Positions 1-64,000 of a DNA stretch of 64,000 nucleotides are shown here, piece after piece. The notes under the pieces were generated by a model, which searched no databases, had not been told where the DNA came from, and saw nothing but the letters and a program-made list of their open reading frames with translations. The stretch is from an uncultured Candidatus Saccharibacteria bacterium (GTDB taxonomy: Bacteria; Patescibacteriota; UBA1384; CAILIB01; JAUSJZ01): assembly GCA_964421635.1 (NCBI GenBank), contig CAYQWZ010000004.1, positions 15,652-79,651 on the forward strand, in the 5' to 3' direction. Positions within the stretch are counted from its first letter, which is position 1; each line of letters begins with the position of its first letter. A program made the position numbers and the translations under genes.

Positions 1-654
1 TAGAGAATTTGCACCACTTCTCCTGCCCCTTCCACATTAGTCATAAAAACCTTTCTCTTTAAAAGAAGACCATCATTTGTTTTTTCATCTGAAGATTCTA
101 CTAATCCTCCTATAGATTCAGCGGGAATTTTTTCAATAGGACTAATGTATCCACTAGCATCTGCCGTCATAGTAAAGTTATAGGCGTTATCTGGCCCAAA
201 CTTCTGAGTACCAAAGTTCAACAGCTGTGCTCCGTCCTCATTACTAAATGAAAAGAACCATTTTTTTGGTACCTTTATTTTAAACCCAGCTGCCTGAACT
301 TCGGTACCTTCAAAATCAACTTTCTCTTCACTTGGCTGTTCTTCATCTGTCGGCTCTTCCTTCGGCTCTTCCTTTTTTTCAGCCTCTTTTACATCTCCCT
401 CCTCGGCTCTTTCATCTTTATTTTCTTGAGCTGGCGTTATCTCAGCAACTTTCTCTTCTTTCGGCATTACTTCACCCTCTTCATCTGTCGCCCTACCGAG
501 CGCTATTATGACCATAGCTGACACCACCACAATGAGTACTAAGTACCAAATGATTTTGAGCTGTTTTTTTCGTCGCCTAGGCATTAAAGTTAGCATCTAA
601 GCGCATTATAGAACAATTTTAGGACTATAACCAACTATTTGCTAAATTTAGATT

Positions 655-1035
655 ATGATCACTTTTGTTGAAAGCAAACCAGCGCGAGAAAATCACCTGC
701 AATTACTTAATCAATCTCACTCAAATTGGACTTTGGAGCGAAAAGAAGCCGCTCTGTTGGCATTTTTGAACAGTCAGTATGCAGCCTGCGCCTATGATGA
801 AGACAGGTTAATTGGTACTGTGCGAGTTTTGTCTGACAGGGTAGGATTCGGACTGATTGCCGATTTGTTGGTTCACCCAGATTACCGTCGACAGGGCATT
901 GCCAGCACATTATTAGATATGTGTGAAAAAAGGTTCTCCGGTTTTCATCTTTATGCAGAAGCCGGAAGCAAGGAAGCACAAAAGCTCTATAATAAGAGAA
1001 GCTACAAATCAATTGAAATATTTAAAAAAGAATAG
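655..1035 (+). CDS. GNAT-family N-acetyltransferase (small, 126 aa)
   Basis: ORF with an acetyl-CoA binding-like motif LVHPDYRRQGIASTLL, typical of the GNAT fold. No closer assignment is possible. Confidence 0.55.
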   Translation: MITFVESKPARENHLQLLNQSHSNWTLERKEAALLAFLNSQYAACAYDEDRLIGTVRVLSDRVGFGLIADLLVHPDYRRQGIASTLLDMCEKRFSGFHLYAEAGSKEAQKLYNKRSYKSIEIFKKE

Positions 1036-1089
1036 CCAAGCTATTAATCATTGAATTATCAGGTCTATTCTGGTAAAGTAGCCAAGTAA

Positions 1090-1163
1090 TCGGGGATCGT
1101 CTAATGGTAGGACACCAGGTTTTGGTCCTGGGAATCGGGGTTCGAGCCCCTGTCCCCGAACCA
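1090..1163 (+). tRNA. tRNA-Gln (anticodon TTG)
   Basis: Cloverleaf readable from the sequence: acceptor TCGGGGA/TCCCCGA with the U1:A72 pair typical of tRNA-Gln, anticodon stem CCAGG/CCTGG, loop TTTTGGT, T-arm GGGGTTCGAGCCCC, and a 3' CCA encoded. Confidence 0.8.
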
Positions 1164-1236
1164 AAGAAAAAAGCGAATACTTAATGTAGTCGCTTTTTTC
1201 TTTTGTCTTATAGGTAGTATTTCATTATATAAAAAA

Positions 1237-1583
1237 GCCTAGCATGCTAATTGATAAGCCGAGTTCTGTTTATGATGCCATCTATCTAGGCGTCAGGATC
1301 CAGCTAAACCGAAAGTCACCGTTATTTAGCCGTCCCAACCTGACTTGCTTCGCGTTAGGTTTACCACTTTTGTACGTCACCGTACAGAAGGATTTGTTTT
1401 TACCAAATCTTTTCACCCTTACCTTGGAGATCATTGCAGCCTCTCGGCTGTTTTGAACATAAGGCGGTTTATTTTCTGCGGCACTTGCTCGCACCTTGCG
1501 ATGGGTTGCATTTCGCAACAACGCTGACTTGGAAGCTCGGACTTTCCTCTGCAAAATAAATAAGCAGTAGCATCTTCAATTAG
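1237..1583 (-). ncRNA. rnpB: RNase P RNA (bacterial type A-like)
   Basis: The minus-strand sense carries the universally conserved P4-region motif AGGAAAGTCCGAGCTTCC (consensus AGGAAAGUCCGGGCUCC), GGTAAGGGTGAAA (P10-12 region), and the 3' motif ACAGAACTCGGCTTAT (consensus ACAGAACCCGGCUUA). The terminal P1 helix is CCTAGCAGGCTAATTGA...TCAATTAGCATGCTAGG. The overlapping 60-90 aa ORF-track calls here are spurious. Confidence 0.85.
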
Positions 1584-1644
1584 CCTGCTAGGCTGTGCTG
1601 AATATACCCTATTTTAGGGGTTTTGTCAACCAAAAAGTGCAACT

Positions 1645-4515
1645 TTACAATACTCTTTTCAGATAGTTTCCAGTATAGCTTTTGGCAACCGATGCCACCT
1701 GTTCAGGTGTGCCTTCAGCTACTACTTTTCCACCTTTGTCGCCCCCTTCAGGGCCTAAATCAATTACCCAGTCGGCGCTCTTAATAACATCAATATTATG
1801 CTCAATAATTAAAATAGTATTTCCTTTATCTACCAAGCGCTGCAGTACTCCCAGTAATTTGTTAATATCTTCAAAATGTAATCCGGTGGTGGGTTCGTCC
1901 AAAATGTAAATAGTACGGCCGGTTGAACGGCGTGAAAGTTCTGTAGCTAATTTAATTCTTTGCGCTTCTCCACCAGATAAGGTAGTGGCAGGTTGGCCTA
2001 AATGCATATATCCTAAACCAACATCTGACAACACCTTTAGTTTGCGCTTTATTGCCGGCACATTACCAAAGAAGATTAAAGCCTCGTCAACAGTCATATT
2101 TAATACTTCTGAAATATTCTTGCCTTTATACAAAATTTGCAGAGCTTCGTCGTTGTAGCGTTTACCCTTACAGACTTCACACTTAATATAAATATCGGGC
2201 AAGAAATTCATCTCAATTTTCTTAACGCCATCTCCGGCGCAAGATTCACAACGACCACCTTTAACATTAAATGAGAAACGACCAGACGAGTAGCCGCGCG
2301 ACTTAGCCTCTTTTGTTTTAGCAAACAGTTCGCGAACATAAGTAAAGACACCCGTATATGTAGCCGGATTAGAACGAGGAGTTCGTCCAATTGGCGACTG
2401 ATCAATATTAATAACCTTGTCTAGCTGGTCTAAACCGCAAATTTCTTTATGTTTACCAGCTATTGCCCGCGCCCGATGATAGTGAGCGCTCAATGCTTTG
2501 GCCAAAATATCATAAACTAATGTAGATTTACCTGAGCCCGAGACTCCCGAAACACAGACAAATAACCCAAGCGGAATTTTAACATCAATCTTTTTTAAAT
2601 TATTCTCTTCAGCTTTTATAATTTTCAACATCCTTCTTGAAGGATTACGCCGTACGGAAGGAACTTTAATTTCTTTTTCGTTTCTTAAGTATTTAGCAGT
2701 TAATCCATCTCCTTTCATAACTTCGGCGGGAGTTCCTTGAGCTACAATTTCTCCACCAAGCTTGCCAGCCCCAGGGCCAATGTCAATTAAGTGGTCAGCA
2801 GCTTTCATAGTGTCTTCATCGTGTTCAACCACAATTACTGTGTTTCCCAAATCTCTTAAATCTTTCAGGGTCTCAAGTAGTTTGTCGTTATCGCGTTGGT
2901 GCAAACCAATAGAAGGCTCATCTAATATATAAAGTACACCAGTCAAACCTGACCCAATTTGAGTTGCTAGACGGATTCGTTGCGCTTCCCCACCAGCTAA
3001 TGTATTAGCACTTCTATCGAGCGTTAAATAATCTAGCCCAACATTACGAAGAAACTCTAATCTTGTTTGAATCTCTTTCAATATTTGAGTAGCAATTTGT
3101 AACTGCACTTCGCTGATATTTTTTGGCAACTCCTTAAAAAATTTGGCTGCCTGTTCAATATTTAAATTGTTGATATCTACAATACTTTTTTCAGCAATCT
3201 TAACACATAAAATTTCATCTTTAAGTCTTCCACCCTCACAGACTGGGCAGATTTGAGATACCATGTACTTTTCAATTTCTGTTCGAATATATTCTGAGTC
3301 TGTCTCCTTATAACGACGGTGTAAATTAGGTATGACACCTTCATAAGTTGTAGTATATCCATCTATATCTATCTCATCATCTCCCATACCATAAAGAACA
3401 ACCTCTTTTTGCTTCTTTGTTAAATCTTTAAATGGAATATCTAAACTGAATCCTTTTTTAGCACTAACTGCATTTAAAATTCTCATCATCCAAGTCTCTG
3501 AATTGGTTGAACGACTCCAAGGTCTAATGGCTCCTTCGGCGATAGTCAATTTTTCGTTAGGTACAATGCGGTCTGGCTCTAACTGTTGCAAGGTTCCCAA
3601 TCCCTGACATTTGTGACAGGCCCCATGCGGACTATTGAATGAAAACATTCTTGGCTCCAACTCAGCTAAAGCAAAGTCACAATCGGGACAAGCGAAATGC
3701 TCCGAATATAAAACTGTCTTCTCTTTCTCCATATCCATTACCTCAACATAACCCTCAGACATTTTGAGAGCTTTTTCTACAGAATCTAAAATTCTTACCC
3801 TTTCATCTTCTGATACATCGGACTCGTCACCTTCGGTGCCGTCAACTATTAGTCGATCTATTACCGTTTCAATAGTGTGTTTTTTCTGTTTGTCCAGTTC
3901 TTGCTGCATAGCTTCCTCAATATCCATCAATTGTCCGTCAACTTTTACTCGGGCAAATCCTGATTTCAAAATTCTATTTAAAACAGCTTTGTGCTCCCCT
4001 TTTCGGTCTCTTATCATTGGCGAGAGAATCATAATACGGTTAACTTTGCCTTTCGCCTTGTGGATAATTTTATCCACAATTTGAGTCGCAGACTGTTTCT
4101 CAACCTTGCCATGACCGTTTGGACAAATAATTTCTCCGACGCGCGCCCAAAGTAATCTCATATAGTCATACACTTCGGTCACTGTACCCACTGTAGATCG
4201 TGGGTTTCTTGAGGAATTTTTCTGATCAATTGAGATAGCCGGTGACAATCCTTCTATATGATCAAGATCAGGTTTTTCCATTATTCCTAAAAATTGCCTA
4301 GCATAAGCAGAAAGACTTTCTACATAGCGTCTTTGACCTTCAGCATACAAAGTATCAAAGGCCAATGACGACTTACCCGAACCTGATAGACCAGTAATTA
4401 CTACCAGCTGGTTTCGGGGTATTTCGATATCAATGTTTTTGAGATTGTGCTCACGAGCACCAGTAACTTTTATATATGATTGTTGTGTATCCATAAACAA
4501 GTGCAACTCTATCAC
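1645..4515 (-). CDS. uvrA: excinuclease ABC subunit A (UvrA)
   Basis: 956 aa with two ABC ATPase modules ([14 protein letters not shown] and [11 protein letters not shown] Walker A; LSGGEAQR signature appears twice) and zinc-finger cysteine clusters. Length is typical for UvrA. Confidence 0.97.
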
Positions 4516-4603
4516 AAATCAATAATCTGTGCAACAAGTCAAAGCTAAATAGTATGTGCTAAACTAGTTATTAGAGTATCTATAATTAGTAATTTTTGAT
4601 CTT

Positions 4604-5059
4604 ATGGAGAACACTGAAGAATTTGACACAGTGGTCGGAGGAGATGTTGTTCTAGCTGGCAGCATTAAAAACTCCGGTTCAATATTAATTAATGGAACTG
4701 TTGAAGGAGATGTAATCTCTCAACAATCTGTTGTCATTGGGGCAGATGCAAAAGTAGTCGGGCCAGTCGAAGCCCAAACAGTACAAGTGTCAGGTACCGT
4801 CGAAGGCTCAATAAAGGCTTCTGACACATTAGAGATGATGCCTGATAGCAAAGTTAAAGGAGATATTCAAGCTGGTACTTTGCATATTCAACCAGGCGCT
4901 TCATTCATTGGCACATCATCTATGCCCGATGAAGTAGGTTCGACAAAATTGGAGAAAGTAGATGAGAGTGATAAAGAAAATGAAGCGGAAAAGGATGAAG
5001 ATAAGGGAGAAGAAAAGAAAACCAAAACTAAACCTAAGCTTGAATTAGAGAGTGAATAG
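4604..5059 (+). CDS. bactofilin-family cytoskeletal protein with acidic KE-rich tail
   Basis: Repetitive beta-helix-like pattern (GDVVLAGSIKNSGSILINGTVEGDVIS, VVIGADAKVVGPV, VQVSGTVEGSI) characteristic of the DUF583/bactofilin family. The C-terminus is a charged low-complexity tail. Confidence 0.7.
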   Translation: MENTEEFDTVVGGDVVLAGSIKNSGSILINGTVEGDVISQQSVVIGADAKVVGPVEAQTVQVSGTVEGSIKASDTLEMMPDSKVKGDIQAGTLHIQPGASFIGTSSMPDEVGSTKLEKVDESDKENEAEKDEDKGEEKKTKTKPKLELESE

Positions 5060-5064
5060 CATTT

Positions 5065-5805
5065 GTGTATTATTTTATTTTCGATTACCCCACAACCAAA
5101 CGGTTGGCAGATTTAGCAAAAAATATTGAAGATGCTGTAGTAGATAGCGGAATCGCCGGAGAAATAATTGAGCTTAATCCTACCAAGAATTTAGATAATT
5201 TGTTAGCCGATGCTAGTCAGAAAGGATACCAAACTCTAGTCATAGTTGGAGGGGCAAAACTTGTAAACAAAACAGCCGCCAAGCTTTTGAGGTACGATAT
5301 GGTGCTTGGCGTAATTCCGCTTGGTGAAATTCCAACCCTCTTTGAAAAAATCAAATGTGAAAATTGGCAGGAGGCAGTAGCCGCTCTCAAGCGTCGGCGC
5401 TGGGAGCACACGCCGCTTGGCCATATTAATAACACCAACATCTTTTTAACTAGAGCAAAACTTGATCTTGAATCAATTACTAAAATAAAAATTGCAGTGA
5501 AAGGATTCGAACTAGAAACAGAGGTAGAGAGCGCTATAGTAACTACTACTGCCAACAAAAGAGGTGAGAATTTAGTAACAGTAACAAGTTTCGGCCCTAA
5601 AGAGAAGAAAGGGTTTTTAAAAAATATCTTTGGCTCTAAGACAGCTGAAGATAATAAGTACTCCAAGTTTAGCTATCCTTCTATAACAATAGACTCAGAA
5701 GAACCAATCTCTATAGATGTTGACCACCTAACTATTGGTCGCACCCCAGCCACTTTTAGTGTCATTCCTAAGGCTCTAAGATTAATTGTGGGCAAAAAGG
5801 GCTAA
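5065..5805 (+). CDS. hypothetical protein, diacylglycerol/lipid-kinase (DAGK_cat)-like with degenerate GGDGT motif
   Basis: TLVIVGGAKLVNKTAAKL resembles the GGDGT nucleotide-binding motif of the DAGK/NAD-kinase fold but is degenerate (GGAKL). Assignment is weak. Confidence 0.3.
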   Translation: MYYFIFDYPTTKRLADLAKNIEDAVVDSGIAGEIIELNPTKNLDNLLADASQKGYQTLVIVGGAKLVNKTAAKLLRYDMVLGVIPLGEIPTLFEKIKCENWQEAVAALKRRRWEHTPLGHINNTNIFLTRAKLDLESITKIKIAVKGFELETEVESAIVTTTANKRGENLVTVTSFGPKEKKGFLKNIFGSKTAEDNKYSKFSYPSITIDSEEPISIDVDHLTIGRTPATFSVIPKALRLIVGKKG

Positions 5806-5849
5806 GGTGTTGTCAATAATAAATATATCTGGTAGAGTATTTGAAGTAG

Positions 5850-6407
5850 TTGAGTAAAAAAAGATTTAACAACAATTCGAAAAATAATTGGCTTCCAGTT
5901 AACGAGCATATTTATGCTAATGAGCTAATGGTTATTGACGAAAGTTCGGGAAAAACTGAACTAATGTCAAAATCAAAAGCCCTAGCAGTTGCAGCCGAGC
6001 AGGAGTTAGATTTAGTGCTTGTCTCACCAAAAGCAAGACCTCCGGTTGCTAAAATTTTAGACTACGGTAAATACAAATATGAACAGAGCCGTAAAGATAA
6101 GCAACAGAAGAAACAGTCAAAAGCCGGGGAGACAAAAGAGATTCGTCTGAGTGTCAGAATGGGAGAACATGATCGTGAACAGCGAATTAAAAAAGCTTCA
6201 AAATTTCTTAAACAAGGCTACGGTATATCTTTATCACTGCGCTTCCAAGGAAGAGAAAATATTTTTCGGGAAAAAGGTTTAGAGGTATTAGAAGATTTTG
6301 CCAAGCGGCTTAATATGAATTTTACTGCTAGACCAAGATTCGCGGGTAACATAGTAAACGTTCAACTGAAAAAAAATGAAAGCGAAAACACACAAGAGCA
6401 AAGCTAA
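5850..6407 (+). CDS. infC: translation initiation factor IF-3
   Basis: NELMVIDESSGKTELMSKSKALAVAAEQELDLVLVSP matches the IF-3 N-domain, and C-terminal conservation follows. The true start may be a non-ATG codon as in many infC genes. The gene leads the conserved infC-rpmI-rplT order. Confidence 0.9.
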   Translation: MSKKRFNNNSKNNWLPVNEHIYANELMVIDESSGKTELMSKSKALAVAAEQELDLVLVSPKARPPVAKILDYGKYKYEQSRKDKQQKKQSKAGETKEIRLSVRMGEHDREQRIKKASKFLKQGYGISLSLRFQGRENIFREKGLEVLEDFAKRLNMNFTARPRFAGNIVNVQLKKNESENTQEQS

Positions 6408-6558
6408 ACGAATTGCTAGAACAAAATCTGGTCTCGTTTCGCGTGCTAGAGTTAATCATCAGCATATTCGTTCAAGAAAAAGTAAGCGACAACTTAGAGC
6501 TGCTAAAACTCGTACAACCTCAATTCATAAAACCGACAAGAAATTAATGCTCAGCTAA
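6376..6558 (+). CDS. rpmI: 50S ribosomal protein L35
   Basis: Small, very basic 60-aa protein (KTHKSKAKRIARTKSG...) lying between infC and rplT. It overlaps the end of infC. Confidence 0.8.
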   Translation: MKAKTHKSKAKRIARTKSGLVSRARVNHQHIRSRKSKRQLRAAKTRTTSIHKTDKKLMLS

Positions 6559-6562
6559 CACT

Positions 6563-6910
6563 ATGTCTAAAGTAAAAAACAGCACAACTAAAAGAAAAAA
6601 ACATCGCGCTCTTTTGGCTCAAACAAAAGGCTTCAGACTAAAGCGCAAGAGTGTTTTTAAAAGAGCCAAAGAGGCCATCTTGAAAGCTGGTCCTTACGCT
6701 TACAAACATCGAAAGATGAAGAAGCGCATTAACCGCCGACTTTGGAATATTAAAATCAACGCCGCTGCCAGACTAAACGGCACCACTTATAGTAAGTTAA
6801 TTAAAAATTTAAAAGACCACAAGATTGAATTAAATCGCAAAGTACTTGCAGAAATTGCCGAGAAAGATGACAAGGCGTTCAGCGCTATTGTGAAGGCTGC
6901 CGCCAAATAG
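6563..6910 (+). CDS. rplT: 50S ribosomal protein L20
   Basis: 115-aa basic protein carrying the L20 motifs RAKEA..KAGPYAYKHRK..NRRLWNIKINAAAR, directly after rpmI. Confidence 0.9.
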   Translation: MSKVKNSTTKRKKHRALLAQTKGFRLKRKSVFKRAKEAILKAGPYAYKHRKMKKRINRRLWNIKINAAARLNGTTYSKLIKNLKDHKIELNRKVLAEIAEKDDKAFSAIVKAAAK

Positions 6911-7262
6911 AAACATAGGTTTGAACTAGCCACAATAGACCGACCCAAATGAAGACATCCGCCAAATTGGTGGATATTTTAATTTGCCCCAAAGTTATAT
7001 TTATATAATCTACTGCCCCACCGTAAATAAGTTTGTCTAAACAGTTCGAGAATAATCCTATAAAAGTTAATAATATAGGATTCAAAAAAAACTTTTTTTG
7101 CCTCAACAGAAATATTGCGGCAATTATGAAGATAACGCCAAACTGCCAACTAAATATAAAATGGCTATTCATATTTGATGAAAGAATAAATTTAAATAGC
7201 CTATCTGCAAAAAAACCTACTAATAAAAAATAGATTATAAACTTAGTCTGTTTCGGCTGCAC
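6885..7262 (-). CDS. lspA: lipoprotein signal peptidase (signal peptidase II), possibly N-terminally longer with non-ATG start
   Basis: Polytopic membrane ORF with LspA C-terminal motifs GGAVDYINI and NLADVFIWVG (consensus GGA..N..DR...VDF and FN.AD). It lies next to lgt. 125 aa is short for LspA. Confidence 0.55.
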   Translation of the reverse strand: MQPKQTKFIIYFLLVGFFADRLFKFILSSNMNSHFIFSWQFGVIFIIAAIFLLRQKKFFLNPILLTFIGLFSNCLDKLIYGGAVDYINITLGQIKISTNLADVFIWVGLLWLVQTYVSIWRQPSQ

Positions 7263-7584
7263 TTTGAGCTTCTGGCATTATTTCTAATCGACCTTGTTCA
7301 ATCGGCTCTTTTGTTTTAATATCAAGACCGTAAGTACCTTTCTCAATTCGCTTTAATGCTAACTTCACATTCCTAAGCAAATCGTCAACATTATGTTTGA
7401 TGTGCAAATTACCTTCAAACTCTGAAGCCTCTTGAGCAGTATCATCTGGAGAATTACCAATATCGGGAAACTCGGCCAGCTCTTCTTGCTTAAGTGTTAG
7501 CTCTTTTAATTTATCTTCTAAACGCTTTTTCTGTTTAGCGATAAATTTATCTGTAAGATGTATGTTTCTTCTTTCTTTTTCCAT
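7243..7584 (-). CDS. DksA/TraR-family protein lacking the zinc-finger cysteines
   Basis: The C-terminus GTYGLDIKTKEPIEQGRLEIMPEAQS fits the DksA/TraR pattern GxYGxCxxCGxxI..RL...P.A, with every Cys replaced. It is preceded by a coiled-coil region. The start is taken at the internal Met (MEKERRNI), because the longer ORF overlaps lgt. Confidence 0.45.
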   Translation of the reverse strand: MEKERRNIHLTDKFIAKQKKRLEDKLKELTLKQEELAEFPDIGNSPDDTAQEASEFEGNLHIKHNVDDLLRNVKLALKRIEKGTYGLDIKTKEPIEQGRLEIMPEAQSAAETD

Positions 7585-8230
7585 AACTAATAACAATAAT
7601 ACCACATATAGCAAATGATAAAGCAACCAGCTGACTTATATTCAGGGAAAGAAACATATCTGGTAGGCTGCGGTAAAAATCAATAACGAATCTAGCTAAT
7701 CCATAAAAAATTAATATAACCCATAGGAGCTGGCCTTGATAAGCTTTTCGTTGGTACATTTTCAACACAATAAAAAATATTACTAACAAAGCTAGGCTCT
7801 CCATTAACTGTATTGGTACCCTATTGTAGAAGGATAAAAACTGGTCATTGCCCACCCCATAAGCGTCACGGTTTAAATAGTTACCTACCCGCCCAATTGA
7901 CCAAGCCAATACCGCCGTCAAAGAAAAAGTATCTAAAAGAGTTGGTAAATTCTCAGCTCGCCGGCGCCGCCAATAAAATATTAATAGCCCAAATATTATT
8001 CCTCCAAAAGAAATTAATCCGGATTGCCAAAAAGAGATATAGTCTAAAATATTTTCCGCTCCATTAAATAAAACATAGGCGATTCGAGCGCCTATTAAGC
8101 CAACCAAAAAAGACCAGAAATAGTCAGCCACCAAAATAACCTTCGATTCTTTCCTGTTTAGAGACACATAAAGTATCAGCCCAACAATTGCCCCCAGCGT
8201 AAAGAAAAGACTATGGTAATTAACATACAT
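7547..8230 (-). CDS. lgt: prolipoprotein diacylglyceryl transferase
   Basis: Polytopic membrane protein with the Lgt signature region SIGRVGNYLNRDAYG and YGLARFVIDFYR. Confidence 0.85.
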   Translation of the reverse strand: MYVNYHSLFFTLGAIVGLILYVSLNRKESKVILVADYFWSFLVGLIGARIAYVLFNGAENILDYISFWQSGLISFGGIIFGLLIFYWRRRRAENLPTLLDTFSLTAVLAWSIGRVGNYLNRDAYGVGNDQFLSFYNRVPIQLMESLALLVIFFIVLKMYQRKAYQGQLLWVILIFYGLARFVIDFYRSLPDMFLSLNISQLVALSFAICGIIVISYGKRKKKHTSYR

Positions 8231-8286
8231 TGACGCTATATTAGCACAGTACTGCCCGCCGCTATCATTTTTGTTAATGTAAAACC

Positions 8287-8880
8287 ATGGATCAAATAGA
8301 GTCGGAAAATATTTCTTTCAAAACATTTATTTGGGAGACTGCTAAAACAGTTTTTTATGTTGCTGTTCTGGCTGTCATTATTCGTACTTTTCTTATTCAA
8401 CCCTTCATAGTAGAAGGCCGCAGCATGGAACCAAACTTCTCTAATAACGACTATTTGCTAATTGACAAGCTCACCTATCGAGTAAGAGGGCCAAAGCGTG
8501 GTGAAATAATTGTTTTTAAATATCCAAAAAACCCTAGAGAAAATTACATTAAAAGAATTATAGGATTACCTAACGAAACAGTAGTCATTGAAGATAATTC
8601 GGTAACCGTTATAAATCAAGCTAATCCTGAAGGATTCAAGCTGAACGAAGATTATCTATCTGCTGACGAAATTACTGAGGCCTTAGGTCAACAGAATAAA
8701 CTGAGTCTTTCCCTACAAGATGGCGAGTACTTTGTTTTAGGTGATAACCGTAACGCCTCTCAAGATTCCAGAGTGTTTGGCAAAGTCGATAAAAGTTACT
8801 TTATTGGGCGCAGCTTAATTAGGCTGTTACCACTGTCACAGATTCGGGTTTACGCTGCTCCAGCCTCTCTTTCACAATAA
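8287..8880 (+). CDS. lepB: signal peptidase I
   Basis: N-terminal TM anchor, catalytic Ser box GRSMEPNF, Lys box YIKRIIGLPNETV, and the C-terminal YFVLGDNRNASQDSR box. Confidence 0.85.
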   Translation: MDQIESENISFKTFIWETAKTVFYVAVLAVIIRTFLIQPFIVEGRSMEPNFSNNDYLLIDKLTYRVRGPKRGEIIVFKYPKNPRENYIKRIIGLPNETVVIEDNSVTVINQANPEGFKLNEDYLSADEITEALGQQNKLSLSLQDGEYFVLGDNRNASQDSRVFGKVDKSYFIGRSLIRLLPLSQIRVYAAPASLSQ

Positions 8881-10141
8881 GCTGAATTGGTGTGAGCTCA
8901 ATTTTTTCTTTCGTTCTTATCGTATTAATAATGTGTTTAAGGTGATGTCTAGCAATTCTTTTGTTAGTTTCTAAAACAAATTGCGGAGGATTAATATTGT
9001 CTTGAATGAGTGATTTAATGCCAATAAAAGATTGGTGCTCTCTTTGCAATTCAAATAAAAGATTTTTAGCAGTTTGGTCATCAATTCTCTTAGCTCGATT
9101 CTTTTTAACTTCTTTAATTTGTTGAATTAAGGGAGCAATATTCTTTTTCTCTTTAGCGGAAATAAAAACGACTGGAATGTAGGGTGCAAATGAGAACTTC
9201 TTTATTAACTTGTCTAACTGTTTATCTATGAAGCTGTCTTGATCTTCTTCAATTCGATCTAATTTATTCAAGACCAAGATTACTGATGCTCCATTAGTAA
9301 TAGCTGCGTTAGCTATTTTCAGATCTTGAACTGCTATGCCATCTACCAAATCGATAACCAACATAACGCAATCAACTTCGCCTAAGGTTTTCTCAATCCT
9401 TAAGGTTGAATATCTATTAACGCCTTTCATTGACTTGGCTCTGCGACCTAATCCGGCTGTATCAATTAGCTGTAGCTTGTTCTTTACACCAACATCAATT
9501 TTAACTAAATCTCTGGTGGTACCGGCAATGTCAGAAACAATTGAGATATCTGAATTGGAGATTGCATTAACCAAGGTTGATTTACCCGCATTTGGTCGTC
9601 CCAAAACTGCTACCGCGAATCTCTTTTCTTCAGCAAAAGGCTTGGCATAACCTTTCAGATATTCAATTAGATTAAATACTCCAATATTATGGATAGCCGA
9701 AACAAAGAACAGTTTATCTTTTTCAAATTTTATCTGTCGCAAAAGGTTCTCTTCAATAGCTGCATTATCTGCTTTATTGGCAACTATTAAAAAGGGTTTA
9801 TTGAGTTTTCTGACTTCTCTTAAAATCCTTTCGTCTTCAGCTGTAATTCCTTCTATTGCATCAATAATAAATAATATAAGAGTTATTCCTTGCATCACCT
9901 TCTTTTTTTGCAGTTGAGATAATTTTATAATTTCGTCTGTAGTCTTATTAACATCGCCAGCACTATCTACCAGCTCGACTGATTTTTTTCCAAAATGAAG
10001 TAATGATCTAACAAGATCTCTAGTGGTGTGAGCCTCGCCGTGTTCAATCGCTTCCCTTCTTCCGATAAGTCGGTTGAAAAGTGTTGATTTTCCCACATTT
10101 GGTCTGCCAACGAGTATTATAGAAGCAGGATGTTGGTTCAT
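8819..10141 (-). CDS. der: ribosome-associated GTPase Der (EngA)
   Basis: Two tandem GTPase domains (VGRPNVGKSTLFNRL and VLGRPNAGKSTLVNAI, each with DTAG) followed by a KH-like C-terminal domain. Confidence 0.9.
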   Translation of the reverse strand: MNQHPASIILVGRPNVGKSTLFNRLIGRREAIEHGEAHTTRDLVRSLLHFGKKSVELVDSAGDVNKTTDEIIKLSQLQKKKVMQGITLILFIIDAIEGITAEDERILREVRKLNKPFLIVANKADNAAIEENLLRQIKFEKDKLFFVSAIHNIGVFNLIEYLKGYAKPFAEEKRFAVAVLGRPNAGKSTLVNAISNSDISIVSDIAGTTRDLVKIDVGVKNKLQLIDTAGLGRRAKSMKGVNRYSTLRIEKTLGEVDCVMLVIDLVDGIAVQDLKIANAAITNGASVILVLNKLDRIEEDQDSFIDKQLDKLIKKFSFAPYIPVVFISAKEKKNIAPLIQQIKEVKKNRAKRIDDQTAKNLLFELQREHQSFIGIKSLIQDNINPPQFVLETNKRIARHHLKHIINTIRTKEKIELTPIQLIVKERLEQRKPESVTVVTA

Positions 10142-11563
10142 GTCGTAGTTAAATCACAGGTTAATAATATTGATGGGGTTTTGACTTATCACTCTCCTTC
10201 TAGTTTATCAGTTGGGCAATTAGTAACAGTCCCCCTACGCGGGCGTATACTACCGGGTTTTGTGGCAAAGATCAACACAGGGGCCAACTTTCGCGCCCAA
10301 ATTAAGCCAATCAAAAATAATTCTAATTTTGTTCTGCCCGAAAATTTCGTCAATTACTTTATGGCCGTAGCGCAATACTATTTAATTTCTCCCTCTACTT
10401 TACTCAAAATGACTTGGCCTTTCTTCAATCAAAAATATGTGAAGTATGAACAAAAAAATAATTTAGATAAGGATTCAAAAAGAGGGTCAACTCTATATTT
10501 CACTCCTAGTATTGAACAAGCTAACCGGCAAGTTTCTAAATTTATCACTATTGGTGCAGACGCTGCCAGCCGTCAACAAATTTTCTGGCAAAGCTTTTTT
10601 AATTCTGTAAATATTGCGGGCAGCCAAAATATTGCCTGGCTGCCTTACAAAAAAATAAATAGAATAATTTTTGACTCTCCTCTTTTAAGCCCTTTTGAAT
10701 CTGCTCGCTCACCAGGAATCCATTCATTATATTTAGCCTCAAAGCTGGCTTTTCACTACGGCTGCCCACTCATTGTGAGAACTGTAATTCCCAAAGAACT
10801 ACTTTGCAAGCGTTACCATATAAAAAATATTACTGTAAGACAACCCCCACTAAATAAAGTTGAAACCGTTCTGACGGCTGAGGGCTGGTTGAATAAAGAG
10901 ATGCAAAACATTATTTCGAATCTGTTGTCAAAGAATAAAAAAGTTGGCATCTATTACAATTCATTATCGAAAATTGACCAGTCGGGCAAAATTCAAGGAT
11001 TAGCAAACCTAGCCAATCAGCTATCAAAAATGTTTTCAATTCCTATTGGGGTAGTTAGCGATAAAGAGAACAGAAACCCGAATGCTCAACTGACCGTCTT
11101 TACTAACAAAATCCTCTATCAACAAATCAGTTTTGACCAAGTTATTGTGCTTGACCCTAAACTGCTTTTATCGCCCAATAGGCCACACAGCCACATTGAA
11201 GCGTTAGAGATTTTAGGATTACTAGCTTCCAGATATAATCTAACAGTTCAATCAAATGACTCAAAAAATGTCTTATTCAAAGCCTGTCAAGCCAATTTTA
11301 ATCCGCAAATTATAAATGCTCTCAACTGGCCCCACTTTAACAAAAGGATAATTCGACTAGTCGCTAAAAAACCAAATATCGAAAATGAGTTAGCTGAACT
11401 GAAAAAAATTAATCCTTCTTTACACCAAAACCTTGAAGGAGAAAGTACAGTTATTACCTTAATGACCAAACAAAAAGTTGATTCTGCCCTAGAGCAGTTC
11501 ATTTTGAAAAATCGAGCAAATTTTAGGATTTTTTCAGATGTATCAAGCCTACAACTTGAATAA
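10130..11563 (+). CDS. PriA-like protein: primosomal protein N' N-terminal 3'-DNA-binding domain without recognisable helicase motifs
   Basis: The N-terminus VHVVVKSQV..GVLTYHSPSSLSVGQLVTVPLRGRILPGFVAKIN matches the PriA N-terminal domain. I found no Walker A (GxGKT) or DEAD/H box in the remaining ~400 aa. Confidence 0.4.
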   Translation: MLVHVVVKSQVNNIDGVLTYHSPSSLSVGQLVTVPLRGRILPGFVAKINTGANFRAQIKPIKNNSNFVLPENFVNYFMAVAQYYLISPSTLLKMTWPFFNQKYVKYEQKNNLDKDSKRGSTLYFTPSIEQANRQVSKFITIGADAASRQQIFWQSFFNSVNIAGSQNIAWLPYKKINRIIFDSPLLSPFESARSPGIHSLYLASKLAFHYGCPLIVRTVIPKELLCKRYHIKNITVRQPPLNKVETVLTAEGWLNKEMQNIISNLLSKNKKVGIYYNSLSKIDQSGKIQGLANLANQLSKMFSIPIGVVSDKENRNPNAQLTVFTNKILYQQISFDQVIVLDPKLLLSPNRPHSHIEALEILGLLASRYNLTVQSNDSKNVLFKACQANFNPQIINALNWPHFNKRIIRLVAKKPNIENELAELKKINPSLHQNLEGESTVITLMTKQKVDSALEQFILKNRANFRIFSDVSSLQLE

Positions 11564-11590
11564 AGATGCTATTTAGACTAATATTCAATC

Positions 11591-12100
11591 GTGTTAAAAA
11601 TAATCACCGAACCCAATAAAGTTTTGCACCAAAAATGTGAGCCTATCACTGAGTTTTCTGATGACCTAAAAAAGTTAGCCTCAGATATGCGCGCTACTAT
11701 GCACAGTAACAAGGGTATGGGTTTGGCCGCACCACAAATAAATAAATCTATTAGATTAACTGTTATTGAATATCTACCCAAAGATAAAGACGGCAATTTA
11801 ATCAAAAGTGAGGTTATTCCCTTTATAGCGCTTGTTAATCCTGAAATTACTTGGACTAGTTCAAAAACAGTACAAATAGCAGAAGGATGTCTCTCTATTC
11901 CCGGATTTGAAGGAGAGGTAATTCGGCCAAAAAGGGTCAAAGTTAAAGCTCAAAATTTAAATGGAGAAAAAATTGTACTTAAGGCTTCGGGTCTTTTGGC
12001 TCGCATCGTTCAACACGAAATAGATCACTTAAACGGCATTTTGTACTCTGAGAAATTAGCGCCAAACAGCTCTTTGCAACCTGTAAAACCAGCTATCTAA
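11591..12100 (+). CDS. def: peptide deformylase
   Basis: Carries all three PDF motifs: GLAAPQI, EGCLSIPG and QHEIDHLNG. Confidence 0.92.
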   Translation: MLKIITEPNKVLHQKCEPITEFSDDLKKLASDMRATMHSNKGMGLAAPQINKSIRLTVIEYLPKDKDGNLIKSEVIPFIALVNPEITWTSSKTVQIAEGCLSIPGFEGEVIRPKRVKVKAQNLNGEKIVLKASGLLARIVQHEIDHLNGILYSEKLAPNSSLQPVKPAI

Positions 12101-12130
12101 ATTATGCGCATAAATATTTGGCTTTTGCAC

Positions 12131-12159
12131 TTGACAAATGGTCTTTTTTTTGATAATGT
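12131..12159 (+). promoter_or_regulatory. near-consensus sigma70 promoter (TTGACA-17 nt-TAATGT) driving the GC-rich unit
   Basis: TTGACA at 12131-12136 and TAATGT at 12154-12159 with an exact 17-nt spacer. The predicted start site is near 12166. Confidence 0.6.
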
Positions 12160-12165
12160 ATTTGC

Positions 12166-13112
12166 ACGCTCGCATGTAGGGCCGCCCCATGATGGGCAGG
12201 CCAACACCCGAGCGCATTAACAACACGGTCCTGACATGTCACCTTGTAGCTCATCTTGGGCTACGGTGGGTGAATGCCCGGATCTCTCAGCTACGAGGGA
12301 ACTCGTAGACGCTACCCTAGATTGGAGTACCGTGTGACGAAGCCCGCGTGCTTCGTAGCGAGGAGCCACACCGTGCGGGACGGTGGTTAGGCTTTCCGGC
12401 ACCAAGCGTTGGTGACCAGGGCTCACAGGGTGGGTGCACTTGCCAGAGAGAGCCAGACAGGACTCTAAGAAGTTAGTCCCTGGCTTAACTTGGTAGGGCG
12501 TCCGCCTTGGCACAAGTACATCGACAGCGCAGTCGGGCTCGGGTGGGTGGCTCGAACGCCACTTCCCTGAGCCCGCCATCATCACTCTGAACCGCTCCGC
12601 TACAAAAGCGGCGGCGACCCATCGCGAAGAAGACGAAGGAGAGACAGATCATGATGCTCCGCGGACCGACGATGGCGCTGCACCGCAGCGACCATAAGAC
12701 CACCTGATCGACGCGCGCCACGGCCGCCTACTCGGCCGGCCGGCAGTAGGCTCTAACGCCTCTAGCCGGCCGGCCCCACCAACACCCTAGTACAAGAAAG
12801 GGTATAGTCGTGAATCAGCTGAACATCTAGGGGGTGTCTGCAACGCCTCCCTAAGACCACCTAAATTCCCAGAGAGAGACTGAATTCACTACCAGTCACC
12901 TCTCAGGTCAAGCTCGAGAGAGTATGCAGCCGGCAGCCGGATAGCTGACAGTCTCGCAAAGCCTGCGAGCCGAGTGAACAAGGCAAAACAAAAGAAAGGA
13001 GTACCGCATGCAGCGGTACCCGACCGGATTTCGTTAACTCGTGGGCTTCGGCCCACGGACAACCAAAGACCCGCGCCATGATCCCTTCGGGGTGAGCGCG
13101 GGTCTTCGCTTT
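12166..13112 (+). ncRNA. candidate large (~950 nt) GC-rich structured ncRNA of unknown class between def and fmt
   Basis: This ~1 kb block is far GC-richer (roughly 60% by eye) than the flanking low-GC DNA. It has no sense-strand ORF of 60 aa or more. Strand-specific UUCG tetraloop hairpins are present (GTGGGCTTCGGCCCAC and CCCTTCGGGG), along with long perfect stems such as GGCCGGCCGGC...GCCGGCCGGCC. It runs from a consensus promoter to an intrinsic terminator. Confidence 0.5.
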
Positions 13113-13116
13113 GTCT
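13067..13116 (+). terminator. intrinsic terminator ending the GC-rich unit
   Basis: 10-bp GC stem AGACCCGCGC...GCGCGGGTCT around a CCCTTCGGGG hairpin, followed by the T-rich tract TCGCTTTGTCT. Confidence 0.55.
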
Positions 13117-13141
13117 AAAAATTTAAATCCTGCTACCCTTA

Positions 13142-14020
13142 ATGGCAATGAAACAAAAAATAATCTTTTTCGGCACTCCGGTAATAGCCGCCCACACCCT
13201 ACAAAAATTGAACTCTAAATTTGATATTGTTTTAATAATTACGGAACCCGACAAACCTTCAGGTCGTGGCTTAAAAACAGAACCTACACCTGTAAAAAAG
13301 CTCGCCAAAAAACTGAACCTGAAAATTGCTCAACCCAAAAATAAGCAAGAAATTACCAACATTTTAAAGAAGAAAAATGCAAACTTGGGAGTTATCATCG
13401 CTTACGGTCAAATATTGCCTCAAGAAGCCATTAAAAGCGTTTCTGGGGGCATTTTGAACATTCATGGCTCAATATTGCCTAAGTACAGAGGTTCGTCACC
13501 TATTCAGCAGGCAATTTTAAACGGAGATAAAACCACTGGCGTTACTATAATGAAAATTAATGAAGGAGTAGACACAGGCGATATTTTAGCTACTAAAAAG
13601 GTCAAAATTGCATTTAACGACACTACTGCCACACTGGCTCAAAAACTAGTTGAGGTCGGCACAAAACTACTAATAGAAGTAATTCCAAAATATCTCGACG
13701 GCCAAATAAAGCTTAAAGCTCAACCAAAAAAAGGCAGTTTGGCGCCAAAAATTACGAAAGATATGGGTCAAATCAATTGGTCAGATTCAGCCGAAAAAAT
13801 TGACAGACAGATTCGAGCCTTTCAGCCTTGGCCAAAATCCTTTACTACATACAATAATAAAAGATTAATCATTCACCAAGCAAAAATTGTAAATAAACAG
13901 TTAATTCCGCAAATTGTGCAAATTGCCAACAAAAAAAGTACCAGCTGGCAAGATTTTCTGAATGGTCAGCACCTAACGCAAGATCAAGCCTTGAGCGAAA
14001 TATTGCGCCAAAACACTTGA
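13142..14020 (+). CDS. fmt: methionyl-tRNA formyltransferase
   Basis: IIFFGTP N-terminus and the formyltransferase core (HGSILPKYRGSSPIQQAILNGD). It is the canonical partner of def. Confidence 0.9.
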   Translation: MAMKQKIIFFGTPVIAAHTLQKLNSKFDIVLIITEPDKPSGRGLKTEPTPVKKLAKKLNLKIAQPKNKQEITNILKKKNANLGVIIAYGQILPQEAIKSVSGGILNIHGSILPKYRGSSPIQQAILNGDKTTGVTIMKINEGVDTGDILATKKVKIAFNDTTATLAQKLVEVGTKLLIEVIPKYLDGQIKLKAQPKKGSLAPKITKDMGQINWSDSAEKIDRQIRAFQPWPKSFTTYNNKRLIIHQAKIVNKQLIPQIVQIANKKSTSWQDFLNGQHLTQDQALSEILRQNT

Positions 14021-14068
14021 CCAGATTGACTACTCCTGTTATTCTCTACTATGTACACAAAATAAAAT

Positions 14069-14452
14069 ATGGTAATTATAAGATTGCGTCGGGGCGGAAG
14101 ACGTCACGAACCACATTACAGAATTGTAGCTCAAGAGAAGCGTTCAAAATTGAACGGTGCTTTTATTGAGAGTATCGGTCATTATCATCCGGCTACAAAA
14201 GATAAGGAGCTGGTGATAGACGCTGACCGAGCTAAATATTGGCTTGCACAAGGTGCACAGCTTTCTGTAACCGTAAATAATCTTTTTGTAAAAGAAGAAA
14301 TATTACCTAAAAAAAATAAGATTAGCCGAGTGTATAATAAGAAAAAGAAGAAAGATGAAGAAGGTGAAGAAAAGAAGGAAGAGGTCAAAACAGAAGAGAA
14401 AGCAGAAGTGAAAGAAGAGAAAGAGAAGGAAGAGAAAACAGAAACCAAATAA
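14069..14452 (+). CDS. rpsP: 30S ribosomal protein S16 with KE-rich C-terminal extension
   Basis: MVIIRLRRGGRRHEPHYRIVAQEKRSKLNG...GHYHP is canonical S16. The C-terminal ~45 aa are a lysine/glutamate-rich low-complexity tail. Confidence 0.9.
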   Translation: MVIIRLRRGGRRHEPHYRIVAQEKRSKLNGAFIESIGHYHPATKDKELVIDADRAKYWLAQGAQLSVTVNNLFVKEEILPKKNKISRVYNKKKKKDEEGEEKKEEVKTEEKAEVKEEKEKEEKTETK

Positions 14453-14485
14453 ATTTATAGAAAAATCGAAAAGTAAAGAATAGAT

Positions 14486-14899
14486 ATGACAGAAGAAAAC
14501 AAGGATGTACAGTTCGTCGAAACTGTCACCAAAATGCTAGTAGAACAACCAGATATGGTTGAGGTTAACAGAACAGTTGATGACTTGGGTGTTTTAATCA
14601 CACTTAAAGTCGCAGCCGCTGACATGGCTACAATAATTGGTCGTGAAGGAAGAGCTGCTAAAGCTGTTAGAACATTGTTAAGAATTATCGGCGCTAAGAA
14701 AAATGAGCGCGTTAATCTAAAGATTGTTGAGCCTGAAGGTAGTGAGCATGAATCTGCTCCAGCCAGACAAGTATCAGAGGCTCCAGCTGAGGAAATTCCG
14801 GCAGAAGAGGCGCCAGTTGAAGAAGCCCCAATCGAAGAAGCGCCAGCTGAGCAACCTGAAGATGACATTTTGGGAGATATTCCAGAACCATTAGCTTAA
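14486..14899 (+). CDS. KH-domain RNA-binding protein (YlqC/UPF0109 family) with acidic proline/alanine-repeat tail
   Basis: KH motif VIGREGRAAKAVRTLLRI in the conserved rpsP-KH-trmD position. The C-terminus is EAPAEE/EEAPVEEAPIEEAPAE repeats. Confidence 0.7.
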   Translation: MTEENKDVQFVETVTKMLVEQPDMVEVNRTVDDLGVLITLKVAAADMATIIGREGRAAKAVRTLLRIIGAKKNERVNLKIVEPEGSEHESAPARQVSEAPAEEIPAEEAPVEEAPIEEAPAEQPEDDILGDIPEPLA

Positions 14900-14960
14900 A
14901 TTACAATGAACGAAGTAACCGCCTCTGCTTTGCATGCGGTTATTTTGTTTAAATGAAGAT

Positions 14961-15620
14961 ATGAAGTTTAATATAATCACCCTATTTCCGAAACAGACCA
15001 AGACAATGCTAGATTTTTCAATCCTTAAAAATGCCCAAGAGAAAGATCTTATCTCAATAGATTTTCATAATCTACGCGATTTCGGATTTGGTAAATTCAA
15101 ACAAGTCGACGACACACCTTACGGCGGTGGCTCAGGCATGGTTTTAAAGCCAGATGTGGTTTTGCCCGCCATTGAAAGTGTCAAAAAAAGTAATCCTCGA
15201 GCAAAGGTTATCGCTCTAACACCCAAAGGCATTCGGTTCAATCAAGCCAAAGCCGAGGAGTTAGCCAAAGAGAAGAACTTAATTTTAGTAGCCGGTCATT
15301 ACGAAGGATTCGACCAGCGCATTTTAGACGAAGTAGATGAACAAATCTCTATCGGCGATTTTGTGATAACGGGCGGAGAGTTAGCAGCGGCTGTCGTTGT
15401 CGATGCCGTAGCCAGACTACAAGCTGGCGTTTTGGCAGACAACTCAGCCCACGAAGAAAGTCATAGCCTAAAAAATGATAAGGGCGAGCGCTTGGTCGAG
15501 TATCCGCAGTACACTCGCCCCGAAGTTTACAAAGACAAAAAAGTGCCAGATGTCTTATTATCGGGCAATCACCAAAAGATCGCCGATTGGCGAGAACAGC
15601 AAAGCAAGAAAACTAAGTAG
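14961..15620 (+). CDS. trmD: tRNA (guanine37-N1)-methyltransferase
   Basis: SPOUT-fold motifs FNIITLFP, GGGSGMVLKPDV, GHYEGFDQR and ISIGDFVITGGELAA. The start is placed at the MKFNI Met, since the upstream extension is probably not translated. Confidence 0.9.
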   Translation: MKFNIITLFPKQTKTMLDFSILKNAQEKDLISIDFHNLRDFGFGKFKQVDDTPYGGGSGMVLKPDVVLPAIESVKKSNPRAKVIALTPKGIRFNQAKAEELAKEKNLILVAGHYEGFDQRILDEVDEQISIGDFVITGGELAAAVVVDAVARLQAGVLADNSAHEESHSLKNDKGERLVEYPQYTRPEVYKDKKVPDVLLSGNHQKIADWREQQSKKTK

Positions 15621-16212
15621 TTCTTTTTTTATTAACAATAGCGCGCTCGCTTTGTTTAATAATAGTAATACAGGTTCGCATTGCGAGATACCATATCCAT
15701 AAGAAAAAGAGTACCGTTAATACAAAAACTTCTGTACTATCATCTCCGCTAATCGAATTTACAGCCACAGTCATAACCCAGTTTAAAAAAATCACAATTG
15801 ATAACACTGGTATTAAAAAATAAGATAGATTCTTAGCCACTTTCCCATTACATCTACGCCATATTGACCGTCGATCTGTAAAAAAGAATACATAAAAAGA
15901 ACGCAATACTACCCACGCTGGTAAAACTAAAATTACCAAAGATGCTATCACTCCAAATATTGCCATAATAATATTAAAAATTAGTAGCTGGCTTTCATCT
16001 GTCAAAAAACTCCAAGTCATTTCAAGTACTATTACTAAAATAAAGAGCACCGGCACTCCTATTAACCAAGCGCGTTCTATTTTTGACCACAGACTAATTT
16101 CTTTCATACTAATATCATATCTTTTTTTTGAACAAATCACACCACAACCCCATACCGAACATAGACCGAACTTGGTATAAATGTTAAAGTTATTAAGATG
16201 TTTATTTTGCAA
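15613..16212 (-). CDS. hypothetical polytopic membrane protein
   Basis: 199-aa ORF with four or more hydrophobic helices and no recognisable motif. Confidence 0.4.
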   Translation of the reverse strand: MQNKHLNNFNIYTKFGLCSVWGCGVICSKKRYDISMKEISLWSKIERAWLIGVPVLFILVIVLEMTWSFLTDESQLLIFNIIMAIFGVIASLVILVLPAWVVLRSFYVFFFTDRRSIWRRCNGKVAKNLSYFLIPVLSIVIFLNWVMTVAVNSISGDDSTEVFVLTVLFFLWIWYLAMRTCITIIKQSERAIVNKKRTT

Positions 16213-18147
16213 TCCGATTATTCGCCAACGGGTGACCAGCCGGCGGCGATAGAAAAATTATTAAAAGGATTAAAAAACAAAGCTGCTATGCAGACTCTTT
16301 TAGGCGTGACTGGCTCTGGCAAAACTTTTACTGTGGCTAACATTATTGCCAAAATCCAAAAACCAACTTTAATTATTGCTCACAACAAAACCTTAGCCGC
16401 CCAACTTTGGGCCGAAATGAAAGAGTACTTCCCCGACAACGAGGTGCACTACTTTGTCAGCTACTACGATTACTATCAGCCAGAAGCGTACATTCCCGCC
16501 ACAGACACCTACATTGAAAAAGATTTAGCAATCAACGACGAAATAGACAAACTGCGCCACGCCGCCACTCACGCTCTACTGACCAAGGATGATGTAATAA
16601 TAGTGGCCACCGTCAGCTGCATTTACGGCTTAGGCTCTCCCGAAATATATTCCAAACACAGCCTAAAAATTAAAAAAGGCCAAACCATCAGCCAAAGCCA
16701 ACTGCTGCGCAAGCTGACTGATATGCATTACGAGCGCAATGATTTGGAATTAAAAAGAGGGCGGTTCAGAGTATCTGGCGAAAATATTGACATCTATCCT
16801 GTTTATGACGATGTCGTTTTGAGAATCAACCTCAACTTTGAATCAATCGACCAAATACGCCTGCTCCACCCTGTCACTTTCCAGCCTATCAGAGAGGTAG
16901 ATGACGAAATCATTTTCCCGGCTAAACATTACTTAACCGAAGAGAAACATATCAAGGCTACACTGAAGCAAATCGAACAAGATATGAAGCGCGAAGTTAA
17001 AGCATTGGAAGACAACGACAAACTGCTTGAGGCCCGCAGGTTAGGGCAGCGCACCAAGTACGACCTTGAAATGATTAAAGAGACTGGCCATGTTAAAGGC
17101 ATCGAAAACTACTCACGCTATTTTGACAATCGCCAAGCTGGTTCTCCCCCATCCGTCTTGCTAGATTATTTTCCAAAAAATTATTTGTTGTTTATAGATG
17201 AGTCACATATGACAATTCCGCAAATTGGCGGCATGTATTTTGGCGATCTTTCCCGTAAAAATAATTTGATAGAGCACGGATTCAGACTAAAAGCAGCCCG
17301 CGATAACCGACCGTTAAAATTTGATGAATTCAAAAAACGGATGGGCCAGACTATCGCCGTATCCGCTACACCAAACGACTACGAGCTTACAAACTCCGAC
17401 CAAATTGTTGAACAGCTAATTCGACCAACGGGTCTTATTGACCCAGTGGTTGAGGTGCGACCGATAACCAACCAAGTGCCCGACCTTATAAAAGAAATCA
17501 AAAAGCGCATCAAAAACAAACAACGCACCCTAGTCACCACCTTAACAAAAAGGATGTCGGAAGATTTGGCAGAATATTTAGCTGAGAAAGATATTAAAGT
17601 GCAGTATTTACATTCCGAAATTATCACTCAAGAGCGATCTGAAATTTTGAAGCAGCTGCGCGAAGGAAAGTTCGATGTCTTAGTCGGCATCAATTTACTG
17701 CGCGAAGGGCTTGACCTGCCTGAAGTCAGTTTAGTAGCCATCTTGGACGCCGATAAAGAAGGATTTCTCCGTTCAGCGACATCCTTAATTCAAACTATTG
17801 GACGAGCCGCCAGACACCTAGATGGTAAAGTAATTTTGTACGCCGACCGCGAAACTAAAAGCATTAAACGGGCGCTGCGCGAAACTAACCGTCGCCGAAA
17901 AATTCAGCAAGCCTATAATAAAAAACACCATATTACTCCAGCCAGCATTCAAAAAGCCATCAAAGAAAGCGGGCTTTTAGGTGCTGATCGACTCAAGAAT
18001 GTATCCAAAAAACATCTGACCCGTGAGCAGCGAGCCAACCTAATAGAAGATTTATTTGACGAAATGAAGGTTGCCGCCGAAAATCTCGATTTTGAAAGAG
18101 CTGGAATTATTCGCGATGAAATAAAGAAACTGAAAGCCAAGAGTTGA
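16198..18147 (+). CDS. uvrB: excinuclease ABC subunit B (UvrB)
   Basis: Helicase motif I GVTGSGKTFTVANIIA, the DESH box (FIDESHMT), and the C-terminal UvrC-interaction coil ENLDFERAGIIRDEIKKLK. Confidence 0.95.
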   Translation: MFILQSDYSPTGDQPAAIEKLLKGLKNKAAMQTLLGVTGSGKTFTVANIIAKIQKPTLIIAHNKTLAAQLWAEMKEYFPDNEVHYFVSYYDYYQPEAYIPATDTYIEKDLAINDEIDKLRHAATHALLTKDDVIIVATVSCIYGLGSPEIYSKHSLKIKKGQTISQSQLLRKLTDMHYERNDLELKRGRFRVSGENIDIYPVYDDVVLRINLNFESIDQIRLLHPVTFQPIREVDDEIIFPAKHYLTEEKHIKATLKQIEQDMKREVKALEDNDKLLEARRLGQRTKYDLEMIKETGHVKGIENYSRYFDNRQAGSPPSVLLDYFPKNYLLFIDESHMTIPQIGGMYFGDLSRKNNLIEHGFRLKAARDNRPLKFDEFKKRMGQTIAVSATPNDYELTNSDQIVEQLIRPTGLIDPVVEVRPITNQVPDLIKEIKKRIKNKQRTLVTTLTKRMSEDLAEYLAEKDIKVQYLHSEIITQERSEILKQLREGKFDVLVGINLLREGLDLPEVSLVAILDADKEGFLRSATSLIQTIGRAARHLDGKVILYADRETKSIKRALRETNRRRKIQQAYNKKHHITPASIQKAIKESGLLGADRLKNVSKKHLTREQRANLIEDLFDEMKVAAENLDFERAGIIRDEIKKLKAKS

Positions 18148-18379
18148 CAAATAGCTAAAAATGTTTAGAATAACTAGTGTCCTATGAATGAACAAGACAA
18201 CGAAATTCATCACATTCAATTTTTCGATAGCAATGGTGATTTGCCTACCAGCATAACTATATTGGTACGAAGAAAAAAAGGACGCGAGAAGAAAAATCGA
18301 AATCCTATCAGCTCAGATAATTTACTCGAAATTCACCAAGAGCTAAAAACAAAAAAATCAATTAAGCAAATATTAAGCC

Positions 18380-19135
18380 ATGGTAAGCCAAGCAAGCGAA
18401 AAGGTTGAGCTGCAAGCAGTCAGCCGAGATGACAAGAAAGCCAAGCATATTAGAAAAGAAGGATTCGTTCCGGCAGTTTTGTATGGCAAGAAAACAGACA
18501 ACAGAAATATTCAAATAAATACTTTAAAGTTGGCTGCCCTATTGCGAGAGCACGGCACCACCTCTTTGATTGATTTAAAGATAGATAAAGAGAAAGAGAT
18601 AAAAGTGCTAATTCGCGAGCCTCAATTTAATCCGGTGACTTATGATCTTGTACATACAGATTTTTATAAAGTAGATCTTACCCAAAAAATTACTTCTGCT
18701 ATTCCGGTAGTATTTAAAGGCCATAGCCCTGCGGTTGAAGATTTGGGTGGTTCATTAATTGAAACCAAATCAGAAGTTGAAGTTGAGTGTTTGCCACAAG
18801 ACTTGCCATCTGAGCTTGTGGTTAAAATTAGTGCTTTGAAAACTTTTGAAGATGTTATGCATGTTAGCGACATTGAAGTGCCAGCTGGCGTTGAAATTTT
18901 AGATGAACCAAATGAAGTACTAGCATCTGTCGCTGAGCCTCGCTCAGAAGAAGAATTGGCTGCCCTAGACGAAGATATTGAAGAGAATGTTGAAGATGTT
19001 GAAGTTGAAGGTGCCGAAGAAGGTGAAGAAGGCGCCGAGGAAGAAGGTGAGGGTGCAGAAGGTGATGTTGATTCTGAAGACAGCGAAAAACCAGCTGAAG
19101 ATAAATCCAATAGTGGTGAAGCCAAAGAGGCTTAA
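18380..19135 (+). CDS. rplY: 50S ribosomal protein L25/general stress protein Ctc with acidic tail
   Basis: VSRDDKKAKHIRKEGFVPAVLYGK...VHTDFYKVD matches the L25/Ctc N- and beta-barrel domains. The last ~60 aa are strongly acidic (EEGEEGAEEEGEGAEGD). Confidence 0.85.
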   Translation: MVSQASEKVELQAVSRDDKKAKHIRKEGFVPAVLYGKKTDNRNIQINTLKLAALLREHGTTSLIDLKIDKEKEIKVLIREPQFNPVTYDLVHTDFYKVDLTQKITSAIPVVFKGHSPAVEDLGGSLIETKSEVEVECLPQDLPSELVVKISALKTFEDVMHVSDIEVPAGVEILDEPNEVLASVAEPRSEEELAALDEDIEENVEDVEVEGAEEGEEGAEEEGEGAEGDVDSEDSEKPAEDKSNSGEAKEA

Positions 19136-20315
19136 AAGCTATTCAATCTTCGCTATTGGTTGTCAACAGAATTGGTATGACGCTGAGAAAATTGCGCACA
19201 CCCTAGATCTTTTGAAATTGTTCCCCGAAAATGTCGACACTGCCGACTTAGTTGTTGTTCTGGCTTGCGCCGTTAGACAAAAGTCTGTCGATAAACTTTA
19301 CGGATTCATTAATAAGTGGCGCAAAAGCAAAATTTCCCGCCATATAGTTTTGACCGCCTGCGTACTGCCCGAAGACAAACTGACTTTCAAAAGTAAAGTT
19401 GACGCCATTGTCGAAGATCAAAAAATCCATCAGTATTTAATTAACCTCATCTCCCCGCAGATTTCCCCGCAGAAAAAGTTCTCACCTGCTAATTTGCCAG
19501 CCAGCCACCACCCAGAAGGATTAAACCTAAAATTAAACGAAGACCACGCTTTCGTCCCTATTACTTTTGGCTGTAATAATTTCTGTACTTTCTGCGCGGT
19601 GCCCCACACGCGCGGTCGCGAGACAAGTCGGCCCAAGACTATAATTTTGGCCGAAATAAATAAGCAGTTAAAGCTAGGAATTAAAAAGATTACGCTGCTT
19701 GGCCAGAATGTGAACTCGTACAGATTGTCGGACTTCAACCCCCGCGACCTGCGCAAGAATAAAGATCGCAGCGGTGCCAAGTGGTCTAAGAGTAATCCTT
19801 CGCCATTCGTCGAACTGTTACGCGATATTGAAAAATTTGAAGAGCTCGAGAGTTTGTCATTTTTAAGTCCGAATCCTCAAGATATTGCCAGCGACTTAAT
19901 AGACTATATGGGCACCTCAAAAAAGTTTTCTCGCACGCTGAACCTGCCGTTGCAAAGTGGCAGCGATAAAGTTTTGAAGCAGATGAACCGCCGCTATACT
20001 ACCAAAGAATATTTGGCATTGGTCAAAAAGATTCGCGCTGCCGTACCCGACATCGCTATTTCCACCGATATTATTGTCGGCTTTCCGAATGAAACGAAGA
20101 AAGATTTTCAGGCCACAGTAGATATCTGCCAGAAAATTAAATTTAATAAAATTTTTATTGGCATATTTTCTGCGCGTCGTGGTACCACCGCCGCCAAAAT
20201 TTATAAAGACAATGTAGAGTTGAGAGAAAAGAAACGCCGCTTCAAAGTGCTGAATGAATTAGTGAATAATCAGAAGCTGATAGTCAACCCAGTTACAGGC
20301 GGACGGTTTGAATAA
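19113..20315 (+). CDS. radical-SAM methylthiotransferase (MiaB/RimO family)
   Basis: MTTase N-domain Cys triad (FAIGCQQNWYDAE, VVVLACAVRQ), radical-SAM CxxxCxxC (GCNNFCTFCAVPHTRGRE), and a TRAM-like C-terminus. The first ~45 codons of the ORF-track call overlap rplY in another frame and are not credible. A GTG near 19113-19116 is a plausible start. Confidence 0.75.
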   Translation: MVKPKRLKSYSIFAIGCQQNWYDAEKIAHTLDLLKLFPENVDTADLVVVLACAVRQKSVDKLYGFINKWRKSKISRHIVLTACVLPEDKLTFKSKVDAIVEDQKIHQYLINLISPQISPQKKFSPANLPASHHPEGLNLKLNEDHAFVPITFGCNNFCTFCAVPHTRGRETSRPKTIILAEINKQLKLGIKKITLLGQNVNSYRLSDFNPRDLRKNKDRSGAKWSKSNPSPFVELLRDIEKFEELESLSFLSPNPQDIASDLIDYMGTSKKFSRTLNLPLQSGSDKVLKQMNRRYTTKEYLALVKKIRAAVPDIAISTDIIVGFPNETKKDFQATVDICQKIKFNKIFIGIFSARRGTTAAKIYKDNVELREKKRRFKVLNELVNNQKLIVNPVTGGRFE

Positions 20316-20379
20316 ATAATAAATATATTACGACAAGATAATCTGTTTGTAATATACGATGATGTAGTTTTAAAGTACT

Positions 20380-20532
20380 ATGAAACTAATGACAAAACGC
20401 AAATCGCAAAAGAATTCTGATAATAAAGATGTGAAGCTTCCTAAGGTAGTGGAGTCTTTAATTATCCACGAAAAGCCAAAAAATGCTAAGAGTGTAGAAA
20501 AGATTCTTAACGAAATGCGTTACGGTTCTTAA
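20380..20532 (+). CDS. small ORF (50 aa) immediately upstream of the PIN gene, candidate antitoxin
   Basis: ATG at 20380, a basic N-terminus (MKLMTKRKSQK...), and a stop 5 nt before the PIN start codon. The position and size are typical of VapB-type antitoxins. No fold could be assigned. Confidence 0.3.
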   Translation: MKLMTKRKSQKNSDNKDVKLPKVVESLIIHEKPKNAKSVEKILNEMRYGS

Positions 20533-20537
20533 TTTGC

Positions 20538-20999
20538 ATGTCAAAATGCATTTTATTGGTAGACGCTAATGTTTTTTCTTCTTTGTTACACAAAGATGAC
20601 GCTTTGCATAGAAATGCCAAAGAAATCTTTGAAATAATATCAAAAAATAATAAGGTAAAAATTATTGTTCCACCCATAATACTATACGAAATTTGTACAG
20701 TAGCACTTAAAAAAGGAATCGATAAAAAGATAATCAAAGAAAAAACTCAGAGAATTATTGACTGGAATAAGGTTTCTATTGTTTCTTTATCTGAACTTTC
20801 TATATATAAACACATTAATAGAACTGCTAGGAATCATGTAAGAGAACCAGCTATTAAAACAAATGACCTAATTATTCTCAACACTGCACTAGAACTAGAT
20901 GCAGCTTTAGTGTCAACAGACAAAAAACTACTAAAAAGCGCTAAAAGACTAAAAGTGCCTTGTTGTAGAAATAGTGAAGATCTACTCGGTCTTCTTTGA
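20538..20999 (+). CDS. PIN-domain protein (VapC-like ribonuclease toxin)
   Basis: The N-terminal ILLVDANVFSSLL carries the first PIN acidic residue, with conserved acidic positions downstream. The ~150 aa size fits a standalone PIN toxin. Confidence 0.65.
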   Translation: MSKCILLVDANVFSSLLHKDDALHRNAKEIFEIISKNNKVKIIVPPIILYEICTVALKKGIDKKIIKEKTQRIIDWNKVSIVSLSELSIYKHINRTARNHVREPAIKTNDLIILNTALELDAALVSTDKKLLKSAKRLKVPCCRNSEDLLGLL

Positions 21000-21030
21000 A
21001 ACCGCATCACAATGCAAACAGTAATCACAT
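20996..21030. repeat. 35-bp imperfect direct repeat, copy A (degenerate copy of the 3' end of the Cas4-like nuclease gene)
   Basis: TTGAAACCGCATCACAATGCAAACAGTAATCACAT here versus TTGAAACCGCATCGCGATACAAACAGTAATCGCAC at 22064-22098. That is 30/35 identical, and all five differences are transitions. Confidence 0.7.
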
Positions 21031-21190
21031 AATCTTTTCTTAATCTAACATCCGCCACAATCACTACGGCGCTGGCAACGGCCCGAACAACAACGGTACC
21101 AGTCATGGTGCCTACACCGGTCGCGGCTCCAAGTAGAGTACCCAGTCTGCTCTTCGCGAGAAGGGCAGACTATACTAGAATAAAAATAAC

Positions 21191-21508
21191 ATGACAAAAA
21201 AAAGAAAAGAAGGAAACGCTTATCTAATTCCACCCCGTGGCACTCGTAAAACAGTCGCTCGAATATTAGTACAGTTAACTGATGAAGCAGTAGATGATCA
21301 AAAGAAGTTGCAGCAACTATATGTACTGGCTGACAGATTACGCTATTTTCTAAATACTGACCAAGAAGATATTCATAATGGTTTAGGTACAGAAATTGCC
21401 TGCTGGATAGGCCTACTAATCACCACACACGAAATGGGTCTTGAATATCGAAAAAACCTTATTGAGATATTTCCTGAAGAGCTCGATATATTTGCAGACT
21501 CCAAGTGA
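21191..21508 (+). CDS. hypothetical protein (105 aa), translationally coupled to the CYTH gene
   Basis: ORF with no recognisable motif. Its TGA stop overlaps the GTG start of the next gene (GTGA). Confidence 0.4.
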   Translation: MTKKRKEGNAYLIPPRGTRKTVARILVQLTDEAVDDQKKLQQLYVLADRLRYFLNTDQEDIHNGLGTEIACWIGLLITTHEMGLEYRKNLIEIFPEELDIFADSK

Positions 21509-22056
21509 ACAAAGAAATTGAAGTAAAAATTGAATTAACCAAGAAAGAATTTAATTCTTTAGTTAAAAATTTTACTAACCCTGACTTAGAAAAAACCTAC
21601 GGTTATTTTAAAGATGATTTTTCAAATATTAAAGAAGGCATTTTCCCACGCATAAAAACTATTACGGGTGAAAATAACAAAATATTATTTGCTGTTAAAA
21701 GAAAAGTAGAAGATAATGATAATTTTTTCGAAAGGGAAGAGTTAGAAGTGACAGTTCAAGAAGAGAAAGAAAGTGTCGAGATGTTACGATTAATGCTTAA
21801 ATCTTTGGGTTTTACCAAAGAAATCATTTTTGAAAAGAAACGAAAAAATATAGTTAAAAAAGATATCGTCATCTCATACGATCATCTTCCCTTTGGTTAT
21901 TTTGTTGAATTTGAAGGTGCACCTAAAATCATTGAACAATATTTAAAAGAATATAAGTTAACTAAAAAACCACGCATCACTAAAGCATATTTAGCTCTTT
22001 GGTACGACTACAAAGAAAAGAATAATATATCTAAAGATAACTGCGAATTTAACTAA
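21505..22056 (+). CDS. CYTH-domain protein (triphosphate tunnel metalloenzyme / class IV adenylate cyclase-like)
   Basis: The N-terminal EIEVKIEL matches the defining CYTH EXEXK motif, and the ~180 aa size matches CyaB/thiamine-triphosphatase-like enzymes. Confidence 0.65.
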   Translation: MNKEIEVKIELTKKEFNSLVKNFTNPDLEKTYGYFKDDFSNIKEGIFPRIKTITGENNKILFAVKRKVEDNDNFFEREELEVTVQEEKESVEMLRLMLKSLGFTKEIIFEKKRKNIVKKDIVISYDHLPFGYFVEFEGAPKIIEQYLKEYKLTKKPRITKAYLALWYDYKEKNNISKDNCEFN

Positions 22057-22058
22057 TA

Positions 22059-22817
22059 TTATTCGGTTTTTGAAACCGCATCGCGATACAAACAGTAATC
22101 GCACTCTTCGTTAGCTTTAGGCAGCTTCTTCGACTTCAAACATTTATGGGCAGCTATAATAGATTGCTCAACCCAAGCATCGTCACCCTTATGAGCTATC
22201 AAAGTGACATCGAACTCTAATTTAGCGTCAAAGGCCTTCTTATCAGTATTACCGTTGCAGTAAACAAAGTAGCCGGTATCTGAGACCGGCAAACCTTTCT
22301 GTCGCAACAGCCACTGATAAATCTCCATCTGCCGTTTGTATCCGTCATGCCAATCTTGGTCAAGGATAGTAATCTCATCGTTCTTACTCGTCGCTTTATA
22401 ATCTACGACTATGTACTCCCCCGCACTATTAATCCATAAATCATCAATGGCACCCGTAATGGTTAAGCCCGTCGGTTCGTGAACAATAGATACACCCTTG
22501 AAGTTCTCTCGCCATTCGTCTAGCTCTTCGTGGGCTACGGGCTTAGCGTCAATGCCATATTTTTCTTGTAGCGGATGCTGCTTGTCTTTCGCCCGATAAA
22601 GGTCAAACTCTTTTTTTAATAATGTGTCAACGGCTGTATTTAGGTTAAAAGGATATCCCTTTGGTCGCCCCAACCCCAAACGGTTGTCTAAATAAAAACA
22701 ACGCGGGCATTGTAAAAAGAGGTCGAGTTTAGATCGGCTAAGTTTAAACTGGTTCTTGGTAGTAGGATTAAAGTTCCAGTTGCTATTGCGCGGGATTTTG
22801 TAGTATTTAGACATCAC
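22059..22817 (-). CDS. Cas4-like PD-(D/E)xK nuclease with Fe-S cysteine cluster (RecB-family, DUF83-like), no CRISPR nearby
   Basis: N-terminal CPRC, motif II IDDLWI, motif III VVDYK, the QxxxY motif (RQMEIYQWL) and C-terminal C-x12-C-x2-C. Its start overlaps the stop of the tandem-HEPN gene by 4 nt. Confidence 0.6.
   Translation of the reverse strand: MMSKYYKIPRNSNWNFNPTTKNQFKLSRSKLDLFLQCPRCFYLDNRLGLGRPKGYPFNLNTAVDTLLKKEFDLYRAKDKQHPLQEKYGIDAKPVAHEELDEWRENFKGVSIVHEPTGLTITGAIDDLWINSAGEYIVVDYKATSKNDEITILDQDWHDGYKRQMEIYQWLLRQKGLPVSDTGYFVYCNGNTDKKAFDAKLEFDVTLIAHKGDDAWVEQSIIAAHKCLKSKKLPKANEECDYCLYRDAVSKTE
22064..22098. repeat. 35-bp imperfect direct repeat, copy B (inside the 3' coding end of the Cas4-like nuclease gene)
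   Basis: See copy A at 20996-21030. The two copies bracket the two-gene CYTH cassette. Confidence 0.7.
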
Positions 22818-23905
22818 AAATTATTTTTTATCAATTCAGGTAATTTAACGCGTAACAGATTTAAAAAGTCATCTGCTAATTTTTTACAATTAATATGCCA
22901 TCTGTCAGCTTCGTAAATGTAACTAATAGCCTTGCCTTCTGAATCAATACTTAAATCGTATGGTCCATCTGACTTTTTTCCAAAATTATGTACTAGATTG
23001 TGCCTAAATATTTTTACAATATCGTCTCTGATATTACCTTCGTCATCAACAATCTCATTGTAATTTTGATTTTTTTTGTTACGCTTACAATCTATTACAT
23101 CTTTGTCATATAGTTCCTTTAATGTTCTCTTTACGTTAAGGTTTGTATTACCATCGATACCAAACTTATCATTAAAGATTGATCCCCAAACATCAAATAA
23201 TGCTGCCAATAAAACAGCGTAAGAATTAGATGGTCCTTCGAAATTGCTCGTTGAATAATTGTACGAAAAAGTTTTGCTATAGATATTCTCGATATCTCTT
23301 ATTGTCCATGTATACAGCCTAACTAGTAAATCAATTTTTATTGTTTTTATTCTTTCAGGTTTTGGTTCCATTATTGAATTATAAACATGAATAAAATTAT
23401 CTTGAAGATCACTATTGTTTTCAAGCATTTTAACATAACCAGTGTTGTCATTGATCACTGAGTCTTCAATGTCTTGTGCCAGAGTAAAAATACTCACCCA
23501 TAGCTTCTTAATGCCATCGAACTCCTCAATAATTAAATGTTTTGATCTATCATTGTGAATATATGCCCAAGTATATTTTTGATGTCCACAGTATACTGTT
23601 GGCTGCATCATAGCCTGATGTACTAAGGGATGACGGAATATATTCTGTACTAAAAAGGCTACATTTTCTTTTTTATAACTCATTCTGTCTTCCATATATT
23701 TTCTGGCATTATATGAAACACTGTATTTACTGGTAGAACCCTTATATAAAGCGCCCAATAAGTCTATTGTGGAGAAACAGTATAATAAACCAGGAAAAGG
23801 AGCTATGCCATCATCTTTTAAGACACAGTGCCTAACGTCCTCAATTAATGAATTTATTCTGTCGTTAAGAAATATTCGGGCTTCGTTTGAATTAAATTCC
23901 TTCAT
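22814..23905 (-). CDS. protein with two Rx4H (HEPN-like) motifs, candidate RNase/abortive-infection-type effector
   Basis: Two copies of IFRH-LVH (FRHPLVHQAMMQ and FRHNLVHNFGKK) each match the HEPN R-x4-6-H motif, suggesting an internally duplicated HEPN protein. It lies between hsdR and the Cas4-like nuclease with overlapping junctions. Confidence 0.45.
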   Translation of the reverse strand: MKEFNSNEARIFLNDRINSLIEDVRHCVLKDDGIAPFPGLLYCFSTIDLLGALYKGSTSKYSVSYNARKYMEDRMSYKKENVAFLVQNIFRHPLVHQAMMQPTVYCGHQKYTWAYIHNDRSKHLIIEEFDGIKKLWVSIFTLAQDIEDSVINDNTGYVKMLENNSDLQDNFIHVYNSIMEPKPERIKTIKIDLLVRLYTWTIRDIENIYSKTFSYNYSTSNFEGPSNSYAVLLAALFDVWGSIFNDKFGIDGNTNLNVKRTLKELYDKDVIDCKRNKKNQNYNEIVDDEGNIRDDIVKIFRHNLVHNFGKKSDGPYDLSIDSEGKAISYIYEADRWHINCKKLADDFLNLLRVKLPELIKNNL

Positions 23906-23915
23906 TTATTCAAGC

Positions 23916-26867
23916 CTACTCCTCGTTAGTTTTATCTAATTTTTCATACACCTCTTCAAACATTTTTTCTTTCACAAACTTACCAAATTCCGCATTTTCT
24001 ACAATCTTTTTGTATATATCAAAATTAGACTCAACCATAGTGTGCAATTGATCCTGAAAGATATGGGCAAAAACAAGCTTGAGAGCGTCTTTGTTATTTG
24101 TTTTGGCGCTTTGACTCAAGGTTTCGTTTCCTGTCAATCTCGTTTGTAGTTCGGCAAAGAATACTTTGTCACCTTCGGTGAAGTCAGTACCAAATCGTTC
24201 GTTCACTTCGTCAATTATGCGCGACAAAAATTCTTTTTCTTCGCCCATACCTTTACCTGTTCCCAGTCCCTCAATCGGCTTCAATTCACCGGTCTTTTTC
24301 TCCAGTTCAATATTGCCGCTGGATATTTGCTGGATGCGGTAAGTGTCCATATTCACATTGTCGGTAATTTCCACCGGCAATCTTTCTTTTTCGGCAGGTA
24401 ATTTACGCCCAAACATTCGCAAAAAGGCATAAAGTTTTTCTAAGTTCACATCCTTAAACGAGACAATCTGCGATAAGAAGGCATACATACGGACATAGTT
24501 TATTAATTGATCACGGAAATCAATTTTTTCTTTTTTTTCGCGCTTTAAATATTCTTCGACAATCGGGTCCAAAAGCGGATGTAGTTTTTCTTGCGTTGCT
24601 CCACGCTTGAAAAATACTTTGGCAAAGCTCTCCACATCATCTTTGGTAAAAATATCAAAATCAAGCAAGTTGCGCTCCAAATCATAAAGCTTGTTCGGGT
24701 CGGTTGCTTTGGTCAAAATCGCTTTGTCGTAATACGGCTGAAATGCTTTTTTTATTTCTTCTTCATAGTTGGCAAAATCCAAAACCAGCGTGTCCTCTTT
24801 ACCTTTGGTAGTGCGATTGAGCCGGCTCAAGGTCTGCACGGCCATCACACCACCTAATTTTTTATCAACATACATCGTATGAAGCAAAGGCTGATCGAAT
24901 CCGGTCTGGAATTTATTTGCTACTATCAAAATCTTAAATTCAGGTAATTTAAAGGTGTCGGCGGTGAGTTTATCGCTTCGCAAACCATTCATTCCGGCTT
25001 CGGTATATTCTTTTCCGCCGTCAGTTACCGTGCCGGAAAATGCCACCAAAGTTTTGATAGAATACTTGTGTTCTTTGATGAACTTGTCAAAAGCAAGTTT
25101 GTAGCGCACTGCGTGCAAACGCGAACGGGAGATAATCATCGCTTTGGCGTAGCCATCAATTTTGTGCGTAGTGTGCGACAGATAGTGTTCAATAATTAAT
25201 TCTGTTTTTTTACCAATAGCATGGTCATGCAACTCCACATATCCTTTTAAGAGCGCGATGCCCTTTTTCTTTTCATACTGCGGATCTTCTTCGGTTTTTT
25301 TGATCAAATTAAAGTAGGTCTGGAAGGTGGTGTAATTTTTTAAGACATCCAAAATAAAACCTTCTTCGATAGCTTGTCGCATTGAATACAAGTGAAAAGG
25401 TTCAAAAGTGCCATCGGCTTTTTTGGTACCGAAAAGTTGCATAGTTTTATCTTTCGGCGTAGCAGTAAAAGCAAAGAAGCTGATATTTTTTTGTCTGCCT
25501 CGGCTTGATAATTCCGCCAAAATCGCGTCTTCGCTCGTTAACTCTTCTTCGTTCTCATTCTCTGTTTCCGCTTCTTCCAGTGACCCAAGTGCTTTTTTTA
25601 AACTCTTGGTGCTCTCCCCAGATTGCGAAGAATGCGCCTCGTCAATAATCACGGCGAATTTTTTGCCTTCTTGTTTGATAAGTTCCTCCACGATGTAAGG
25701 AAATTTTTGCAAAGTGGAAACAATAATTCTTTTGCCAGATTCCAGCGCTTCTTTAAGTTGTTTTGAATGTTCGTCAATCGCCGCCACTACACCCTCCACT
25801 TGCGCGAATTGCCTGACTTCATCGCGAAGCTGTTTATCAATCACGCGTCGATCGGAAATAACAATCGCGGTATCAAAAATTTTCTGATCATTAGCATCGT
25901 GTAAACTGGAAAGTTTGTGAGCAAGCCATGAAATTGTTTTTGTCTTTCCACTTCCGGCGCTGTGCTGAATGAGATATTGCTGTCCGGCTCCGTGCTCTCG
26001 CGCGTGAGCCACCATTTTTCGCAGTGCATCCAACTGATGATAGCGCGGAAAAATAAGCGTCTCTTTTTCTTTTTGATTACCTTCCTCGTCCGTTGTCTTT
26101 TCAATAGATACGAGCATAAATTCGGCAATAATCTGAAGCAGGCTGTTTTTTTGCAAAACTTCTTCCCATAAATACGCGCTCTTGAACCCGCTCGGATTCA
26201 CCGGATTGCCAGCGCCGTTTTCAAAACCTTTGTTAAACGGCAAAAAGAATGTGGATTTGCCAGCCAAACGCGTGGTCATATACACGAGATCATTATCTAT
26301 GGCGAAATGCACCAAACAGCGCTTAAAGGCAAAAAGATCTTCGCGCGGGTCGCGGTCATAGCGATATTGTTTGATGGCGTCCTGTACATTTTGTCCGGTC
26401 AAATAGTTTTTGAGCTCCAGCGTAGAAATCGGCAAACCATTCAAGAAAATGACAGTATCAAGCGACTTGCCGTCTTTTTGGCTAAACTTCACCTGTCGCA
26501 TTATGGAAAAAATATTGTTCTGGTGGAGTTGGGCGTGTTCCGGATTCAAGGTGCTTTCGGGCGCAAAATACACCAATTGAAAACGCGAACCATAATCGGC
26601 AAAACCTTTGCGAAATACATCTAAAATCCCACGCGATTCAATTTCTGTTTTGAGACGATAAACAAATTTTGATTTTACTTCTTCGCCGTGCTGTTCTTTG
26701 AGTTTCTCCCATTCTTTTGGCTGGGTGGCGTAGATAAATTCAAAAAGCATTTCCTCGTCCATGCAGGATTCGGCATTGTAATTTTTTGGCTCACGTGCAC
26801 GATAGCCGGAAGCGGTCAAAACCGTTTCAATGTGCGCTTCAAATGACTTTTCTGATGTATCAATCAT
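23916..26867 (-). CDS. hsdR: Type I restriction enzyme R subunit (HsdR)
   Basis: 983 aa with an N-terminal PD-(D/E)xK region, SF2 helicase motifs (QHSAGSGKT, VIIDEAHSSQSG, and TGFD within the motif-VI region) and a C-terminal helical domain. Confidence 0.9.
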   Translation of the reverse strand: MIDTSEKSFEAHIETVLTASGYRAREPKNYNAESCMDEEMLFEFIYATQPKEWEKLKEQHGEEVKSKFVYRLKTEIESRGILDVFRKGFADYGSRFQLVYFAPESTLNPEHAQLHQNNIFSIMRQVKFSQKDGKSLDTVIFLNGLPISTLELKNYLTGQNVQDAIKQYRYDRDPREDLFAFKRCLVHFAIDNDLVYMTTRLAGKSTFFLPFNKGFENGAGNPVNPSGFKSAYLWEEVLQKNSLLQIIAEFMLVSIEKTTDEEGNQKEKETLIFPRYHQLDALRKMVAHAREHGAGQQYLIQHSAGSGKTKTISWLAHKLSSLHDANDQKIFDTAIVISDRRVIDKQLRDEVRQFAQVEGVVAAIDEHSKQLKEALESGKRIIVSTLQKFPYIVEELIKQEGKKFAVIIDEAHSSQSGESTKSLKKALGSLEEAETENENEEELTSEDAILAELSSRGRQKNISFFAFTATPKDKTMQLFGTKKADGTFEPFHLYSMRQAIEEGFILDVLKNYTTFQTYFNLIKKTEEDPQYEKKKGIALLKGYVELHDHAIGKKTELIIEHYLSHTTHKIDGYAKAMIISRSRLHAVRYKLAFDKFIKEHKYSIKTLVAFSGTVTDGGKEYTEAGMNGLRSDKLTADTFKLPEFKILIVANKFQTGFDQPLLHTMYVDKKLGGVMAVQTLSRLNRTTKGKEDTLVLDFANYEEEIKKAFQPYYDKAILTKATDPNKLYDLERNLLDFDIFTKDDVESFAKVFFKRGATQEKLHPLLDPIVEEYLKREKKEKIDFRDQLINYVRMYAFLSQIVSFKDVNLEKLYAFLRMFGRKLPAEKERLPVEITDNVNMDTYRIQQISSGNIELEKKTGELKPIEGLGTGKGMGEEKEFLSRIIDEVNERFGTDFTEGDKVFFAELQTRLTGNETLSQSAKTNNKDALKLVFAHIFQDQLHTMVESNFDIYKKIVENAEFGKFVKEKMFEEVYEKLDKTNEE

Positions 26868-26868
26868 A

Positions 26869-27216
26869 TTATTTTTTCGTTAAATATAGACAAACAATAT
26901 AAATTATTAAAGATGGTATCCCAACCGATAAAGCTAATGTCCAATTTTGTGTAGGGATAACTCCGACTGCAAAACCAAAACCCGCGGATGATATAAATTC
27001 AAAAAAAGTGATTAGCCAATAATTTTTTAGCTTTTCTTCCAAAATAACATTTCTTTTTTCAATTTCATATTTTTCCGTGCGTATCTTTTCTGCTTCATCC
27101 TGCGTCTTCTTCAAAGATGCTTCCAAATTATTTATTTTTTCGGACATCAATTTATATGCCGTCGTGGTTGACTGCTCTTTCTTTGTCAGCGTGTTTTGTG
27201 ATTTATTCTTCGCCAT
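26869..27216 (-). CDS. small coiled-coil protein with C-terminal double transmembrane hairpin, embedded in the R-M operon
   Basis: N-terminal heptad-rich region (LEASLKKTQDEAEKIRTEKYEIEKRNVILEEKLK), then two hydrophobic helices. Its stop abuts the hsdR start. Confidence 0.4.
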   Translation of the reverse strand: MAKNKSQNTLTKKEQSTTTAYKLMSEKINNLEASLKKTQDEAEKIRTEKYEIEKRNVILEEKLKNYWLITFFEFISSAGFGFAVGVIPTQNWTLALSVGIPSLIIYIVCLYLTKK

Positions 27217-27217
27217 A

Positions 27218-27586
27218 TCAGTTAAAAAGTTCAGTTAATGATATTGGCGACCAACCAAATGATTTTATTGGTTTAATGTTCGGTATTTGTGGAATAGCTG
27301 GAATTGGCGGTATTTGTGGAATAGCTGGAATTGGCGGTATTTGTGGAATAGGAAAAATCGGTGAAGGAAAATCGTTTGAATGCTGTGAGAAACCCGCAGT
27401 ATTGCCGTACAAATCCCTAATCACATATCCTTCAATCCAACCGCAATGCCTACCTCTATAATTGTAAATATATTGGTTGTCTTTTACATATCCAAGATTG
27501 TGTCCGTGGCGATTAAAAAATCTGCCTTGCCCATCAAGGATTATTTGCGCTGTTCCGTATCGATCAAAAAACCAAATGTTATTCAT
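27218..27586 (-). CDS. small beta-rich protein with proline/isoleucine nonapeptide tandem repeat, embedded in the R-M operon
   Basis: The N-terminus is Gly/Tyr/aromatic-rich (YIYNYRGRHCGWIEGYVIRDLYGN). The C-terminus is 2.6 copies of IPQIPPIPA, encoded by a perfect 27-bp tandem DNA repeat at ~27290-27360. Its start overlaps the hsdS stop by 8 nt. Confidence 0.4.
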   Translation of the reverse strand: MNNIWFFDRYGTAQIILDGQGRFFNRHGHNLGYVKDNQYIYNYRGRHCGWIEGYVIRDLYGNTAGFSQHSNDFPSPIFPIPQIPPIPAIPQIPPIPAIPQIPNIKPIKSFGWSPISLTELFN

Positions 27587-28934
27587 AATTTTTTATCATA
27601 ATTTTACCCGTTACGGCGCTGGTAATAAGCGCCTGTCGGTATTCTCGCAGTTTTTCAATCTGCATTTCTACTTTTTTCATCATCCCATCAATCTTTGCAC
27701 TTTCGTGGTCAATATAGTCAGCAATCTCTTTTTGCAGTGAATAAGGTGGCAATGTGATAATCAAATTTTCAATGACACCCATGCCAATATTTTGTTGCGT
27801 TCCATATGACCATGAAAACTCTACTTGATCATGAAATAATTTACTCAACAAAGAGTAAAATAAAAATATATATTGTGATTTCTTCTCATCCGCTCTAATC
27901 AGTGCCAAAGGTGACCAAATACTAAATTCAAAATCCACCTCAACTATTGCTATATTGCCGGTAGTAGCTCCGGATTTGATAAGAAAAATATCATTTTTTT
28001 GCGGTTTACATTTTTTTGAGTATAGTTTGTGAAGTTCCTCGGAAATAAAACCTCGTCTTAAATCAAAATTAATTTTTTCATTTTTTACAGCTTCGGCAGA
28101 AATAAAATTGACACCTTCGTCCAAAATTTCCGGGGTTTCGTGCGGGCCATCTGTGATTTTTATTCCTACAACTCGTTTAAGTGGTAAAGCCTGCCACCTT
28201 TCCGGAATATCACCCAGCCAGTCAATGCCGGAGGGTTTCATTTTTGCCTTCGGATCAAGGCCTTTGGTGACGGCGTGGGTGATGAGCGCTTGGCGTTTTT
28301 CTTTGAGAAGCGCCATCATCTTTTGCTTTTTCGCCACCATCTCATCAATTTTTGCCGTCTCACGGTCGAGAAAATCTGTGATCTGTTTCTGTTCATCCTT
28401 CGGAGGAGCAAATAAAAATGACTTACTTATAAATCCAGAATTCAATCCAGGTTGTGCCGAACCCCTCATTTCTAAAAATATTTGTTCTTGCCCAATCTTC
28501 GAGATTATAAAATAATATAAATATTTTGGAGTATTTTTATTGTTTGCTCTGATAATAAAAACATGTTCATTGACCGCAGCATCTTCCAAAAACGATTTAC
28601 CAATCAAAGCTGTTTTCCCAATAGTTGCGCCATCTTTAACTAATAAAACATCATTTTCTTTTATTTTACCTTGATTCATTTGGAGATAGTATTCTCGAGA
28701 AATGTATCTTGGATTCTCCAATAGTATTTCTCCATTCCATCCAACATGCTCACCGCCAATACTTAACACGCCACCGTCAAGATTGATGGATTCTGATTCA
28801 CGACCACCGCTTTGTAGTGGCTCTATAATATTTTTCAGCCGTTTCACTTCCCACCCAGTCGGAATATCGCCCAACCAGTCAATGCCGGAGGGTTTGTACT
28901 TGGAATATGTTTTGTATTTTGTCGCGGTTGTCAT
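27579..28934 (-). CDS. hsdS: Type I restriction-modification specificity subunit (HsdS)
   Basis: Two target-recognition domains separated by duplicated conserved regions (KPSGIDWLGDIPTGW and KPSGIDWLGDIPERW), plus coiled-coil spacers. Confidence 0.85.
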   Translation of the reverse strand: MTTATKYKTYSKYKPSGIDWLGDIPTGWEVKRLKNIIEPLQSGGRESESINLDGGVLSIGGEHVGWNGEILLENPRYISREYYLQMNQGKIKENDVLLVKDGATIGKTALIGKSFLEDAAVNEHVFIIRANNKNTPKYLYYFIISKIGQEQIFLEMRGSAQPGLNSGFISKSFLFAPPKDEQKQITDFLDRETAKIDEMVAKKQKMMALLKEKRQALITHAVTKGLDPKAKMKPSGIDWLGDIPERWQALPLKRVVGIKITDGPHETPEILDEGVNFISAEAVKNEKINFDLRRGFISEELHKLYSKKCKPQKNDIFLIKSGATTGNIAIVEVDFEFSIWSPLALIRADEKKSQYIFLFYSLLSKLFHDQVEFSWSYGTQQNIGMGVIENLIITLPPYSLQKEIADYIDHESAKIDGMMKKVEMQIEKLREYRQALITSAVTGKIMIKNYE

Positions 28935-28936
28935 AA

Positions 28937-29443
28937 TTAAATATCCATTAGCATTTTGGCGATTTCATCTTCCAGTTTTTTAATATCCCCGCCAATTTCA
29001 TCAAGCGGTCGCAAGGGTTTGTATTCATAAAAATAGCGCGTAAAACTAATCTCGTAGCCTACCTTGCCGATCTTGCCGTCTTTGTGATCGCAGTATTTCT
29101 TATCTTCGCTAATCCATGCGTCCGGCACATGTGGCAGGACTTCTCGCTTGAAATATTCGGTAATATCTTCGCCAAGCGAGACATTTTCATAATCGCGTAA
29201 ATCAACATCCGATTCAGGATTGCCTTTTTTGTCGGTAATGACATCGGCTGTTTCGTCGCGTTCGGAAAGACCTTTGAGAATGGCTTTTTTGACGGGAGCG
29301 TCTAGCTTAAGATTCGCTTTTTTGAAAGCTTGCTCTAATACTTCAATAAATTTTTCTTGATTTTTATAAAGTGTGTCGCCGATAGTGGCGAGTGTTTTCT
29401 GAATAGAAATTTGCAGAGCAAAACCGGCTTTTTCTTCTTCCAA
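28937..29443 (-). CDS. HsdM C-terminal-domain-like ORF (TTG start), in frame with hsdM across a single TAA: split hsdM or pseudogene candidate
   Basis: Same reading frame as the hsdM ORF at 29483-30967, separated from it only by TAA at 29483-29485 plus 13 sense codons. It has no ATG start. The content (VGYEISFTRYFYEYKPLRPLDEIGGDI) resembles the C-terminal region of long HsdM proteins, from memory. Confidence 0.45.
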   Translation of the reverse strand: MEEEKAGFALQISIQKTLATIGDTLYKNQEKFIEVLEQAFKKANLKLDAPVKKAILKGLSERDETADVITDKKGNPESDVDLRDYENVSLGEDITEYFKREVLPHVPDAWISEDKKYCDHKDGKIGKVGYEISFTRYFYEYKPLRPLDEIGGDIKKLEDEIAKMLMDI

Positions 29444-29482
29444 TTTTTTAAGCGGATCGCGCTTCTTGCTTTTAGCAAGATT

Positions 29483-30967
29483 TTAGAAAGTGGATTCGGC
29501 TTTCAGTCTTTCTAAACGCTCGGCGCTGGCTTGAAAATTAAGTTTGAGCGGGCGCTCAACGGTAATTTTGCGATAGCCAAAAAATTCATTCGGAAAGACT
29601 TTGACGATTTTACTTTTTTCGCCGTCCAAAGTAAGTTCGGTAATTTTTTGGATTTGTTCGTCAGAAATGACATTGCGTTTGTCGCCCAAGCTCTTGCGCA
29701 TTTTTTCGTAGAGATCAACTGCATTGATGAGTTTTACTTTACCCTTGTGATGATCTTTTTTGCGATTGGTCAGGACCCAAATATAGGTATGAATACCGGT
29801 ATTATAAAAAAGCTGGTTTGGTAGAGCAATGATTGTTTCCAGCCAGTCATTTTCAATAATCCAACGGCGAATTTCGCTTTCACCGCTTCCGGCATCTCCT
29901 GTAAAGAGTGGCGAACCATTCATAACAATCGCAATACGGCTTCCGCCGTTAGATGGTTTGATTTTAGTAAGCATTGTTTGCAGGAATAGCAATTGGCCGT
30001 CGCTAATTCGCGGAAGGCCGGCGCCGAATCGACCTTGAAAGCCGAACTCCGCTTCTTTTTCAATTTCTTTTTGATCTTTTTTCCATTCCTTGCCGTAAGG
30101 CGGATTGGAAAGCATATAATCAAAGGTTTCGCCAAAGAGATGATCGTGTGAAAGAGTGGAGCCAAATTTTATATTGTCAGCATTTTCGCCTTTGATCAGT
30201 AAGTCAGATTTAGCAACGGCGAAAGTTTCCGGATTTACTTCTTGACCAAACATTTCTACTTGAGCAGTATCATTTACGCTTTCCAAAATCCATTTTTTGG
30301 CTTCGGTAAGCATGCCACCGCTTCCGCAGGCCGGATCGTAAATTGTTTTAATAATGCGTTGTTTTTTCAAAATTTCCATGTCCGGCGAAAACAACAGATT
30401 GACCATCAGGCGGATAATTTCGCGCGGAGTAAAATGTTCTCCGGGATTTTCATTTGACGCTTCGTTAAACTTGCGAATCAATTCCTCAAAAACATAACCC
30501 ATTGCCAGATTGCTCACGCAATCTGGGTGCATTTCAACTTCGCTGAATTTTTCTATGACTTGATAGGTAAGATTGGCTTCTTCGAGTTTTTTTATTTGAC
30601 TTGAAAAATCAAATTTATCAAAAATTTCTCGCATTAGAGGGCTATATGCATTAAGGTACAAATTTAGATTTTTACCAATATTTTTTGGATCGTCTAAAAG
30701 TTTTTTGAAATCGTATTGTGAAGTATTATAAAAATTGTATCCGCTGGCTTTTTTTAAAATTCCGTCCATAGCTTCCAACCTACCTTTGTATTTTTCATAC
30801 TTTACCAACACATCAGCTTTAGTGTCTTCAAGCGCGGCATCAAGACGGCGCAGGACAGTAAGTGGTAAAATAACATCCGGATATTTCGCACGCTTAAAGT
30901 CATCACGTAAAAGGTTGGCGATGCTCCAGATGAAATTGACGATTTGTTGGTGATTAATTTCATTCAT
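29483..30967 (-). CDS. hsdM: Type I restriction-modification DNA methyltransferase subunit (HsdM), N-terminal and catalytic part
   Basis: HsdM_N helical domain, AdoMet motif I (IYDPACGSGGML), catalytic motif IV NPPYG, and the downstream helical region FGYRKITVERPLKLNF. Confidence 0.9.
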   Translation of the reverse strand: MNEINHQQIVNFIWSIANLLRDDFKRAKYPDVILPLTVLRRLDAALEDTKADVLVKYEKYKGRLEAMDGILKKASGYNFYNTSQYDFKKLLDDPKNIGKNLNLYLNAYSPLMREIFDKFDFSSQIKKLEEANLTYQVIEKFSEVEMHPDCVSNLAMGYVFEELIRKFNEASNENPGEHFTPREIIRLMVNLLFSPDMEILKKQRIIKTIYDPACGSGGMLTEAKKWILESVNDTAQVEMFGQEVNPETFAVAKSDLLIKGENADNIKFGSTLSHDHLFGETFDYMLSNPPYGKEWKKDQKEIEKEAEFGFQGRFGAGLPRISDGQLLFLQTMLTKIKPSNGGSRIAIVMNGSPLFTGDAGSGESEIRRWIIENDWLETIIALPNQLFYNTGIHTYIWVLTNRKKDHHKGKVKLINAVDLYEKMRKSLGDKRNVISDEQIQKITELTLDGEKSKIVKVFPNEFFGYRKITVERPLKLNFQASAERLERLKAESTF

Positions 30968-31072
30968 ACAACAAACTACTTAAGGTTTTAATAATTTCAT
31001 AATTTCTCCATACTTGCATGTGTTAATGAATCTGCTCTACTATACCCGTTATTAACCTGTGAATCAACCTTT

Positions 31073-32860
31073 CTACCCAACAATCTCCAACAACTTCTCA
31101 ACCTCAATAACATTCTCTGTCTGGTTTCTCTTAATCTCTTCGGCGAAGTCTTTGAGGTCTTCTCGAACATTTGGTGAAGCTATTAGTTTATTGCTGGCGG
31201 CTTCTTTGTCACCCACTACTAGCACTAGCGGAACTTTGGCTAGCTTGGCCGCGCGAATCTTCTTACCAATGGTTTCGCTACTGTCATCTATCTCGACATA
31301 CAGGTTAGCTTCGTTTAATTTAGCAGCTACTTTCATAGCATAGTCTGCTACTTTATCTGAAACAGTAATAATTCTAATTTGCTCAGGCGATAGCCAGAAC
31401 GGAAACTTGCCCCCATAATGCTCAATTAGAATACTCATAAACCGCTCCACTGAACCTAAAATAGCGCGATGAATCATTATTGGTCGTTTGGCTTCCCCAT
31501 CTTTATCTATGTACTCTAGCTCAAACCGAGCTGGCATATTGGTATCGTACTGGATTGTCGCTAACTGCCACTTACGACCTAGTGCATCTGTACTGACAAA
31601 ATCTATCTTTGGCCCGTAAAAGGCTGCTTCTCCTTCGTCTTTGACAAAACTGCCTTTGGCTCGCTCTTGCAGCACTTCTTCTAATACTGCTTCTGCTTCT
31701 GCCCATTCTTCTTTATTGCCTAAATATTTGTCAGGTTCATTAGGGTCAGATAAAGATAAATGAGGATCAATCTTAATATCGAACTGTTTATAGAAAGCTT
31801 CAATAATATCGTACAAAGACATTACCTCTGCTTTCACCTGATCAGCGGTACAAAAAACATGACCATCGTCTTGGGTGAGGGCTCGCACTCTAGATAATCC
31901 TTGCAGCTCGCCGGGTTGCTCGTCACGGTAAACCGTCGTTACTTCAGAATATCTAATTGGTAAATCTTTATAGCTGCGCGGCTGGGAAGCATAAATTTGG
32001 GTGTGGTGCGGACAGTTCATTGGCTTCATTACAAACTCTGCCTTAGATTTGCCTTTGACATGAAAAAGATCGTCTTTAAATTTATCCCAATGGCCCGAAA
32101 CTTTGTACAAATCTGCTTTAGCAATGTGCGGAATAAAAACTTTATCGAACGGTCGTTTACATTTCTTGTTCTGTAATTCGTCAATAAAATTTACCAGCGC
32201 TTCACGAATGCGCGTGCCTTTAGGGGTGAACATAGGTAATCCTGACCCTACTAATTTCGAGAAAGTGAATAAGTCTAACTCTTTACCAAGCTTTCGATGA
32301 TCTCGCTTTAACGCCTCTTCTTGGCGGTTTAAATAAACTTTCAACTCTTTTTTGGTACCGAAAGCTACCCCATAAATTCTCTGCAACATCTGATTATCTT
32401 CATCGCCCCGCCAGTAAGCACCCGAAATATCTGTTAGTTTAAACGCATCTACTGGAATCTCTGAAGTATTCTGCACATGACTGCCTTTGCATAAATCTGT
32501 AAATAATTCTTTATCACCCTGTTTCGTCACATAGAAGGATAACTCTTTTTCGCCAATATGGGCGAGCTCTTCAATTAATTCCTTTTTGAAAATCTTATCG
32601 CCGCTCTTCGCCCAATCTAGCGCCTCGTTAATAGGCACATTTTTCTTTATAAACTCTAGTTTCTGGCTCACTAACTGCCGCATCTTATTTTGTATATTCT
32701 CAAGGTCCTCCGGCACTAAGGTACGCGGCAAATCGAAATCATAGTAAAAGCCATCTTCAATAGTTGGGCCAATGGCTAATTTGGCTTCTGGAAACATATC
32801 TAAAACTGCCATGGCTAAAATATGCGCAAGTGAGTGTCGAATATTCTCTATTTGTTTCAT
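31073..32860 (-). CDS. thrS: threonyl-tRNA synthetase (lacking N-terminal TGS domain)
   Basis: Editing-domain start (HSLAHILAMAV), class II motifs, the zinc ligand region and a C-terminal anticodon-binding domain. 595 aa. Confidence 0.95.
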   Translation of the reverse strand: MKQIENIRHSLAHILAMAVLDMFPEAKLAIGPTIEDGFYYDFDLPRTLVPEDLENIQNKMRQLVSQKLEFIKKNVPINEALDWAKSGDKIFKKELIEELAHIGEKELSFYVTKQGDKELFTDLCKGSHVQNTSEIPVDAFKLTDISGAYWRGDEDNQMLQRIYGVAFGTKKELKVYLNRQEEALKRDHRKLGKELDLFTFSKLVGSGLPMFTPKGTRIREALVNFIDELQNKKCKRPFDKVFIPHIAKADLYKVSGHWDKFKDDLFHVKGKSKAEFVMKPMNCPHHTQIYASQPRSYKDLPIRYSEVTTVYRDEQPGELQGLSRVRALTQDDGHVFCTADQVKAEVMSLYDIIEAFYKQFDIKIDPHLSLSDPNEPDKYLGNKEEWAEAEAVLEEVLQERAKGSFVKDEGEAAFYGPKIDFVSTDALGRKWQLATIQYDTNMPARFELEYIDKDGEAKRPIMIHRAILGSVERFMSILIEHYGGKFPFWLSPEQIRIITVSDKVADYAMKVAAKLNEANLYVEIDDSSETIGKKIRAAKLAKVPLVLVVGDKEAASNKLIASPNVREDLKDFAEEIKRNQTENVIEVEKLLEIVG

Positions 32861-33036
32861 GATATATCTTTACTTATAAAAAAATGCCCATTATTTGCAG
32901 GACCCTTTTGGGCGGTTCCACCTGCATTCCAATGTGGCACTCTCTCGTTATTTCAGGCAACGATTCCTGTGATGCTCAGAAGTTGGTGAGTCTTCTTCAG
33001 CGCATCTTAAATTGTAATCCTATAATAACCCAAGGA
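32861..33036 (-). promoter_or_regulatory. putative T-box leader of thrS
   Basis: The minus-sense leader contains AATGCAGGTGGAACCGCCC, matching the T-box core GGTGGNACCGC of consensus AAUUAGGGUGGNACCGCG. A G+C hairpin and U-run (GCCCA...TGGGCATTTTTTT) lie 5' of the ATG. AGAGAG/GTG elements resembling stem I boxes are upstream. The 176-nt length is short for a T-box. Confidence 0.4.
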
Positions 33037-34263
33037 CTAAACCTTATCAAGTCTTGCTCGTAATTTGGTTACTTGTTTGGCTGTTTCTTTGTCGGTCACT
33101 TCGTTGGCCAAAAACTGAATCATTAACTGCGCCAGCTCTCGAGTCCAGTGCTCGTCTGCTCCTAGTGTAGTGATAGCTGCTGTTCCCAATCTTATGCCAG
33201 AAGGATTCATAGGACTATTTGTATCGTACGGAATCAAATTGGCGTTAATAATAATGCCAACCCCTTCAAGCTTCTCTTGAACTTCTTTACCATTGAGTTT
33301 TTTATGACTGACATCGATTAAAACTAAATGCGTGTCTGTACCGCCAGAAATTACAATGTATCCAGCAGTGCTAAATTCAAAAGCCATTACTTCTGCATTC
33401 TTTTTGACCTGCTTAATATATTTTTTGAACGCTGGCTTAGCTGCTTCATAAAAAGCTACTGCTTTTGCAGCTATCTGATTACCGTGCGGCCCACCCTGAA
33501 TACCGGGGAACACTGCCTTGTTAATAACTTGGGCGATATCTTTTTTAGCTAAAATTATTGCTCCGCGTGGACCCCGTAATGTTTTATGAGTTGTAGTCAT
33601 TACTACATCGGCAAACGGAATGGCATTCTGATGCTCCCCTGCCACTATTAAACCTGCAATATGAGAAATATCGGCCAGCAATTTTGCGCCAACACTTTTG
33701 GCAATTTGGCCGAAGCGTTCAAAATCAATTTCACGCGGATAAGCAGAAGCGCCCGCAATAATTAGCTTTGGCTTCTCTTTTTTAGCAATCTCTTCAACTT
33801 CACGATAATTAATTTTATCGGAGTATTTGTTCACTTCGTAATAGCAGATATTGTACAGCTGCCCAGCTAATGACATTTTGTGCCCGTGCGACAAATGCCC
33901 GCCGGAATCTAGCTTCATAGCCAATATCTTGTCATTTGGTTTTAGTAGCGCCGAGTAGATTGCCAAGTTGGCTGGAGAGCCCGAAAGAGGTTGAACATTC
34001 ACTTCCCAATTAGACTGATATTTTTTAGGAACAAATAAATTAAGAGCTCTGCTCTGCGCCAAAGCTTCAATTTCGTCAAAGTTCTTGTTTCCCGCATAGT
34101 AACGCTTGCCAACTGAGCCTTCTGCATATTTATTAATTAAGCTCGACGCCTGCGCCGAAATGACATCTTGCGAAACAATATTTTCGGATGCAATTAAAGG
34201 AATCTGCGCATTAATACGCGCGTCTTCATTTTTAATAATCTGTTCGACTTTTTTATCTTTCAT
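33037..34263 (-). CDS. glyA: serine hydroxymethyltransferase
   Basis: PLP-lysine region VVMTTTHKTLRGPRGA plus N-terminal folate-binding motifs. 408 aa. Confidence 0.95.
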   Translation of the reverse strand: MKDKKVEQIIKNEDARINAQIPLIASENIVSQDVISAQASSLINKYAEGSVGKRYYAGNKNFDEIEALAQSRALNLFVPKKYQSNWEVNVQPLSGSPANLAIYSALLKPNDKILAMKLDSGGHLSHGHKMSLAGQLYNICYYEVNKYSDKINYREVEEIAKKEKPKLIIAGASAYPREIDFERFGQIAKSVGAKLLADISHIAGLIVAGEHQNAIPFADVVMTTTHKTLRGPRGAIILAKKDIAQVINKAVFPGIQGGPHGNQIAAKAVAFYEAAKPAFKKYIKQVKKNAEVMAFEFSTAGYIVISGGTDTHLVLIDVSHKKLNGKEVQEKLEGVGIIINANLIPYDTNSPMNPSGIRLGTAAITTLGADEHWTRELAQLMIQFLANEVTDKETAKQVTKLRARLDKV

Positions 34264-35054
34264 TTTTTGACGGCCTCTACCACATTCCGCATCAGCAAAC
34301 TGATTGTTAACGGCCCAACCCCACCTTTTTGGGGAGTCATTGCTTCAGCGTATCCTTCGAGTTTTTTATGATTTATCTCATTACCGGCTGCAATTATTGT
34401 CGCACCTTCTTGTACAAATTTGTCATCTAAAAAAGGATTGGCGCAATTTGTTCCACAGATAATCACCTGACTGTTGAAAATCTTTTTGTTTAAATTTTTG
34501 TCCTTGTCGTCTGTGACAGCAATTTTGATTTTTTCTTTTTGCGCTAATTTTTTTATTGGTTGGCCGACTAGTAGCCCTTTGCCGATTACGGTTGCCCCAT
34601 TAATTTGTACTTTGTGCTCATGACAAAGCTGCATAATAGCATCGGCTGTGGTAGGTAGAAATCCTTTTTTGCCGTCGTATCCAAACCCATCAACATCCTT
34701 TTTGATATCTATTTTAGCAGCTAATTTCTTTACTTCTGCAAGGCTCCACTTTTTGGGCAACGGCAGCTGCATAATTATTCCGTGGATTTCGTCATCCTTA
34801 TTTAAAAACTCAATTGCTGTCTCAATCTCTTTTTTGTCGGCAATGGCGGGAATGTTGTAGACGCTAAAAATTATGCCTAACTCCTTGGCTCTTTTTTTCT
34901 TCAGCTTTATGAATAGAGAATCAATTTTTGAGCCAACCACAATTACTGCCAAATGCGGATTAATCCCTTTCTTCAGCAATCCTAAAACAGTTTTCATTGT
35001 CTGGTCGTCAATCTGTCTAACCAAATTGTCAGATCTAATTTCAGTTGTTTTCAC
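34260..35054 (-). CDS. folD: bifunctional methylenetetrahydrofolate dehydrogenase/cyclohydrolase
   Basis: Motifs LAVIVVGSKIDS, HGIIMQLPLP and GATVIGKGLLVGQP. It overlaps glyA by 4 nt. Confidence 0.9.
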   Translation of the reverse strand: MKTTEIRSDNLVRQIDDQTMKTVLGLLKKGINPHLAVIVVGSKIDSLFIKLKKKRAKELGIIFSVYNIPAIADKKEIETAIEFLNKDDEIHGIIMQLPLPKKWSLAEVKKLAAKIDIKKDVDGFGYDGKKGFLPTTADAIMQLCHEHKVQINGATVIGKGLLVGQPIKKLAQKEKIKIAVTDDKDKNLNKKIFNSQVIICGTNCANPFLDDKFVQEGATIIAAGNEINHKKLEGYAEAMTPQKGGVGPLTISLLMRNVVEAVKK

Positions 35055-35205
35055 CTGTCTATATATATCATCTTTTTGTCCTTCTGTTAACCCCCTATTG
35101 CTAAAAACACCCCAGATTGGTACTGTTTAATTGATTGAAGGTAGGTTTTTGTTTATTTTGGGTCATAGAAACCTTATTGTTTAGAAGACAATCTATGATT
35201 GGCTT

Positions 35206-35225
35206 CCTGCCTGCCGGCAGGCAGG
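35206..35225. repeat. perfect 20-bp GC palindrome CCTGCCTGCCGGCAGGCAGG, copy 1 of 3
   Basis: Self-complementary 20-mer in the folD / tRNA-Val intergenic region. Near-identical copies occur at 47095-47114 and 47169-47189. Confidence 0.7.
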
Positions 35226-35304
35226 CGTAAGGAGGAGACTCACGAAGTGAGGCTCTGGGAATTTGTGCCCGACGCAAAATGAACAAAAATCTACTTTTAA
35301 CAAT

Positions 35305-35381
35305 GGGTGCGTAGCTCAGCTGGTTAGAGCGTCTGCTTGACATGCAGGAGGTCAGAGGTTCAAGTCCTCTCGTACCCACCA
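35305..35381 (+). tRNA. tRNA-Val (anticodon GAC)
   Basis: Acceptor GGGTGCG/CGTACCC, D-arm GCTCAGCTGGTTAGAGC, anticodon loop TTGACAT, T-arm GAGGTTCAAGTCCTC, and CCA encoded. Confidence 0.85.
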
Positions 35382-37600
35382 AAATCAAACTGTAATTTAT
35401 CTCCTTTGTCTTTGGTTACACTAACCGTCATTTTCTGGTTTTCTTCCTCCTCCGTTTTTTGCTCTATTAATTTCGAGGCTAACTGATCTAAAATTTTCTC
35501 TTGAATAACGCGCTTTATTGGTCGTGCACCGAATAACGGGTCAAAGCCAATTTTTACAATCCAGTCGATAACTTTGTCGTCTACGCTTAATTTTATTTTC
35601 TTTGGCTTTAAGCGCTGCTGCACTTCTTTTATTTGCAACTTAGTAATCTCTTTTATTTCTGCTTTTGATAAAGGATTAAAAACAATTATGTGATCAACTC
35701 GATTAATAAACTCTGGCTTAAACTCTTTCTTTAATTGGTCTAATACTTTCTTTTTTGTGTCATTAAACTCTTTCTTCTCTTTACTATCGGCGCCGTCTGA
35801 AAATCCTATCGCTTGAGCGTTCAGCGCTTCTGTACCAATATTTGAAGTCATAATAATAATGGTATTTTTGAAGTTAACCACTCGCCCTTTTGCATCTGTT
35901 AGCCGGCCATCGTCAAGCACTTGTAGTAACACATTGAAAACATCTGGAGATGCTTTCTCAATCTCATCGAACAGAACTACACTGTATGGCTTTCGGCGAA
36001 CCTTCTCTGTTAACTGCCCACCCTCTTCGTAACCAATGTAGCCCGGAGGAGCACCGACTAACTTGGCTGCTGAATGCCGCTCCATATATTCGCTCATATC
36101 TACTCGAATAATTGCTTCCTCGTCATCGAACAGCTGTCTGGCAATAGTCTTGGCTAATTCAGTTTTACCAACTCCCGTTGGTCCTAAAAAGATAAATGAA
36201 CCAATTGGTCTTTGCTCTTCGTTTACACCTGCTCGCGACCGACGGATGGCGTTGGCTACCGCCGCTATAGCATCAGCCTGCCCAACAACATCTGCCGATA
36301 ATTCGTCTTCAAGATTAATTAATTTCTCAGCTTCTGAGGCCAACATGCGTTTAACGGGCACTCCCGTCCATTTAGAAACAACGGATGCAATATCTTCTTC
36401 TGTAATTTCTTCTTTCAGCAGTTTTGAGTCTTGAGGAATTTTTCGCAAAAATTTGCTCTGCTCTTCGAGCTGATCTTTCAAACTTGGAATCTTCTGATAT
36501 TTCAGCTGAGCCACTTTGGCTAAATCTCCTTCACGCTCTAATCGCTCAATGCTAGCCCGCGCTTGGTCAAGCTCAGATTTGAACTCCCGAATTTTACTGA
36601 TCACTTCTCGCTCTGCTTTCCACTGCGTTTCAATTGGCTCAATCTCTTCTTTTAACACAGCCACTTCTTTTACTAATTCCGCTCGTCGTTCTCGGCTTTC
36701 CGCATCCTTCTCTTTAGATAGGGCCTCTTGCTCAATTTCTAACTGCAATAATTTTCTTTTTAAGTTATATAAATTTTCAGGCTCGCTCTCGATGTCAATT
36801 CTCAAACCAGATGTTGCCTCGTCAATTAAATCGACTGCTTTGTCAGGTAAAAATCGGTCTGAAATATATCTGTTGGAAAGTTCCGCGGCAGCTACAATGG
36901 CTGAATCTGAAATACGAACTCCTTGGTGAAGCTCATACTTTTCTTTTAATCCACGAAGGATGGCAATAGTGTCGTCAACCGTTGGCTCTAAAACCTTGAC
37001 CGGCTGAAAGCGGCGCTCAAGGGCGGTATCTTTCTCAATGTGTTTCTGATATTCCTTAAGCGTGGTGGCGCCAATCATTCTTAACTGCCCTCTAGCCAAA
37101 AATGGCTTTAACATGTTAGCGGCATCTAAACTGCCTTCTTGAGCGCCCGCCCCAATTAAGGTGTGTAGTTCATCTAAAAACATTATGTAGCGCTCCGGCT
37201 CCGCCGTAATCTCTTTCAAAATAGCTTTAATGCGAGCTTCAAATTCGCCGCGAAAAGCACTGCCCGCCATAATTGAGCCCAAATCTAGGGCGACAATTGA
37301 TTTATTCTTTAGCATATCTGGTACATCTCCAGCCACAATTCTCTGGGCCAATCCTTCTACTATGGCTGTTTTTCCAACCCCCGGCTCCCCTATTAGCACC
37401 GGATTATTTTTTGTACGACGCGAAATTACTTGCATTACTCGACGGATTTCTTCATCTCGCCCAATAACTGGGTCGAGCTCGCCATTCTTTGCTTTTTCAG
37501 TTAAATCAATGGTGAAAACATCTAGTGCGGTTTTTTGATCAACCTGAATTCCAGGTGGAAATACTCCTCCTGGTCCCATAGGTGCCCCTGGTATGTTCAT
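35360..37600 (-). CDS. clpB: ATP-dependent chaperone ClpB lacking the N-terminal domain
   Basis: Two AAA+ modules ([15 protein letters not shown] and [13 protein letters not shown]) separated by a long coiled-coil middle domain characteristic of ClpB. 746 aa, starting directly at NBD1. Confidence 0.88.
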
Positions 37601-37605
37601 AAAGT

Positions 37606-38196
37606 TTAGTTTACTTTTAGCTTCCTGACTTTGTGTTTTAAGATAGGCATTTTAACAGTCAATATACCGTTTTCAAAATTGGCAGTAGATCTACTAGGGA
37701 TAACGGTTAGAGGCAGATTAACTACCCTGTCAAAACTAGCGGCGGTAATCTCTCTCAAGTAGTATGTCGGCAAATCTACATCTGGTTTAATTTTACCCTT
37801 TATTTGCACCTTATAGTTGCCAACCTCAACATCTATCTCTTTCTCATTATATCCAGCCAGATTAGCCTGCATAACTAAAACATTCTCAACCTTTTTCAAA
37901 TTGACTCTAGGCCAAGATATACAATCACTTATCGCATGCTGGTCTTGCTCAATATTTTGGCTGGAATTTTCCGCAATTTGGCTAGAATCTTCCGCAATTA
38001 GTTCAGAAATTGTGAGCGAAAAAACCTCCGCCATCTGCATAGCTAGTGGTAAGGATGGCAGATATTTGCCACTTTCAAGTGCAATAATGGATTGTCGAGA
38101 AATACCCAAAGTATCTGCTAGTGCTTCTTGGGTCAATAGTTGGTCTTTTCGTAAATCCTTAATTCTTAAATGGATAGTTATCGGTTTTAAATTCAT
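37606..38196 (-). CDS. XRE-family HTH fused to an Hsp20/alpha-crystallin domain
   Basis: The N-terminal 65 aa are a Cro/C1-type HTH (LTQEALADTLGISRQSIIALESGK). The C-terminal ~100 aa match the small-Hsp alpha-crystallin fold (NVLVMQANLAGYNEKEIDVEV...NFENGILTVKMP). It lies immediately upstream of and co-directional with clpB. Confidence 0.65.
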   Translation of the reverse strand: MNLKPITIHLRIKDLRKDQLLTQEALADTLGISRQSIIALESGKYLPSLPLAMQMAEVFSLTISELIAEDSSQIAENSSQNIEQDQHAISDCISWPRVNLKKVENVLVMQANLAGYNEKEIDVEVGNYKVQIKGKIKPDVDLPTYYLREITAASFDRVVNLPLTVIPSRSTANFENGILTVKMPILKHKVRKLKVN

Positions 38197-38280
38197 ATCT
38201 GTAATGTAAAGTCTACTTTACATTTTGTCAAGTTTATGGTATGATATTTAAGGTGGATTGATCCACTAACTGAACAACAT

Positions 38281-38665
38281 GGGGCCGAATAAATTAGACG
38301 TTAAATTACGTTTCGCAAATTGCATGTCGCAGCAATGAGTTTATCTGCGTTATTAAATGAACTTCCTTTAAAGACACGGAAATAGTCTTATTAGCAAGAT
38401 CAAGCAGGCTTTTAGTCCGCTAGCTCTTGCGCCAGTAGTCGCCTAATTGACTACCGTTCCCTTACCAATATCACACTTGGTGAGACCAGAGCGTCATATT
38501 GTGTGATCATCAATTTGCTCGCACCGTCACTTTGATGATTTTTGGTGCAACAGTCTATAGTGTTTAGCTGTCCTTATACCTATAGACTTAAAAAAGGGCA
38601 GAGAGCATGGTCAGTTTAGGAATGTTATTTATCGGACGCGGGTGAGACCCCCGCCGGCTCCACCA
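38281..38665 (+). ncRNA. ssrA: tmRNA (SsrA)
   Basis: tRNA-like ends: the 5' GGGGCCGAATAAATTAGACG resembles E. coli GGGGCUGAUUCUGGAUUCGACG, and the 3' GGACGCGGGTGAGACCCCCGCCGGCTCCACCA resembles GGACGGGGGUUCAAAUCCCCCCGGCUCCACCA. The acceptor helix GGGGCCG/CGGCTCC pairs. A possible tag frame ends ...SPLALAPVVA-TAA at 38444-38446, which is tentative. smpB lies 2 kb away. Confidence 0.8.
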
Positions 38666-38686
38666 AAAAAGAATGTAAAAAAAATA

Positions 38687-38709
38687 GAATCCCTGTGGGT
38701 TCTTTTTTT
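38687..38709 (+). terminator. intrinsic terminator after tmRNA
   Basis: Hairpin GAATCC-CTGT-GGGTTC followed by TTTTTTT. Confidence 0.55.
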
Positions 38710-38710
38710 G

Positions 38711-38739
38711 TTGACTAATTCTTAATCATTATGTAATGT
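38711..38739 (+). promoter_or_regulatory. near-consensus sigma70 promoter (TTGACT-17 nt-TAATGT) driving the second GC-rich unit
   Basis: TTGACT at 38711-38716 and TAATGT at 38734-38739 with an exact 17-nt spacer. This is the same -10 hexamer and spacing as the promoter at 12131. Confidence 0.55.
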
Positions 38740-38745
38740 AATCGT

Positions 38746-39200
38746 ATAGACGCGCTTACCCTCAAGGCCTTACTAGGTCGAGATACCACTCTGCTAACCT
38801 GTCCACAGGCTTGCAAAGCTCTCTGGACAACCAATCATCGGCACGATGAAACAAAAGCAAGAGACCGTCTCCAACCAGTAATCGTCGAGAGGCAACTAAC
38901 CAGCTGCGTGAGGAATCACAGATCATGAGGAGCCTCCTTCAGCTCGGCCATCCGATGGGCTTGTAGCCACTACATGTGCCCTATGCCAAAAGTGCATCTG
39001 AGGTGGTAACAAGGCCGTTTCGCCAGTCCAAAGGCGCAATTCTGTTTGATCGACTCCGGTCGACAACAGGGAAGTTCGCTCGCAAGAGTATGCCACCCGC
39101 GCTGCGGGTCTGGACACGCGATTCCGCCGCACCATCAAAGGTGTAGGCTACAACTAGCGACAACTTGTTGGCCCCGCCGTCAGGCGGGGTCTTTTCTTTT
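38746..39200 (+). ncRNA. candidate ~455-nt GC-rich structured ncRNA of unknown class
   Basis: GC-rich relative to the flanks with no sense ORF of 60 aa or more. It contains a palindromic hairpin (GTCGACTCCGGTCGAC). It runs from a consensus promoter to the terminator CCCCGCC-GTCA-GGCGGGG-TCTTTTCTTTT at 39172-39200. Confidence 0.45.
39172..39200 (+). terminator. intrinsic terminator ending the second GC-rich unit
   Basis: 7-bp GC stem CCCCGCC/GGCGGGG with loop GTCA, followed by TCTTTTCTTTT. Confidence 0.6.
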
Positions 39201-39208
39201 ACATACAT

Positions 39209-40159
39209 TTATTGCACAAAATTCCAAACAAGCTTTTCAATGGCCCAAGAATATTCACACTTGCCCGACTTGATTTGCTCATCTAGAAAATTGCTCAACT
39301 GTAAATTCTCTAACAAAAAACTTTCCGAAAAATTATTTACATAAGGAGTCATCTTTCTCACTACATAAGGATTTACCCCGCTCGTTTGATTGTATTTTAT
39401 TTGAATCAAAGTTCTAATTAGCCAATTCAGCGCTCCCATAAAGCTAGCCGCCTCTTCATAATTAACATTGCGAGCTAGAAGCATTGGCATTAGTCTTCTT
39501 AAAGCAGTTTTGGAATTTTTCGCTAACAGACTGTCAGTGACTGCAAAGTTATCCATCTCAAACCTTTTTGGAATATAGGTTAAAACATCTTCTGGTTGAA
39601 CTTCGTTTTCACAAACGCAAGCCAAAATATTTAAATAATTAGCCACTGACCACATTGATAATCCGTTAACTCTTTCAAATATTAAATCGACTGTTGAATC
39701 GTCAATGTTAAGTTCTTCTTTTTGTAAGAAATTTTTAATCCAATCTTTTAATTCAAAATTCTGCACCGCACGAGACTCGTGATATTTGATTAACTTATCT
39801 TTATATTTATTGAGCAGCTTATATATTTTCATTCTTTTATCTGGTTTCTCCCGATTCCAAAATAGAATAAAGGTACCCTCGGCCGAAACATCTTCAATAG
39901 CAGTTTTTATAAGATCAATTACTGGCTCATCAACAATACTAAAAACATGCTTAATGATAATTAACTTCTCTTCTGAGAATAAATTGCGCACTGTAATTGC
40001 TTCTTCAAGCTCTTTTTTTATACTATCTTTTTGCTGTTCACAATCTATTACCACCACCGACGAGCTAGAATATTTTTTAATAAAACGCGCCTTCACGGCC
40101 TCAAGACTTTTTAAGGATGTATAATTGTCTTCACCAAAAAATAAATGATTTTTATACAT
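39209..40159 (-). CDS. holA: DNA polymerase III delta subunit-like (HolA)
   Basis: 316-aa alpha-helical protein whose size and helical clamp-loader-like character fit HolA. Motif-level support is weak. Confidence 0.4.
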   Translation of the reverse strand: MYKNHLFFGEDNYTSLKSLEAVKARFIKKYSSSSVVVIDCEQQKDSIKKELEEAITVRNLFSEEKLIIIKHVFSIVDEPVIDLIKTAIEDVSAEGTFILFWNREKPDKRMKIYKLLNKYKDKLIKYHESRAVQNFELKDWIKNFLQKEELNIDDSTVDLIFERVNGLSMWSVANYLNILACVCENEVQPEDVLTYIPKRFEMDNFAVTDSLLAKNSKTALRRLMPMLLARNVNYEEAASFMGALNWLIRTLIQIKYNQTSGVNPYVVRKMTPYVNNFSESFLLENLQLSNFLDEQIKSGKCEYSWAIEKLVWNFVQ

Positions 40160-40793
40160 GATTTTTCTTGTTATGAAAACAAAGCTCGTTAGATTTAATT
40201 TTAACTCTGCTGCCCGGAATAAAAGCGTTTGAGTCTGACATAATTTTTTTGGTCTGCCAGTTTTTTAAAATTGATTCTAGCTTGTCTCCTAAAAATCCGG
40301 CCATCATTAATTCGCCAAAACCTCTTAGTATGGTTGTTAATCCTTTAGTCGTTCGCTTATTTTGAAAGTGTTTTAATTTATATTTTGTTTTATTCATCCA
40401 GCGGTTTTGCTGCAGATATTTTTCATAAGTATTGTTTATTGACACTAGTGGCAACAAACACGAAAACACCCGAGCATGATAATTGTTGTTAGGAGTAATT
40501 TGTAAAGCATCAACGGTGGCGAATCTATTTAGACAAACTCTTCCCCGAATTTTTTGGCCATAGCGACGCCAACCACTCAGATGAACAATAATTGTGGCAA
40601 TAGTGCGTGTAATGTACAGTCTGTTTGCATCCGTCACAATGTAAAAGTCTATATCTGAATTTTTGTTCATTCTGTTTGTCATCATTGATCCGTTCAAACC
40701 AACCATTCTAATAAACGGAGTAAATTTGAGCCAATGCGAAATTGTCACTGCCCTTTTAAATCTGGTCTGCCAAAGCTTATTTGATTGCCCCAT
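40152..40793 (-). CDS. nucleotidyltransferase-domain protein (Pol-beta superfamily)
   Basis: GS...DhD signature: LNGSMMTNRMNKNSDIDFYIV. Confidence 0.5.
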   Translation of the reverse strand: MGQSNKLWQTRFKRAVTISHWLKFTPFIRMVGLNGSMMTNRMNKNSDIDFYIVTDANRLYITRTIATIIVHLSGWRRYGQKIRGRVCLNRFATVDALQITPNNNYHARVFSCLLPLVSINNTYEKYLQQNRWMNKTKYKLKHFQNKRTTKGLTTILRGFGELMMAGFLGDKLESILKNWQTKKIMSDSNAFIPGSRVKIKSNELCFHNKKNHV

Positions 40794-40816
40794 TGCTATA
40801 TTAGTATAGCTAAAAT

Positions 40817-41260
40817 CTAGCTTCGGTTTTTGATAGCTCGCTCTGCCTGTCTTTTTCTATCCTTATCTTTTAGGCTTTGTCGTTTGTCTTTTTTATTCTT
40901 TCTCTGCCCCAGCCCCAGCACCAGTTTGACATAACCGCCCTTGAAAATTGTTTTTTTAGGAATTAAGGTAGCTTTCTTTTGTTCAAATTTACCAGCCAAA
41001 TTTTTTAGCTGAGATTTTGTAACTAATAGTTTTATACTGCGTTGGTTTGATCCTTCAATGTGCATTCCCAACAACCAAAGCTCCAACTTCTTTGTTTTTC
41101 TATCAACCAATGGCTTAACATGTGAGCCTGTTAAATTCGCCTTGCCTATTCTTATCGCTTTTATTTCAGCCCCTTTTAAAACCAAACCGGCAATTATCTC
41201 ATCAGAAAATTCATAATCCATAAAAGCAACTCGGTTTTTAAGTCCTGTATTCTTTTTCAA
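40817..41260 (-). CDS. smpB: SsrA-binding protein
   Basis: FMDYEFSDEIIAGLVLKGAEIKAIR plus a basic C-terminal tail (KKDKRQSLKDKDRKRQ), typical of SmpB. It is close to ssrA. Confidence 0.88.
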   Translation of the reverse strand: MKKNTGLKNRVAFMDYEFSDEIIAGLVLKGAEIKAIRIGKANLTGSHVKPLVDRKTKKLELWLLGMHIEGSNQRSIKLLVTKSQLKNLAGKFEQKKATLIPKKTIFKGGYVKLVLGLGQRKNKKDKRQSLKDKDRKRQAERAIKNRS

Positions 41261-41263
41261 AAT

Positions 41264-42298
41264 CTACGAGTTAAGAGTCTTTTCAATTTGTGGCCACTGC
41301 TTCACTAATACTGCCACAATGGCCGCTATTGGAATAGCCAGCAGCGCTCCAATAACACCAAGAAGTTTTCCACCAATTAATAAAGCTACAATTACGATGA
41401 CAGGAGATAAGCCGACTGCTTTTTGCATCACTTTCGGCACCAAGAACTGCCCTTCTACTTGCTGAATAACAATCATTATCACCACTACTAGGGCTGCTTG
41501 CAACGGAGAGCCCGTCAGTAAAGCCACCAAGATTGCGGGCACGCCACCCAAAATTGGACCAATAAATGGCACCACTTCGGTTAACCCGCCCCAAACTGCT
41601 AGCGCCAAAGGAGACTCGACTTTCAAAATTACTAAACCAATATAATAAAGGATTCCGATAATAATCATTAAAAGAAGCTGTCCGCGAACCCAAGAACCCA
41701 TCTTGCTTGATATCTGATTTAATACTCGCACCAGCTCGTCCTTATATTTTGGAGGAATAACATTATCTACAAAGTCCTTTAATGCTTTCTCTTCTAAAAG
41801 TAAATAAAAAGTTAGAACCATAATTGTGAAAGCTGTGAACAGTGAACCTAAAACTCCGAGCGTAGTAGTGACAACATTAGTAGAGAAGCTAGTAATGCTG
41901 CCTGAGAACTGTTGTAATCCTGTTGATATCGCTCCAAAGAAATCTGTTCCTTGTAAGAAGTTCTCAATTGCTGGCACCGCTTTACCAACATGGTCTGGAA
42001 TGGCTTTAGCTAAATCATTGATCTGATTAACTAGCGGCTGAAACATTAAAGTTGAGGAAACTCCCAATATTAACATGATGGCAATAAATACCAGTGTTAC
42101 AGCAGCAATTCTAGGTAATCCTTTCTTTTGCATTTTTGACACTATTGGGTTTAGTGCCGCCACGAAAATAAAGACCATAAACAGAATGGCGATGATGTCT
42201 CGAATTAAGAAAAGTAAATAAAAACCAAAAAGAATGGCCAATATTCGTACAATTGACCACCAAGTTATATCTATTCTGGTTTTTTGTGTTTCGCTCAT
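41264..42298 (-). CDS. AI-2E family (PerM/UPF0118) membrane transporter
   Basis: 344 aa with eight predicted TM helices and the family motif region FYLLLEEKALKDFV. Confidence 0.75.
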   Translation of the reverse strand: MSETQKTRIDITWWSIVRILAILFGFYLLFLIRDIIAILFMVFIFVAALNPIVSKMQKKGLPRIAAVTLVFIAIMLILGVSSTLMFQPLVNQINDLAKAIPDHVGKAVPAIENFLQGTDFFGAISTGLQQFSGSITSFSTNVVTTTLGVLGSLFTAFTIMVLTFYLLLEEKALKDFVDNVIPPKYKDELVRVLNQISSKMGSWVRGQLLLMIIIGILYYIGLVILKVESPLALAVWGGLTEVVPFIGPILGGVPAILVALLTGSPLQAALVVVIMIVIQQVEGQFLVPKVMQKAVGLSPVIVIVALLIGGKLLGVIGALLAIPIAAIVAVLVKQWPQIEKTLNS

Positions 42299-42314
42299 CT
42301 ATCTAAATATAGCC

Positions 42315-42974
42315 TTACTGTTGAATACTCTCAACTGTTTTTGCATATTTGAAGTTTTTCACTGGTCCGGCAGGAAGTAATAACTGCTCTTGTTCACTTA
42401 ATTCAAAATCTAGCGCTCCTGACGATGCTTCGACTTGATCAATAACCCCTCCCCGTCTAGTTAAAGATGTCGATAAAGCAGCCGGACCACCAATAGCCTC
42501 AATAATATAAGGACCTTGTAATTCGGCTCCCCAAACAGAATACTGATTAGTAATTCTAATATTATTTAGCGAAATTGCTTCAGCTCCAATATTCTTTAGA
42601 GCGTTAAGCACATCTATTAATTGCGGAATGCTCATCTCATTATTAATTGTTAGCTTAATGCCCGGACCTTCAACCGCTTTATTACCAGCTAATATTTCAG
42701 CCTTCTCTTGCTTACTTTGAATAGACTCCTCCGCCTTCGATTTATTATTTAAAACTTGAGCCAAGTTGTATTCTTCATTAGATAAATCGGCCAACTCTTT
42801 TCGCAGCTCCGAATTAGCATTAGTCAATCTGGCAACTTCAACCGCAATTACCTCCTGTACTTCAGGATTTTGTGCTCGCTCTAAACTTGATTTTGTATTC
42901 ATCTGCCAAACGGTCAAAATACCCAACACCAAAGTCAGTAAAAAGAACTCCCATTTAATTTCTTTGTTATTCAT
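42315..42974 (-). CDS. DUF881-family protein (paralogue 1)
   Basis: N-terminal TM segment, then a coiled coil, then a C-terminal domain NALKNIGAEAISLNNIRI..IEAIG homologous to the adjacent ORF (SLLKRAGAEAISINGERV..IQAIG). Confidence 0.55.
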   Translation of the reverse strand: MNNKEIKWEFFLLTLVLGILTVWQMNTKSSLERAQNPEVQEVIAVEVARLTNANSELRKELADLSNEEYNLAQVLNNKSKAEESIQSKQEKAEILAGNKAVEGPGIKLTINNEMSIPQLIDVLNALKNIGAEAISLNNIRITNQYSVWGAELQGPYIIEAIGGPAALSTSLTRRGGVIDQVEASSGALDFELSEQEQLLLPAGPVKNFKYAKTVESIQQ

Positions 42975-43708
42975 ATGGCAACTCGAGCATTAATTCCTGG
43001 CAACCGACCAGAATATGCGTCGATAAACAATTCGTTTTCTTTATTGACTTCAAATATTATGCCGTCTCCGACTACGCGACGATGCAAATCTTGCAAGATA
43101 GCAGGGTCAGTTAAAACTCGATATAAATGATTTTTGTCACCAATAGCTTGTATTTCATAAGGATTCGAAACTCTAGTCTCATTAATTAAAATAGTGTTCA
43201 CAATACAGTCTATAGCAGTCATAGAGACAACTCTCTCTCCATTTATAGAGATCGCTTCTGCCCCTGCTCTTTTGAGCAGGCTGACTATGTCTCGAATATC
43301 AGCCGCATGAGCAATTGATTGCTCCTTTAATAAGTATGATGAGCTATCATCTAAAGTCACAGCCACTCCCTCGCCCGAAACATCAGTTAGGCCAGCCAGC
43401 TCAACAACCTTGCTAGATTCACTGACAATAACTTGGTCAACTTGATTAGCAATGGCTAAATCTTTCGTTCTTAAATCTATGCTTTTTGTTATATTATTGA
43501 TTTCTGATTTCAATCTAGTCTGCTCTTCGGTCAGAGCATCACGAGTTACTGTCAATGAAGTATAAGGCTGTATAGGATTAATTACTCGCACTATTCTTGT
43601 TCTCCATTGTGAAGAAAATAAAATTCCACCAGCCACACTGACTATTACAAGCAATATTTTGGCTGGTCTTATATGAACACTAGTCAGATCAACTTTAATT
43701 TTCTTCAC
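42971..43708 (-). CDS. DUF881-family protein (paralogue 2)
   Basis: Same architecture as 42315-42974, with a 4-nt overlap. Confidence 0.55.
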   Translation of the reverse strand: MKKIKVDLTSVHIRPAKILLVIVSVAGGILFSSQWRTRIVRVINPIQPYTSLTVTRDALTEEQTRLKSEINNITKSIDLRTKDLAIANQVDQVIVSESSKVVELAGLTDVSGEGVAVTLDDSSSYLLKEQSIAHAADIRDIVSLLKRAGAEAISINGERVVSMTAIDCIVNTILINETRVSNPYEIQAIGDKNHLYRVLTDPAILQDLHRRVVGDGIIFEVNKENELFIDAYSGRLPGINARVAI

Positions 43709-43750
43709 CTACTATTAGGCTATCATTTTTCCTTAAACTTCACTATTATC

Positions 43751-43827
43751 ATAAATGCATGCCCTCGTAGCTCAATTGGATAGAGCAGATCCGTCCTAAG
43801 GATAAGGTTGTAGGTTCAACTCCTGCC
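43751..43827 (+). tRNA. tRNA-Arg (anticodon CCT, assignment tentative)
   Basis: Acceptor GCCCTCG/CGGGGGC, D-arm GCTCAATTGGATAGAGC, anticodon stem GATCC/GGATA with one mismatch, loop GTCCTAA, and a T-arm with TTCAACT loop. CCA is encoded. Confidence 0.65.
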
Positions 43828-43850
43828 GGGGGCACCAAAAAAATTCATTT

Positions 43851-44822
43851 ATGAAAAAAGCAGCAGTGATTGGTGGAGGTTCTGGAACATCGGTGGTTGT
43901 TAGTGGTCTTAAAAATTATCCTTATGAAATTTCATCAATTATTTCGGTAGCCGATTCGGGCGGCTCTACGGGCAGGCTACGAGATGAGTTCGGGTTTCAA
44001 CCAGTTGGCGACTTGCGCCAATCTATGGCTTCTATGGCTAAAGAGAACGGCGAGCACTATATTCGCGACCTGTTATTGTACAGATTTGAAAACAACAACA
44101 GTGATCTTGTCGGCCATAATTTAGGTAATCTTATTCTGACTGCCTTGCAAGATTTATCTAGCAACACAGCCGAAGCTCTTGAAGTTGCCAAACATATTTT
44201 TCGCATTGAGGGCAATATTTATCCTGTTACTAATAAGAATGTCGAGCTAGTAGTCGAATATTCTGATGGCACAGTAAAAGTCGGCGAACACACCTTGGAC
44301 CAAAAAGCTGATCAGTATAAAAAAATAAAGATTGTTCGCCTCTCTCCACGGGCTAAAATCTATTCCAAAGCAGCCGAAGCCATTAAAGATGCCGACTTAA
44401 TTGTTATTGGACCAGGAGACTATTACGCCTCATTACATGCTGCTCTCTGCGTCGATGGGCTTAAAGGAGCCTTCAGAGAATCAAAAGCGAAAGTAGTCTA
44501 TATTATGAACCTGATGACGCGCTTCAGTCAAACTCATCAAATGAAAGCTTCTGAACACCTTGCAGGGGTAGTAAAAAGGATTGGTAAAGACTGTGACTTA
44601 ACAATTGTCAATAATGGGAAAATTCCTCAATCTATTTTAAAAGCTTACGCTAAAGATAAAGAATATCCTGTAGTAGATGATTTACCTCACAACAACACTA
44701 TTATTAGAAGAAATATCATTAGCCAAGTACCTTATAAAAAATCTAAATCAGATAAGGCTAATAGATCTTTGCTCAGGCATGACCAAAAAAAATTGGCAAA
44801 ACTGCTTGCGTCGCTAGTGTAA
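43851..44822 (+). CDS. YvcK/CofD-like gluconeogenesis factor (UPF0052)
   Basis: N-terminal MKKAAVIGGGSGTSVVVSGLK and ADSGGSTGRLRDEFG motifs. Confidence 0.85.
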   Translation: MKKAAVIGGGSGTSVVVSGLKNYPYEISSIISVADSGGSTGRLRDEFGFQPVGDLRQSMASMAKENGEHYIRDLLLYRFENNNSDLVGHNLGNLILTALQDLSSNTAEALEVAKHIFRIEGNIYPVTNKNVELVVEYSDGTVKVGEHTLDQKADQYKKIKIVRLSPRAKIYSKAAEAIKDADLIVIGPGDYYASLHAALCVDGLKGAFRESKAKVVYIMNLMTRFSQTHQMKASEHLAGVVKRIGKDCDLTIVNNGKIPQSILKAYAKDKEYPVVDDLPHNNTIIRRNIISQVPYKKSKSDKANRSLLRHDQKKLAKLLASLV

Positions 44823-44847
44823 AACAAAAAAATAATAAGATAAAAAA

Positions 44848-44878
44848 AGACCCCCAGATGGAGGTCTATTTTTTTTCA
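44848..44878. terminator. hairpin plus T-run (on + strand) and A-run (on - strand) between convergent yvcK and hup
   Basis: AAGACCCCCAGATGGAGGTCT followed by ATTTTTTTT on the + strand, flanked by poly-A upstream. It may terminate yvcK and perhaps hup as well. Confidence 0.45.
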
Positions 44879-44883
44879 AATTG

Positions 44884-45156
44884 TTATTTCACACGGGCTC
44901 GCAATGCCTTACCTGCGCGGAAGCGAGGTAGTTTCATTTGAGGGATCTGAATCTTAGCACCTGTTCGTGGGTTTACACCAGCACGAGCTTTGCGGTGTGA
45001 AAGCTCAAATGTTCCGAAGCCTGTTAGGGTAACTCTCTCACCCTTTACCAAAGCGTCTGAGATTACTTCTATTAACGAATTAGTAGCAGCAGCTACTTCA
45101 TTTCTCGATAGACCGGTATTTTTAGATACGGCCTGAATTAGAACTTGTTTGTTCAT
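44884..45156 (-). CDS. hup: DNA-binding protein HU
   Basis: 90 aa with GFGTFE and a beta-arm RNPRTG-like region (ARAGVNPRTGAKIQIP). Confidence 0.9.
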   Translation of the reverse strand: MNKQVLIQAVSKNTGLSRNEVAAATNSLIEVISDALVKGERVTLTGFGTFELSHRKARAGVNPRTGAKIQIPQMKLPRFRAGKALRARVK

Positions 45157-45324
45157 TTCCTCTCCTTTTACTTATTTAGTATTACTACGGCTTAATATAT
45201 CGCTCCTAGAGTAATTGGGTCAATGTATATCCTATTGGTCAGCTACTATTGTCTGTCCTATAGCAATTATACAATCTTAATTAAAAACTATATTACAGCA
45301 ATCGTCTGTCTGACTGTGGAAAAG

Positions 45325-46842
45325 TTACTCCGCAATTGCCTGAGCCTTCGTTTCTCTTATTACATTTACCTGTACTTGCCCCGGATACTGCATCTCATCT
45401 TCAATTTTTCGAGCAATCCTCTTAGCCAATTTAGCTATACCCAAGTCATCTATTTCTTTAGGATTAACTAATATGCGCACTTCCCTACCAGCAGAAATTG
45501 CATAAGCTTTATCTACTCCATCAAAACCATTGCAGATATTTTCAATCTCTTGTAGACGCTCTACATACTCTTCGTACGAACCACGGCGAGCACCGGGTCT
45601 GGCACTAGAAATTGCATCTGCTGCTCTGACAATCCAAGCCTCAATGGTTTCTGGTTCAATATCATCATGGTGAGCTAAAATTGCATGTACCACTGCATCG
45701 CTCATGCCGTATTTCTTGGCAATATCACCCGATATATGATGATGGGGAGCTTGTACATCTTTATCAATAGCTTTTCCAATATCGTGTAATAGTCCGGCTT
45801 GGCGAGCTACATTAGAGTCTGCTTTTAGTTCATCTGCTAACATGCCTGAAATTTTTGCTACTTCAACTGAATGGGCTAAAACATTCTGCCCATAAGATGT
45901 ACGAAACTTTAATTGTCCTAAAACCTTTAAGACTTCTTTTGGTAATGCTCTAACTCGCGCGTCCATGGAAGCTTGTTCCCCCGCTTTCTGTACTACCCGA
46001 CTAACTTCGTCTTGCGCCTTTTTAATAGTCTCTTCAATTCTGCCCGGATTAATGCGGCCATCCTTAATTAAATTAATTAAAGCAACTCTAGCAACTTCGC
46101 GGCGCATAGGAGAGAATGAACTAATAATTACTGCTCCTGGAGTGTCATCAATTAATAGGTCTACTCCTGAGTTCTTTTCAAAGGCCTGAACATTTCTTCC
46201 TTCTTTACCAATTAATCTGCCTTTCATCTCTTCATTAGGAATCTCCACTGTATAGACGGTTGATTCCGCTATTACATCTGATGCTAGACGCCCAATAACG
46301 GTAGCTATATGCATTTTTGCTACCTGCTCTAACTCTTCTTCTGTTTGATTATCAACAGCCTTCATTTTTCTTAGAACTTCTTCCTTGGCGTCTTTTTCTA
46401 CTGCTCCCAAAAGAACCTCTTTAGCTTCTTCCTTATTCATCTTCGAAATTTTCTGCAGCGCTTCTTCCTGCCTAACTCTCATATCTTTTAGGCTATCTTT
46501 AAGTCGTATGATTTCTTCATACTTCTTCTCAACTTCTTTTCTGGCGCCGTCTTGCTCGAGGCTGCGATCATCAAGGCTTTTTTCTCTATCTCTTAGCTTT
46601 TTCTCTAAATCTAAAACATAAGCCTGTTTTTCAGTGTATTCCTTTTTTGCTTCTTCTTTAGCCTCGGTAACTTCAGTTTCTGCAGATTTCAAAATGGCTC
46701 TTTGTCTATCTTCTGCCTGCAAAATTAGTTCTTTGGCTTTCTGTTCAGCTTTAGATTCAACATTTCTTTTGCTCTGTTTGCTTAATATAAACCCGACAAC
46801 AGCACCTACAATAAGGGCTGCCAGTACATAAATATAAATCAT
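45325..46842 (-). CDS. rny: ribonuclease Y
   Basis: N-terminal TM anchor, long coiled coil, KH domain (LIGKEGRNVQAFE) and HD domain (HSVEVA...LLHDIGKA). Confidence 0.9.
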   Translation of the reverse strand: MIYIYVLAALIVGAVVGFILSKQSKRNVESKAEQKAKELILQAEDRQRAILKSAETEVTEAKEEAKKEYTEKQAYVLDLEKKLRDREKSLDDRSLEQDGARKEVEKKYEEIIRLKDSLKDMRVRQEEALQKISKMNKEEAKEVLLGAVEKDAKEEVLRKMKAVDNQTEEELEQVAKMHIATVIGRLASDVIAESTVYTVEIPNEEMKGRLIGKEGRNVQAFEKNSGVDLLIDDTPGAVIISSFSPMRREVARVALINLIKDGRINPGRIEETIKKAQDEVSRVVQKAGEQASMDARVRALPKEVLKVLGQLKFRTSYGQNVLAHSVEVAKISGMLADELKADSNVARQAGLLHDIGKAIDKDVQAPHHHISGDIAKKYGMSDAVVHAILAHHDDIEPETIEAWIVRAADAISSARPGARRGSYEEYVERLQEIENICNGFDGVDKAYAISAGREVRILVNPKEIDDLGIAKLAKRIARKIEDEMQYPGQVQVNVIRETKAQAIAE

Positions 46843-46965
46843 AATAATTGTGTTTTTTCATAAGTATTATCTTAGTTATCATACGCTCACATTATTAGAT
46901 AGTCAATTTTGTAAAGACTTGCACAAAGAGGCATTTTCGGGTAAAGTCTGATAGTATTTGATAGA

Positions 46966-47042
46966 CGGGGAATGGCGCAGTTGGCTAGCGCGCCTGCTTT
47001 GGGAGCAGGAGGCCCCGGGTTCGAGTCCCGGTTCCCCGACCA
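46966..47042 (+). tRNA. tRNA-Pro (anticodon TGG)
   Basis: Acceptor CGGGGAA/TTCCCCG, anticodon stem CCTGC/GCAGG with loop TTTGGGA, T-arm CCGGGTTCGAGTCCCGG, and CCA encoded. Confidence 0.85.
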
Positions 47043-47094
47043 TAATAGAAGCAAATTATCCTGTTCGGGAAACGGTCGTCGTTTTACTCCAGCG

Positions 47095-47189
47095 CCTGCC
47101 TGCCGGTAGGCAGGGTAAAACGCGATCTGCTCTCTCACCTCATCAATTCTGAACTAACGTTCAGAAACCCCTGCCTGGCGGCAGGCAGG
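47095..47189. repeat. two further copies of the 20-bp GC palindrome embedded in nested inverted repeats
   Basis: CCTGCCTGCCGGTAGGCAGG at 47095-47114 is flanked by GTTTTAC/GTAAAAC arms. CCTGCCTGGCGGCAGGCAGG at 47169-47189 is flanked by CCTCATCAA/TTGATGAGG arms and contains the inner hairpin CTGAACTAACGTTCAG. Confidence 0.65.
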
Positions 47190-47309
47190 ATGTTTGATGA
47201 GGTTCCGAGGGCTTCCCTCACAGAATAATTTACTCCTTTAAATAGTCAACGAAGAATTAACTTAAAACAAAAACCCCTATTTCAAAGGGGCTTTTGTTTT
47301 TTTTATCCT

Positions 47310-49217
47310 CTAATAGTCGAGTCTCTTCCACGCCGAGCCATCACAGCCGTAGAATTCATTGCTTGAGTCAATTACTATTGCACCTCTGACAGCGCAAGCA
47401 TCTGTGGCTGAAATGTCTGAAACATCTTCAGGAACTTTAGTCGCAGTATCAGCCGTAAAAGCTAAGGCCGCTTTACCATCAATTGGTAAATATAACCCAT
47501 TGTGATCACCCCAACCCCAAGCTGTATTCCAATTGCCAATATCAGCAGTTGTTACTCCAGCAACAGCAGAACCTAAGAATATTGGATCATCTTCTGAAGT
47601 TAAATACGTCTGTAAATCACTAACCTGACTCTCCGTTATTGAAATACCTGTACTTTTATTCCAACCGCTAAATATTGGATCAATTTCAGTGAATCCCGAG
47701 AAATACTTATTGGTTGCACCTTCACTAAGATTGTCTGTGTTTAAACCGGACAGATCAGTTAAATACGTCTGTAAATCACTAACCTGACTCTCCGTTATTG
47801 AAATACCTGTACTTTTATTCCAACCGCTAAATATTGGATCTGATTCACTCTGCAAGGCGGTGGCAATTAAGCCGTGATTATAAGTTGATTCATGAGCACC
47901 AACTAAACCTGAAGCTGTCCCCACTAAATCATACAACCCCGCGTGATCACCCCAACCCCAAGCTGTATTCCAATTGCCAATATCAGCAGTTGTTACTCCA
48001 GCAACAGCAGAACCTAAGAATATTGGATCTGATTCACTCTGTAAGGCAGTAGCAATTAAACTATGATCGTAAGTTGCCTCGTGTGTAATCATCAAACCAG
48101 AAGCCGTCCCTGCTACCTCAAAATACAACGAATCATGTCCATCTAATAAATCCGAATCGGTTGCTTTACCGTTAAAACTATTGGCCGTAATAATATTAAC
48201 TCCGGTAATATCGTTGCCGCCCAAATCGATATTCCCTGTCATCGTACCACCTGCTAAAGCCAACTTACTATCTAAAGCCGCTTGCAATCCGGCTGTTTTA
48301 GCAATTGTCAAATCACCATCTGCAATGTTTAATTTACTGTAAACAATACCGGCAGCTGCATTGATATCACCATTCAGAATGCTACCATCTGCTATCTTCC
48401 CCGAAGTAACGGCATCTGGGGAAATAGTTATAACTCCTGTGGTCGCAATAGTAGTATCACCACTCATAGGTACATAAGTTGGCACACCAGAACCGTTGGC
48501 CACAATAATATAACCAGAGGTGGTGGAAGCTAGCTTTGATAAACCGATCCCTGCCAAACTACTAATATCTTCGTTTACTATGCTACCGTTAACAACTTTG
48601 ATTGAATTAACTGAATCATCAGCTAACTTAGCTGTTGTTACCGCTCCGTCAGCTAATTTAGCGGTAGTTATACTCCCATCGGTAATTGAGTCACCGACAA
48701 CACTTCCACTCGGTAGTTCGACAACACCGTTGACTTGTAACCCACCGTGAAATAAAGCGTCTGATTGAATCTCAACTTTTTTCTTACTATTTAGCTTGAC
48801 TGTATCGTTAGAAAAGATTACCAAATCACCATTATCATAAATAGTACTGCCATTATCTTGATCGCCTTGGGTTAACTGTAATTGTCCCTTGACTCGCAAA
48901 TCATTCTTAACATTTACCCGACTGCTCGCGTTTAGAAACAGGTAATTATCAGTAGCCAATGTCAAATCACCATTGTCTTCAATTTTGGAGCCACCTTGGC
49001 CAAAGTCAAGACTATTACCACTAAGATTGACCCTCCCAAAAATGTTAGTTTGTCCAAATAACGTACTGCCATTATTAACCAAAATACCGCTATTAAAAGC
49101 GGTTGGTGGTGCAACATTTCTTCTTATAATTGCTGCTTTTGTTTGTCCGCTACCAATCAGCAACATGATCAACGCTCCTGATATGATCCCTAAATATTTA
49201 CAAAATTCTTTTTTCAT
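47310..49217 (-). CDS. large secreted repeat-containing surface protein (tail-fibre/adhesin-like)
   Basis: Signal peptide, Gly/Asn/Thr-rich beta-strand repeats (DGSITTAKLADGAVTTAKLADDSVNS), duplicated modules ESTYNHGLIATALQSESDPIF and SGWNKSTGISITESQVSDLQTYLT, and a C-terminal Cys pair (ACAVRG..YGCDGSAWKRL). Confidence 0.55.
   Translation of the reverse strand: MKKEFCKYLGIISGALIMLLIGSGQTKAAIIRRNVAPPTAFNSGILVNNGSTLFGQTNIFGRVNLSGNSLDFGQGGSKIEDNGDLTLATDNYLFLNASSRVNVKNDLRVKGQLQLTQGDQDNGSTIYDNGDLVIFSNDTVKLNSKKKVEIQSDALFHGGLQVNGVVELPSGSVVGDSITDGSITTAKLADGAVTTAKLADDSVNSIKVVNGSIVNEDISSLAGIGLSKLASTTSGYIIVANGSGVPTYVPMSGDTTIATTGVITISPDAVTSGKIADGSILNGDINAAAGIVYSKLNIADGDLTIAKTAGLQAALDSKLALAGGTMTGNIDLGGNDITGVNIITANSFNGKATDSDLLDGHDSLYFEVAGTASGLMITHEATYDHSLIATALQSESDPIFLGSAVAGVTTADIGNWNTAWGWGDHAGLYDLVGTASGLVGAHESTYNHGLIATALQSESDPIFSGWNKSTGISITESQVSDLQTYLTDLSGLNTDNLSEGATNKYFSGFTEIDPIFSGWNKSTGISITESQVSDLQTYLTSEDDPIFLGSAVAGVTTADIGNWNTAWGWGDHNGLYLPIDGKAALAFTADTATKVPEDVSDISATDACAVRGAIVIDSSNEFYGCDGSAWKRLDY
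47599..47840. repeat. identical 83-nt intragenic tandem repeat units (47599-47681 and 47758-47840), plus a second ~86-nt pair at 47503-47588 and 47943-48029
   Basis: Direct sequence identity: GTTAAATACGTCTGTAAATCACTAACCTGACTCTCCGTTATTGAAATACC...GGATC appears twice, and GTGATCACCCCAACCCCAAGCTGTATTCC...GGATC appears twice. Confidence 0.8.
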
Positions 49218-49432
49218 AAGATCTTTTTCATAACTTTAGTATGAATGTCATACAATTTATGATTTTATTACTTAATAGATATATATATACTACCATACTG
49301 ACTATTGGTACTGTGGATAACTAGAGTCCATTCTCATTATGCTAAAATACAAGCGTTTTGACTTTTCGTAGTACAACTTTCTTTCCAAACAACAGTAATT
49401 ATGCTATAGTTTTTTTTGCATTGTTATATTTA

Positions 49433-49509
49433 GCGCCCGTAGCTCAGTTGGATAGAGCGTCTGGCTTCGGACCAGAAGGTCGGGAGTTCAAATCTCTCCG
49501 GGCGTACCA
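49433..49509 (+). tRNA. tRNA-Arg (anticodon TCG)
   Basis: Acceptor GCGCCCG/CGGGCGT, anticodon stem TCTGG/CCAGA with loop CTTCGGA, and T-arm GGGAGTTCAAATCTCTC. CCA is encoded. Confidence 0.8.
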
Positions 49510-49527
49510 AAGATACCGCCATTAGCA

Positions 49528-50031
49528 TTAAGAGATAGCAGTCGGCGGTTTTTTGTTATTCGCTTTAAATGTTTTATTTACAGCAATCGTTAAACCAATT
49601 AAACGACCAACTGCTACTCCAATAAGTAGAGAGAAAGAGAAAGCTAAAACATGAGCAACATTATGATGATATATTTCTTCTGCATAAAAGTATAAAGCTC
49701 GTCTTAATAAGATATATAAAATAAGGATTATGATTCCATTTCTATCATATCTTTTTGCCATCATGAATTCTTTTTCCGGATCCCAATCTAATTTATATAT
49801 TTTAGATAATCCTATACCAATAAAAAGTCCAATGACTATTAGGGTAAAAACCAAACCCAGAGAGGTAGTGCCCATGAATACATCCCAGACGACCACGACC
49901 GTAGCAATTCCTAAAATAATCATTGTGAACCACAGCCTGATTACAATACGACGGTGTAATTTATCTTGAGTATGCAGCTCGTGCGTTTTTTTAATGCTAT
50001 CTGTGATATTTTGAATGCTTCGTTTTAACAT
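49528..50031 (-). CDS. hypothetical membrane protein
   Basis: 167 aa with four hydrophobic helices and no motif. Confidence 0.4.
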   Translation of the reverse strand: MLKRSIQNITDSIKKTHELHTQDKLHRRIVIRLWFTMIILGIATVVVVWDVFMGTTSLGLVFTLIVIGLFIGIGLSKIYKLDWDPEKEFMMAKRYDRNGIIILILYILLRRALYFYAEEIYHHNVAHVLAFSFSLLIGVAVGRLIGLTIAVNKTFKANNKKPPTAIS

Positions 50032-50153
50032 ACTTTTTATAATACATCCATTCTGTACAATCAGATATACTTAATTTGTGAAACTGCATAAGTTTTTGTA
50101 GCCTTTACCCTTGAAAAACAGGTATATTAGTGATAGGTTTGTTAAGTGTAAAT

Positions 50154-50228
50154 GCGGGTGTAGCACAATGGCTAGTGCACGAGCCTTCCAAGCTTGTGAT
50201 GGCGGTTCGATTCCGCTCACCCGCTCCA
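50154..50228 (+). tRNA. tRNA-Gly (anticodon TCC)
   Basis: Acceptor GCGGGTG/CACCCGC, anticodon loop CTTCCAA, T-arm GGTTCGATTCC, and CCA encoded. It is the first of a five-tRNA cluster. Confidence 0.85.
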
Positions 50229-50231
50229 TGT

Positions 50232-50309
50232 GGTGGTTGTAGCTCAACTGGTTAGAGCGCCGGGTTGTGGTCCCGGAGGTTGTGGGTTCAAGTCCCATCA
50301 TCCACCCCA
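50232..50309 (+). tRNA. tRNA-His (anticodon GTG) with encoded G-1
   Basis: An extra 5' G precedes acceptor GTGGTTG/CATCCAC. Anticodon stem CCGGG/CCCGG with loop TTGTGGT, T-arm GTGGGTTCAAGTCCCAT, and CCA encoded. Confidence 0.8.
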
Positions 50310-50317
50310 GAAAATTT

Positions 50318-50394
50318 GCTCTCGTAGCTCAACAGGATAGAGCAACTCCCTTCTAAGGAGTAGGTTGCAAGTTCGAGTCTTGCCGAGAGTACCA
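50318..50394 (+). tRNA. tRNA-Arg (anticodon TCT)
   Basis: Acceptor GCTCTCG/CGAGAGT, anticodon stem ACTCC/GGAGT with loop CTTCTAA, T-arm GCAAGTTCGAGTCTTGC, and CCA encoded. Confidence 0.8.
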
Positions 50395-50406
50395 ATTAAT
50401 AGTTTA

Positions 50407-50482
50407 GGATCGCTAGCTCAATTGGTAGAGCAGAGGCCTCTTAAGCCTAAGGTTCCGGGTTCAAGTCCCGGGCGGTCCACCA
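50407..50482 (+). tRNA. tRNA-Lys (anticodon CTT)
   Basis: Acceptor GGATCGC/GCGGTCC, anticodon loop CTCTTAA, T-arm CCGGGTTCAAGTCCCGG, and CCA encoded. Confidence 0.8.
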
Positions 50483-50493
50483 AAAGCCACCGT

Positions 50494-50568
50494 GGCCCTA
50501 TCGTCTAATGGTTAGGACGCCAGATTTTCAATCTGGTAATCGGGGTTCAATTCCCCGTAGGGCTACCA
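50494..50568 (+). tRNA. tRNA-Glu (anticodon TTC)
   Basis: Acceptor GGCCCTA/TAGGGCT, anticodon stem CCAGA/TCTGG with loop TTTTCAA, T-arm CGGGGTTCAATTCCCCG, and CCA encoded. Confidence 0.8.
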
Positions 50569-50577
50569 AAAGAATAA

Positions 50578-51333
50578 TTAGTTTGATCGGGCAATGTTTT
50601 GTTGAGTAAGAAAGGCTTCAAAATCATCAATCTGACTATTCATATCATCTAAAACTTGATTTGCTCGCTGGATGCTTGCTTCACTTCCATAACGAATATA
50701 GCTGAGAATATTTTCAAAATCACTATTAGTCCGACTATCTTCTGTTTCGCCGACCGCTTGTTCTAGCTGTGTGAATTGATCCTTCATACTTGAAAATTGT
50801 TCCCGAAATACTCCCGTTCTCTTTTCAACTGATTCCAACAATCTCTCAAATTGTTGTAGAAGTTTAGGGCTACTAATTATTAATAAGGATTTTCTGATTC
50901 CTTTTAATCTTTCAGATAGTGCTTCTGCTCTCTCTTGAATTGCTTCCCATTTATCTAATATTTTTCTAAATTCAACTTCAAAAACATGCCTTATTTTTTC
51001 TGGAGTTACATCTTCTTCTCCTAAATCTTCTTCCAATACAGCATTGACCTTTCCTATAACTAAAGGAGCAATTGTAGCTTGTGATCTATCTGGCTCTTGA
51101 TCGATAAAATATTGGTAATACTTCAGCTCTTGGTTTAACCAAATTCGTAGATCATTATTAAGCACATTCTCTGAAGATGAATAAACTGTTTTTCCCTCTA
51201 ATATATTAATCAAAGCTACAGCATCGGATCGCCAATCTCCGGTAACTTCAAACATCTCGAGTTGTTCTTTTATGTTTTCATATGAATCTTCCAGCGAGGA
51301 CTCTTGCTCATTGAGTTTTTCTTGATCGGTCAT
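50578..51333 (-). CDS. hypothetical acidic coiled-coil protein
   Basis: 251 aa, glutamate-rich with heptad character and no motif. Confidence 0.4.
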   Translation of the reverse strand: MTDQEKLNEQESSLEDSYENIKEQLEMFEVTGDWRSDAVALINILEGKTVYSSSENVLNNDLRIWLNQELKYYQYFIDQEPDRSQATIAPLVIGKVNAVLEEDLGEEDVTPEKIRHVFEVEFRKILDKWEAIQERAEALSERLKGIRKSLLIISSPKLLQQFERLLESVEKRTGVFREQFSSMKDQFTQLEQAVGETEDSRTNSDFENILSYIRYGSEASIQRANQVLDDMNSQIDDFEAFLTQQNIARSN

Positions 51334-51412
51334 AATAAAAATTATTTATCTAAAAACAGTATATCACCTGCAACAGTAGTTAATTGCTCACTTTTGGTTT
51401 AATATTAATTTA

Positions 51413-53635
51413 GTGGGGCGAAAAATTCACAAGATGATTAGAAAGAGTATCTACCAACTGTTTAGCGGCAGTCTGGCATTAATACTCTTTTTTTCTTTAT
51501 CCTTCTTAATATTATGGATTGATGCCAGCTCTTCCGAATCTTTAATTGATACTTTTAGAAATAGACACATACCCCAAACAACTTTATACACAGACTCGCA
51601 AGGTAATATTTTATATGAAAGTTATTTAGAAGAACGGCGCACCATTGTGCCACTAACAAAAATTGACACAGATTTACAGCAAGCCATTATTGCCGCCGAA
51701 GATAAAAACTTTTATAAACATGTCGGGGTTGATCCTTCGGCAATTTTACGAGCAGCGCTTAGCAACACGCGCAATTGGCTAGACATAGATAGTAAGGATT
51801 CAATTCAAGGCGGCTCAACTATCACTCAACAATTAGTCAAAAACACTTTACTTGATTCACAAAAAACTATTCAGCGAAAAATTAAAGAAGCAATTTTGGC
51901 TTTTCAGCTAGAGCTGAACTACTCTAAAAAAATGATTTTAGAAAGTTACCTAAACCAAGTAGGATTCGGAAATCAAGCCTTCGGCGCTCAAGAAGCGGCT
52001 AAAACATATTTTAACAAAGATGCTAGCAATTTAACCCTCTCTGAAAGTGCTCTGTTAGCAGCCCTGCCTCAATTGCCTAGTTATTATTCTCCCTTCGGTA
52101 ATCACCAAGAAAAGCTCTTCGCTCGCAAAGATTACATTTTAGATCAAATGGTAGAGCTGAAATATATTAGTGCCAAAGAAGCACAAATAGCAAAAGCCGA
52201 AGCGCCTACACATGAAAATCCTTCTTTTTATAACAGAAGCATAGATATTCGAGCACCGCATGTAGTGTGGTCAGCTAAAGACGAACTACTAAAAAGACTG
52301 GGCGGAGACATAGAAGCAGAAGAGAGTTTAGCGCAAAGTGGCTATGTTGTTAAAACCACCATAGATGCGGAAGCTCAGAAACTAGCCGAAACGATTTTGA
52401 AAGATCATCAGCGACGACTAGCTAGCTATGGCGCTACAAACGCTTCGCTCATTGCTATTGATGTAGCTACGGGAAATGTAATAGCACTGGTCGGTAGCAT
52501 TGATTATTTTAATACTGCTTGGGGAAATGTAAATGTTGCAGCTAGACCCAGACAGCCGGGCTCCGCTTTTAAACCAATTATTTATACCACCGCTTTTATG
52601 AACGGATATAATCCTAACTCAATAATTTCTGACTCCCCCGTTCGCTACATCTTGTCTAAAAAAGATGTTTATGAACCTAAGAACTACGATGGCACTTTTC
52701 GCGGCAATGTCACTATTGCTCAAGCCCTTAATCAATCACTTAATATTCCGGCGGTGAAAATTTTAGCTGATATTGGCACAGACAGCGTAGCTGAAACTGC
52801 TAATTATTTAGGAATAACTTTGCCAGAAAATGATGAGTACGGATTAAGCATGGCTCTGGGCGCCTATGAAGTAAGACTCGACGAGCTGACCAATGCTTTC
52901 GCAATTTTAGGCAATGGTGGGTTATGGCACGAAATAAATTATGTTCAAGAAGTGATTAGTAAAGATAACCATGAAATTACTGACCTCATACAAAAAGATT
53001 TACCTGATGTTTTTTCGGTTGATCCGGAGATTGCATTTACCCTGTCGAAAACCTTGGCTAATACAAAACTTGAAACTGCTGTTTTTGGCACCAGCCTAAT
53101 GGTCTCTAATCGCGAGGTAGCAGTAAAAACAGGAACATCGCAAGATTTTAAAGACGCTTGGACGGTCGGCTACTCCCCGCAAATTGCAGTCGGAGTTTGG
53201 GTCGGCAATAACAGCGGTCGACCAATGAGATACGGTTCTCCAGGTGCAACAGTGGCTGCTCCAATTTGGCGAGAGTTTATGCAAAAATATTTAGTCGATA
53301 AGCCTGTTTTAACCTTTCTACCACCAACTGCTGAAACTAAATTCTTAGCTCATAACTCAACCACCAAACAAAAGATTGAAGAAGAGAAATGTCAATACTC
53401 TATTAAAAATATTATTAACACTCTTTTAGATAATTCCGAAGAGTGTGAGAGTAAAACAAATGCTAACAAAGTAATTGCCGGAAACATTGAAGATAATGAA
53501 TTAAATCAAACAGATGTTCCAGCAGAGCCAATCGACAATCAACAAGCGGTTATTAAACCATTTTTAATACAAGAGTTTGAACCTTTTTGGCAACCACCAA
53601 ATAAAACCAATGAGACTGGTTTTCATCTGTTATAA
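51413..53635 (+). CDS. class A penicillin-binding protein (PBP1A; glycosyltransferase + transpeptidase)
   Basis: N-terminal TM anchor, GT51 motifs (AAEDKNFYKHVG, GGSTITQQLVKN), and transpeptidase SxxK (GSAFKP), SxN and KTGT (VKTGTSQD). Confidence 0.9.
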   Translation: MGRKIHKMIRKSIYQLFSGSLALILFFSLSFLILWIDASSSESLIDTFRNRHIPQTTLYTDSQGNILYESYLEERRTIVPLTKIDTDLQQAIIAAEDKNFYKHVGVDPSAILRAALSNTRNWLDIDSKDSIQGGSTITQQLVKNTLLDSQKTIQRKIKEAILAFQLELNYSKKMILESYLNQVGFGNQAFGAQEAAKTYFNKDASNLTLSESALLAALPQLPSYYSPFGNHQEKLFARKDYILDQMVELKYISAKEAQIAKAEAPTHENPSFYNRSIDIRAPHVVWSAKDELLKRLGGDIEAEESLAQSGYVVKTTIDAEAQKLAETILKDHQRRLASYGATNASLIAIDVATGNVIALVGSIDYFNTAWGNVNVAARPRQPGSAFKPIIYTTAFMNGYNPNSIISDSPVRYILSKKDVYEPKNYDGTFRGNVTIAQALNQSLNIPAVKILADIGTDSVAETANYLGITLPENDEYGLSMALGAYEVRLDELTNAFAILGNGGLWHEINYVQEVISKDNHEITDLIQKDLPDVFSVDPEIAFTLSKTLANTKLETAVFGTSLMVSNREVAVKTGTSQDFKDAWTVGYSPQIAVGVWVGNNSGRPMRYGSPGATVAAPIWREFMQKYLVDKPVLTFLPPTAETKFLAHNSTTKQKIEEEKCQYSIKNIINTLLDNSEECESKTNANKVIAGNIEDNELNQTDVPAEPIDNQQAVIKPFLIQEFEPFWQPPNKTNETGFHLL

Positions 53636-53643
53636 TAATTGAG

Positions 53644-54375
53644 ATGGATAAAGGAGGAGATCTACCAAATAAGCAGGATTTTAATTTTGCCCACGATACT
53701 AACTGGCGGATTTTTCGTATTATGGCAGAATTCGTTGACGGATTTACTTTTCTTTCTCAATACAAACGCACAGTAACAGTTTTCGGTTCATCTCGCTTTG
53801 ATGAAAATAATAATTACTACCAAAAAGCAACAACTCTATCAAATATGTTAGCCAAAGATGGTTACACTATTGTTACAGGTGGTGGGCCAGGAATTATGGA
53901 AGCAGCCAATAAAGGTGCCAAGGAAGGCAAAGGCCAGTCAGTAGGATTGAACATTCAATTACCTAATGAGCAAAGGACTAATGCCTATGTTACAAATTCA
54001 GAAGCTTTTAATTATTTTTACACCAGAAAGGTAATGCTCTCTTTTGCTGCCGAAGCTTATATATATTTTCCAGGAGGCTTCGGCACCTTAGACGAACTTT
54101 TTGAAATCCTTAATTTAGAGGCAACTGGAAAAATTGAGCAGCATATTCCTATTATTTTATTTGGCAAAGATTTTTGGCATCCATTAGTAGAATGGATAAA
54201 AAGATCTTTAGTTGAGCAACACGAAACAGTCAGTCAGAAAGATTTCGAAGCCATGCAAATTGTTGACACAATTGAAGACGCTTACCATATTATTAAAACC
54301 TGCAAACCTCGCAACATTCATCCGGCTGAGAGTGAATATAAATCATTAGACGAAAAAACTGGCGGAGAACAGTAA
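53644..54375 (+). CDS. LOG-family protein (TIGR00730 Rossmann-fold nucleotide-binding/phosphoribohydrolase)
   Basis: Motifs VFGSSRF, TGGGPGIMEAANKGA and PGGFGTLDELFE. Confidence 0.85.
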   Translation: MDKGGDLPNKQDFNFAHDTNWRIFRIMAEFVDGFTFLSQYKRTVTVFGSSRFDENNNYYQKATTLSNMLAKDGYTIVTGGGPGIMEAANKGAKEGKGQSVGLNIQLPNEQRTNAYVTNSEAFNYFYTRKVMLSFAAEAYIYFPGGFGTLDELFEILNLEATGKIEQHIPIILFGKDFWHPLVEWIKRSLVEQHETVSQKDFEAMQIVDTIEDAYHIIKTCKPRNIHPAESEYKSLDEKTGGEQ

Positions 54376-54376
54376 T

Positions 54377-55504
54377 ATGCAATCCTTCTGGCCTTCACGA
54401 GAAGAGTTCTTAAGCCGACCAAAAAGGGTCTCTCGTTTTTTTGTAATCCTTTTTATTTTTTCAGCCACGCTCAATGCGCTACTAGGATTCACTTATTTAT
54501 ATCGGGAGACAGCTTGGCAAACGCAAAAATCGAAGTATGAACAATTAGTACAGTCAAACTTAGATTTAGCTAATGAATACAAGGCCGAGAGAGATGATTT
54601 ACAGGTTTCGGTAGCTGAAAAGAATGTTCAGTTAACAAAGCTTAACCAAGAGTTGAAAACAGCACGGAATGAATTGGCCAAAGCTGAACAGAGTCTAGCA
54701 ACCCTGAACGATCGGATTAAGCTGCAAGAAGCTCAGCTAGCTTCAAACAGTGATGAGCTAGAATCTCTTCGCGGTCGCCCACCTTTATTTAAAGTTGAAT
54801 CGCTAACCTCGCGTGATGTTACTGCCGATAAAGCTGAGGTTCGGTCAATAGTTGAAAGCGCCTACGATGTGATTGATTCTGTTTATGGAAATCCTTATTT
54901 ACTAAACCAAATTACTATTAACTTCGTTGATAGTTTTAATATTGCTGGCGCAGTCGGTGAAATTAGTATCGCTAACTCCGAAGCTGGCATAGAAATTACT
55001 ATCAAGCTTCGAAATTTTGATAAAGATTCTAGTAATGATGTGAACACAATTGTGCACGAGATAATTCACGGATTTCACGGTATCGCCGCTTTGAACGCGC
55101 CCGTACTTGAAGAAGGCATCACGGTTGCAGCCACCGATGTGGTCATGCGCAAGATGTATGAACAGGGAATAATAAACTTTAATGACCCCTATATTACCAT
55201 TAGCGATGAAATAGCTAGTCAAATTAATTCGTCATATAGCACGCCTAGTGGCAACAGCAGTTTTTATTCTAGTTCCAATGTCGGTGTTTATTATCAATTA
55301 GCCGGATGGTCTTGGTATCAACTCTACGAAGAAGACGCTAACTTCTTTAAGAATTTCAACAACTCACTTTATAATCTTGTGCAAAATGGTACTAGAGTTT
55401 CTGCTAGCGGTGTACGCAACTTAATAAAAAACACTGTTAATTCAGCCAACTCTCAAAGCATCTCTGATTTCGTTAGCTCGCAAATTTCTTTTAATCCTTC
55501 TTAA
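54377..55504 (+). CDS. membrane-anchored coiled-coil protein with HExxH motif (putative zinc metallopeptidase-like)
   Basis: N-terminal TM helix, ~120-aa coiled coil, then VHEIIHGFHG (HExxH with a downstream His). Confidence 0.4.
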   Translation: MQSFWPSREEFLSRPKRVSRFFVILFIFSATLNALLGFTYLYRETAWQTQKSKYEQLVQSNLDLANEYKAERDDLQVSVAEKNVQLTKLNQELKTARNELAKAEQSLATLNDRIKLQEAQLASNSDELESLRGRPPLFKVESLTSRDVTADKAEVRSIVESAYDVIDSVYGNPYLLNQITINFVDSFNIAGAVGEISIANSEAGIEITIKLRNFDKDSSNDVNTIVHEIIHGFHGIAALNAPVLEEGITVAATDVVMRKMYEQGIINFNDPYITISDEIASQINSSYSTPSGNSSFYSSSNVGVYYQLAGWSWYQLYEEDANFFKNFNNSLYNLVQNGTRVSASGVRNLIKNTVNSANSQSISDFVSSQISFNPS

Positions 55505-55518
55505 GATCTTTTTTTAGT

Positions 55519-57099
55519 CTAGCTGTCCAAAAGCTCAGTCTTGGTACTGACTGCTTTTTTGGTTACTCTAAAGCCCATCTCTTTGCCTAGCATTAATCTG
55601 GTGTGTGCATCTAGCGACGGCACCGAAGCGGCCAAGATAACAGACAGTGGAATTTGAATTGGCACCAAAATATAATCCCAAAGCACATAGAGCTTTGACC
55701 ATTTCTTATTCTCTTTCTTTGGTGGAATTATTATAATTGATAAAACTGCACTTAAAAATAATCCTATTAAGGCAAAACGCAACGCATAGCTATAATAGAG
55801 CTGAAAGTTTAGGCCAACCACAGTTTGTGTAACATTGGTCATTAAAATTGGTACCCAGCCAATAATACCAAGCAATATTGAGCTCGTTGCCAAAGAGAAA
55901 TGGCCGTCAAGATGGCGTAAAATATCTACCAGTACTCGGAAATTTCTATTCTTTTTTTCGGTTAAGAAATGGGTCATAGCATAAGGAAAGTCGGAAACAC
56001 CGTAGTGCCAGCGGCGGCGTTGCAGATACTGCTCTTTTAGCGTATCCCAGAAGCTATCAGTCAGCACTGCGTCTGAATAAACAGGCATTAAAACCATTTT
56101 TACTGTGTAGTCGGGCCCAAATTCGAATAAACTCCGCCAGTACTGCTGCCCATCTTCTACAATGCTGCTAGGAGAATAAAAGTCTGTTTTTACTAAAGCG
56201 CTTAAGGTTTGAGTTTGGGTCATCACATTATGCAGCCTTGATGTCCATACAGATGTGGTCATCATCCAAAATGAACTTGAAAAGTGAATGAACCTAACCG
56301 GTGAGGGAACATCCCAAATATTATTGAAGAACAAAGCCACCGAAACATAGCAAGATTTTTCAGCATCAGGGTCTTGCACAAATTTATATGTCAGAGCCGA
56401 TAAGTATTCAGGATGCAGCCTATGGTCAGCATCAATTGATGTAACTAAAGTCTTTTTAAAATCGATCTTGTTTTTCTTTATATAGTCACGCACTATGCGA
56501 CCAGCCCAAGAGATGTTTGTTCCCTTTCCTTTGACCTCCCCTTCTATTCCATCTGGATGTTCCGTAATAATGAAATCCTTAAAATGTGAACCGTATTTTT
56601 TCTTTAACTGATTGGCGATTTGATTGGCATTATCATGATCTCTACCCTCAGTGGCTAAAACAAAAATAATTTGTTCTTTAGGAAATGTGGTCTTCGATAA
56701 CATGTCTAGGGCACGAGCCAGAGTTTCATACTCTTCTTTATAGGTAGCTGCCAAAATAACATGATAAACTTCTTTCGATTTTTCAAAGGCTTGTTTGTCC
56801 GCCTGTAATACTGCTTGCCATTTAGTGTTCATACTTCTCACGAAAGGAAGGTAAGCGCGCAATAAATAAAATGAGAAACGGATAGCCCTAAGTAGCCAAG
56901 AAGTAACATATATTAACATGAATATGGCTACCCACACTGGTTTTACAAAAGCCAATAAAATTAGACCAAGAATTGAACCCCAAACTAATAACCCTGGAAT
57001 TATTTCAAGCACTCGATACAAAACAAAATACTGACGCTTAAATTGCTCATCGCGTTTAACAGATTGTTGGGCTTCTTTTAAATAAATACTAGACTGCAT
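55519..57099 (-). CDS. processive family-2 glycosyltransferase (cellulose/PNAG synthase-like), polytopic
   Basis: GT2 motifs VLATEGRD and TSIDADHRL (DxD region), plus QRRRWHYG (QxxRW), flanked by N- and C-terminal TM bundles. Confidence 0.8.
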   Translation of the reverse strand: MQSSIYLKEAQQSVKRDEQFKRQYFVLYRVLEIIPGLLVWGSILGLILLAFVKPVWVAIFMLIYVTSWLLRAIRFSFYLLRAYLPFVRSMNTKWQAVLQADKQAFEKSKEVYHVILAATYKEEYETLARALDMLSKTTFPKEQIIFVLATEGRDHDNANQIANQLKKKYGSHFKDFIITEHPDGIEGEVKGKGTNISWAGRIVRDYIKKNKIDFKKTLVTSIDADHRLHPEYLSALTYKFVQDPDAEKSCYVSVALFFNNIWDVPSPVRFIHFSSSFWMMTTSVWTSRLHNVMTQTQTLSALVKTDFYSPSSIVEDGQQYWRSLFEFGPDYTVKMVLMPVYSDAVLTDSFWDTLKEQYLQRRRWHYGVSDFPYAMTHFLTEKKNRNFRVLVDILRHLDGHFSLATSSILLGIIGWVPILMTNVTQTVVGLNFQLYYSYALRFALIGLFLSAVLSIIIIPPKKENKKWSKLYVLWDYILVPIQIPLSVILAASVPSLDAHTRLMLGKEMGFRVTKKAVSTKTELLDS

Positions 57100-57496
57100 A
57101 GTTCACTTCCCCTAATCTACTCACAATCAAAGATAATACAAGAGATGAGTAAATTAATGAGAAATAAATAATAATAGATAATCTTGGTGAGGTTCTACCT
57201 ACAGTATAAGCGATAATATGACCAAAAATTACTAAAACTAAGTATAGGTTAGAAGGATTAAAGCTTCGAGCAGTAATTGCTAAAATTTCAGCCGAAAGGT
57301 TTGATTCAAGGCTTTTTATATAAATATAAATGCCGAAATGTAGCAAGGCGCTAATTGGTAAAATATATAAATTTTTTTCTGTAAGCTTCATCTTGGCCAT
57401 CATAGCAAAAATTTGCCTCTCGAAGAGGAATTTTGTCTTGACATAATTGTATTGATCTGCTATTCTTGGCACGCACTTGAACAACCTGCGGCCCAA
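57089..57496 (-). CDS. hypothetical small membrane protein
   Basis: 135 aa with three hydrophobic helices. It overlaps the GT2 gene start. Confidence 0.35.
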   Translation of the reverse strand: MGRRLFKCVPRIADQYNYVKTKFLFERQIFAMMAKMKLTEKNLYILPISALLHFGIYIYIKSLESNLSAEILAITARSFNPSNLYLVLVIFGHIIAYTVGRTSPRLSIIIYFSLIYSSLVLSLIVSRLGEVNYAV

Positions 57497-57516
57497 CTAG
57501 GGCAAGGAGAGTCGTC

Positions 57517-58974
57517 GTGATTGCATACATCAGTAGAGTCGAGGAACGCGACCCCGCAAAGTGGCTCATTGTTACTCATCATGCACCAGATTGGGACGCA
57601 ATCGCTGCTGTCACCATGTTAAATTTCTTAGGTGATAGGCAGTGGCCAGGCATTTTTGATGCCGAAGTCACCTTTAATGGTGATGGCGGCCAGAACATGT
57701 CGGGAGTAACGGAAGAAGAGCTTCTAGCCGATAAGATTCTGCATGTTGATTTCGGTGGTGGCCGCTACGATCACCATGCACATGGCGGAAGCGAAGAGAA
57801 AGTCGGCCAGTGTGCGACCTCTTTAGTTGTCGGACACTTGAACAGCACGGTTCATGTGGCCTGTCCTCACCTGCACGATTTGGTTGAGTACACGCTAGCA
57901 GTCGACAGCAACGGCTGTAGCGAAGATGAGATGCCCTTTTTCATTGATCGTCTGTTCAGACAGGCTGGCAACAGCGAGCTCATTCAGGCAGCCTTTGATA
58001 TCGCCCTCTGGGCAATCAGCTGCTTTGTTTGTTCGACCCCAATATCTGTTGAGTTCGAATGGCAGCCTTTCGTCGAAGAGTTCAGCGGTGACGACACCGA
58101 CATGATTAACTTCCTTCAGCAAGTAACACCGGAAAATCCGGGAACGCATTCTTTGGTCATGTATTTGGCCAGAATGTGGAAAATGTCAAGAGAAGAAGGA
58201 AGTCGCGAAAGAGTATACGCTATCGCTCAAACCTTCATGACATCCTATAACCAAGAGCAGATAGAGCTGCTGGAAACCGCCAAAGCGGATTTCGCTCGAG
58301 CGAAGATCTGGACACATGGCTCAGGGAAGAAGCAGATCACCGTCGCCTTCGTGCGAAGCGATTGTCCGATGCTTGGCAGACACGCCAAGAGTCGGCAAGG
58401 TGGTGACTGTACCGTCTTTGTCCAAGAGTTCACAACCGGTAGAGTCATTGTTTTCATTAACAGGCGACATCAGAATCGAATCAATGTTGCTGATGTGGTC
58501 AAGGCAGTCCGTTGGAATGAACTAGTGGCTAAAGCTGAGCAACTTGGTGAGCCAATGCCCGAGCTCATACCAGCGAAAAAGCTGGGTGGCCCCGGACGAC
58601 TTGAAGGCGAAGTGTGTTGGTGGTTCGACCAGAACACCCTCACTCTTCTCAATGGTGGCATCAAACACCCCGAAACCCCTCTGACTCGCTTAGGAGGTGA
58701 AAGAGTGTTTGAGATTGTAGTTCAGGCACTTGACCATGACTACTTTCCACCCGACTTCGCTACTTCCTGTCGTAAGGGTGAATGCCGTCATAGCAGAAGG
58801 GAAAATTGTCCCCTCTTCAACTGGCAGCTTAACCACTGCATTTCTGTCCGCCATAACGACCCCAATTGGAATAAGTCAGCTCAAACTCCAACGCCTCCAC
58901 CGCAAGATCAAGCGACACAACAGTCAACCCCAACGCAAATTCCTACTACCGTCATCAGAAAAGGTAGATGGTAA
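57517..58974 (+). CDS. DHH-family phosphoesterase-like protein (GC-elevated gene)
   Basis: DHH motifs I and II (VTHHAPDWDAIAAV) and motif III (RYDHHAHGG). The codon composition is visibly GC-richer than its neighbours. Confidence 0.55.
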   Translation: MIAYISRVEERDPAKWLIVTHHAPDWDAIAAVTMLNFLGDRQWPGIFDAEVTFNGDGGQNMSGVTEEELLADKILHVDFGGGRYDHHAHGGSEEKVGQCATSLVVGHLNSTVHVACPHLHDLVEYTLAVDSNGCSEDEMPFFIDRLFRQAGNSELIQAAFDIALWAISCFVCSTPISVEFEWQPFVEEFSGDDTDMINFLQQVTPENPGTHSLVMYLARMWKMSREEGSRERVYAIAQTFMTSYNQEQIELLETAKADFARAKIWTHGSGKKQITVAFVRSDCPMLGRHAKSRQGGDCTVFVQEFTTGRVIVFINRRHQNRINVADVVKAVRWNELVAKAEQLGEPMPELIPAKKLGGPGRLEGEVCWWFDQNTLTLLNGGIKHPETPLTRLGGERVFEIVVQALDHDYFPPDFATSCRKGECRHSRRENCPLFNWQLNHCISVRHNDPNWNKSAQTPTPPPQDQATQQSTPTQIPTTVIRKGRW

Positions 58975-58980
58975 ACCATC

Positions 58981-59020
58981 GAAGCCCCGGCCTCCGGCCG
59001 GGGCTTCCTCATATATATTT
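58981..59020 (+). terminator. GC hairpin after the DHH gene
   Basis: GAAGCCCCGGCC-TCC-GGCCGGGGCTTC, a 12-bp stem. The downstream tract (CTCATATATATTT) is only weakly T-rich. Confidence 0.45.
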
Positions 59021-59037
59021 GATATTGTATAAAAGAT

Positions 59038-59113
59038 GCCACCGTAGCTCAGTTGATAGAGCAACACATTCGTAACGTGTAGGTCGGCGGTTTGAATCCG
59101 CCCGGTGGCTCCA
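59038..59113 (+). tRNA. tRNA-Thr (anticodon CGT)
   Basis: Acceptor GCCACCG/CGGTGGC, anticodon loop TTCGTAA, T-arm GGCGGTTTGAATCCGCC, and CCA encoded. Confidence 0.8.
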
Positions 59114-59170
59114 AAAAAACAAAAAAACCGCCCTTTCGAGCGGATTTTTTGTACTCTTACGAGTGAAAAC

Positions 59171-60556
59171 TTACCAACGCTTATCTTTGTCGTCGTCTTT
59201 ATCAGACTTAACAGTGGTAGTTACTTCTTCAGGTCCTGAGAACCAGTAGAAATACCCGCCAGTGGCAATACCTGCCAAGATAATTAGAATTGCTAGGATT
59301 ACCCAAGGAGTTGCACTTGCTTCTTCTTCGGTAGCTGCTTGATCAGCTTCATCTACTACTACTTCAGCGGTAGTATCTTCGTCACCGATAACAGTTGAGC
59401 TAGAAGGAGTATCAACAATTGCATTATCTGTTGTACCAGCTTCTGCATCAACGCTTTCTGTAGTTTCACCATTTACAACTGCTTCACCGTTTGTAACTGT
59501 TTCACCAGCAACGGCTGTTTCACCGTCTACTTTGCCTGTTACAGGATTAATAACATCTCCTCCGACATTTGCAGGAATCGGAACAGCAACTTTGGTCTCT
59601 GGACCTGGGCCAACTTTAGTTCCAAGTGTTCGAATAGTTGTTCCCACCCATACTCCGACATTTCCATATTCATCTACAGGAGCCACTCTAATGTCGTACG
59701 CCCTACCAGCTTCAAGATTAAACAGCTCTGGTGTAGTTGAAGATGTAACAATCTTGGCACTCCAGATTGAACCGTTAGCATGCTTGTACTCTACGCGGTA
59801 CCAACGGGCAGACGCTGGGCCAGCATAATCTAAGCTAATTCTGTCTGAAGCATAAGCAGTAGCGTGAAAAGCGGTAACTGCATTAGCTAAATCAATGCTA
59901 TTTTCAACCCGCGCTGCAATACTTCTATTGCCGTGAGCATCGATAGCTACTACCCAAATGGCAGCGTTCTCATTATCACCAACTTGAATTGGTCCCCATT
60001 CTCCAGTATCTGTAGCATTAGTGGAAGCCACTAATGTTTTAAGCGCAGCATCTGAGAAGACTTCTACTCTAGCATAGGCTTCTACTGAATCTATTAAACC
60101 TTGCACTTCATCAAAATCTGGTGTTTGGGCCTCGTTAACATAAATCTTGTCTGTTTTAGGAGCAGCAGGGGCATTACCGTCATATTCTACGGCAGCTTCT
60201 GTAATATTGGTACTTGGCTCAACTTGGCCATCACGAGTAGTAGCTACTGCGTAGAATGAATATCGACCGTCACCGAAAGGTTCTAGGTCAATGGTCAATT
60301 CTGCATTAAGATTGTAGGTCCGCTTCTGTTTGACAAAAGGACCGTCATCTTTCCTCATATATAGGTCGATATAATCTACCTCTGACCCGTTCACACTACT
60401 TCCTAAATAATCAAATGTAATTACTACATTTGGATCAGTTGTCATTGCTGGCAACTTGTTTACGTTCGAATAAGGGGCAGCACTAGCAGTTGAACCAACC
60501 ATTAAGATGGCAGCCGCTAAAACAGCACCTTGAAACATTTTTTTGAATAGTTTCAT
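59171..60556 (-). CDS. cell-surface protein with fibronectin-III-like domain and C-terminal transmembrane anchor (GC-elevated gene)
   Basis: Signal peptide, FN3-like segment (RWYRVEYKHANGSIWSAKIV..AYDIRVAPVDEYGNVG), Thr/Val/Glu-rich linker, and a C-terminal hydrophobic helix (WVILAILIILAGIATGGYFYWF) with a charged tail. Confidence 0.5.
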   Translation of the reverse strand: MKLFKKMFQGAVLAAAILMVGSTASAAPYSNVNKLPAMTTDPNVVITFDYLGSSVNGSEVDYIDLYMRKDDGPFVKQKRTYNLNAELTIDLEPFGDGRYSFYAVATTRDGQVEPSTNITEAAVEYDGNAPAAPKTDKIYVNEAQTPDFDEVQGLIDSVEAYARVEVFSDAALKTLVASTNATDTGEWGPIQVGDNENAAIWVVAIDAHGNRSIAARVENSIDLANAVTAFHATAYASDRISLDYAGPASARWYRVEYKHANGSIWSAKIVTSSTTPELFNLEAGRAYDIRVAPVDEYGNVGVWVGTTIRTLGTKVGPGPETKVAVPIPANVGGDVINPVTGKVDGETAVAGETVTNGEAVVNGETTESVDAEAGTTDNAIVDTPSSSTVIGDEDTTAEVVVDEADQAATEEEASATPWVILAILIILAGIATGGYFYWFSGPEEVTTTVKSDKDDDKDKRW

Positions 60557-60806
60557 AATTTATTTCCTCCGTTATTAATTGTTAAGTTACTATTGCGGGA
60601 TTCTATCAACTAGCTAAACCCATAGCTGGTTTTAGTAACCATAGGCTAGTAATTCAAGTCTGTAAGCTGTGTTGCATATCTTCCCTGTCCTCAACGATAC
60701 CTTGAGAGCGGATATTGTCAAATGTGGAAAATTATTGTAAAAAGTATGAAAGTTTATGAACTTATTGAATTGAAGGCGGAACTATTGATAATGGTATACT
60801 AAATTC

Positions 60807-61808
60807 ATGAGCAAAGTGGTATTAACTAATCCTCAATATATAGATTCTAAAGAGAAAATTGAGGATAAATCGTTGCGTCCAGATAAACTCCAATCTTATA
60901 TTGGTCAAGAAATTATAAAAGAGAATGTTCAAATTTTAATTGAAGCTGCCAAAGTCCGCCAGCAAAGCATGGATCACATCCTATTCTACGGCCCTCCAGG
61001 ACTTGGCAAAACCACCTTAGCCTACATTATTGCTAACGAGTTAGGGGTACCTTTAAAAATCACTTCCGGCCCTGCCTTAGAGCGCACCGGAGATCTAGTA
61101 GCCCTACTAACAAATCTCAAACCAAAAAGCATTCTTTTTATTGACGAGACTCATCGCATCAAGAGACCCCTAGAGGAAATTTTATACCCAGCTATGGAAG
61201 ATGGCAAAGTTGATGTCGTTTTAGGTAAGGGGCCAGGCGCAAAATCTGTGCAACTCAAATTACCACCTTTTACTTTAATAGGAGCCACCACCCGCTTGGG
61301 TTCTATCTCTAGCCCCCTGCGCGACAGATTCGGCTCTCATCTTCATTTAGAGTTTTACAATCAAGAAGAAATTATTCAGGTATTAGCCAACTCTGCAGCC
61401 AGAATGAAGTTATCTATTGGGCCTAGTGAGCTTGAATATATCGCTAAAAGAAGCCGTCAAACTCCCCGCATAGCCAATCGCCTACTGCGCCGAGTCAGCG
61501 ATTACTGCTTAGCCAAAAATCGATCTTTAAATATAAAAGTGGAAGATGTCAAAAAAACCCTGAGGTTGCTTAAAATAAATGAAGAAGGATTAAACAGCTT
61601 AGACTCAAAATACCTAGCTGCTTTGGCTCTTTACAGCGAAACTCATCCGGCTGGCTTAACAACACTAGCGGCCACCCTAAACGAAGAGAAAGAGACCTTG
61701 CAAGATGTAGTTGAGCCTTATCTGTTACAAAAAGGATTAATTCAAAAAACCCCTCGCGGTCGCTTAATCACCCCAAGAGGTCTAATTATCAATCAACAAG
61801 CAAATTGA
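60807..61808 (+). CDS. ruvB: Holliday junction branch-migration ATPase RuvB
   Basis: LRPDKLQSYIGQE, Walker A GPPGLGKTTLA, Walker B LFIDETHR, sensor and winged-helix regions. Confidence 0.95.
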   Translation: MSKVVLTNPQYIDSKEKIEDKSLRPDKLQSYIGQEIIKENVQILIEAAKVRQQSMDHILFYGPPGLGKTTLAYIIANELGVPLKITSGPALERTGDLVALLTNLKPKSILFIDETHRIKRPLEEILYPAMEDGKVDVVLGKGPGAKSVQLKLPPFTLIGATTRLGSISSPLRDRFGSHLHLEFYNQEEIIQVLANSAARMKLSIGPSELEYIAKRSRQTPRIANRLLRRVSDYCLAKNRSLNIKVEDVKKTLRLLKINEEGLNSLDSKYLAALALYSETHPAGLTTLAATLNEEKETLQDVVEPYLLQKGLIQKTPRGRLITPRGLIINQQAN

Positions 61809-61835
61809 CTTATTATCTGGTAAGCTGAATGAAAT

Positions 61836-62081
61836 ATGATCTGGCCAATAGTTGTTTTTACTGTTATGTTTTTGGTGCTTTCCGCTTTTTTGGTAGCCGT
61901 TTCTTTTCATGTCTTTCGTTATCGCTATAACAACGATGCTTCTGTGTTTATCTTTGTCACTCTAACCATTATCTATTTATTAACCGCCATTTTAATTTTC
62001 GTGGTCTTTAAATACAGCAATCCTACAGTTTCTAACCAAAGCACCTTCTCTAATTTCAAAACTATAAATAAAAACCTATGA
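61836..62081 (+). CDS. hypothetical small membrane protein
   Basis: 81 aa with two hydrophobic helices. Confidence 0.3.
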   Translation: MIWPIVVFTVMFLVLSAFLVAVSFHVFRYRYNNDASVFIFVTLTIIYLLTAILIFVVFKYSNPTVSNQSTFSNFKTINKNL

Positions 62082-62767
62082 ACGAAATAAGATCTGCTTT
62101 CCAAGGCCAAGACGAAGATGAGCCAGTTTTTATCTTCTTACGCAGATTCTATTTAGCCTTTCTGCCGTTCTTTTTAATTATTTTAGTAATGATTGTTATA
62201 GGATTAGTAATGATTTATTTGACTTTATTTAATCTCAGACATAATCCTTCTATATCTGCGACTGTCTATAACTGGGCTGTGGCAGCGTCGGGAACTTTTG
62301 TCTTATTCTCACTTATATTCGCTATTGTCGCTTGGTTCGATTTTTACTTTGACATTCATGTCGTCACAGACAGACGAGTGGTAGATATTAACCAAAACAG
62401 ATTATTCTATCGAGATATTAGTGAATTGAACCTTGAAGATATTGAGGATGTCTCTGTTAGTTACGCCGGTATTTTAAAAACGCTGTTTAATTACGGGGAT
62501 ATTGAGATACAAACGGCTGGTGCGAGAAATAACTTTCACTTTCCAGATATTGCTAATCCGCGAGAAGTAGCCGGTGTTATTTCAGATTTAGCGGAGCAAG
62601 CTAAAAGAGGTGTCACTGAAAATTACCGTTTTCCACAATCTGATATTAAAGGAGTTATTAACAACAAGGTTATTCGTTCCCGTAAAGGATTAGTAAGCAT
62701 CGGCGCTTTGCGACCAGATGAAAAAGTGGACGCCGAAGAGCAAGTAAAAGACAGGTCTCATGTCTAA
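62078..62767 (+). CDS. membrane protein with bacterial PH (bPH_2/YdbT-like) domain
   Basis: Two TM helices followed by DRRVVDINQNRLFYRDISELNLEDIEDVSVSYAGILKTLFNYGDIEIQTAG, which is typical of bPH_2. Confidence 0.5.
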   Translation: MNEIRSAFQGQDEDEPVFIFLRRFYLAFLPFFLIILVMIVIGLVMIYLTLFNLRHNPSISATVYNWAVAASGTFVLFSLIFAIVAWFDFYFDIHVVTDRRVVDINQNRLFYRDISELNLEDIEDVSVSYAGILKTLFNYGDIEIQTAGARNNFHFPDIANPREVAGVISDLAEQAKRGVTENYRFPQSDIKGVINNKVIRSRKGLVSIGALRPDEKVDAEEQVKDRSHV

Positions 62768-63188
62768 TATTTATACAGAGAAAGCATTGTCGGGTTTAGC
62801 TTCAGACATTGCCGCCAAACTAAAGGGACACGAGAATATTTATTTATCAGGAGAATTAGGAGCTGGAAAAACTACTTTCACTAAAAAGCTGTTAGCTCAT
62901 TTAGGAGTCAAGAGTAGTGTTAAATCTCCTAGTTATCAGATAATTGATATCCATAATATTGATGACACAAAAAAAGTTGCTCACATAGATTTATATCGTC
63001 TAGACGACATCAACGATATTGCCATCTTAGGCTTAGAAGATATTTTAGATGACCAAAATACCATTGCAGTCATTGAATGGCCAGAAAGAGCAGAGCATTT
63101 ATTACCAGAACCAAATCATCATTTACATTTTACTCACCGCAGTCCCGACACCAGAACTATTGAGATTAATAATATAGATGATGAGTAA
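62760..63188 (+). CDS. tsaE: tRNA threonylcarbamoyladenosine biosynthesis protein TsaE
   Basis: P-loop LSGELGAGKTTFTKKL, the IDLYRL motif and the C-terminal EWPE motif. Confidence 0.85.
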   Translation: MSNIYTEKALSGLASDIAAKLKGHENIYLSGELGAGKTTFTKKLLAHLGVKSSVKSPSYQIIDIHNIDDTKKVAHIDLYRLDDINDIAILGLEDILDDQNTIAVIEWPERAEHLLPEPNHHLHFTHRSPDTRTIEINNIDDE

Positions 63189-63474
63189 ACCAATAAAAAT
63201 AATTTCGAATGAATCCATCTCTTTAGATGAATGGCGGGACAAATTATTAGGGACTATTGAGCCTAACTCTAAAATTGAACTTCAAATGCCTAAAGCCAGT
63301 TTTACCTTTACAAGAGCATTTTTAACTATTTTTAATATCATTGCTTCTGAAAGAAACTGCCAAATAAAGTTTTTCAACGAAAAAGAATTTAAGCCAGACT
63401 TCTTACTTCCCCACTACTCCCAAGATCCGAGTATCACTAAACCTAAAGGGTTTGCTGTAAATAAAACAAAATGA
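63178..63474 (+). CDS. hypothetical protein
   Basis: 98-aa ORF overlapping the tsaE end, with no motif. Confidence 0.3.
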   Translation: MMSKPIKIISNESISLDEWRDKLLGTIEPNSKIELQMPKASFTFTRAFLTIFNIIASERNCQIKFFNEKEFKPDFLLPHYSQDPSITKPKGFAVNKTK

Positions 63475-63565
63475 TAACTTAGCTTTATTGGACAAAATTA
63501 AAACCACCAAAATTCACCATTACGAAAAAGAGAAGGAGACTGGAGATAAGACAGTTGATGCCAAG

Positions 63566-64000
63566 ATGAAATTTAAGAACATTTTAAAAATTAATAAATG
63601 GAGTTTAACAACCAAAATTATTGCGGTTGTTATTTTAGTCTTTGGCCTATCTTCAATTACCTATTTCTTTGACTTAAAAAACAGTATTATTATTGCTCAC
63701 GAAGGAGAATCTGCACTCGCCTTATTAGCAGAAAGTTCCGACCAAATTGCTCAAAGCGGATTAGCCAGAGATGGTGATGCTCGAGTAAACATTTTAATTC
63801 TCGGTAAGGGCGGTGACTCTCACGCCGGCGGTAATCTAACTGATACAATTCAGGTTTTATCGTTAGATATTTTTAATAACACCGCATCAATGCTTAGTAT
63901 TCCTCGAGATTTTTATGTTGACAATGTTTATGGTACTAGCAAAATTAATGCTGTTTATGCCAATGCTAATGGTCAAAAGAAGGATTCCGGAGGCGCCGCC
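63566..64000 (+). CDS. LytR-CpsA-Psr (LCP) family protein, 3'-truncated by window end
   Basis: ATG at 63566, then an N-terminal TM helix and the LCP core ARVNILILGKGGDSHAGGNLTDTIQVLSLD...SIPRDFYV. The ORF runs off the window, so it is absent from the complete-ORF track. Confidence 0.7.
   Translation, partial: MKFKNILKINKWSLTTKIIAVVILVFGLSSITYFFDLKNSIIIAHEGESALALLAESSDQIAQSGLARDGDARVNILILGKGGDSHAGGNLTDTIQVLSLDIFNNTASMLSIPRDFYVDNVYGTSKINAVYANANGQKKDSGGAA

Follow-up and report, generated by a model that had tools for sequence, protein, structure and literature searches.

Between the genes def (peptide deformylase) and fmt (methionyl-tRNA formyltransferase), the 64-kb stretch of DNA that we analyzed (hereafter, the window) carries a GC-rich element. 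The GC content of positions 12165 to 13115 is 59.8%, versus 39.2% in the rest of the window, which bears out the claim of an earlier sequence-only reading that a block of roughly 60% GC lies here in an AT-rich background. Downstream of fmt follow rpsP, a gene for a KhpA-like KH protein, and trmD. Upstream of def, a putative promoter (TTGAAT-17-TAATAT) ends 6 nt before the GTG start, and def is probably transcribed from this promoter of its own. The junctions of the element with def and fmt recur in independent assemblies with 99.99 to 100% identity, and an assembly chimera can therefore be ruled out. Strain variation or a repeat was also rejected as the cause of contig breaks, the short contigs being 100% identical to the window. 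The features of the locus are collected in Table 1.

Table 1. Genes, signals, and RNA parts at the def-fmt locus (window coordinates)
Feature	Position	Strand	Sequence or remarks
def (peptide deformylase)	11591-12100	+	Upstream neighbor of the element; Pfam Pep_deformylase
RNA promoter	12131-12159	+	-35 TTGACA 12131-12136; 17-nt spacer; -10 TAATGT 12154-12159
Lineage-specific 5′ domain	12166-12733	+	Long GC-rich helices; absent from all relatives (alignment)
Long hairpin	12734-12775	+	Inverted repeat GGCCGGCCGGCAGTAGGC/GCCTCTAGCCGGCCGGCC
First short reading frame	12810-12830	+	AAAGGG-7 nt-GTG AAT CAG CTG AAC ATC TAG
H2 hairpin	12829-12851	+	AGGGGGTG / CGCCTCCC; 1 compensatory and 1 wobble-mediated change; G-U in 3/3 copies
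H3 hairpin	12878-12897	+	Invariant loop UUCAC 12885-12889; 2 compensatory stem pairs
P4 mini-hairpin	12930-12940	+	CCGG-CAG-CCGG; relatives CTCG-CGG-CGAG/TGAG; 2 compensatory positions
H5 region	12947-12978	+	Invariant GACAGUCU; H5 12953-12958/12964-12969; invariant GAGUGAA 12972-12978
SD/H6/mini-ORF	12995-13037	+	AAAGGAG 12995-13001; H6 13002-13007/13013-13018; AUG 13008-13010 in loop
H7 hairpin	13040-13057	+	CGUGGGC-UUCG-GCCCACG
Invariant single-stranded segment	13059-13065	+	ACAACCA; AAAACCA in L163
Intrinsic terminator	13066-13116	+	Outer stem AAGACCCGCGC/GCGCGGGTCTT 13066-13076/13096-13106; nested hairpin 13082-13092; U-tract 13107-13116
Putative extended -10 promoter of fmt	13131-13139	+	TGCTACCCT = TGnTAnnnT, 8 nt upstream of second ATG (13148)
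fmt (methionyl-tRNA formyltransferase)	13142-14020	+	Pfam Formyl_trans_N/C

As had been claimed, ORFs of at least 60 aa are absent from the + strand of the element, where the longest frame with a start codon spans 42 aa. On the - strand, we found a 122-aa ORF (12217 to 12585) that the earlier reading does not mention. None of 1.84 billion representative proteins proved to be a genuine homologue of this ORF, nor did Pfam give a hit; an exhaustive phmmer search returned only two eukaryotic tandem-repeat proteins, with E-values inflated by repeated weak matches. As seven ORFs lacked Pfam hits and the 122-aa ORF lacked a genuine homologue, a protein-coding remnant was rejected. No frame of the element encodes a conserved protein.

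The element is preceded by a promoter with an extended -10 TG at positions 12151 to 12152, which places the predicted transcription start at about position 12166, some 65 nt downstream of def. The TTGACA-17-TAATGT sequence, earlier described as a textbook sigma-70 promoter, is indeed present, but the adjective was too strong: the -10 hexamer matches TATAAT at three of six positions, among them the key T1, A2, and T6, and a consensus promoter scanner made no call at 12131 to 12159. Homologous promoters were found at related loci, namely TTGACA-17-TATATT in L009 and TTGACA-17-TATAGT in L163 (both 11/12, with the TG) and TTGACA-17-TATTAT in L165, while the L008 contig begins within its promoter. 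A TTGACA-17-TAnnnT promoter with an extended-10 TG is thus shared by the window, L009, L163, and L165. Strong matches of this promoter class number 11 in the window, both strands together, and 3 of them precede the RNase P RNA, the def-fmt element, and a second GC-rich RNA-like unit. The latter (38745 to 39195) had no Rfam match at gathering or permissive thresholds. An ORF-poor stretch (18148 to 18977) behind another strong promoter match was examined as well and turned out to be ordinary coding sequence.

At its 3′ end, the element carries an intrinsic terminator whose hairpin forms with a pair probability of 0.994 in the window. The strong terminator announced by the sequence-only reading was therefore found as far as the hairpin is concerned, but the U-tract of the window copy is interrupted (CGCTTTGTCT), compared to runs of 7 to 8 T in the relatives. 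Because this tract is weak, read-through into fmt is possible. Across four species, the terminator pair probability ranged from 0.89 to 0.998, and it was unchanged when the mini-ORF was forced to be unpaired from the Shine-Dalgarno (SD) sequence through 10 nt past the stop codon. No conserved upstream duplex competes with the terminator; the best rivals were weaker than its stem, and their positions were not conserved. The element thus has an intrinsic terminator of its own that is predicted to form constitutively, with a weak U-tract in the window copy.

The putative extended -10 box upstream of fmt is kept as TGCTACCTT, TGCTACCGT, and TGCTAATAT in L009, L008, and L163, respectively, 6 to 9 nt before the fmt start. 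This same distance 5′ of start codons is where TAnnnT boxes peak in the window as a whole, and an SD core precedes no more than about 6 of 53 genes. The proposed -10 hexamer, TACCCT, is a poor one, and the TGnTAnnnT motif is not rare. Since the box lies 8 nt before the second ATG, the fmt mRNA may be leaderless, and fmt appears, judging from these motifs, to have its own promoter.

We then compared the locus with those of related genomes. A homologous element occupies the corresponding site in both L008 and L009, whose Fmt proteins are 62 to 63% identical, and promoter, core, and terminator are conserved in it. The part that is shared, and hence the conserved part of the family, is a 3′ core of about 300 to 380 nt. 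The length of the element spans a 5-fold range, from about 0.95 kb in the window to about 0.5, 0.4, and 0.17 kb in the relatives. More distant relatives harbor a mini version of about 170 nt (L163) and a 5′ fragment (L165). By position, promoter, and motif order, both are likely members of the family, a statistically weak assignment given that sequence-only membership tests were marginal (z of 1.3 to 3.9). With default filters, a covariance model of the 3′ module recovered nothing beyond its training set; with the filters off, it found L163 at the correct place with 8.8 bits. Overall, the element was found in three to five species of one Patescibacteria clade. The earlier reading had proposed looking at the def-fmt arrangement of relatives that lack the insert, and in five of these (L010, L014/L015, L162, L164, and L166) the two genes are adjacent or fused. 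Scanning a genome collection with Fmt yielded only distant Firmicutes, and a DNA-pattern scan of a viral collection gave only chance matches in AT-rich phage genes. A single metagenome scan of this type gave 24 hits, one of them real and identical to L009. The candidate large structured noncoding RNA (ncRNA) of about 950 nt that had been postulated thus holds as a noncoding, structured promoter-to-terminator unit, but its length applies to the window copy, the core of the family being the 3′ 300 to 380 nt.

The 5′ domain of the window copy (about 570 nt) showed no similarity to any sequence compared. It is not a diverged duplicate of the core, as indicated by a local alignment score of 23 versus 19.9 ± 2.3 for shuffled sequences. 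It includes an SD sequence and an ORF (AAGGAG at 12636, ATG at 12651 to TGA at 12707) that are not conserved. The long hairpin that follows is the positional counterpart of hairpin H1 (GGGGCGGG.../...CCCGCCCC) in L009 and L008, and its region is weakly similar in sequence to the 5′ part of L009 (z of 3.4). A short frame of 6 codons and a stop lies at the foot of H2 in each of the three large copies, but its peptide is not conserved. RNAalifold paired UUCACU with AGUGAA, and the H3 loop UUCAC could, according to this model, form a pseudoknot with the invariant GUGAA within 12972 to 12978; because both segments are invariant, covariation is not informative here. The H5 region is equally spaced in the three copies, and two pairs of H5 are compensatory. 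The mini-ORF is a 9-codon frame (MQRYPTGFR) with a TAA stop at 13035 to 13037, and its counterparts are MRYPSGFGRK in L009 and MRFPTGFD in L008; L163 retains the SD, the hairpin, and the start codon but not the peptide. At the position of H7, L009 and L008 also have a hairpin, of entirely different sequence. Mimicry of tRNA-fMet by H7 and ACAACCA was considered and rejected, the resemblance being confined to the window copy and the 5′ end lacking acceptor pairing by eye. Likewise, an 11-nt tetraloop receptor (CCUAAG) was not conserved. The conserved part of the RNA thus consists of simple hairpins, A-rich linkers, and one pseudoknot candidate, with no intricate, "ornate" architecture.

The helices named in the sequence-only reading were all recovered, that is, the UUCG hairpins GTGGGC-TTCG-GCCCAC (13041 to 13056) and CCC-TTCG-GGG (13083 to 13092) as well as the helices GGCCGGCCGGC/GCCGGCCGGCC (12734 to 12744/12765 to 12775) and GTACCGC/GCGGTAC (13001 to 13007/13013 to 13019). 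Folding of the whole element was far more stable than that of shuffled controls, with minimum free energy z-scores of -8.8 on the + strand and -9.1 on the - strand; the z-score was -8.67 for 12166 to 12825 (5′ domain) and -4.2 for the core. Since the two strands scored nearly equally, folding energy does not identify the RNA strand, and the consensus folding energy of the three-copy alignment was equal for the two strands as well.

To compare base pairs between copies, we used an N-padded hand registration, because MAFFT alignments misregistered several helices. The helices comprised 134 Watson-Crick, 10 G-U, 2 A-C, and 2 other cells, and 9 of 41 alignable pair positions were compensatory. In a formal count, 96.4% of the cells were paired and 7 of 37 pairs were compensatory, versus 0 to 1 in slid controls; as many as 7 were reached in 3 of 500 shuffles. 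The covariation check that the earlier reading had called for thus revealed compensatory base pair changes as expected of an RNA gene, on the basis of three full homologues, few events, and a hand-registered alignment. Regarding the strand, G-U outnumbered A-C cells by 10 to 2, A outnumbered T by 222 to 160, and promoter signals on the - strand were not conserved among relatives. The wobble asymmetry, the A-over-T bias, the promoter, and the terminator all point to the + strand as the RNA strand.

At the gathering thresholds of Rfam 15, cmscan of the whole window detected only RNase P, tmRNA, and tRNAs. In no copy did the element reach the curated gathering score of OLE, GOLLD, ROOL, raiA, HEARO, or any other Rfam 15 family, so that the suggestion that it might be new relative to the first four stands as far as Rfam 15 includes them. 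At E ≤ 10, the window element, L009, and L008 gave scattered subthreshold hits to unrelated families, and no T-box or riboswitch core was hit consistently in the three; a SAM_alpha hit in L008 (11.4 bits, E = 7.5) was regarded as noise. There was no 6S RNA hit either, and the 6S architecture, in which a long helix joins the 5′ and 3′ ends around a central bubble, was rejected, the predicted folds being series of local hairpins from which the terminator stands apart.

Taken together, we consider it slightly more likely than not that the element represents a free-standing gene encoding a highly structured ncRNA of an undescribed family restricted to one Patescibacteria lineage. The insertion would date back to the ancestor of a small clade and would have split the def-fmt pair, which is otherwise adjacent or fused. 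The transcript would start from a strong promoter of the sigma-70 type, with a perfect -35, a spacer of 17 nt, and an extended -10, and would be stopped about 35 nt upstream of fmt by the nested hairpin and U-tract, presumably acting constitutively; fmt itself would be transcribed separately, its conserved extended -10 box giving rise to a leaderless mRNA. With a constitutive terminator and a separately transcribed fmt, the RNA would act as a discrete molecule, probably abundant and stable, rather than as an obligatory fmt leader.

The same signals could also make up a cis-acting 5′ leader or attenuator of fmt-rpsP-khpA-trmD, an operon that the strong promoter would drive, with the terminator and the tiny ORF behind its SD together forming a regulated termination switch. 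Translation of CGG, CCG, and CUG codons, which depends on TrmD-made m1G37 as known from work in E. coli and Salmonella, or the supply of formyl-Met-tRNA would then set read-through, with the GC-rich body as a sensor or stabilizer. An SD sequence, a tiny ORF, and a terminator just upstream of a gene are the classic arrangement of cis-attenuators, and we found promoter, SD, an ORF of 4 to 10 codons, hairpins, terminator, and fmt about 35 to 45 nt further on in four species. Furthermore, the downstream operon includes trmD, the interrupted U-tract of the window makes some read-through plausible, and, among the codons of the mini-ORF, CGG and CCG recur in each of the three large copies, with CUG present in those of L163 and L165 (CGG represents 7.5% of Arg codons and is joint-rarest with AGG). 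However, C-starting codons are expected by chance at 60% GC, the mini-ORF peptide is not conserved past the three closest species, and the leader would vary 5-fold in length, the 570-nt 5′ domain of the window not being conserved. Mutually exclusive structures were not found: the terminator forms with or without the ORF unpaired, in the absence of a conserved antiterminator, and the extended -10 box is conserved in front of fmt as at many other leaderless-looking genes. Given a terminator that faces no competitor and a promoter that fmt apparently has of its own, we regard a leader-peptide attenuator as unlikely.

An mRNA for small proteins, in which the structure would do no more than stabilize a message for one or more tiny peptides such as MQRYPTGFR with its counterparts and perhaps the product of the 6-codon frame preceding H2, would account for an SD located at a distance of 6 to 9 nt from the start in all copies and for the R-[YF]-P-[TS]-G-F frame in three species, which differs by one in-frame 3-nt indel and has three of four substitutions in codons 4 to 6 at third positions. 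Yet this bias comes from four substitutions and would arise by chance with a probability of about 0.1, and the frames of L163 and L165 are unrelated. The frame also overlaps the 3′ arm of H6, and because its Tyr/Phe change is compensated in the noncoding 5′ arm, the constraint seems to act on the RNA. As a structured RNA of 170 to 950 nt moreover far exceeds the needs of a message of 8 to 10 codons, we give this explanation little credence. The GC content of the element, 20 points above that of the genome, its patchy presence among relatives, and the 5′ 570 nt unique to the window lineage might instead suggest that foreign high-GC DNA or a selfish element was trapped between the two genes and persists there as a nonfunctional remnant. 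Against this, promoter, core, and terminator are conserved although Fmt is only 62 to 63% identical, and the hairpins are maintained by compensatory changes. Neither terminal inverted repeats nor target duplications were detected, blastn gave no match to phages or plasmids, no protein homologue was found, and no second copy turned up in the window or at any other locus compared; moreover, genomes as compact as those of Patescibacteria seldom retain 1 kb of junk. Such an origin is thus highly improbable.

Returning to the free-standing RNA gene, its purine-rich single-stranded linker carries an SD-like AAAGGAG/GGAGG followed by the start codon hairpin and the tiny frame. This conserved combination of motifs hints at ribosome engagement, which we propose as the likeliest mode of action because the element resembles a translation initiation region in a genome most genes of which lack an SD. 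The RNA would engage the 30S subunit or the ribosome, or an RNA-binding protein recognizing such sites, and could serve as a decoy or scaffold or be a dual-function RNA with a translated frame of 8 to 10 codons; the variable GC-rich 5′ helices would be stabilizing or scaffold expansions. One could go further and see in it a translation-linked regulator of this CPR lineage, in which initiation would occur mostly on leaderless mRNAs lacking an SD; an abundant RNA of this kind would be one whose SD and AUG module captures 30S or is translated at a mini-frame with rare CGG/CCG codons and which tunes initiation modes or reports initiator-tRNA formylation or m1G37 to fmt-rpsP-khpA-trmD. If so, the position between def and fmt would be functional and not accidental, but we hold this extension to be distinctly doubtful.

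In Patescibacteria, genome size is about 1 Mb and noncoding DNA is very scarce, and the fact that such a small genome keeps 0.2 to 1 kb for this element implies a real function. The locus indicates that an RNA gene can split a conserved pair, even fused in relatives, and then grow 5-fold through GC-rich helices. Because the window contains a second GC-rich unit besides the def-fmt element, our data suggest that a scan of CPR genomes for GC islands would find more lineage-specific RNAs. Should the SD and AUG module truly engage ribosomes, the RNA would bear on translation initiation in a leaderless-rich organism, with a significance limited at present by its narrow distribution (three to five species).

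Our literature searches returned no RNA described at a def-fmt locus, and the large-ncRNA papers among the results do not mention Patescibacteria in their accessible text. One study presents GC-rich intergenic islands as a route to orphan large structured bacterial RNAs (PMC8632094), and another deals with cryo-EM structures of large structured bacterial RNAs (PMC12286853). Like OLE, GOLLD, ROOL, and raiA, the def-fmt element stands out from an AT-rich genome as an intergenic stretch that is rich in GC, devoid of ORFs, and strongly folded, hundreds of nucleotides long and covarying. Unlike them, it has a core of simple hairpins (about 300 to 380 nt) instead of a multidomain fold, no associated protein gene or phage context, and a range of three to five species. 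With leader peptide attenuators (trp, his, pheST, mgtL, erm, and ABC-F), it shares the promoter, SD, tiny ORF, hairpins, and terminator before a gene, but it lacks a mutually exclusive antiterminator and a regulatory codon run, fmt appears to be separately promoted, and its 170 to 950 nt include large nonconserved domains. RNAIII/hld, SgrS/SgrT, and SR1/SR1P are likewise independently transcribed, structured, and terminator ended with an SD-led short frame, although the def-fmt frames have only 4 to 10 codons and a peptide conserved only in the closest relatives. In contrast to CsrB/RsmZ sponges, the element has no Rfam match, and its GGA motifs lie, by eye, mostly in linkers and not in hairpin loops. 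Nevertheless, it resembles these sponges in its GC-rich hairpins and A-rich linkers with GGA/AGGA motifs reminiscent of ribosome-binding sites (by eye), its variable length between species, its strong promoter, and its intrinsic terminator.

The GC-rich, ORF-less block that the sequence-only reading had placed between def and fmt was recovered as described: its GC content is 59.8% (positions 12165 to 13115) versus 39.2% in the remaining sequence of the window, both flanking genes were confirmed, and the + strand harbors no ORF of at least 60 aa (longest with a start codon, 42 aa). Every helix and UUCG loop quoted at that stage was found. The border signals were only partly as claimed. The proposed sigma70 promoter is present, but its -10 hexamer matches three consensus positions in the window and depends on an extended -10 TG, and a generic promoter scanner made no call there. 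Similarly, the terminator has a very stable hairpin (pair probability, 0.99) but an interrupted U-tract in the window genome. Compared to dinucleotide shuffles, the element folded with z = -8.8 on the + strand and -9.1 on the - strand. The same junctions recur, at 99.99 to 100% identity, in independent assemblies that other samples yielded for this organism, which rules out an assembly chimera. Three short same-strain contigs from other samples (L004, L006, and L007), 100% identical to the window, end at positions 12111, 12235, and 12258, within the element or at its edge; such ends suggest a loss of coverage at the GC island rather than sequence variation.

Features of the window and of the def-fmt loci of relatives
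Feature	Location	Strand	Detail or basis
def	11591-12100	+	translation and precomputed Pfam assignments
Element promoter	TTGACA 12131-12136, TAATGT 12154-12159	+	17-nt spacer; sequence
fmt	13142-14020	+	translation and precomputed Pfam assignments
Scanner-called promoter-like site	13148-13120	-	
Scanner-called terminator-like site	13021-12999	-	
Second unit promoter	38711-38739	+	TTGACT-17-TAATGT; sequence
Leaderless-looking examples	53644, 41264-, 60807, 7547-, 10130, 11591		
Fused Def-Fmt genes	L014 3001-4374, L015 2797-4170		proteins P0004, P0005 and others
Syntenic locus	L014/L015		457-aa Def-Fmt fusion
def-fmt gap	L010		89 nt
def-fmt gap	L166		17 nt
def-fmt gap	L162, L164		none

Fmt and Def homologues assign the window to Patescibacteria. 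Locally, the genes run in the order Lgt, signal peptidase, Der, PriA, Def, the element, Fmt, S16, a KhpA-like KH protein, and TrmD. As anticipated, def and fmt are neighbors in the wider phylum: in relatives without the insert (loci L010, L014/L015, L162, L164, and L166), they are fused or separated by 0 to 89 nt. A fused Def-Fmt protein of 441 to 457 aa (Pfam Pep_deformylase plus Formyl_trans_N/C) occurs in several Patescibacteria with the synteny of the window. The window S16 (14069 to 14452, + strand) is extended at its C terminus by a long Lys/Glu-rich stretch (KKKKKDEEGEEKKEEVKTEEKAEVKEEKEKEEKTETK).

The closest Fmt relatives are only 62 to 63% identical, and a GC-rich element devoid of genes occupies the equivalent position in their loci, L008 and L009. 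Alignment of these three large copies showed that the promoter (in L009, TTGACA-17-TATATT, 11 of 12 matches, with TG), a 3' core of ~300 to 380 nt, and the terminator (T-runs of 7 to 8 in the relatives) are conserved. A metagenome pattern scan gave one genuine match, L145, which is identical to L009. The element measures ~500 nt in L009 and ~400 nt in L008, and the extra 5' ~570 nt of the window (12166 to 12733) had no counterpart in L008, L009, or any sequence searched. This 5' domain is the most strongly structured part of the element (z = -8.7); that it duplicates the 3' core was rejected on comparison. In the more distant L163 (Def 56% identical), a ~170-nt version follows the promoter TTGACA-17-TATAGT and contains AAAGGAG, a start-codon-bearing hairpin, AAAAACCA, and a long terminator hairpin, with fmt ~45 nt downstream. 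In L165 (Def 60% identical), TTGACA-17-TATTAT is followed by AAGGAGG, a hairpin, and the contig end. Position, promoter, and collinear motifs make both probable members of the family, with weak statistics (alignment z-scores of 1.3 to 3.9); L163 reached 8.8 bits, exactly at the expected position, against a covariance model built from the 3' module. Neither the window nor any of the 166 loci compared contained a further copy, and the RNA family, as judged from sequence, is thus real but narrow in distribution and patchy. The element behind the ~950-nt large RNA proposed initially is genuine, but the conserved unit spans only ~170 to 380 nt in a handful of species, which is a smaller claim.

The three large copies share one architecture. 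In its 5' part, hairpin H1 and an A-rich linker that contains a 6-codon frame lead to H2, then to a branched region with H3 (invariant loop, UUCAC), and to P4; the middle consists of invariant GACAGUCU, H5, invariant GAGUGAA, an A-rich linker, and AAAGGAG/GGAGG; the 3' part contains H6, which has an AUG at the loop, followed by a short reading frame, H7, the invariant ACAACCA, and the nested terminator. H7 is a hairpin in every species, with sequences unrelated between them. When arms were located explicitly, helix cells comprised 134 Watson-Crick, 10 G-U, 2 A-C, and 2 other combinations, with both-side changes at 9 of 41 alignable pair positions. In a formal count of 37 pairs (hand-registered alignment with N padding, three sequences), 96.4% of cells were paired and 7 pairs were compensatory, a number reached in 3 of 500 shuffles, while slid partners gave 0 to 1 compensatory pairs and 39 to 48% pairing. 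We regard this covariation as supportive of conserved hairpins, not conclusive, given three sequences and a fitted alignment. RNAalifold prefers the pairing UUCAC(U):(A)GUGAA, which could be a pseudoknot, both segments being invariant and so outside the reach of covariation.

Consensus folding energy did not discriminate the strands (-69.3 versus -70.3 kcal/mol). The excess of G-U over A-C in helices (10:2), the A>T bias (222:160), the conservation of + strand promoters and T-runs among copies, and the - strand scanner sites, conserved in neither L009 nor L008, all point to the + strand. These - strand sites would bound a ~110-nt antisense RNA over H6, H7, and the terminator; given this lack of conservation, they probably arise incidentally from the + strand hairpins and the A-rich linker.

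No conserved protein was detected. Seven ORFs from both strands had no Pfam match, gene callers placed no gene at the element in any assembly examined, and the largest ORF (122 aa, - strand, within the lineage-specific 5' domain) had no genuine homologue among 1.84 billion representative proteins; its two matches, both eukaryotic tandem-repeat proteins, were discounted as one weak 44-residue similarity (33 bits) counted several times. An mRNA for a tiny peptide nevertheless had to be weighed: a Shine-Dalgarno-led mini-frame that starts in the H6 loop is conserved among the large copies (MQRYPTGFR in the window, MRYPSGFGRK in L009, and MRFPTGFD in L008), its substitutions falling mostly at third codon positions, with a single in-frame indel. 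However, numbers are small, the frame overlaps the 3' arm of H6, where the non-coding arm compensates for a Tyr/Phe change, and the L163 and L165 frames are unrelated. Common to all copies are a Shine-Dalgarno-like motif and a start-codon-presenting hairpin, not the peptide, and we consider a peptide-coding function quite improbable. That the element is an inert foreign remnant appears more improbable still.

A leader-peptide attenuator would have a similar layout, and trmD is part of the downstream operon. Reading of CGG, CCN, and CUN codons requires the tRNA modification that TrmD makes, as known from E. coli and Salmonella. The mini-frames hold codons of this type, and CGG makes up 7.5% of Arg codons in the window, joint-rarest with AGG; such codons are, however, fairly often expected by chance at 60% GC. 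A cis-acting leader of the fmt operon is disfavored since no upstream segment competing for either terminator arm was found in four species, where the terminator forms with a probability of 0.89 to 0.998 whether or not the region from Shine-Dalgarno to stop is held single-stranded. Moreover, fmt seems to be transcribed from a promoter of its own, as all four copies conserve an extended -10 (TGCTAnnnT) 6 to 9 nt before its start codon. Of 56 crude gene calls in the window, 18 have a TAnnnT box that ends 6 to 9 nt upstream of the start codon (peak, 7 nt); a Shine-Dalgarno core, even a 4-mer, precedes only ~6 of 53 genes, and the genome looks rich in leaderless mRNAs. This pattern matches the leaderless transcription signature reported in two studies (PMC3160421, PMC6028130). 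Finally, perfect -35 promoters of the element's type are rare (11 in the window, both strands), and three of them precede RNase P RNA, the element, and a second GC-rich RNA-like unit. We therefore hold a leader to be rather unlikely and, from the missing antiterminator, the apparent fmt promoter, and the promoter class, favor a free-standing RNA gene, albeit by no means with certainty.

A promoter of this class (TTGACA-17-TATATT, 1629 to 1601) precedes the class A RNase P RNA gene (179.7 bits; 1239 to 1587, - strand). The second unit (38711 to 39200, + strand), directly downstream of the tmRNA gene, is ORF-poor with 52 to 57% GC; its ~450-nt body ends in the terminator GGCCCCGCC-GTCA-GGCGGGGTC followed by TTTTCTTTT. 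As its + strand gave the better fold (z = -3.98 versus -1.93) and it matched no Rfam family, it is a candidate second novel RNA gene. It has only one 10-mer in common with the def-fmt element (GGACAACCAA), which is chance level. A strong promoter-like site (TTGACT-16-TATTCT, 47249 to 47222, - strand) reads into GC-rich sequence (GTGAGGGAAGCCCTCGG...) towards tRNA-Pro (46966 to 47042, + strand) and could drive a putative antisense or small RNA.

For the def-fmt element, the analysis supports conserved transcription-unit signals, hairpins under compensation, and the absence of a conserved protein and of an antiterminator. In the mode of action we propose, termination would be constitutive, fmt would be transcribed independently, and the RNA would act as a discrete stable molecule. 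The purine-rich linker, with its canonical Shine-Dalgarno and AUG-presenting hairpin, may serve as a decoy, scaffold, or translated mini-frame that engages 30S subunits or an RNA-binding protein, in a genome with few other sites of this kind. The GC-rich 5' helices might be lineage-specific stabilizing or scaffold expansions.

The element matched no family of Rfam 15 (cmscan). We found no literature report of an RNA at def-fmt, and the large-ncRNA papers found made no mention of Patescibacteria. On sequence evidence, the element is a new family of bacterial structured non-coding RNA, a genuine and previously undescribed finding, more modest than first proposed. In manner of discovery and composition, it is akin to the orphan large RNAs OLE, GOLLD, ROOL, and raiA, but it lacks their intricate conserved architecture and broad distribution. 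It is similar to attenuators in layout but without their defining switch, and its resemblance to dual-function sRNAs and to Csr/Rsm-type sponges would be a loose one.

Follow-up and report, generated by a model that had tools for sequence, protein, structure and literature searches.

The sequence overlapping the end of the PIN gene in this locus is, with high probability, a 3'-end relic of a PD-(D/E)XK nuclease gene and the scar of a recombination event. In our best model this scar is of an ordinary, known kind, one that recurs beside conserved genes in Patescibacteria. The relic, or stub (20982-21029, minus strand), consists of 15 codons and a stop (CDYCLHCDAVSKKTE, then the stop) and is homologous to the last 14 codons and stop of the intact nuclease gene (22059-22103, minus strand; CDYCLYRDAVSKTE, then the stop). 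It sits 1 kb downstream of that gene, with foreign genes between, inside a 10.7-kb island. The analysed stretch of DNA, here called the window, comprises 64,000 nt from an uncultured Candidatus Saccharibacteria bacterium (GCA_964421635.1, contig CAYQWZ010000004.1, positions 15,652-79,651 of the forward strand), and coordinates are positions within it.

The repeat pair and the nuclease relic

The original prediction placed imperfect direct repeats around a unit made of a gene for a 105-aa protein and a CYTH gene, and this arrangement is confirmed: an ungapped 35-nt block at 20995-21029 recurs at 22069-22103, within the nuclease coding sequence, with 31/35 identical positions. The coordinates given earlier (20996-21030 and 22064-22098) were off by one for the first copy and by five for the second, and the identity of 30/35 has to be raised, while the statement that all differences are transitions stands (all four are A/G exchanges). 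The second copy covers the nuclease codons for CDYCLYRDAVSK and is not, as had been described, the last 35 bp of the coding sequence, since 10 further nt, the stop codon among them, follow it. Nor does the first copy follow the PIN stop; the stub contains that stop (20997-20999) together with the last five PIN codons. Allowing one in-frame indel of 3 nt extends the similarity across the nuclease stop codon (20982-21029 against 22059-22103), and in this extended alignment 38 of 45 aligned positions match. The seven mismatches are all transitions (P = 0.008-0.06 for 7/7).

When three mismatches were allowed, the 35-nt repeat had two copies in the 64-kb window, against none expected from 100 dinucleotide shuffles. 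This agrees with the earlier view of a scar rather than a generic motif. REP- and MITE-like motifs have many copies genome-wide and are usually intergenic and palindromic; here there are two copies in 64 kb, one of them coding. More than 12 contigs, which come from at least 10 samples and were built with different assemblers, share 100% identity over 20300-22900, and an assembly artefact is excluded because these independently assembled contigs show the identical arrangement. Samples with this strain include ERZ27248922, ERZ27248885, SRR8437246 and SRR8437277, as well as JGI 3300005645 and 3300028276.

Read on the minus strand, 20982-21029 matches the nuclease C-terminus as far as the stop, and we therefore identify it as a 3'-terminal stub of the nuclease gene. 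It runs from the first Cys codon of a CDYC motif to the stop codon, is co-oriented with the intact gene and reads in frame as the C-terminal motif of the nuclease family; its own stop is kept and the indel is a whole codon. A start codon is absent and an in-frame stop lies upstream. This in-frame similarity to a conserved protein motif supports the proposal of an insertion or recombination scar. The stub also appears, as had been thought, to be non-functional, since H and C replace the Y (77/78) and R (54/78) of the family, and these changes at conserved residues show that at least part of its divergence is decay after displacement.

Five of the seven differences between the stub and the intact end are at third codon positions (P = 0.045), and over 14 codons pS is 0.50 and pN 0.059 (Fisher P = 0.008 against equal rates; P about 0.07 against a half-neutral model, calculated from the pS/pN counts at few sites); taken alone, these statistics are weak, coming from a stub of only 15 codons. 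The synonymous type of the differences, the in-frame indel and the retained stop fit the displaced end of a diverged functional allele, and they do not favour the earlier idea of a duplicated target decaying neutrally. The stub's boundary lies about 14-15 codons before the nuclease stop, and microhomology is not evident at this junction (21029/21030).

Genomic context of the relic

The island (20316-31072) lies between a MiaB-like gene (19116-20315, plus strand) and ThrS (31073-32860, minus strand). In relatives MiaB and ThrS are back to back, 200-255 nt apart, or other genes follow MiaB. From the adjacency of the two genes in relatives we therefore take the whole 10.7-kb block, which those relatives do not have, to be an island, and the same comparison bears out the suggestion that the locus is variable. 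The order within the island is PIN module, stub, CYTH cassette, nuclease and type I restriction-modification genes. The VapC-like PIN gene (20538-20999, plus strand) is preceded by a 50-aa ORF (20380-20532, plus strand), a possible antitoxin judging from position only. Codons 149-153 of the PIN gene and its stop are the antisense of the stub, and PIN family homology stops at about residue 148-150.

The nuclease gene (22059-22814, minus strand) encodes 251 aa with a PF12705 PD-(D/E)XK domain and a Cas4-like C-terminal CxxC. As called it begins at an ATG, and its start overlaps the stop of a 363-aa gene (22814-23905, minus strand) with only distant, half-length homologues, which separates it from HsdR. 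Type I restriction-modification genes occupy 23916-30967 on the minus strand, together with small accessory ORFs, and include HsdR (23916-26867), Bflower (27218-27586), HsdS (27579-28934) and HsdM (29483-30967).

A sequence search of the PDB with the nuclease gave zero matches. The gene is conserved and widespread in Patescibacteria, where it is found in housekeeping contexts, and more than 8,000 loci of it are on record. We considered that it might be a component of the type I restriction-modification operon or an obligate defence gene, and rejected this, as HsdM or HsdR lies upstream of it in only 5/80 loci and there is no consistent co-occurrence with hsdRMS. The phrase 'end of the defence operon' in the original prediction is thus right for the position of the nuclease here and wrong for its role, and the reading of it as a dedicated defence gene is corrected.

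The segment between the two copies

The two copies are separated by 1,039 nt (21030-22068), made up of a 161-nt spacer followed by the 105-aa and CYTH genes on the plus strand, convergent with the nuclease. The inserted segment begins on the left with the spacer (21030-21190, plus strand), whose core (21050-21170) has a GC content of 60%, compared with 39.5% across the window. The spacer also holds a 12-bp hairpin (21144-21171), and its plus-strand fold has z = -3.8. Elsewhere in the window, a GC-rich block of 960 nt lies at 12150-13110. No RNA family was detected in the spacer or the repeat by Rfam (gathering thresholds over the whole window, E<=10 on 20300-22300), and the translated spacer had no Pfam match. 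The orphan 105-aa ORF (21191-21508, plus strand) overlaps the CYTH start by 4 nt; no family was found for its product in Pfam, NCBIfam, PHROGs or PADLOC, and its single-sequence AlphaFold2 model had a pLDDT of 50, too low for use in a fold search. The CYTH-domain gene (21505-22056, plus strand) encodes 183 aa with an N-terminal ExExK motif, and its stop is 2 nt from that of the convergent nuclease gene.

In 5/6 other CYTH contexts the gene has a QueC-like partner, which is absent here, and this fits the window cassette being a fragment of a donor locus. A QueC-like gene usually precedes CYTH, and the idea that the 105-aa ORF or the spacer is what remains of it was rejected, since tblastn gave only non-collinear matches with E>0.2.

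We found no terminal inverted repeats at the cargo ends (21030/22058) and no attC-like imperfect inverted-repeat sites at the cassette ends; there is no integron integrase in the window. Transposase genes are absent from the cargo, whose genes are CYTH and the orphan ORF, and motif expressions and Pfam applied to 36 window ORFs revealed no integrase or recombinase in the cargo, island or window. Searches for the segment on phage, plasmid or viral contigs gave nothing or one irrelevant locus.

An empty site, with nuclease and PIN genes adjacent 3' to 3', had been suggested as a check; it was sought in databases and not found. Exact-protein look-ups with CYTH and PIN returned only contigs of the identical strain, all with the cassette, close homologues of the 363-aa protein were absent, and the nearest genome relatives lack the entire island. 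The search for a donor gave similar results: among 80 genomes no CYTH, 105-aa, PIN or 363-aa match lies within 8 kb of the nuclease, and the nuclease is absent from 6/6 CYTH contexts. Neither the donor order (nuclease, then CYTH-105) nor a pre-insertion strain was found among the 80 nuclease loci, the six CYTH contexts and the 363-aa and PIN look-ups. In at least 10 samples no excision or polymorphism of the cassette was detected.

Comparable stubs in other genomes

Terminal stubs with integrase-free cargo occur beside the nuclease in 3/80 other genomes (L020, L012 and L022) and beside MiaB in 4/80 loci (L113, L116/L127 and L156). These loci share one geometry, that is, an intact gene, cargo and a co-oriented terminal stub, and no recombinase was found in the cargo of comparable loci, including the three beside the nuclease. 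In L020 a nuclease 3' stub lies 1.5 kb downstream of the gene as a 55-nt repeat, and a truncated ClpP-like ORF is fused to it at 12-13 nt of microhomology. This junction is about 25 codons before the stop, 21 nt upstream of the position of the Cys codon at which the window stub begins. L012 has a 204-nt nuclease 5' stub of 99% identity with its junction at about codon 71, at the 5' end of the gene. In L022 there is a ghost of the nuclease start and end, with a boundary within 2 nt of that of the window stub, at the first Cys codon. This shared boundary could hint at a preferred site.

Compared with their intact genes, the longer stubs bear a clear signature of purifying selection, with pS/pN of 0.43/0.12 (L020), 0.46/0.11 (L127) and 0.71/0.19 (L156). 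As they differ mainly at synonymous sites, they look like the ends of diverged alleles and not like decaying target duplications.

Origin of the relic

On balance we consider the outer copy to be the 3' stub of a formerly resident nuclease allele, displaced and left behind by one-sided homologous and illegitimate recombination; our preference for such C-terminal displacement over the rival mechanisms is about evenly poised. In this mechanism the incoming DNA, from another lineage of Patescibacteria, would have carried a nuclease allele together with its downstream CYTH gene, 105-aa ORF and GC-rich spacer. Homology within the conserved nuclease gene, or upstream of it, would have let this DNA pair with the resident locus, and an illegitimate joint would have tied its non-homologous far end to a point inside the resident gene, 45-48 nt short of the stop. 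The body of the resident gene would have been replaced, and its last 15 codons would remain beside the old convergent neighbour, the PIN gene, which would have overlapped the resident nuclease allele by 18 nt. The process would be homology-facilitated illegitimate recombination and would need no dedicated recombinase. The geometry of an intact gene, cargo and a co-oriented terminal fragment, present here, supports displacement. Patescibacteria are naturally competent (PMC10633639), and for this reason uptake by natural transformation is plausible. The all-transition pattern of the differences, which displacement does not specifically predict, counts against it, as do the two changes at conserved residues, the lack of visible microhomology at the window junction, the boundary shared with L022, the weak statistics of so short a stub, and the negative searches for a donor arrangement and a pre-insertion strain.

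Site-specific integration is an improbable alternative. Here the 45-48-nt repeats would be attL and attR of a small element, degraded or mobilised in trans, that targets the nuclease 3' end and brings a substitute for it, much like integrase-borne islands at tRNA or dusA genes. The direct repeats flank the segment exactly at the 3' end of the gene and its reading frame is restored, in L020 too cargo has entered the 3' end of the nuclease gene, with a 55-nt repeat, the relics of the window and of L022 begin at nearly the same Cys codon, and a substitute end borne by an element would also diverge synonymously. However, no recombinase is present in the 1-kb cargo, the island, the scanned window ORFs or the cargo of the three nuclease loci, and the segment is absent from the phage, plasmid and viral contigs searched. 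The same type of stub is also seen at an unrelated gene, MiaB, and the junctions vary, lying 14 codons from the stop in the window, about 25 from it in L020 and at about codon 71, at the 5' end, in L012. Such differences in junction codon among independent cases, of which four are available at the nuclease, tend to argue against a single att site.

We judge a Campbell-type insertion-duplication to be similarly unlikely. A circle of at least about 1.07 kb, on which the terminal 45-48 nt of a nuclease allele adjoined the CYTH-105-spacer segment, would have entered the 3' end of the resident gene by a single homologous crossover and duplicated that terminal part. Cloned gene fragments yield just such an order of complete gene, insert and 3' fragment, with L012 as the mirror image, and one repeat boundary here coincides with the stop codon, where homology ends. 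Yet 45 nt that are 84% identical, and perfectly matched over 14 nt at most, make a very poor substrate for a RecA-dependent crossover, prior circularisation is required, and the truncated ORF fused at microhomology in L020 is left unexplained.

The mechanism favoured by the original prediction, in which an insertion duplicated a 35-48-bp target in situ and the outer copy then decayed neutrally, is less probable again. The relic is non-consensus at two conserved positions, its differences are exclusively transitions, and with few sites half-neutral divergence has a P of about 0.07, all of which would suit it. Target-site duplications of transposons and insertion sequences have a fixed length of about 2-15 bp and are identical at insertion, but the repeat here is 45-48 nt with seven substitutions and a 3-nt indel, and 48 bp far exceeds transposase target duplications. 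Terminal inverted repeats and transposase are both absent, and the third-position enrichment, in-frame indel and retained stop, with analogous longer stubs that are clearly diverged alleles, also speak against it. A chance match, generic repeated motif or assembly artefact has only the short repeat length in its favour and is negligible, given zero expected copies in shuffles, the in-frame conserved motif and more than 12 identical contigs.

Relation to known recombination systems

C-terminal displacement and orphan modules have been described for Rhs, CDI and T6SS loci (Kirchberger et al. 2017, PMC5361080; Jackson et al. 2009, as cited in PMC5361080). There, as we propose here, a conserved part of the gene is the homology anchor and the old 3' end is pushed downstream, resulting in an intact gene, new cargo and a co-oriented orphan 3' fragment without involvement of an integrase, and homology-facilitated illegitimate recombination is the mechanism proposed. 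In contrast to those loci, what is displaced is not a polymorphic toxin but a small conserved nuclease (MiaB elsewhere), the stub has 15 codons with neither an orphan immunity gene nor an array of successive stubs, and the cargo is unrelated to the function of the displaced gene.

Homology-facilitated illegitimate recombination itself is known from transformable bacteria (de Vries & Wackernagel 2002 and Prudhomme et al. 2002, both as cited in PMC5361080) and from a study of E. coli conjugation (PMC3240628). A one-sided anchor and an illegitimate joint trap foreign DNA, sometimes with part of the anchor gene left duplicated, and the microhomology at the L020 joint is a further likeness. Unlike in those studies, the process is deduced here from sequence only, the window joint has no visible microhomology, and donor and anchor were not found.

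Two kinds of island are also similar. Integrase-borne islands with dusA-specific integrases insert in the end of a protein gene and restore it (PMC4482086); they share with this locus direct repeats at the gene terminus and an incoming substitute end that keeps the gene intact, and they differ in that this locus has no integrase and just 1 kb of cargo, and junctions are placed differently from case to case. The microcin H47 island is small, with imperfect direct repeats and no recombinase of its own (PMC3191183, PMC5426353), and so resembles the short cargo seen here; its mobility has been demonstrated experimentally, whereas at least 10 samples show zero excision or polymorphism at this locus.

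Implications for gene gain in Patescibacteria

We take the stub to mark the arrival of the CYTH cassette and of the present nuclease end, by recombination into an existing nuclease-PIN junction. Patescibacteria have few recognisable mobile-element genes, and terminal stubs of conserved genes may be a cheap marker, readable from sequence, of past gene capture and its polarity in uncultivated members of the group. We tentatively speculate that conserved genes such as the nuclease and MiaB are preferred anchors for integrase-free cassette capture in Patescibacteria, by transformation and one-sided recombination; less probably, a recombinase supplied in trans uses the nuclease 3' end as its att site. 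If the anchor reading is true, stubs, seen in about 4% of loci here, would be a general footprint, not previously described, of the building of defence and accessory islands in reduced genomes. Stubs were found for 5/160 conserved query genes and 5/1150 other ORFs of the same loci (P = 0.004), an enrichment that is expected if conserved genes are homology anchors, and if it holds, homology-anchored illegitimate recombination would be a routine route of gene gain in Patescibacteria.

A terminal stub of the nuclease gene

Repeat search identified a single 35-nt direct pair (20995-21029 and 22069-22103; spacing 1,074 nt) in which 31/35 positions are identical and all four mismatches are A/G transitions. 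The direct repeat originally predicted around the CYTH-domain gene is thus real, with its second copy shifted by 5 nt and the identity corrected from 30/35. On the minus strand the second copy codes for residues CDYCLYRDAVSK of a 251-aa PD-(D/E)XK nuclease, here called N (22059-22814, minus strand), while the first copy reads CDYCLHCDAVSK. Allowing one in-frame 3-nt indel, the similarity of both copies extends through the stop codon: CDYCLHCDAVSKKTE plus stop in the outer copy (20982-21029, minus strand) and CDYCLYRDAVSKTE plus stop at the end of N (22059-22103, minus strand). Of 45 aligned positions 38 match, and 7/7 mismatches are transitions. Because the in-frame similarity reaches the stop codon in both copies, the outer copy is a co-oriented stub of the last 15 codons of N. 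A chance match or generic motif is excluded by this similarity and by the presence of only two copies in the 64-kb window, with 0 expected (up to 3 mismatches; 100 dinucleotide-preserving shuffles).

The stub has no start codon and is immediately preceded by an in-frame stop. It had been placed after the stop of the VapC-like PIN gene, but PIN (20538-20999, plus strand) ends inside it, its final five codons and stop being the antisense of the stub. At the stub boundary, about residue 148-150, the alignable part of the PIN family stops. More than 12 independently assembled contigs from at least 10 samples share the arrangement with 100% nucleotide identity across 2.6 kb, which rules out an assembly artefact; none of them showed a polymorphic empty site.

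The surrounding island and the cargo

The window comes from a Patescibacteria (CPR) chromosome and is rich in housekeeping genes. Its nearest relatives were located by a metagenome scan with the adjoining MiaB-like protein. In three of them (L097, L098 and L099) trmD-UvrB-L25-MiaB is followed directly by a convergent ThrS gene after a gap of 200-255 nt, and in a fourth (L096; 74-82% amino-acid identity) other genes lie downstream of MiaB. On this comparison 20316-31072 is a 10.7-kb island, comprising a 50-aa ORF and PIN, the stub, a spacer with a 105-aa ORF and CYTH, N, a 363-aa orphan and a type I restriction-modification (R-M) system of HsdR, HsdS, HsdM and small accessory ORFs. Within the R-M string, the 363-aa orphan (22814-23905) has only distant homologues, about 200 aa long and matching half of its length, and a 168-aa orphan (28937-29443) matches the C-terminal end of phrog_34860, a PHROG without assigned function (830 positions, E = 7e-32).

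N matches PF12705 and, weakly, Cas4; a PDB search with its sequence gave no match. Its homologues of 60-75% identity number more than 8,000 across CPR phyla, in heterogeneous and often housekeeping neighbourhoods, and hsd genes lie upstream in only 5/80 GTDB species-representative loci centred on N. N is not a dedicated defence gene: its original description as the end of a defence operon holds only for its position here.

The segment between the copies begins with a 161-nt spacer whose core (21050-21170) has 60% GC against 39.5% for the window. A 12-bp hairpin (21144-21171) lies upstream of the 105-aa ORF, and the fold of the core has a z-score of -3.8 (plus strand). Rfam gave no family and Pfam no match for the spacer, and nothing like it occurs in any of the loci compared; the core may be a leader RNA, a truncated donor gene or a foreign fragment. 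The 105-aa ORF is an orphan with an uninformative AlphaFold model (pLDDT 50). The CYTH stop lies 2 nt from that of N. CYTH is one of about 150 proteins in a CPR family, and the CYTH start overlaps a QueC-like gene in 5/6 contexts read. In the window the unrelated 105-aa ORF stands in place of this partner, which suggests that the cargo is a fragment of another locus. The 105-aa ORF was also tested as a QueC-like remnant, with no support. In other Patescibacteria (L088, L094, L180, L182 and L184) a QueC-like PP-loop gene, the partner that the window CYTH has lost, ends within the CYTH homologue, and three of the five (L094, L182, L184) also have a thymidylate-synthase-like gene upstream. These three genes form a conserved module, possibly for nucleotide modification.

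Stubs at other loci

In three further N loci out of 80, a fragment of N accompanies the intact gene. The one in L020 is a 55-nt 3' fragment (93% identity) lying 1.5 kb downstream, with its own, different C-terminal tail and stop (GGYEK against EVCK), fused to a truncated ClpP-like ORF at a 12-13-nt microhomology. In L012 the fragment comes from the 5' end (204 nt, 99% identity) and lies 1.9 kb upstream, with an AAA_14/DUF4143 ATPase gene intervening. In L022 a ghost right after RecQ, 3.3 kb upstream of intact N, retains the start (ATGAGTCA) together with the final codons (YCDYCSYVKAINSR) and the stop. The junction codons differ among these cases; the window stub and the L022 ghost start near the same Cys codon, and the L020 fragment 21 nt upstream of it. 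Two smaller repeats were seen here. In L020, a 50-nt GC-rich hairpin/T-run, terminator-like motif occurs twice in the cargo downstream of the nuclease (8836-8884 and 9516-9565; 94% identity), flanking a histidine-phosphatase-like gene. In L012, a 61-nt direct repeat (3577-3637 and 5228-5288; 90% identity) tightly flanks the ATPase gene; it is nested in the 204-nt duplication, and the two repeat pairs are not ordered as in a simple tandem duplication.

The phenomenon is not restricted to N. Among 80 MiaB-centred loci, MiaB stubs were found at L113 (5'; 1022-1276), L116 and L127 (3', about 50 codons; 14415-14563 and 11840-11997) and L156 (3', about 130 codons; 12332-12739), 1-5.5 kb from intact MiaB and with 1-5 kb of intervening cargo that contains no recombinase. 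These fragments derive from diverged alleles and represent the same type of scar at a different gene. At the protein level (1,310 ORFs), terminal stubs accompany 5/160 conserved query genes and 5/1,150 other ORFs (odds ratio 7.4, P = 0.004), a comparison in which central genes have longer flanks and diverged stubs are easier to detect at conserved genes. Stubs at 4% of loci and their enrichment at N and MiaB, from a small and biased survey, hint that integrase-free capture of cassettes in Patescibacteria may routinely be anchored in conserved genes and leave terminal stubs as its footprint.

Divergence of the stubs

In all four loci compared, synonymous divergence between stub and intact end (pS) far exceeds non-synonymous divergence (pN): 0.50 against 0.059 in the window, 0.43 against 0.12 in L020, 0.46 against 0.11 in L127 and 0.71 against 0.19 in L156. 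Of the 7 differences in the window stub, 5 fall at third positions of codons (P = 0.045); the indel spans a single codon and the stop is kept. Such a pattern is typical of alleles that each remained functional as they diverged, rather than of an in-situ duplicate drifting, although for the 15 codons of the window stub alone P is about 0.07 against a half-neutral expectation. The longer analogue stubs can exclude the in-situ model, whereas the window stub alone does not. Some decay has nevertheless taken place, since the window stub has H where 77/78 family members have Y, and C where 54/78 have R and 0/78 have C. Of the neutral decay proposed for the outer copy, this part stands, and the third-position, in-frame-indel and stop pattern speaks against the rest.

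Origin of the arrangement

The geometry of the stub is plausibly that of a displacement scar left by homology-facilitated illegitimate recombination (HFIR), a mechanism suggested for the orphan 3' ends of Rhs, CDI and T6SS loci (PMC5361080 and works cited in it). Incoming DNA carrying an allele of a conserved gene with its own flanking genes would pair via that gene or sequence beyond it, and its heterologous end would be joined illegitimately inside the resident allele, giving the order intact gene, cargo, co-oriented terminal stub, old neighbour. Here the resident N would have converged on and overlapped PIN, and the donor N would have converged on the CYTH-105-aa ORF unit; the end of the donor fragment would be the GC-rich spacer at 21030, attached to the resident CDYC motif at its first Cys codon. 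Saccharibacteria have been shown to be naturally competent and to carry out homologous recombination (PMC10633639), and competence genes occur widely across the group (PMC12455944), which makes a transformation route plausible. No look-up (80 N loci, CYTH contexts, PIN and the 363-aa protein) returned the donor arrangement or a pre-event or empty site, and membership of the HFIR class is inferred. Among the closest known kinds are C-terminal displacement scars in polymorphic-toxin loci, whose geometric definition the arrangement fits, and experimental HFIR products; we regard the finding as a further instance of this known kind of scar. Also close are islands brought in by an integrase that rebuilds the end of a gene (dusA; PMC4482086) and small recombinase-less islands with imperfect repeats (microcin H47; PMC3191183, PMC5426353).

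A Campbell-type single crossover with a circle carrying the 45-nt gene end remains an alternative whose geometry fits, although its homology would be very short, at just 84% identity. Site-specific integration, by an element either degraded or mobilised in trans, would account for repeats at a gene end, but is weakened by the variable junctions, the MiaB cases and the want of a recombinase: no integrase, transposase or terminal inverted repeats accompany the cargo, the island or the scanned window ORFs, in contrast to integrase islands, which a recombinase defines. Phage, plasmid and viral searches gave nothing relevant. The original reading as a recombination or insertion scar is kept. Its proposal of an insertion that duplicated its target in situ, followed by neutral decay, is disfavoured by the repeat length, the absent transposon features and the substitution pattern.

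Other observations in the window

Between def (11591-12100) and fmt (13142-14020) lies a block of about 960 nt (12150-13110) whose GC content of 59-64% stands against 39.5% for the genome. A convincing ORF, tandem repeats and Rfam matches at E<=1 are all absent, and the block folds much more stably than shuffles (z = -5.3 on the plus and -8.3 on the minus strand; 20 shuffles each), making it a candidate large structured RNA or foreign GC-rich fragment; L098 and L099, with 51-57% GC overall, are uninformative on it. Direct repeats of 84-111 nt (76-100% identity) at 47490-48129, within a 635-aa ORF (47310-49217), indicate a repeat-containing protein.

What the first reader, a model, noticed from the sequence alone, without database searches (positions are those of the whole stretch)
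22059..30967. Eight-gene minus-strand defence operon: Type I R-M extended by embedded small ORFs, a tandem-HEPN protein and a Cas4-like nuclease
hsdM (plus the split C-terminal ORF), hsdS, a 122-aa repeat protein, a 115-aa coiled-coil TM protein, hsdR, a 363-aa double Rx4H protein and a 252-aa Fe-S PD-(D/E)xK nuclease are all co-directional. Their junctions are overlapping or near-abutting (about -8 to +11 nt), implying a single transcript. The two 3' genes and the two embedded genes are not canonical R-M components. The combination of R-M, a HEPN RNase-like protein, a Cas4-like nuclease and a membrane protein looks like a composite restriction plus abortive-infection module. I cannot match it to a described system.
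Basis: partly seen in the sequence, partly recalled or inferred. Interest (0 to 1): 0.7.

Follow-up and report, generated by a model that had tools for sequence, protein, structure and literature searches.

The report
Type I restriction island with add-ons
A same-strand gene cluster in a Patescibacteria (CPR) genome is a mobile Type I restriction-modification cassette, its methylase gene broken by a stop codon, with three separable and uncharacterised defence-type modules slotted into and behind it. The principle is already known, but the add-on families are new candidates.

Summary
The ORFs, tight junctions and motifs are real. There are seven genes, not eight. The "split" hsdM is one gene with a single in-frame TAA, where three near-identical relatives read CAA.

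The cluster is modular.
1. hsdM-hsdS-hsdR is a mobile Type I R-M unit. It is 91-97% identical at protein level in four other Patescibacteria assemblies.
2. The hsdS-hsdR gap is a cargo slot. It is empty in one relative and holds a trypsin-like peptidase in another. Here it holds a conserved two-gene cassette: a 4-fold beta-flower protein (PF21784, the domain of the anti-phage system Cernunnos) plus a small protein with two predicted membrane helices. The same pair occurs alone elsewhere and inside an unrelated Type I locus.
3. The 363-aa protein fuses two distantly homologous domains, each with an invariant R[H/N]xxxH motif. Each domain normally occurs as a stand-alone protein. HEPN assignment is likely but only weakly supported by fold.
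4. The 252-aa nuclease belongs to the widespread CPR solo-Cas4 family. That family often sits as the last gene after diverse restriction or defence genes.

The downstream pair is absent next to the 96%-identical R-M copy. The cluster is therefore a stacked defence island, not an obligate composite system. This is a new variant of a known theme.

The parts
28937..30967 (-). hsdM, the Type I N6-adenine DNA methyltransferase. It is one 677-codon frame interrupted by a nonsense codon.
   Evidence: Pfam HsdM_N and N6_Mtase match. PADLOC MTase_I model PDLC03029 matches positions 1-495 (E 1.3e-231) and 513-659 of 661 (E 2.1e-46) in the two pieces. The translation is continuous apart from one stop. 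An intact 676-aa orthologue is present in L016.
29483..29485 (-). In-frame TAA (Q495*) that splits hsdM.
   Evidence: The window reads TAA where L015, L016 and L017 read CAA in otherwise conserved sequence.
27579..28934 (-). hsdS specificity subunit with two target-recognition domains.
   Evidence: Pfam Methylase_S matches in two stretches. PADLOC Specificity_I gives E 6.8e-115. It is only 41-42% identical to the hsdS of L015 and L016, although hsdM and hsdR there are 91-97% identical. This is the usual pattern of TRD swapping.
27218..27586 (-). 122-aa 4-fold beta-flower protein, first gene of the embedded cassette.
   Evidence: PF21784 Bflower, E 2.6e-27, covering 4-121 of the protein. There are 59 homologues, all PF21784. 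The partner gene is conserved downstream.
27281..27361 (.). 27-nt tandem repeat (two perfect copies and one 81% copy) inside the beta-flower gene. It encodes IPPIPAIPQ units.
   Evidence: Homologues of 113 aa and 122 aa differ by exactly one 9-aa unit.
26869..27216 (-). 115-aa protein, second gene of the embedded cassette. It has a charged N-terminal helical region and two C-terminal hydrophobic segments.
   Evidence: No family match in any library. Hydropathy peaks lie at about residues 64-86 and 91-112. Homologues 51-66% identical lie directly after beta-flower genes in L103, L104-106 and L107.
23916..26867 (-). hsdR, the restriction/translocase subunit (983 aa, intact).
   Evidence: HSDR_N, SWI2_SNF2/ResIII and T1R_D3-like match. 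TIGR00348 gives E 1.9e-62. It is 95-97% identical to L015-L018.
22814..23905 (-). 363-aa protein with two HEPN-like domains. The N domain is about residues 1-180 (23366-23905). The C domain is about residues 187-360 (22826-23347).
23618..23635 (-). First Rx4H motif (RHPLVH, residues 91-96).
   Evidence: R91, H92 and H96 are invariant in 32 N-family sequences.
22988..23005 (-). Second Rx4H motif (RHNLVH, residues 301-306).
   Evidence: R301 and H306 are invariant in 20 C-family sequences. The second residue is H or N.
22059..22817 (-). Solo Cas4-like PD-(D/E)xK nuclease (252 aa from the GTG; the probable start is the ATG at 22814).
   Evidence: PDDEXK_1 E 3.2e-15. Cas_Cas4 and TIGR00372 fall below their cut-offs. 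The RecB-type motifs and four Cys are conserved. At least 562 metagenomic relatives exist, the best 80 at 57-75% identity.

Best explanation
The region is a small defence island in a Patescibacteria (CPR) genome. It is built from evolutionarily separable modules that lie head-to-tail and are probably read through as one transcript.

Module 1 is a horizontally mobile Type I R-M cassette (hsdM-hsdS-hsdR). In this genome hsdM carries a CAA->TAA nonsense codon. If the stop is real in the cell, the M2S1 core probably cannot assemble, and both methylation and restriction are probably lost (inferred).

Module 2 sits in a defined cargo slot between the hsdS stop and the hsdR start. It is a self-contained two-gene cassette: a 4-fold beta-flower protein plus a small protein with two predicted membrane helices. 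Two things suggest its role. One is the beta-flower anti-phage protein Cernunnos. The other is the general behaviour of small membrane effectors. I infer that the beta-flower protein senses infection or is regulated by it, and that the membrane protein damages the membrane to abort infection.

Module 3 is a tandem HEPN-like protein. Its two R[H/N]xxxH motifs would form one composite RNase site within a single chain, as in Cas13 or in HEPN dimers. It would cleave RNA to arrest growth when triggered (inferred).

Module 4 is the conserved CPR solo-Cas4 nuclease. It is frequently the last gene after restriction or defence genes. It probably processes or degrades DNA ends made by upstream nucleases, or repairs them (inferred).

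What is shown: gene content, homology, mobility of the R-M unit, slot variability, cassette conservation, and the neighbourhood statistics. What is inferred: every biochemical activity and any anti-phage effect.
For: R-M unit and slot:
- HsdR is 95-97% and HsdM 91-94% identical in four other Patescibacteria assemblies, while HsdS is only 41-42% identical.
- DNA homology to L016 covers only window 30968-28847 and 26871-23937. It stops at the hsdR 3' end and skips the slot.
- The slot holds the beta-flower and membrane-protein pair in the window, L015 and L009. It holds a 228-aa Trypsin_2 protein in L016 and nothing in L017.

Beta-flower cassette:
- The pair recurs with 51-66% identical partners. 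It follows PPDK in L104-106 and purD in L103. It also lies between hsdM and hsdS of an unrelated Type I locus in L107.
- PF21784 is the domain of the experimentally active single-gene system Cernunnos (bioRxiv 10.1101/2024.07.02.601686).

363-aa protein:
- Its halves match separate families of stand-alone proteins with invariant R/H residues. No other protein among the best 150 spans both motif cores.
- The two family profiles align.
- Other members lie next to an McrB-like gene (L100) or after hsdS, a membrane protein and a DpnI-like nuclease (L010-12).

Cas4-like protein:
- I examined 26 tightly linked, co-directional upstream neighbours. Of these, 10-11 are restriction or defence genes: Type IIG x2, HsdR x2, GmrSD, Shedu, RT, AAA_21, RhuM, YgjP and a weak NOV_C.
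- Panel hits lie upstream 19 times and downstream once. Several upstream hits are the panel proteins matching themselves. Excluding those leaves nine upstream and one downstream.
- The same layout (restriction gene, second defence gene, Cas4-like gene) occurs in L022 and L083.
Against: - The junctions (-8 to +10 nt, TGATG overlap) fit one co-translated operon. No convincing internal terminator lies at a gene junction. Terminator-like sites were, however, more frequent than in shuffled sequence across the 11-kb scanned region, on both strands (21 against 8.8). A single operon would also fit a functionally integrated system.
- The beta-flower cassette sits in two unrelated Type I loci, and Cas4-like genes recur after restriction genes. 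Both patterns could reflect real functional coupling rather than mere co-location.
- Only a handful of independent contexts could be sampled for each family.
- L015, the closest relative with the same slot cargo, ends 122 nt after hsdR. Its downstream genes are therefore unknown.
- No activity was tested.
- The TAA could be an assembly or consensus error.
Confidence: 0.65

Rival explanations
1. Integrated composite system. The R-M complex, the membrane pair, the HEPN RNase and the Cas4-like nuclease work as one machine. The RNase or the membrane effector is held in check by the Hsd complex, as PrrC is by EcoprrI, and is released when a phage blocks restriction. The Cas4-like nuclease then finishes off the DNA.
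For: - The junctions are tight or overlapping throughout.
- HEPN linkage to R-M is a documented theme, with at least 16 clades (PMC3710099).
- A C-domain homologue follows hsdS, a membrane protein and a nuclease in L010-12.
- The beta-flower pair is embedded in two different Type I loci.
- The Cas4-like family is strongly biased to the 3' side of restriction genes.
- A Cas4-family enzyme boosts pAgo defence (PMC12094033).
Against: - L016 has a 96% identical HsdR and a 94% identical HsdM but lacks all four accessory genes.
- L017 lacks the slot genes.
- Every accessory family also occurs without R-M.
- The 363-aa protein has no ATPase or other domain known to dock on Hsd subunits, and it lies outside the hsd genes.
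- hsdM is interrupted here, so the proposed guard complex may not form.
Confidence: 0.2
2. Some of the accessory genes are not defence genes. The Cas4-like protein would be a conserved CPR DNA-repair or recombination nuclease whose 5' side is an insertion hot spot for mobile defence cassettes. The beta-flower and membrane-protein pair would have a membrane or envelope role unrelated to phages.
For: - The Cas4-like proteins are far more conserved (68-75% identity) than the Type IIG enzymes upstream of them (28-41%).
- Solo-Cas4 genes are reported to evolve mainly vertically (PMC5704561).
- Eight of 26 operonic upstream neighbours are ordinary genes such as pyruvate kinase, MgtC, PMSR and TspO.
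- The beta-flower pair lies next to PPDK or purD in two of four contexts.
- Some beta-flower proteins carry lipoprotein signals, and the fold resembles lipid-binding Tubby domains (PMC10584680).
- These genes are almost absent from viral contigs, phages and plasmids.
Against: - About 40% of operonic upstream neighbours being defence genes is, from general knowledge of the share of defence genes in bacterial genomes and not from a count made here, far above what random genes would give. The neighbours are co-directional and abutting.
- PF21784 has one experimentally confirmed anti-phage member.
- A more distant beta-flower gene (L108) lies among KAP NTPase, HNH, SocA/Panacea and TIR genes.
- Precise cassette swapping in the hsdS-hsdR slot is typical of defence cargo (bioRxiv 10.1101/2024.01.29.577857).
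Confidence: 0.12

Closest known systems
EcoprrI-PrrC and RloC (anticodon nucleases linked to Type I R-M)
   Same: A HEPN-type RNase gene is physically linked to hsd genes and co-directional with them. It is proposed to act as a back-up suicide arm if restriction fails (PMC3710099).
   Different: PrrC and RloC have an N-terminal ABC ATPase and lie between hsd genes. The 363-aa protein has no ATPase, has two HEPN-like domains, and lies after hsdR. It is absent from the closest R-M relative.
Defence genes embedded in Type I R-M: TgvAB in Vibrio cholerae VPI-2, and 'guilt by embedding' (Payne et al. 2024)
   Same: Unrelated defence cassettes are nested between hsd genes. The same cassettes also occur outside such loci (PMC11411939; bioRxiv 10.1101/2024.01.29.577857).
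   Different: The cargo here is a beta-flower protein plus a small membrane protein. It has no PADLOC match. It was not found in the held supplementary files of the embedding study.
Cernunnos (anti-phage integron cassette of V. cholerae carrying PF21784)
   Same: The 122-aa protein carries the same Pfam domain, the 4-fold beta-flower.
   Different: Cernunnos is a single-gene system. Here a membrane-protein partner is conserved in all four contexts of close homologues. Direct sequence comparison was not possible, and the mechanism of Cernunnos is unknown.
HEPN superfamily, Cthe_2314-like family (PF18730), and two-HEPN effectors such as Cas13
   Same: The R[H/N]xxxH motif is invariant and the core is helical. 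Two motif-bearing domains lie in one chain, as in Cas13. Some C-family members match PF18730.
   Different: The 363-aa protein itself matches no Pfam, NCBIfam, PADLOC or PHROG family. Each domain has a beta-sheet insert. There is no guide-RNA machinery, MNT partner or sensor domain.
Solo-Cas4 of CPR/DPANN (Hudaiberdiev et al. 2017) and ACE1, the Cas4-family partner of long-A Argonautes
   Same: It is a RecB-type PD-(D/E)xK nuclease with four Cys, encoded outside CRISPR loci in small-genome bacteria. Adjacency to R-M has been noted before. ACE1 shows that a Cas4-family enzyme can boost a DNA-targeting defence (PMC5704561, PMC12094033).
   Different: It falls below the Cas4 model cut-offs. From my own recall, canonical Cas4 has C...CxxC...C, whereas the Cys pattern here is CxxC...CxxC. 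The partners here are restriction enzymes and other defence genes, not Argonaute.

Membership tests
Type I restriction-modification system | HsdM with HsdM_N and gamma-class N6-adenine methyltransferase domains | tested here: met
   PF12161 E 3.7e-26 and PF02384 E 1.2e-62. PADLOC MTase_I E 1.3e-231.
Type I restriction-modification system | All three subunit genes intact | tested here: not met
   hsdM has an in-frame TAA at codon 495, where three relatives read CAA. hsdS and hsdR are full length.
Type I restriction-modification system | HsdS with two target-recognition domains; HsdR with a nuclease N-domain and an SF2 motor | tested here: met
   Methylase_S in two stretches. HSDR_N, SWI2_SNF2, ResIII and T1R_D3-like. 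TIGR00348 gives 211.7 bits, below its equivalog-style cut-off of 284.55.
Type I restriction-modification system | Sequence-specific methylation and ATP-dependent restriction | not testable with these tools
   This needs methylome data or biochemistry.
Defence cassette embedded in a multi-gene defence system ('guilt by embedding') | Genes nested between subunit genes of a known system, with the flanking subunit genes conserved and the cargo variable | tested here: met
   The slot between the hsdS stop and the hsdR start is empty in L017. It holds Trypsin_2 in L016 and the beta-flower pair in the window, L015 and L009.
Defence cassette embedded in a multi-gene defence system ('guilt by embedding') | The same cassette is found non-embedded or in other systems | tested here: met
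   L103 and L104-106 are solo. L107 lies inside a different Type I locus.
Defence cassette embedded in a multi-gene defence system ('guilt by embedding') | Anti-phage activity | not testable with these tools
Cernunnos (PF21784 anti-phage system) | [quoted passage not shown] | tested here: met
   95.9 bits against a cut-off of 25.
Cernunnos (PF21784 anti-phage system) | Single-gene, autonomous system | tested here: not met
   A homologous membrane-protein gene follows within 1-2 nt in the window/L015, L104-106 and L107. In L103 it is the next gene, about 70 nt away as called.
Cernunnos (PF21784 anti-phage system) | Close sequence relationship to the V. cholerae protein | not tested
HEPN superfamily | Conserved Rx4-6H motif with a polar residue after R | tested here: met
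   R91/H92/H96 are invariant in 32 sequences. R301/H306 are invariant in 20 sequences, with H or N after the R.
HEPN superfamily | Profile match to a curated HEPN family | tested here: inconclusive
   The 363-aa protein matches none. Two of 20 C-family members match PF18730 HEPN_Cthe2314, best E 3.9e-6. N-family members match none. The N family is tied to the C family only by hhalign at 83.8% probability.
HEPN superfamily | HEPN four-helix fold | tested here: inconclusive
HEPN superfamily | Metal-independent RNase activity | not testable with these tools
   This needs biochemistry.
PrrC/RloC anticodon nucleases | N-terminal ABC-type ATPase fused to HEPN; gene located between hsd genes | tested here: not met
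   No ATPase domain is present. The gene lies after hsdR.
Cas4 (CRISPR-associated) | RecB-type nuclease motifs and a four-Cys cluster | tested here: met
   D125/D126, D139-Y-K141, Q163..Y167, C37, C40, C239 and C242 are at least 97% conserved in 81 sequences. Whether the cluster binds Fe-S or Zn was not tested.
Cas4 (CRISPR-associated) | Score above the curated Cas4 model cut-offs | tested here: not met
   PF01930 gives 17.7 bits against 22.7. TIGR00372 gives 33.9 bits against 65. PDDEXK_1 is the family that passes its cut-off.
Cas4 (CRISPR-associated) | Adjacent cas1/cas2 or a CRISPR array | tested here: not met
   No spaced direct repeats occur in the 64-kb window. The neighbours are the 363-aa gene and a convergent CYTH gene.

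The most novel reading that the evidence does not exclude
In CPR bacteria the conserved solo-Cas4 nuclease may be a shared terminal partner of many unrelated restriction and abortive systems. The systems seen upstream of it include Type I, Type IIG, Type IV, Shedu, reverse transcriptase and this tandem-HEPN protein. This would give a recurrent three-tier operon: restriction enzyme, then a variable second effector, then Cas4. In that operon Cas4 would process the DNA ends made by restriction, in organisms that (from general knowledge, not checked here) may lack RecBCD/AddAB. Separately, the beta-flower protein plus the small membrane protein may be a new membrane-acting abortive-infection system that travels as cargo in the hsdS-hsdR slot.
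Probability: 0.2. Interest if true: 0.7.

Novelty: new variant of a known kind. Interest (0 to 1): 0.45.

Why it matters
CPR bacteria are uncultured and mostly lack CRISPR, so their immunity is poorly known. This locus gives three concrete and testable candidates.
- A two-gene beta-flower and membrane-protein cassette. It extends the only known function of the beta-flower fold.
- A family pair of small HEPN-like proteins, seen here as a so far unique tandem fusion.
- A positional rule for the abundant CPR solo-Cas4: it is the last gene after restriction or defence genes. This hints at its long-unknown role.

The locus also documents a precise cargo slot in a mobile Type I R-M cassette.

Tried and rejected
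- Alternative genetic code as the cause of the hsdM stop: rejected. It is a single TAA, all other genes are intact, and relatives read CAA.
- Separate C-terminal hsdM gene: rejected. It is in the same frame, and one PADLOC profile spans both pieces.
- Foldseek of the 363-aa model against PDB found no hit with E <= 0.001.
- The afdb50 library was not available.
- Profile searches of both domain families against PDB sequences found nothing meaningful.
- tblastn of the beta-flower, 363-aa and Cas4-like proteins against phage and plasmid collections gave no match.
- Viral-contig scans gave zero, zero and one hit.
- I looked for a conserved neighbour of the Cas4-like gene by clustering flanking ORFs of 80 loci. 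No family was shared by more than 6 loci.
- I looked for the two HEPN-like families as adjacent genes. None were seen in the sampled loci.
- The Cernunnos sequence was not in the held supplement.
- Beta-flower and Cas4 terms were absent from the supplements of the embedding study.
- The promoter scan was not above shuffled expectation (34 against 31.6). The terminator scan was above it (21 against 8.8) but placed no site at a gene junction. Neither was used as evidence.

Full report
**Observation**

- The gaps run from an 8-nt overlap to a 10-nt spacer. They are +2, -8, +1, +1, +10, and a TGATG stop/start overlap between the last two genes.
- The locus lies between thrS/glyA on the same strand and a convergent CYTH gene.
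- The consensus promoter scan was not above shuffled expectation. The terminator scan was above it but placed no site at a gene junction. Neither adds evidence.

**The R-M core**

- hsdM, hsdS and hsdR are clear.
Positions 28937-30967 are one frame of 677 codons with a single TAA at codon 495.
- One PADLOC Type I methylase profile of 661 positions spans both pieces.
- Three near-identical relatives read CAA at that codon.
- The gene count is therefore seven, and hsdM carries a nonsense mutation or an assembly error.
- If the stop is real, I infer from general knowledge of Type I enzymes that a truncated HsdM would probably fail to form the M2S1 core. Both modification and restriction would then probably be lost, and that outcome is not lethal.

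**Mobility and the cargo slot**

A scan of species-representative genomes with HsdR found four loci, all Patescibacteria or unclassified MAGs, at 95-97% identity.
- HsdM is 91-94% identical and HsdS only 41-42%. This is the usual TRD-swap pattern.
- DNA homology between the window and L016 covers only 30968-28847 and 26871-23937. The shared unit therefore runs from the hsdM start to the hsdR end and skips the hsdS-hsdR interval.
- That interval is empty in L017 (8 nt). It holds a 228-aa trypsin-like peptidase in L016. It holds the 122-aa and 115-aa pair in the window, in L015 and in the 100% identical fragment L009.
- L017 and L018 carry broken hsdR copies, so decay of this cassette is common.
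- L016 has no homologue of the 363-aa or 252-aa genes within 10 kb downstream. It has glycosyl-hydrolase/FG-GAP and Wzy genes instead, and an Mrr gene upstream.

**The embedded pair**

- The 122-aa protein is a 4-fold beta-flower protein (PF21784, E 2.6e-27). This fold was first described in 2023 (PMC10584680).
- Its C-terminal half is a period-3 "xIP" proline-rich tract. Part of this tract is encoded by a perfect 27-nt tandem repeat. Homologues of 113 aa and 122 aa differ by one 9-aa unit.
- The 115-aa protein has no family match. It has a charged N-terminal region and two hydrophobic segments.
- I looked up four further contexts of beta-flower homologues.
  - L104-106: the pair follows a PPDK gene, with no R-M.
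  - L103: the pair follows purD.
  - L107: the pair lies between hsdM (with a DUF3800 gene) and hsdS of a different Type I system, whose HsdR has an EcoR124_C domain.
  - L108, a 47% identical homologue: there is no partner, but KAP NTPase, HNH, SocA/Panacea and TIR genes are nearby.
- The downstream proteins in L103, L104 and L107 are 51-66% identical to the 115-aa protein.
- The pair is therefore a conserved, mobile two-gene cassette that has entered two unrelated Type I loci.
- PF21784 is the only recognisable domain of Cernunnos, a single-gene integron cassette shown to protect against phages (bioRxiv 10.1101/2024.07.02.601686).
- Nesting of unrelated defence genes in Type I R-M is established. 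Examples are PrrC, TgvAB and the "guilt by embedding" study (PMC11411939 and bioRxiv 10.1101/2024.01.29.577857).
- The pair has no PADLOC match.

**The 363-aa protein**

- No curated library recognises it.
- Homology searches split it in two. Residues about 7-185 match a family of stand-alone proteins of about 200 aa. Residues about 185-360 match another family of about 165-230 aa.
- Among the best 150 of 212 hits, only an identical fragment spans both motif-bearing cores.
- In the N family, C43, D48, G56, R91, H92 and H96 are invariant. In the C family, W200, D204, W240, G241, R301 and H306 are invariant, and the residue after R is H or N.
- The two family profiles align over 110 columns, including both motifs (hhalign probability 83.8%, E 7.9e-6). 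The protein is therefore a fusion of two distant paralogues.
- R[H/N]xxxH is, from my recall of the Cas13 literature, the HEPN motif form R(N/H/K)xxxH.
- Two of 20 C-family members reach Pfam HEPN_Cthe2314 (best E 3.9e-6). The nine longer or multi-domain members I rescanned did not. The match therefore lies in single-domain members.
- An AlphaFold model with both families in the alignment has mean pLDDT 82.7.
- I rate HEPN membership as likely but not proven.
- Genomic contexts of the stand-alone relatives are mixed. Some lie among housekeeping genes (L001, L099, L013). Others lie next to an integrase (L004), next to an McrB-like EVE/AAA_5 gene (L100), or after hsdS, a small membrane protein and a DpnI-like nuclease (L010-12).
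- HEPN linkage to R-M is a known theme, with at least 16 clades. The Cthe_2314 family had no known context (PMC3710099).

**The 252-aa protein**

- It passes only the general PDDEXK_1 model. It falls below both Cas4 cut-offs.
- Its RecB-type motifs and four Cys (CxxC...CxxC) are at least 97% conserved in 81 sequences.
- No CRISPR-like repeats occur in the window.
- A metagenome scan found at least 562 relatives. The best 80 are 57-75% identical.
- None of those 80 has a homologue of the 363-aa protein nearby. No neighbour family is shared by more than six loci.
- I then took every upstream neighbour that is co-directional, within 40 nt, and at least 100 aa long. There are 26.
  - Ten or eleven are restriction or defence genes: Type IIG x2, HsdR x2, GmrSD, Shedu SduA, a reverse transcriptase, AAA_21, RhuM, YgjP-like and a weak NOV_C.
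  - Eight are ordinary genes.
  - Seven have no Pfam match.
- A panel search placed R-M or defence hits upstream in 19 genes and downstream in one. Several upstream hits are the panel proteins matching themselves. Excluding those leaves nine upstream and one downstream.
- L022 (Type IIG, Shedu, Cas4-like) and L083 (hsdM...hsdR, RT, Cas4-like) repeat the layout seen here.
- The Cas4-like proteins are much more conserved than their upstream partners (68-75% against 28-41%).
- This fits the CPR/DPANN solo-Cas4 class described in 2017, for which adjacency to R-M was noted in DPANN (PMC5704561).
- It also recalls ACE1, a Cas4-family enzyme that boosts Argonaute defence (PMC12094033).
- Whether the pattern reflects a functional partnership or an insertion hot spot upstream of a resident gene is open.

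**Conclusion**

This is a defence locus with R-M plus probable abortive-type modules.
- The comparative evidence shows stacked, separable modules rather than one obligate composite system.
- The organising principles are already published.
- Three things are new:
  - the beta-flower and membrane-protein cassette as slot cargo;
  - the tandem fusion of two small HEPN-like families;
  - the quantified 3'-terminal position of CPR solo-Cas4 after restriction genes.
- All activities remain inferred.

Noticed in passing
window 12130-13120 (+): A non-coding gap of about 1 kb lies between def and fmt. It is GC-rich (50-66% against about 39% elsewhere). It starts at a TTGACA-N16-GATAAT site and ends in a strong GC hairpin followed by a U run. 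As RNA it folds far better than shuffles (z -9.95 on the + strand, -7.2 on the - strand). It has no Rfam match at gathering score or at E <= 0.1. It is a candidate large structured RNA of unknown family.
   Followed up: partly
window 27281-27361: A perfect 27-nt tandem repeat inside the beta-flower gene encodes IPPIPAIPQ units. Homologues of 113 aa and 122 aa differ by exactly one unit, which suggests copy-number change by slippage.
   Followed up: partly
window 20380-20999 (+): A 50-aa ORF is followed by a 153-aa PIN-domain protein (PF01850, E 3.4e-14). This is a VapBC-like toxin-antitoxin pair at the edge of the island.
   Followed up: partly
window 21191-22056 (+): A 105-aa ORF with no family match overlaps by 4 nt a 183-aa CYTH-domain protein (E 2.7e-5, starting EIEVKIEL). 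The pair is convergent on the Cas4-like gene, with only 2 nt between the stop codons.
   Followed up: no
L016 4984-9996: This near-identical R-M copy has an Mrr-type restriction gene just upstream of hsdM and a 228-aa Trypsin_2 peptidase in the hsdS-hsdR slot.
   Followed up: partly
L010 27-2012 (also L011, L012): hsdS is followed by a 109-aa membrane protein, a 142-aa DpnI-like protein and a 165-aa homologue of the C domain of the 363-aa protein. No hsdR lies downstream. A VapC-like PIN gene is nearby.
   Followed up: partly
L100 1702-6711: A stand-alone N-domain homologue lies just before an 899-aa EVE(faint)/AAA_5 McrB-like gene and a 486-aa gene. This is possibly a McrBC-type system.
   Followed up: no
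L108 5363-13495: A more distant beta-flower gene without the membrane partner sits among KAP NTPase (faint), HNH_2, SocA/Panacea and TIR genes.
   Followed up: no
window 57517-58974 (+): A 485-aa ORF lies in a locally GC-rich stretch (0.49-0.54). It was not annotated.
   Followed up: no
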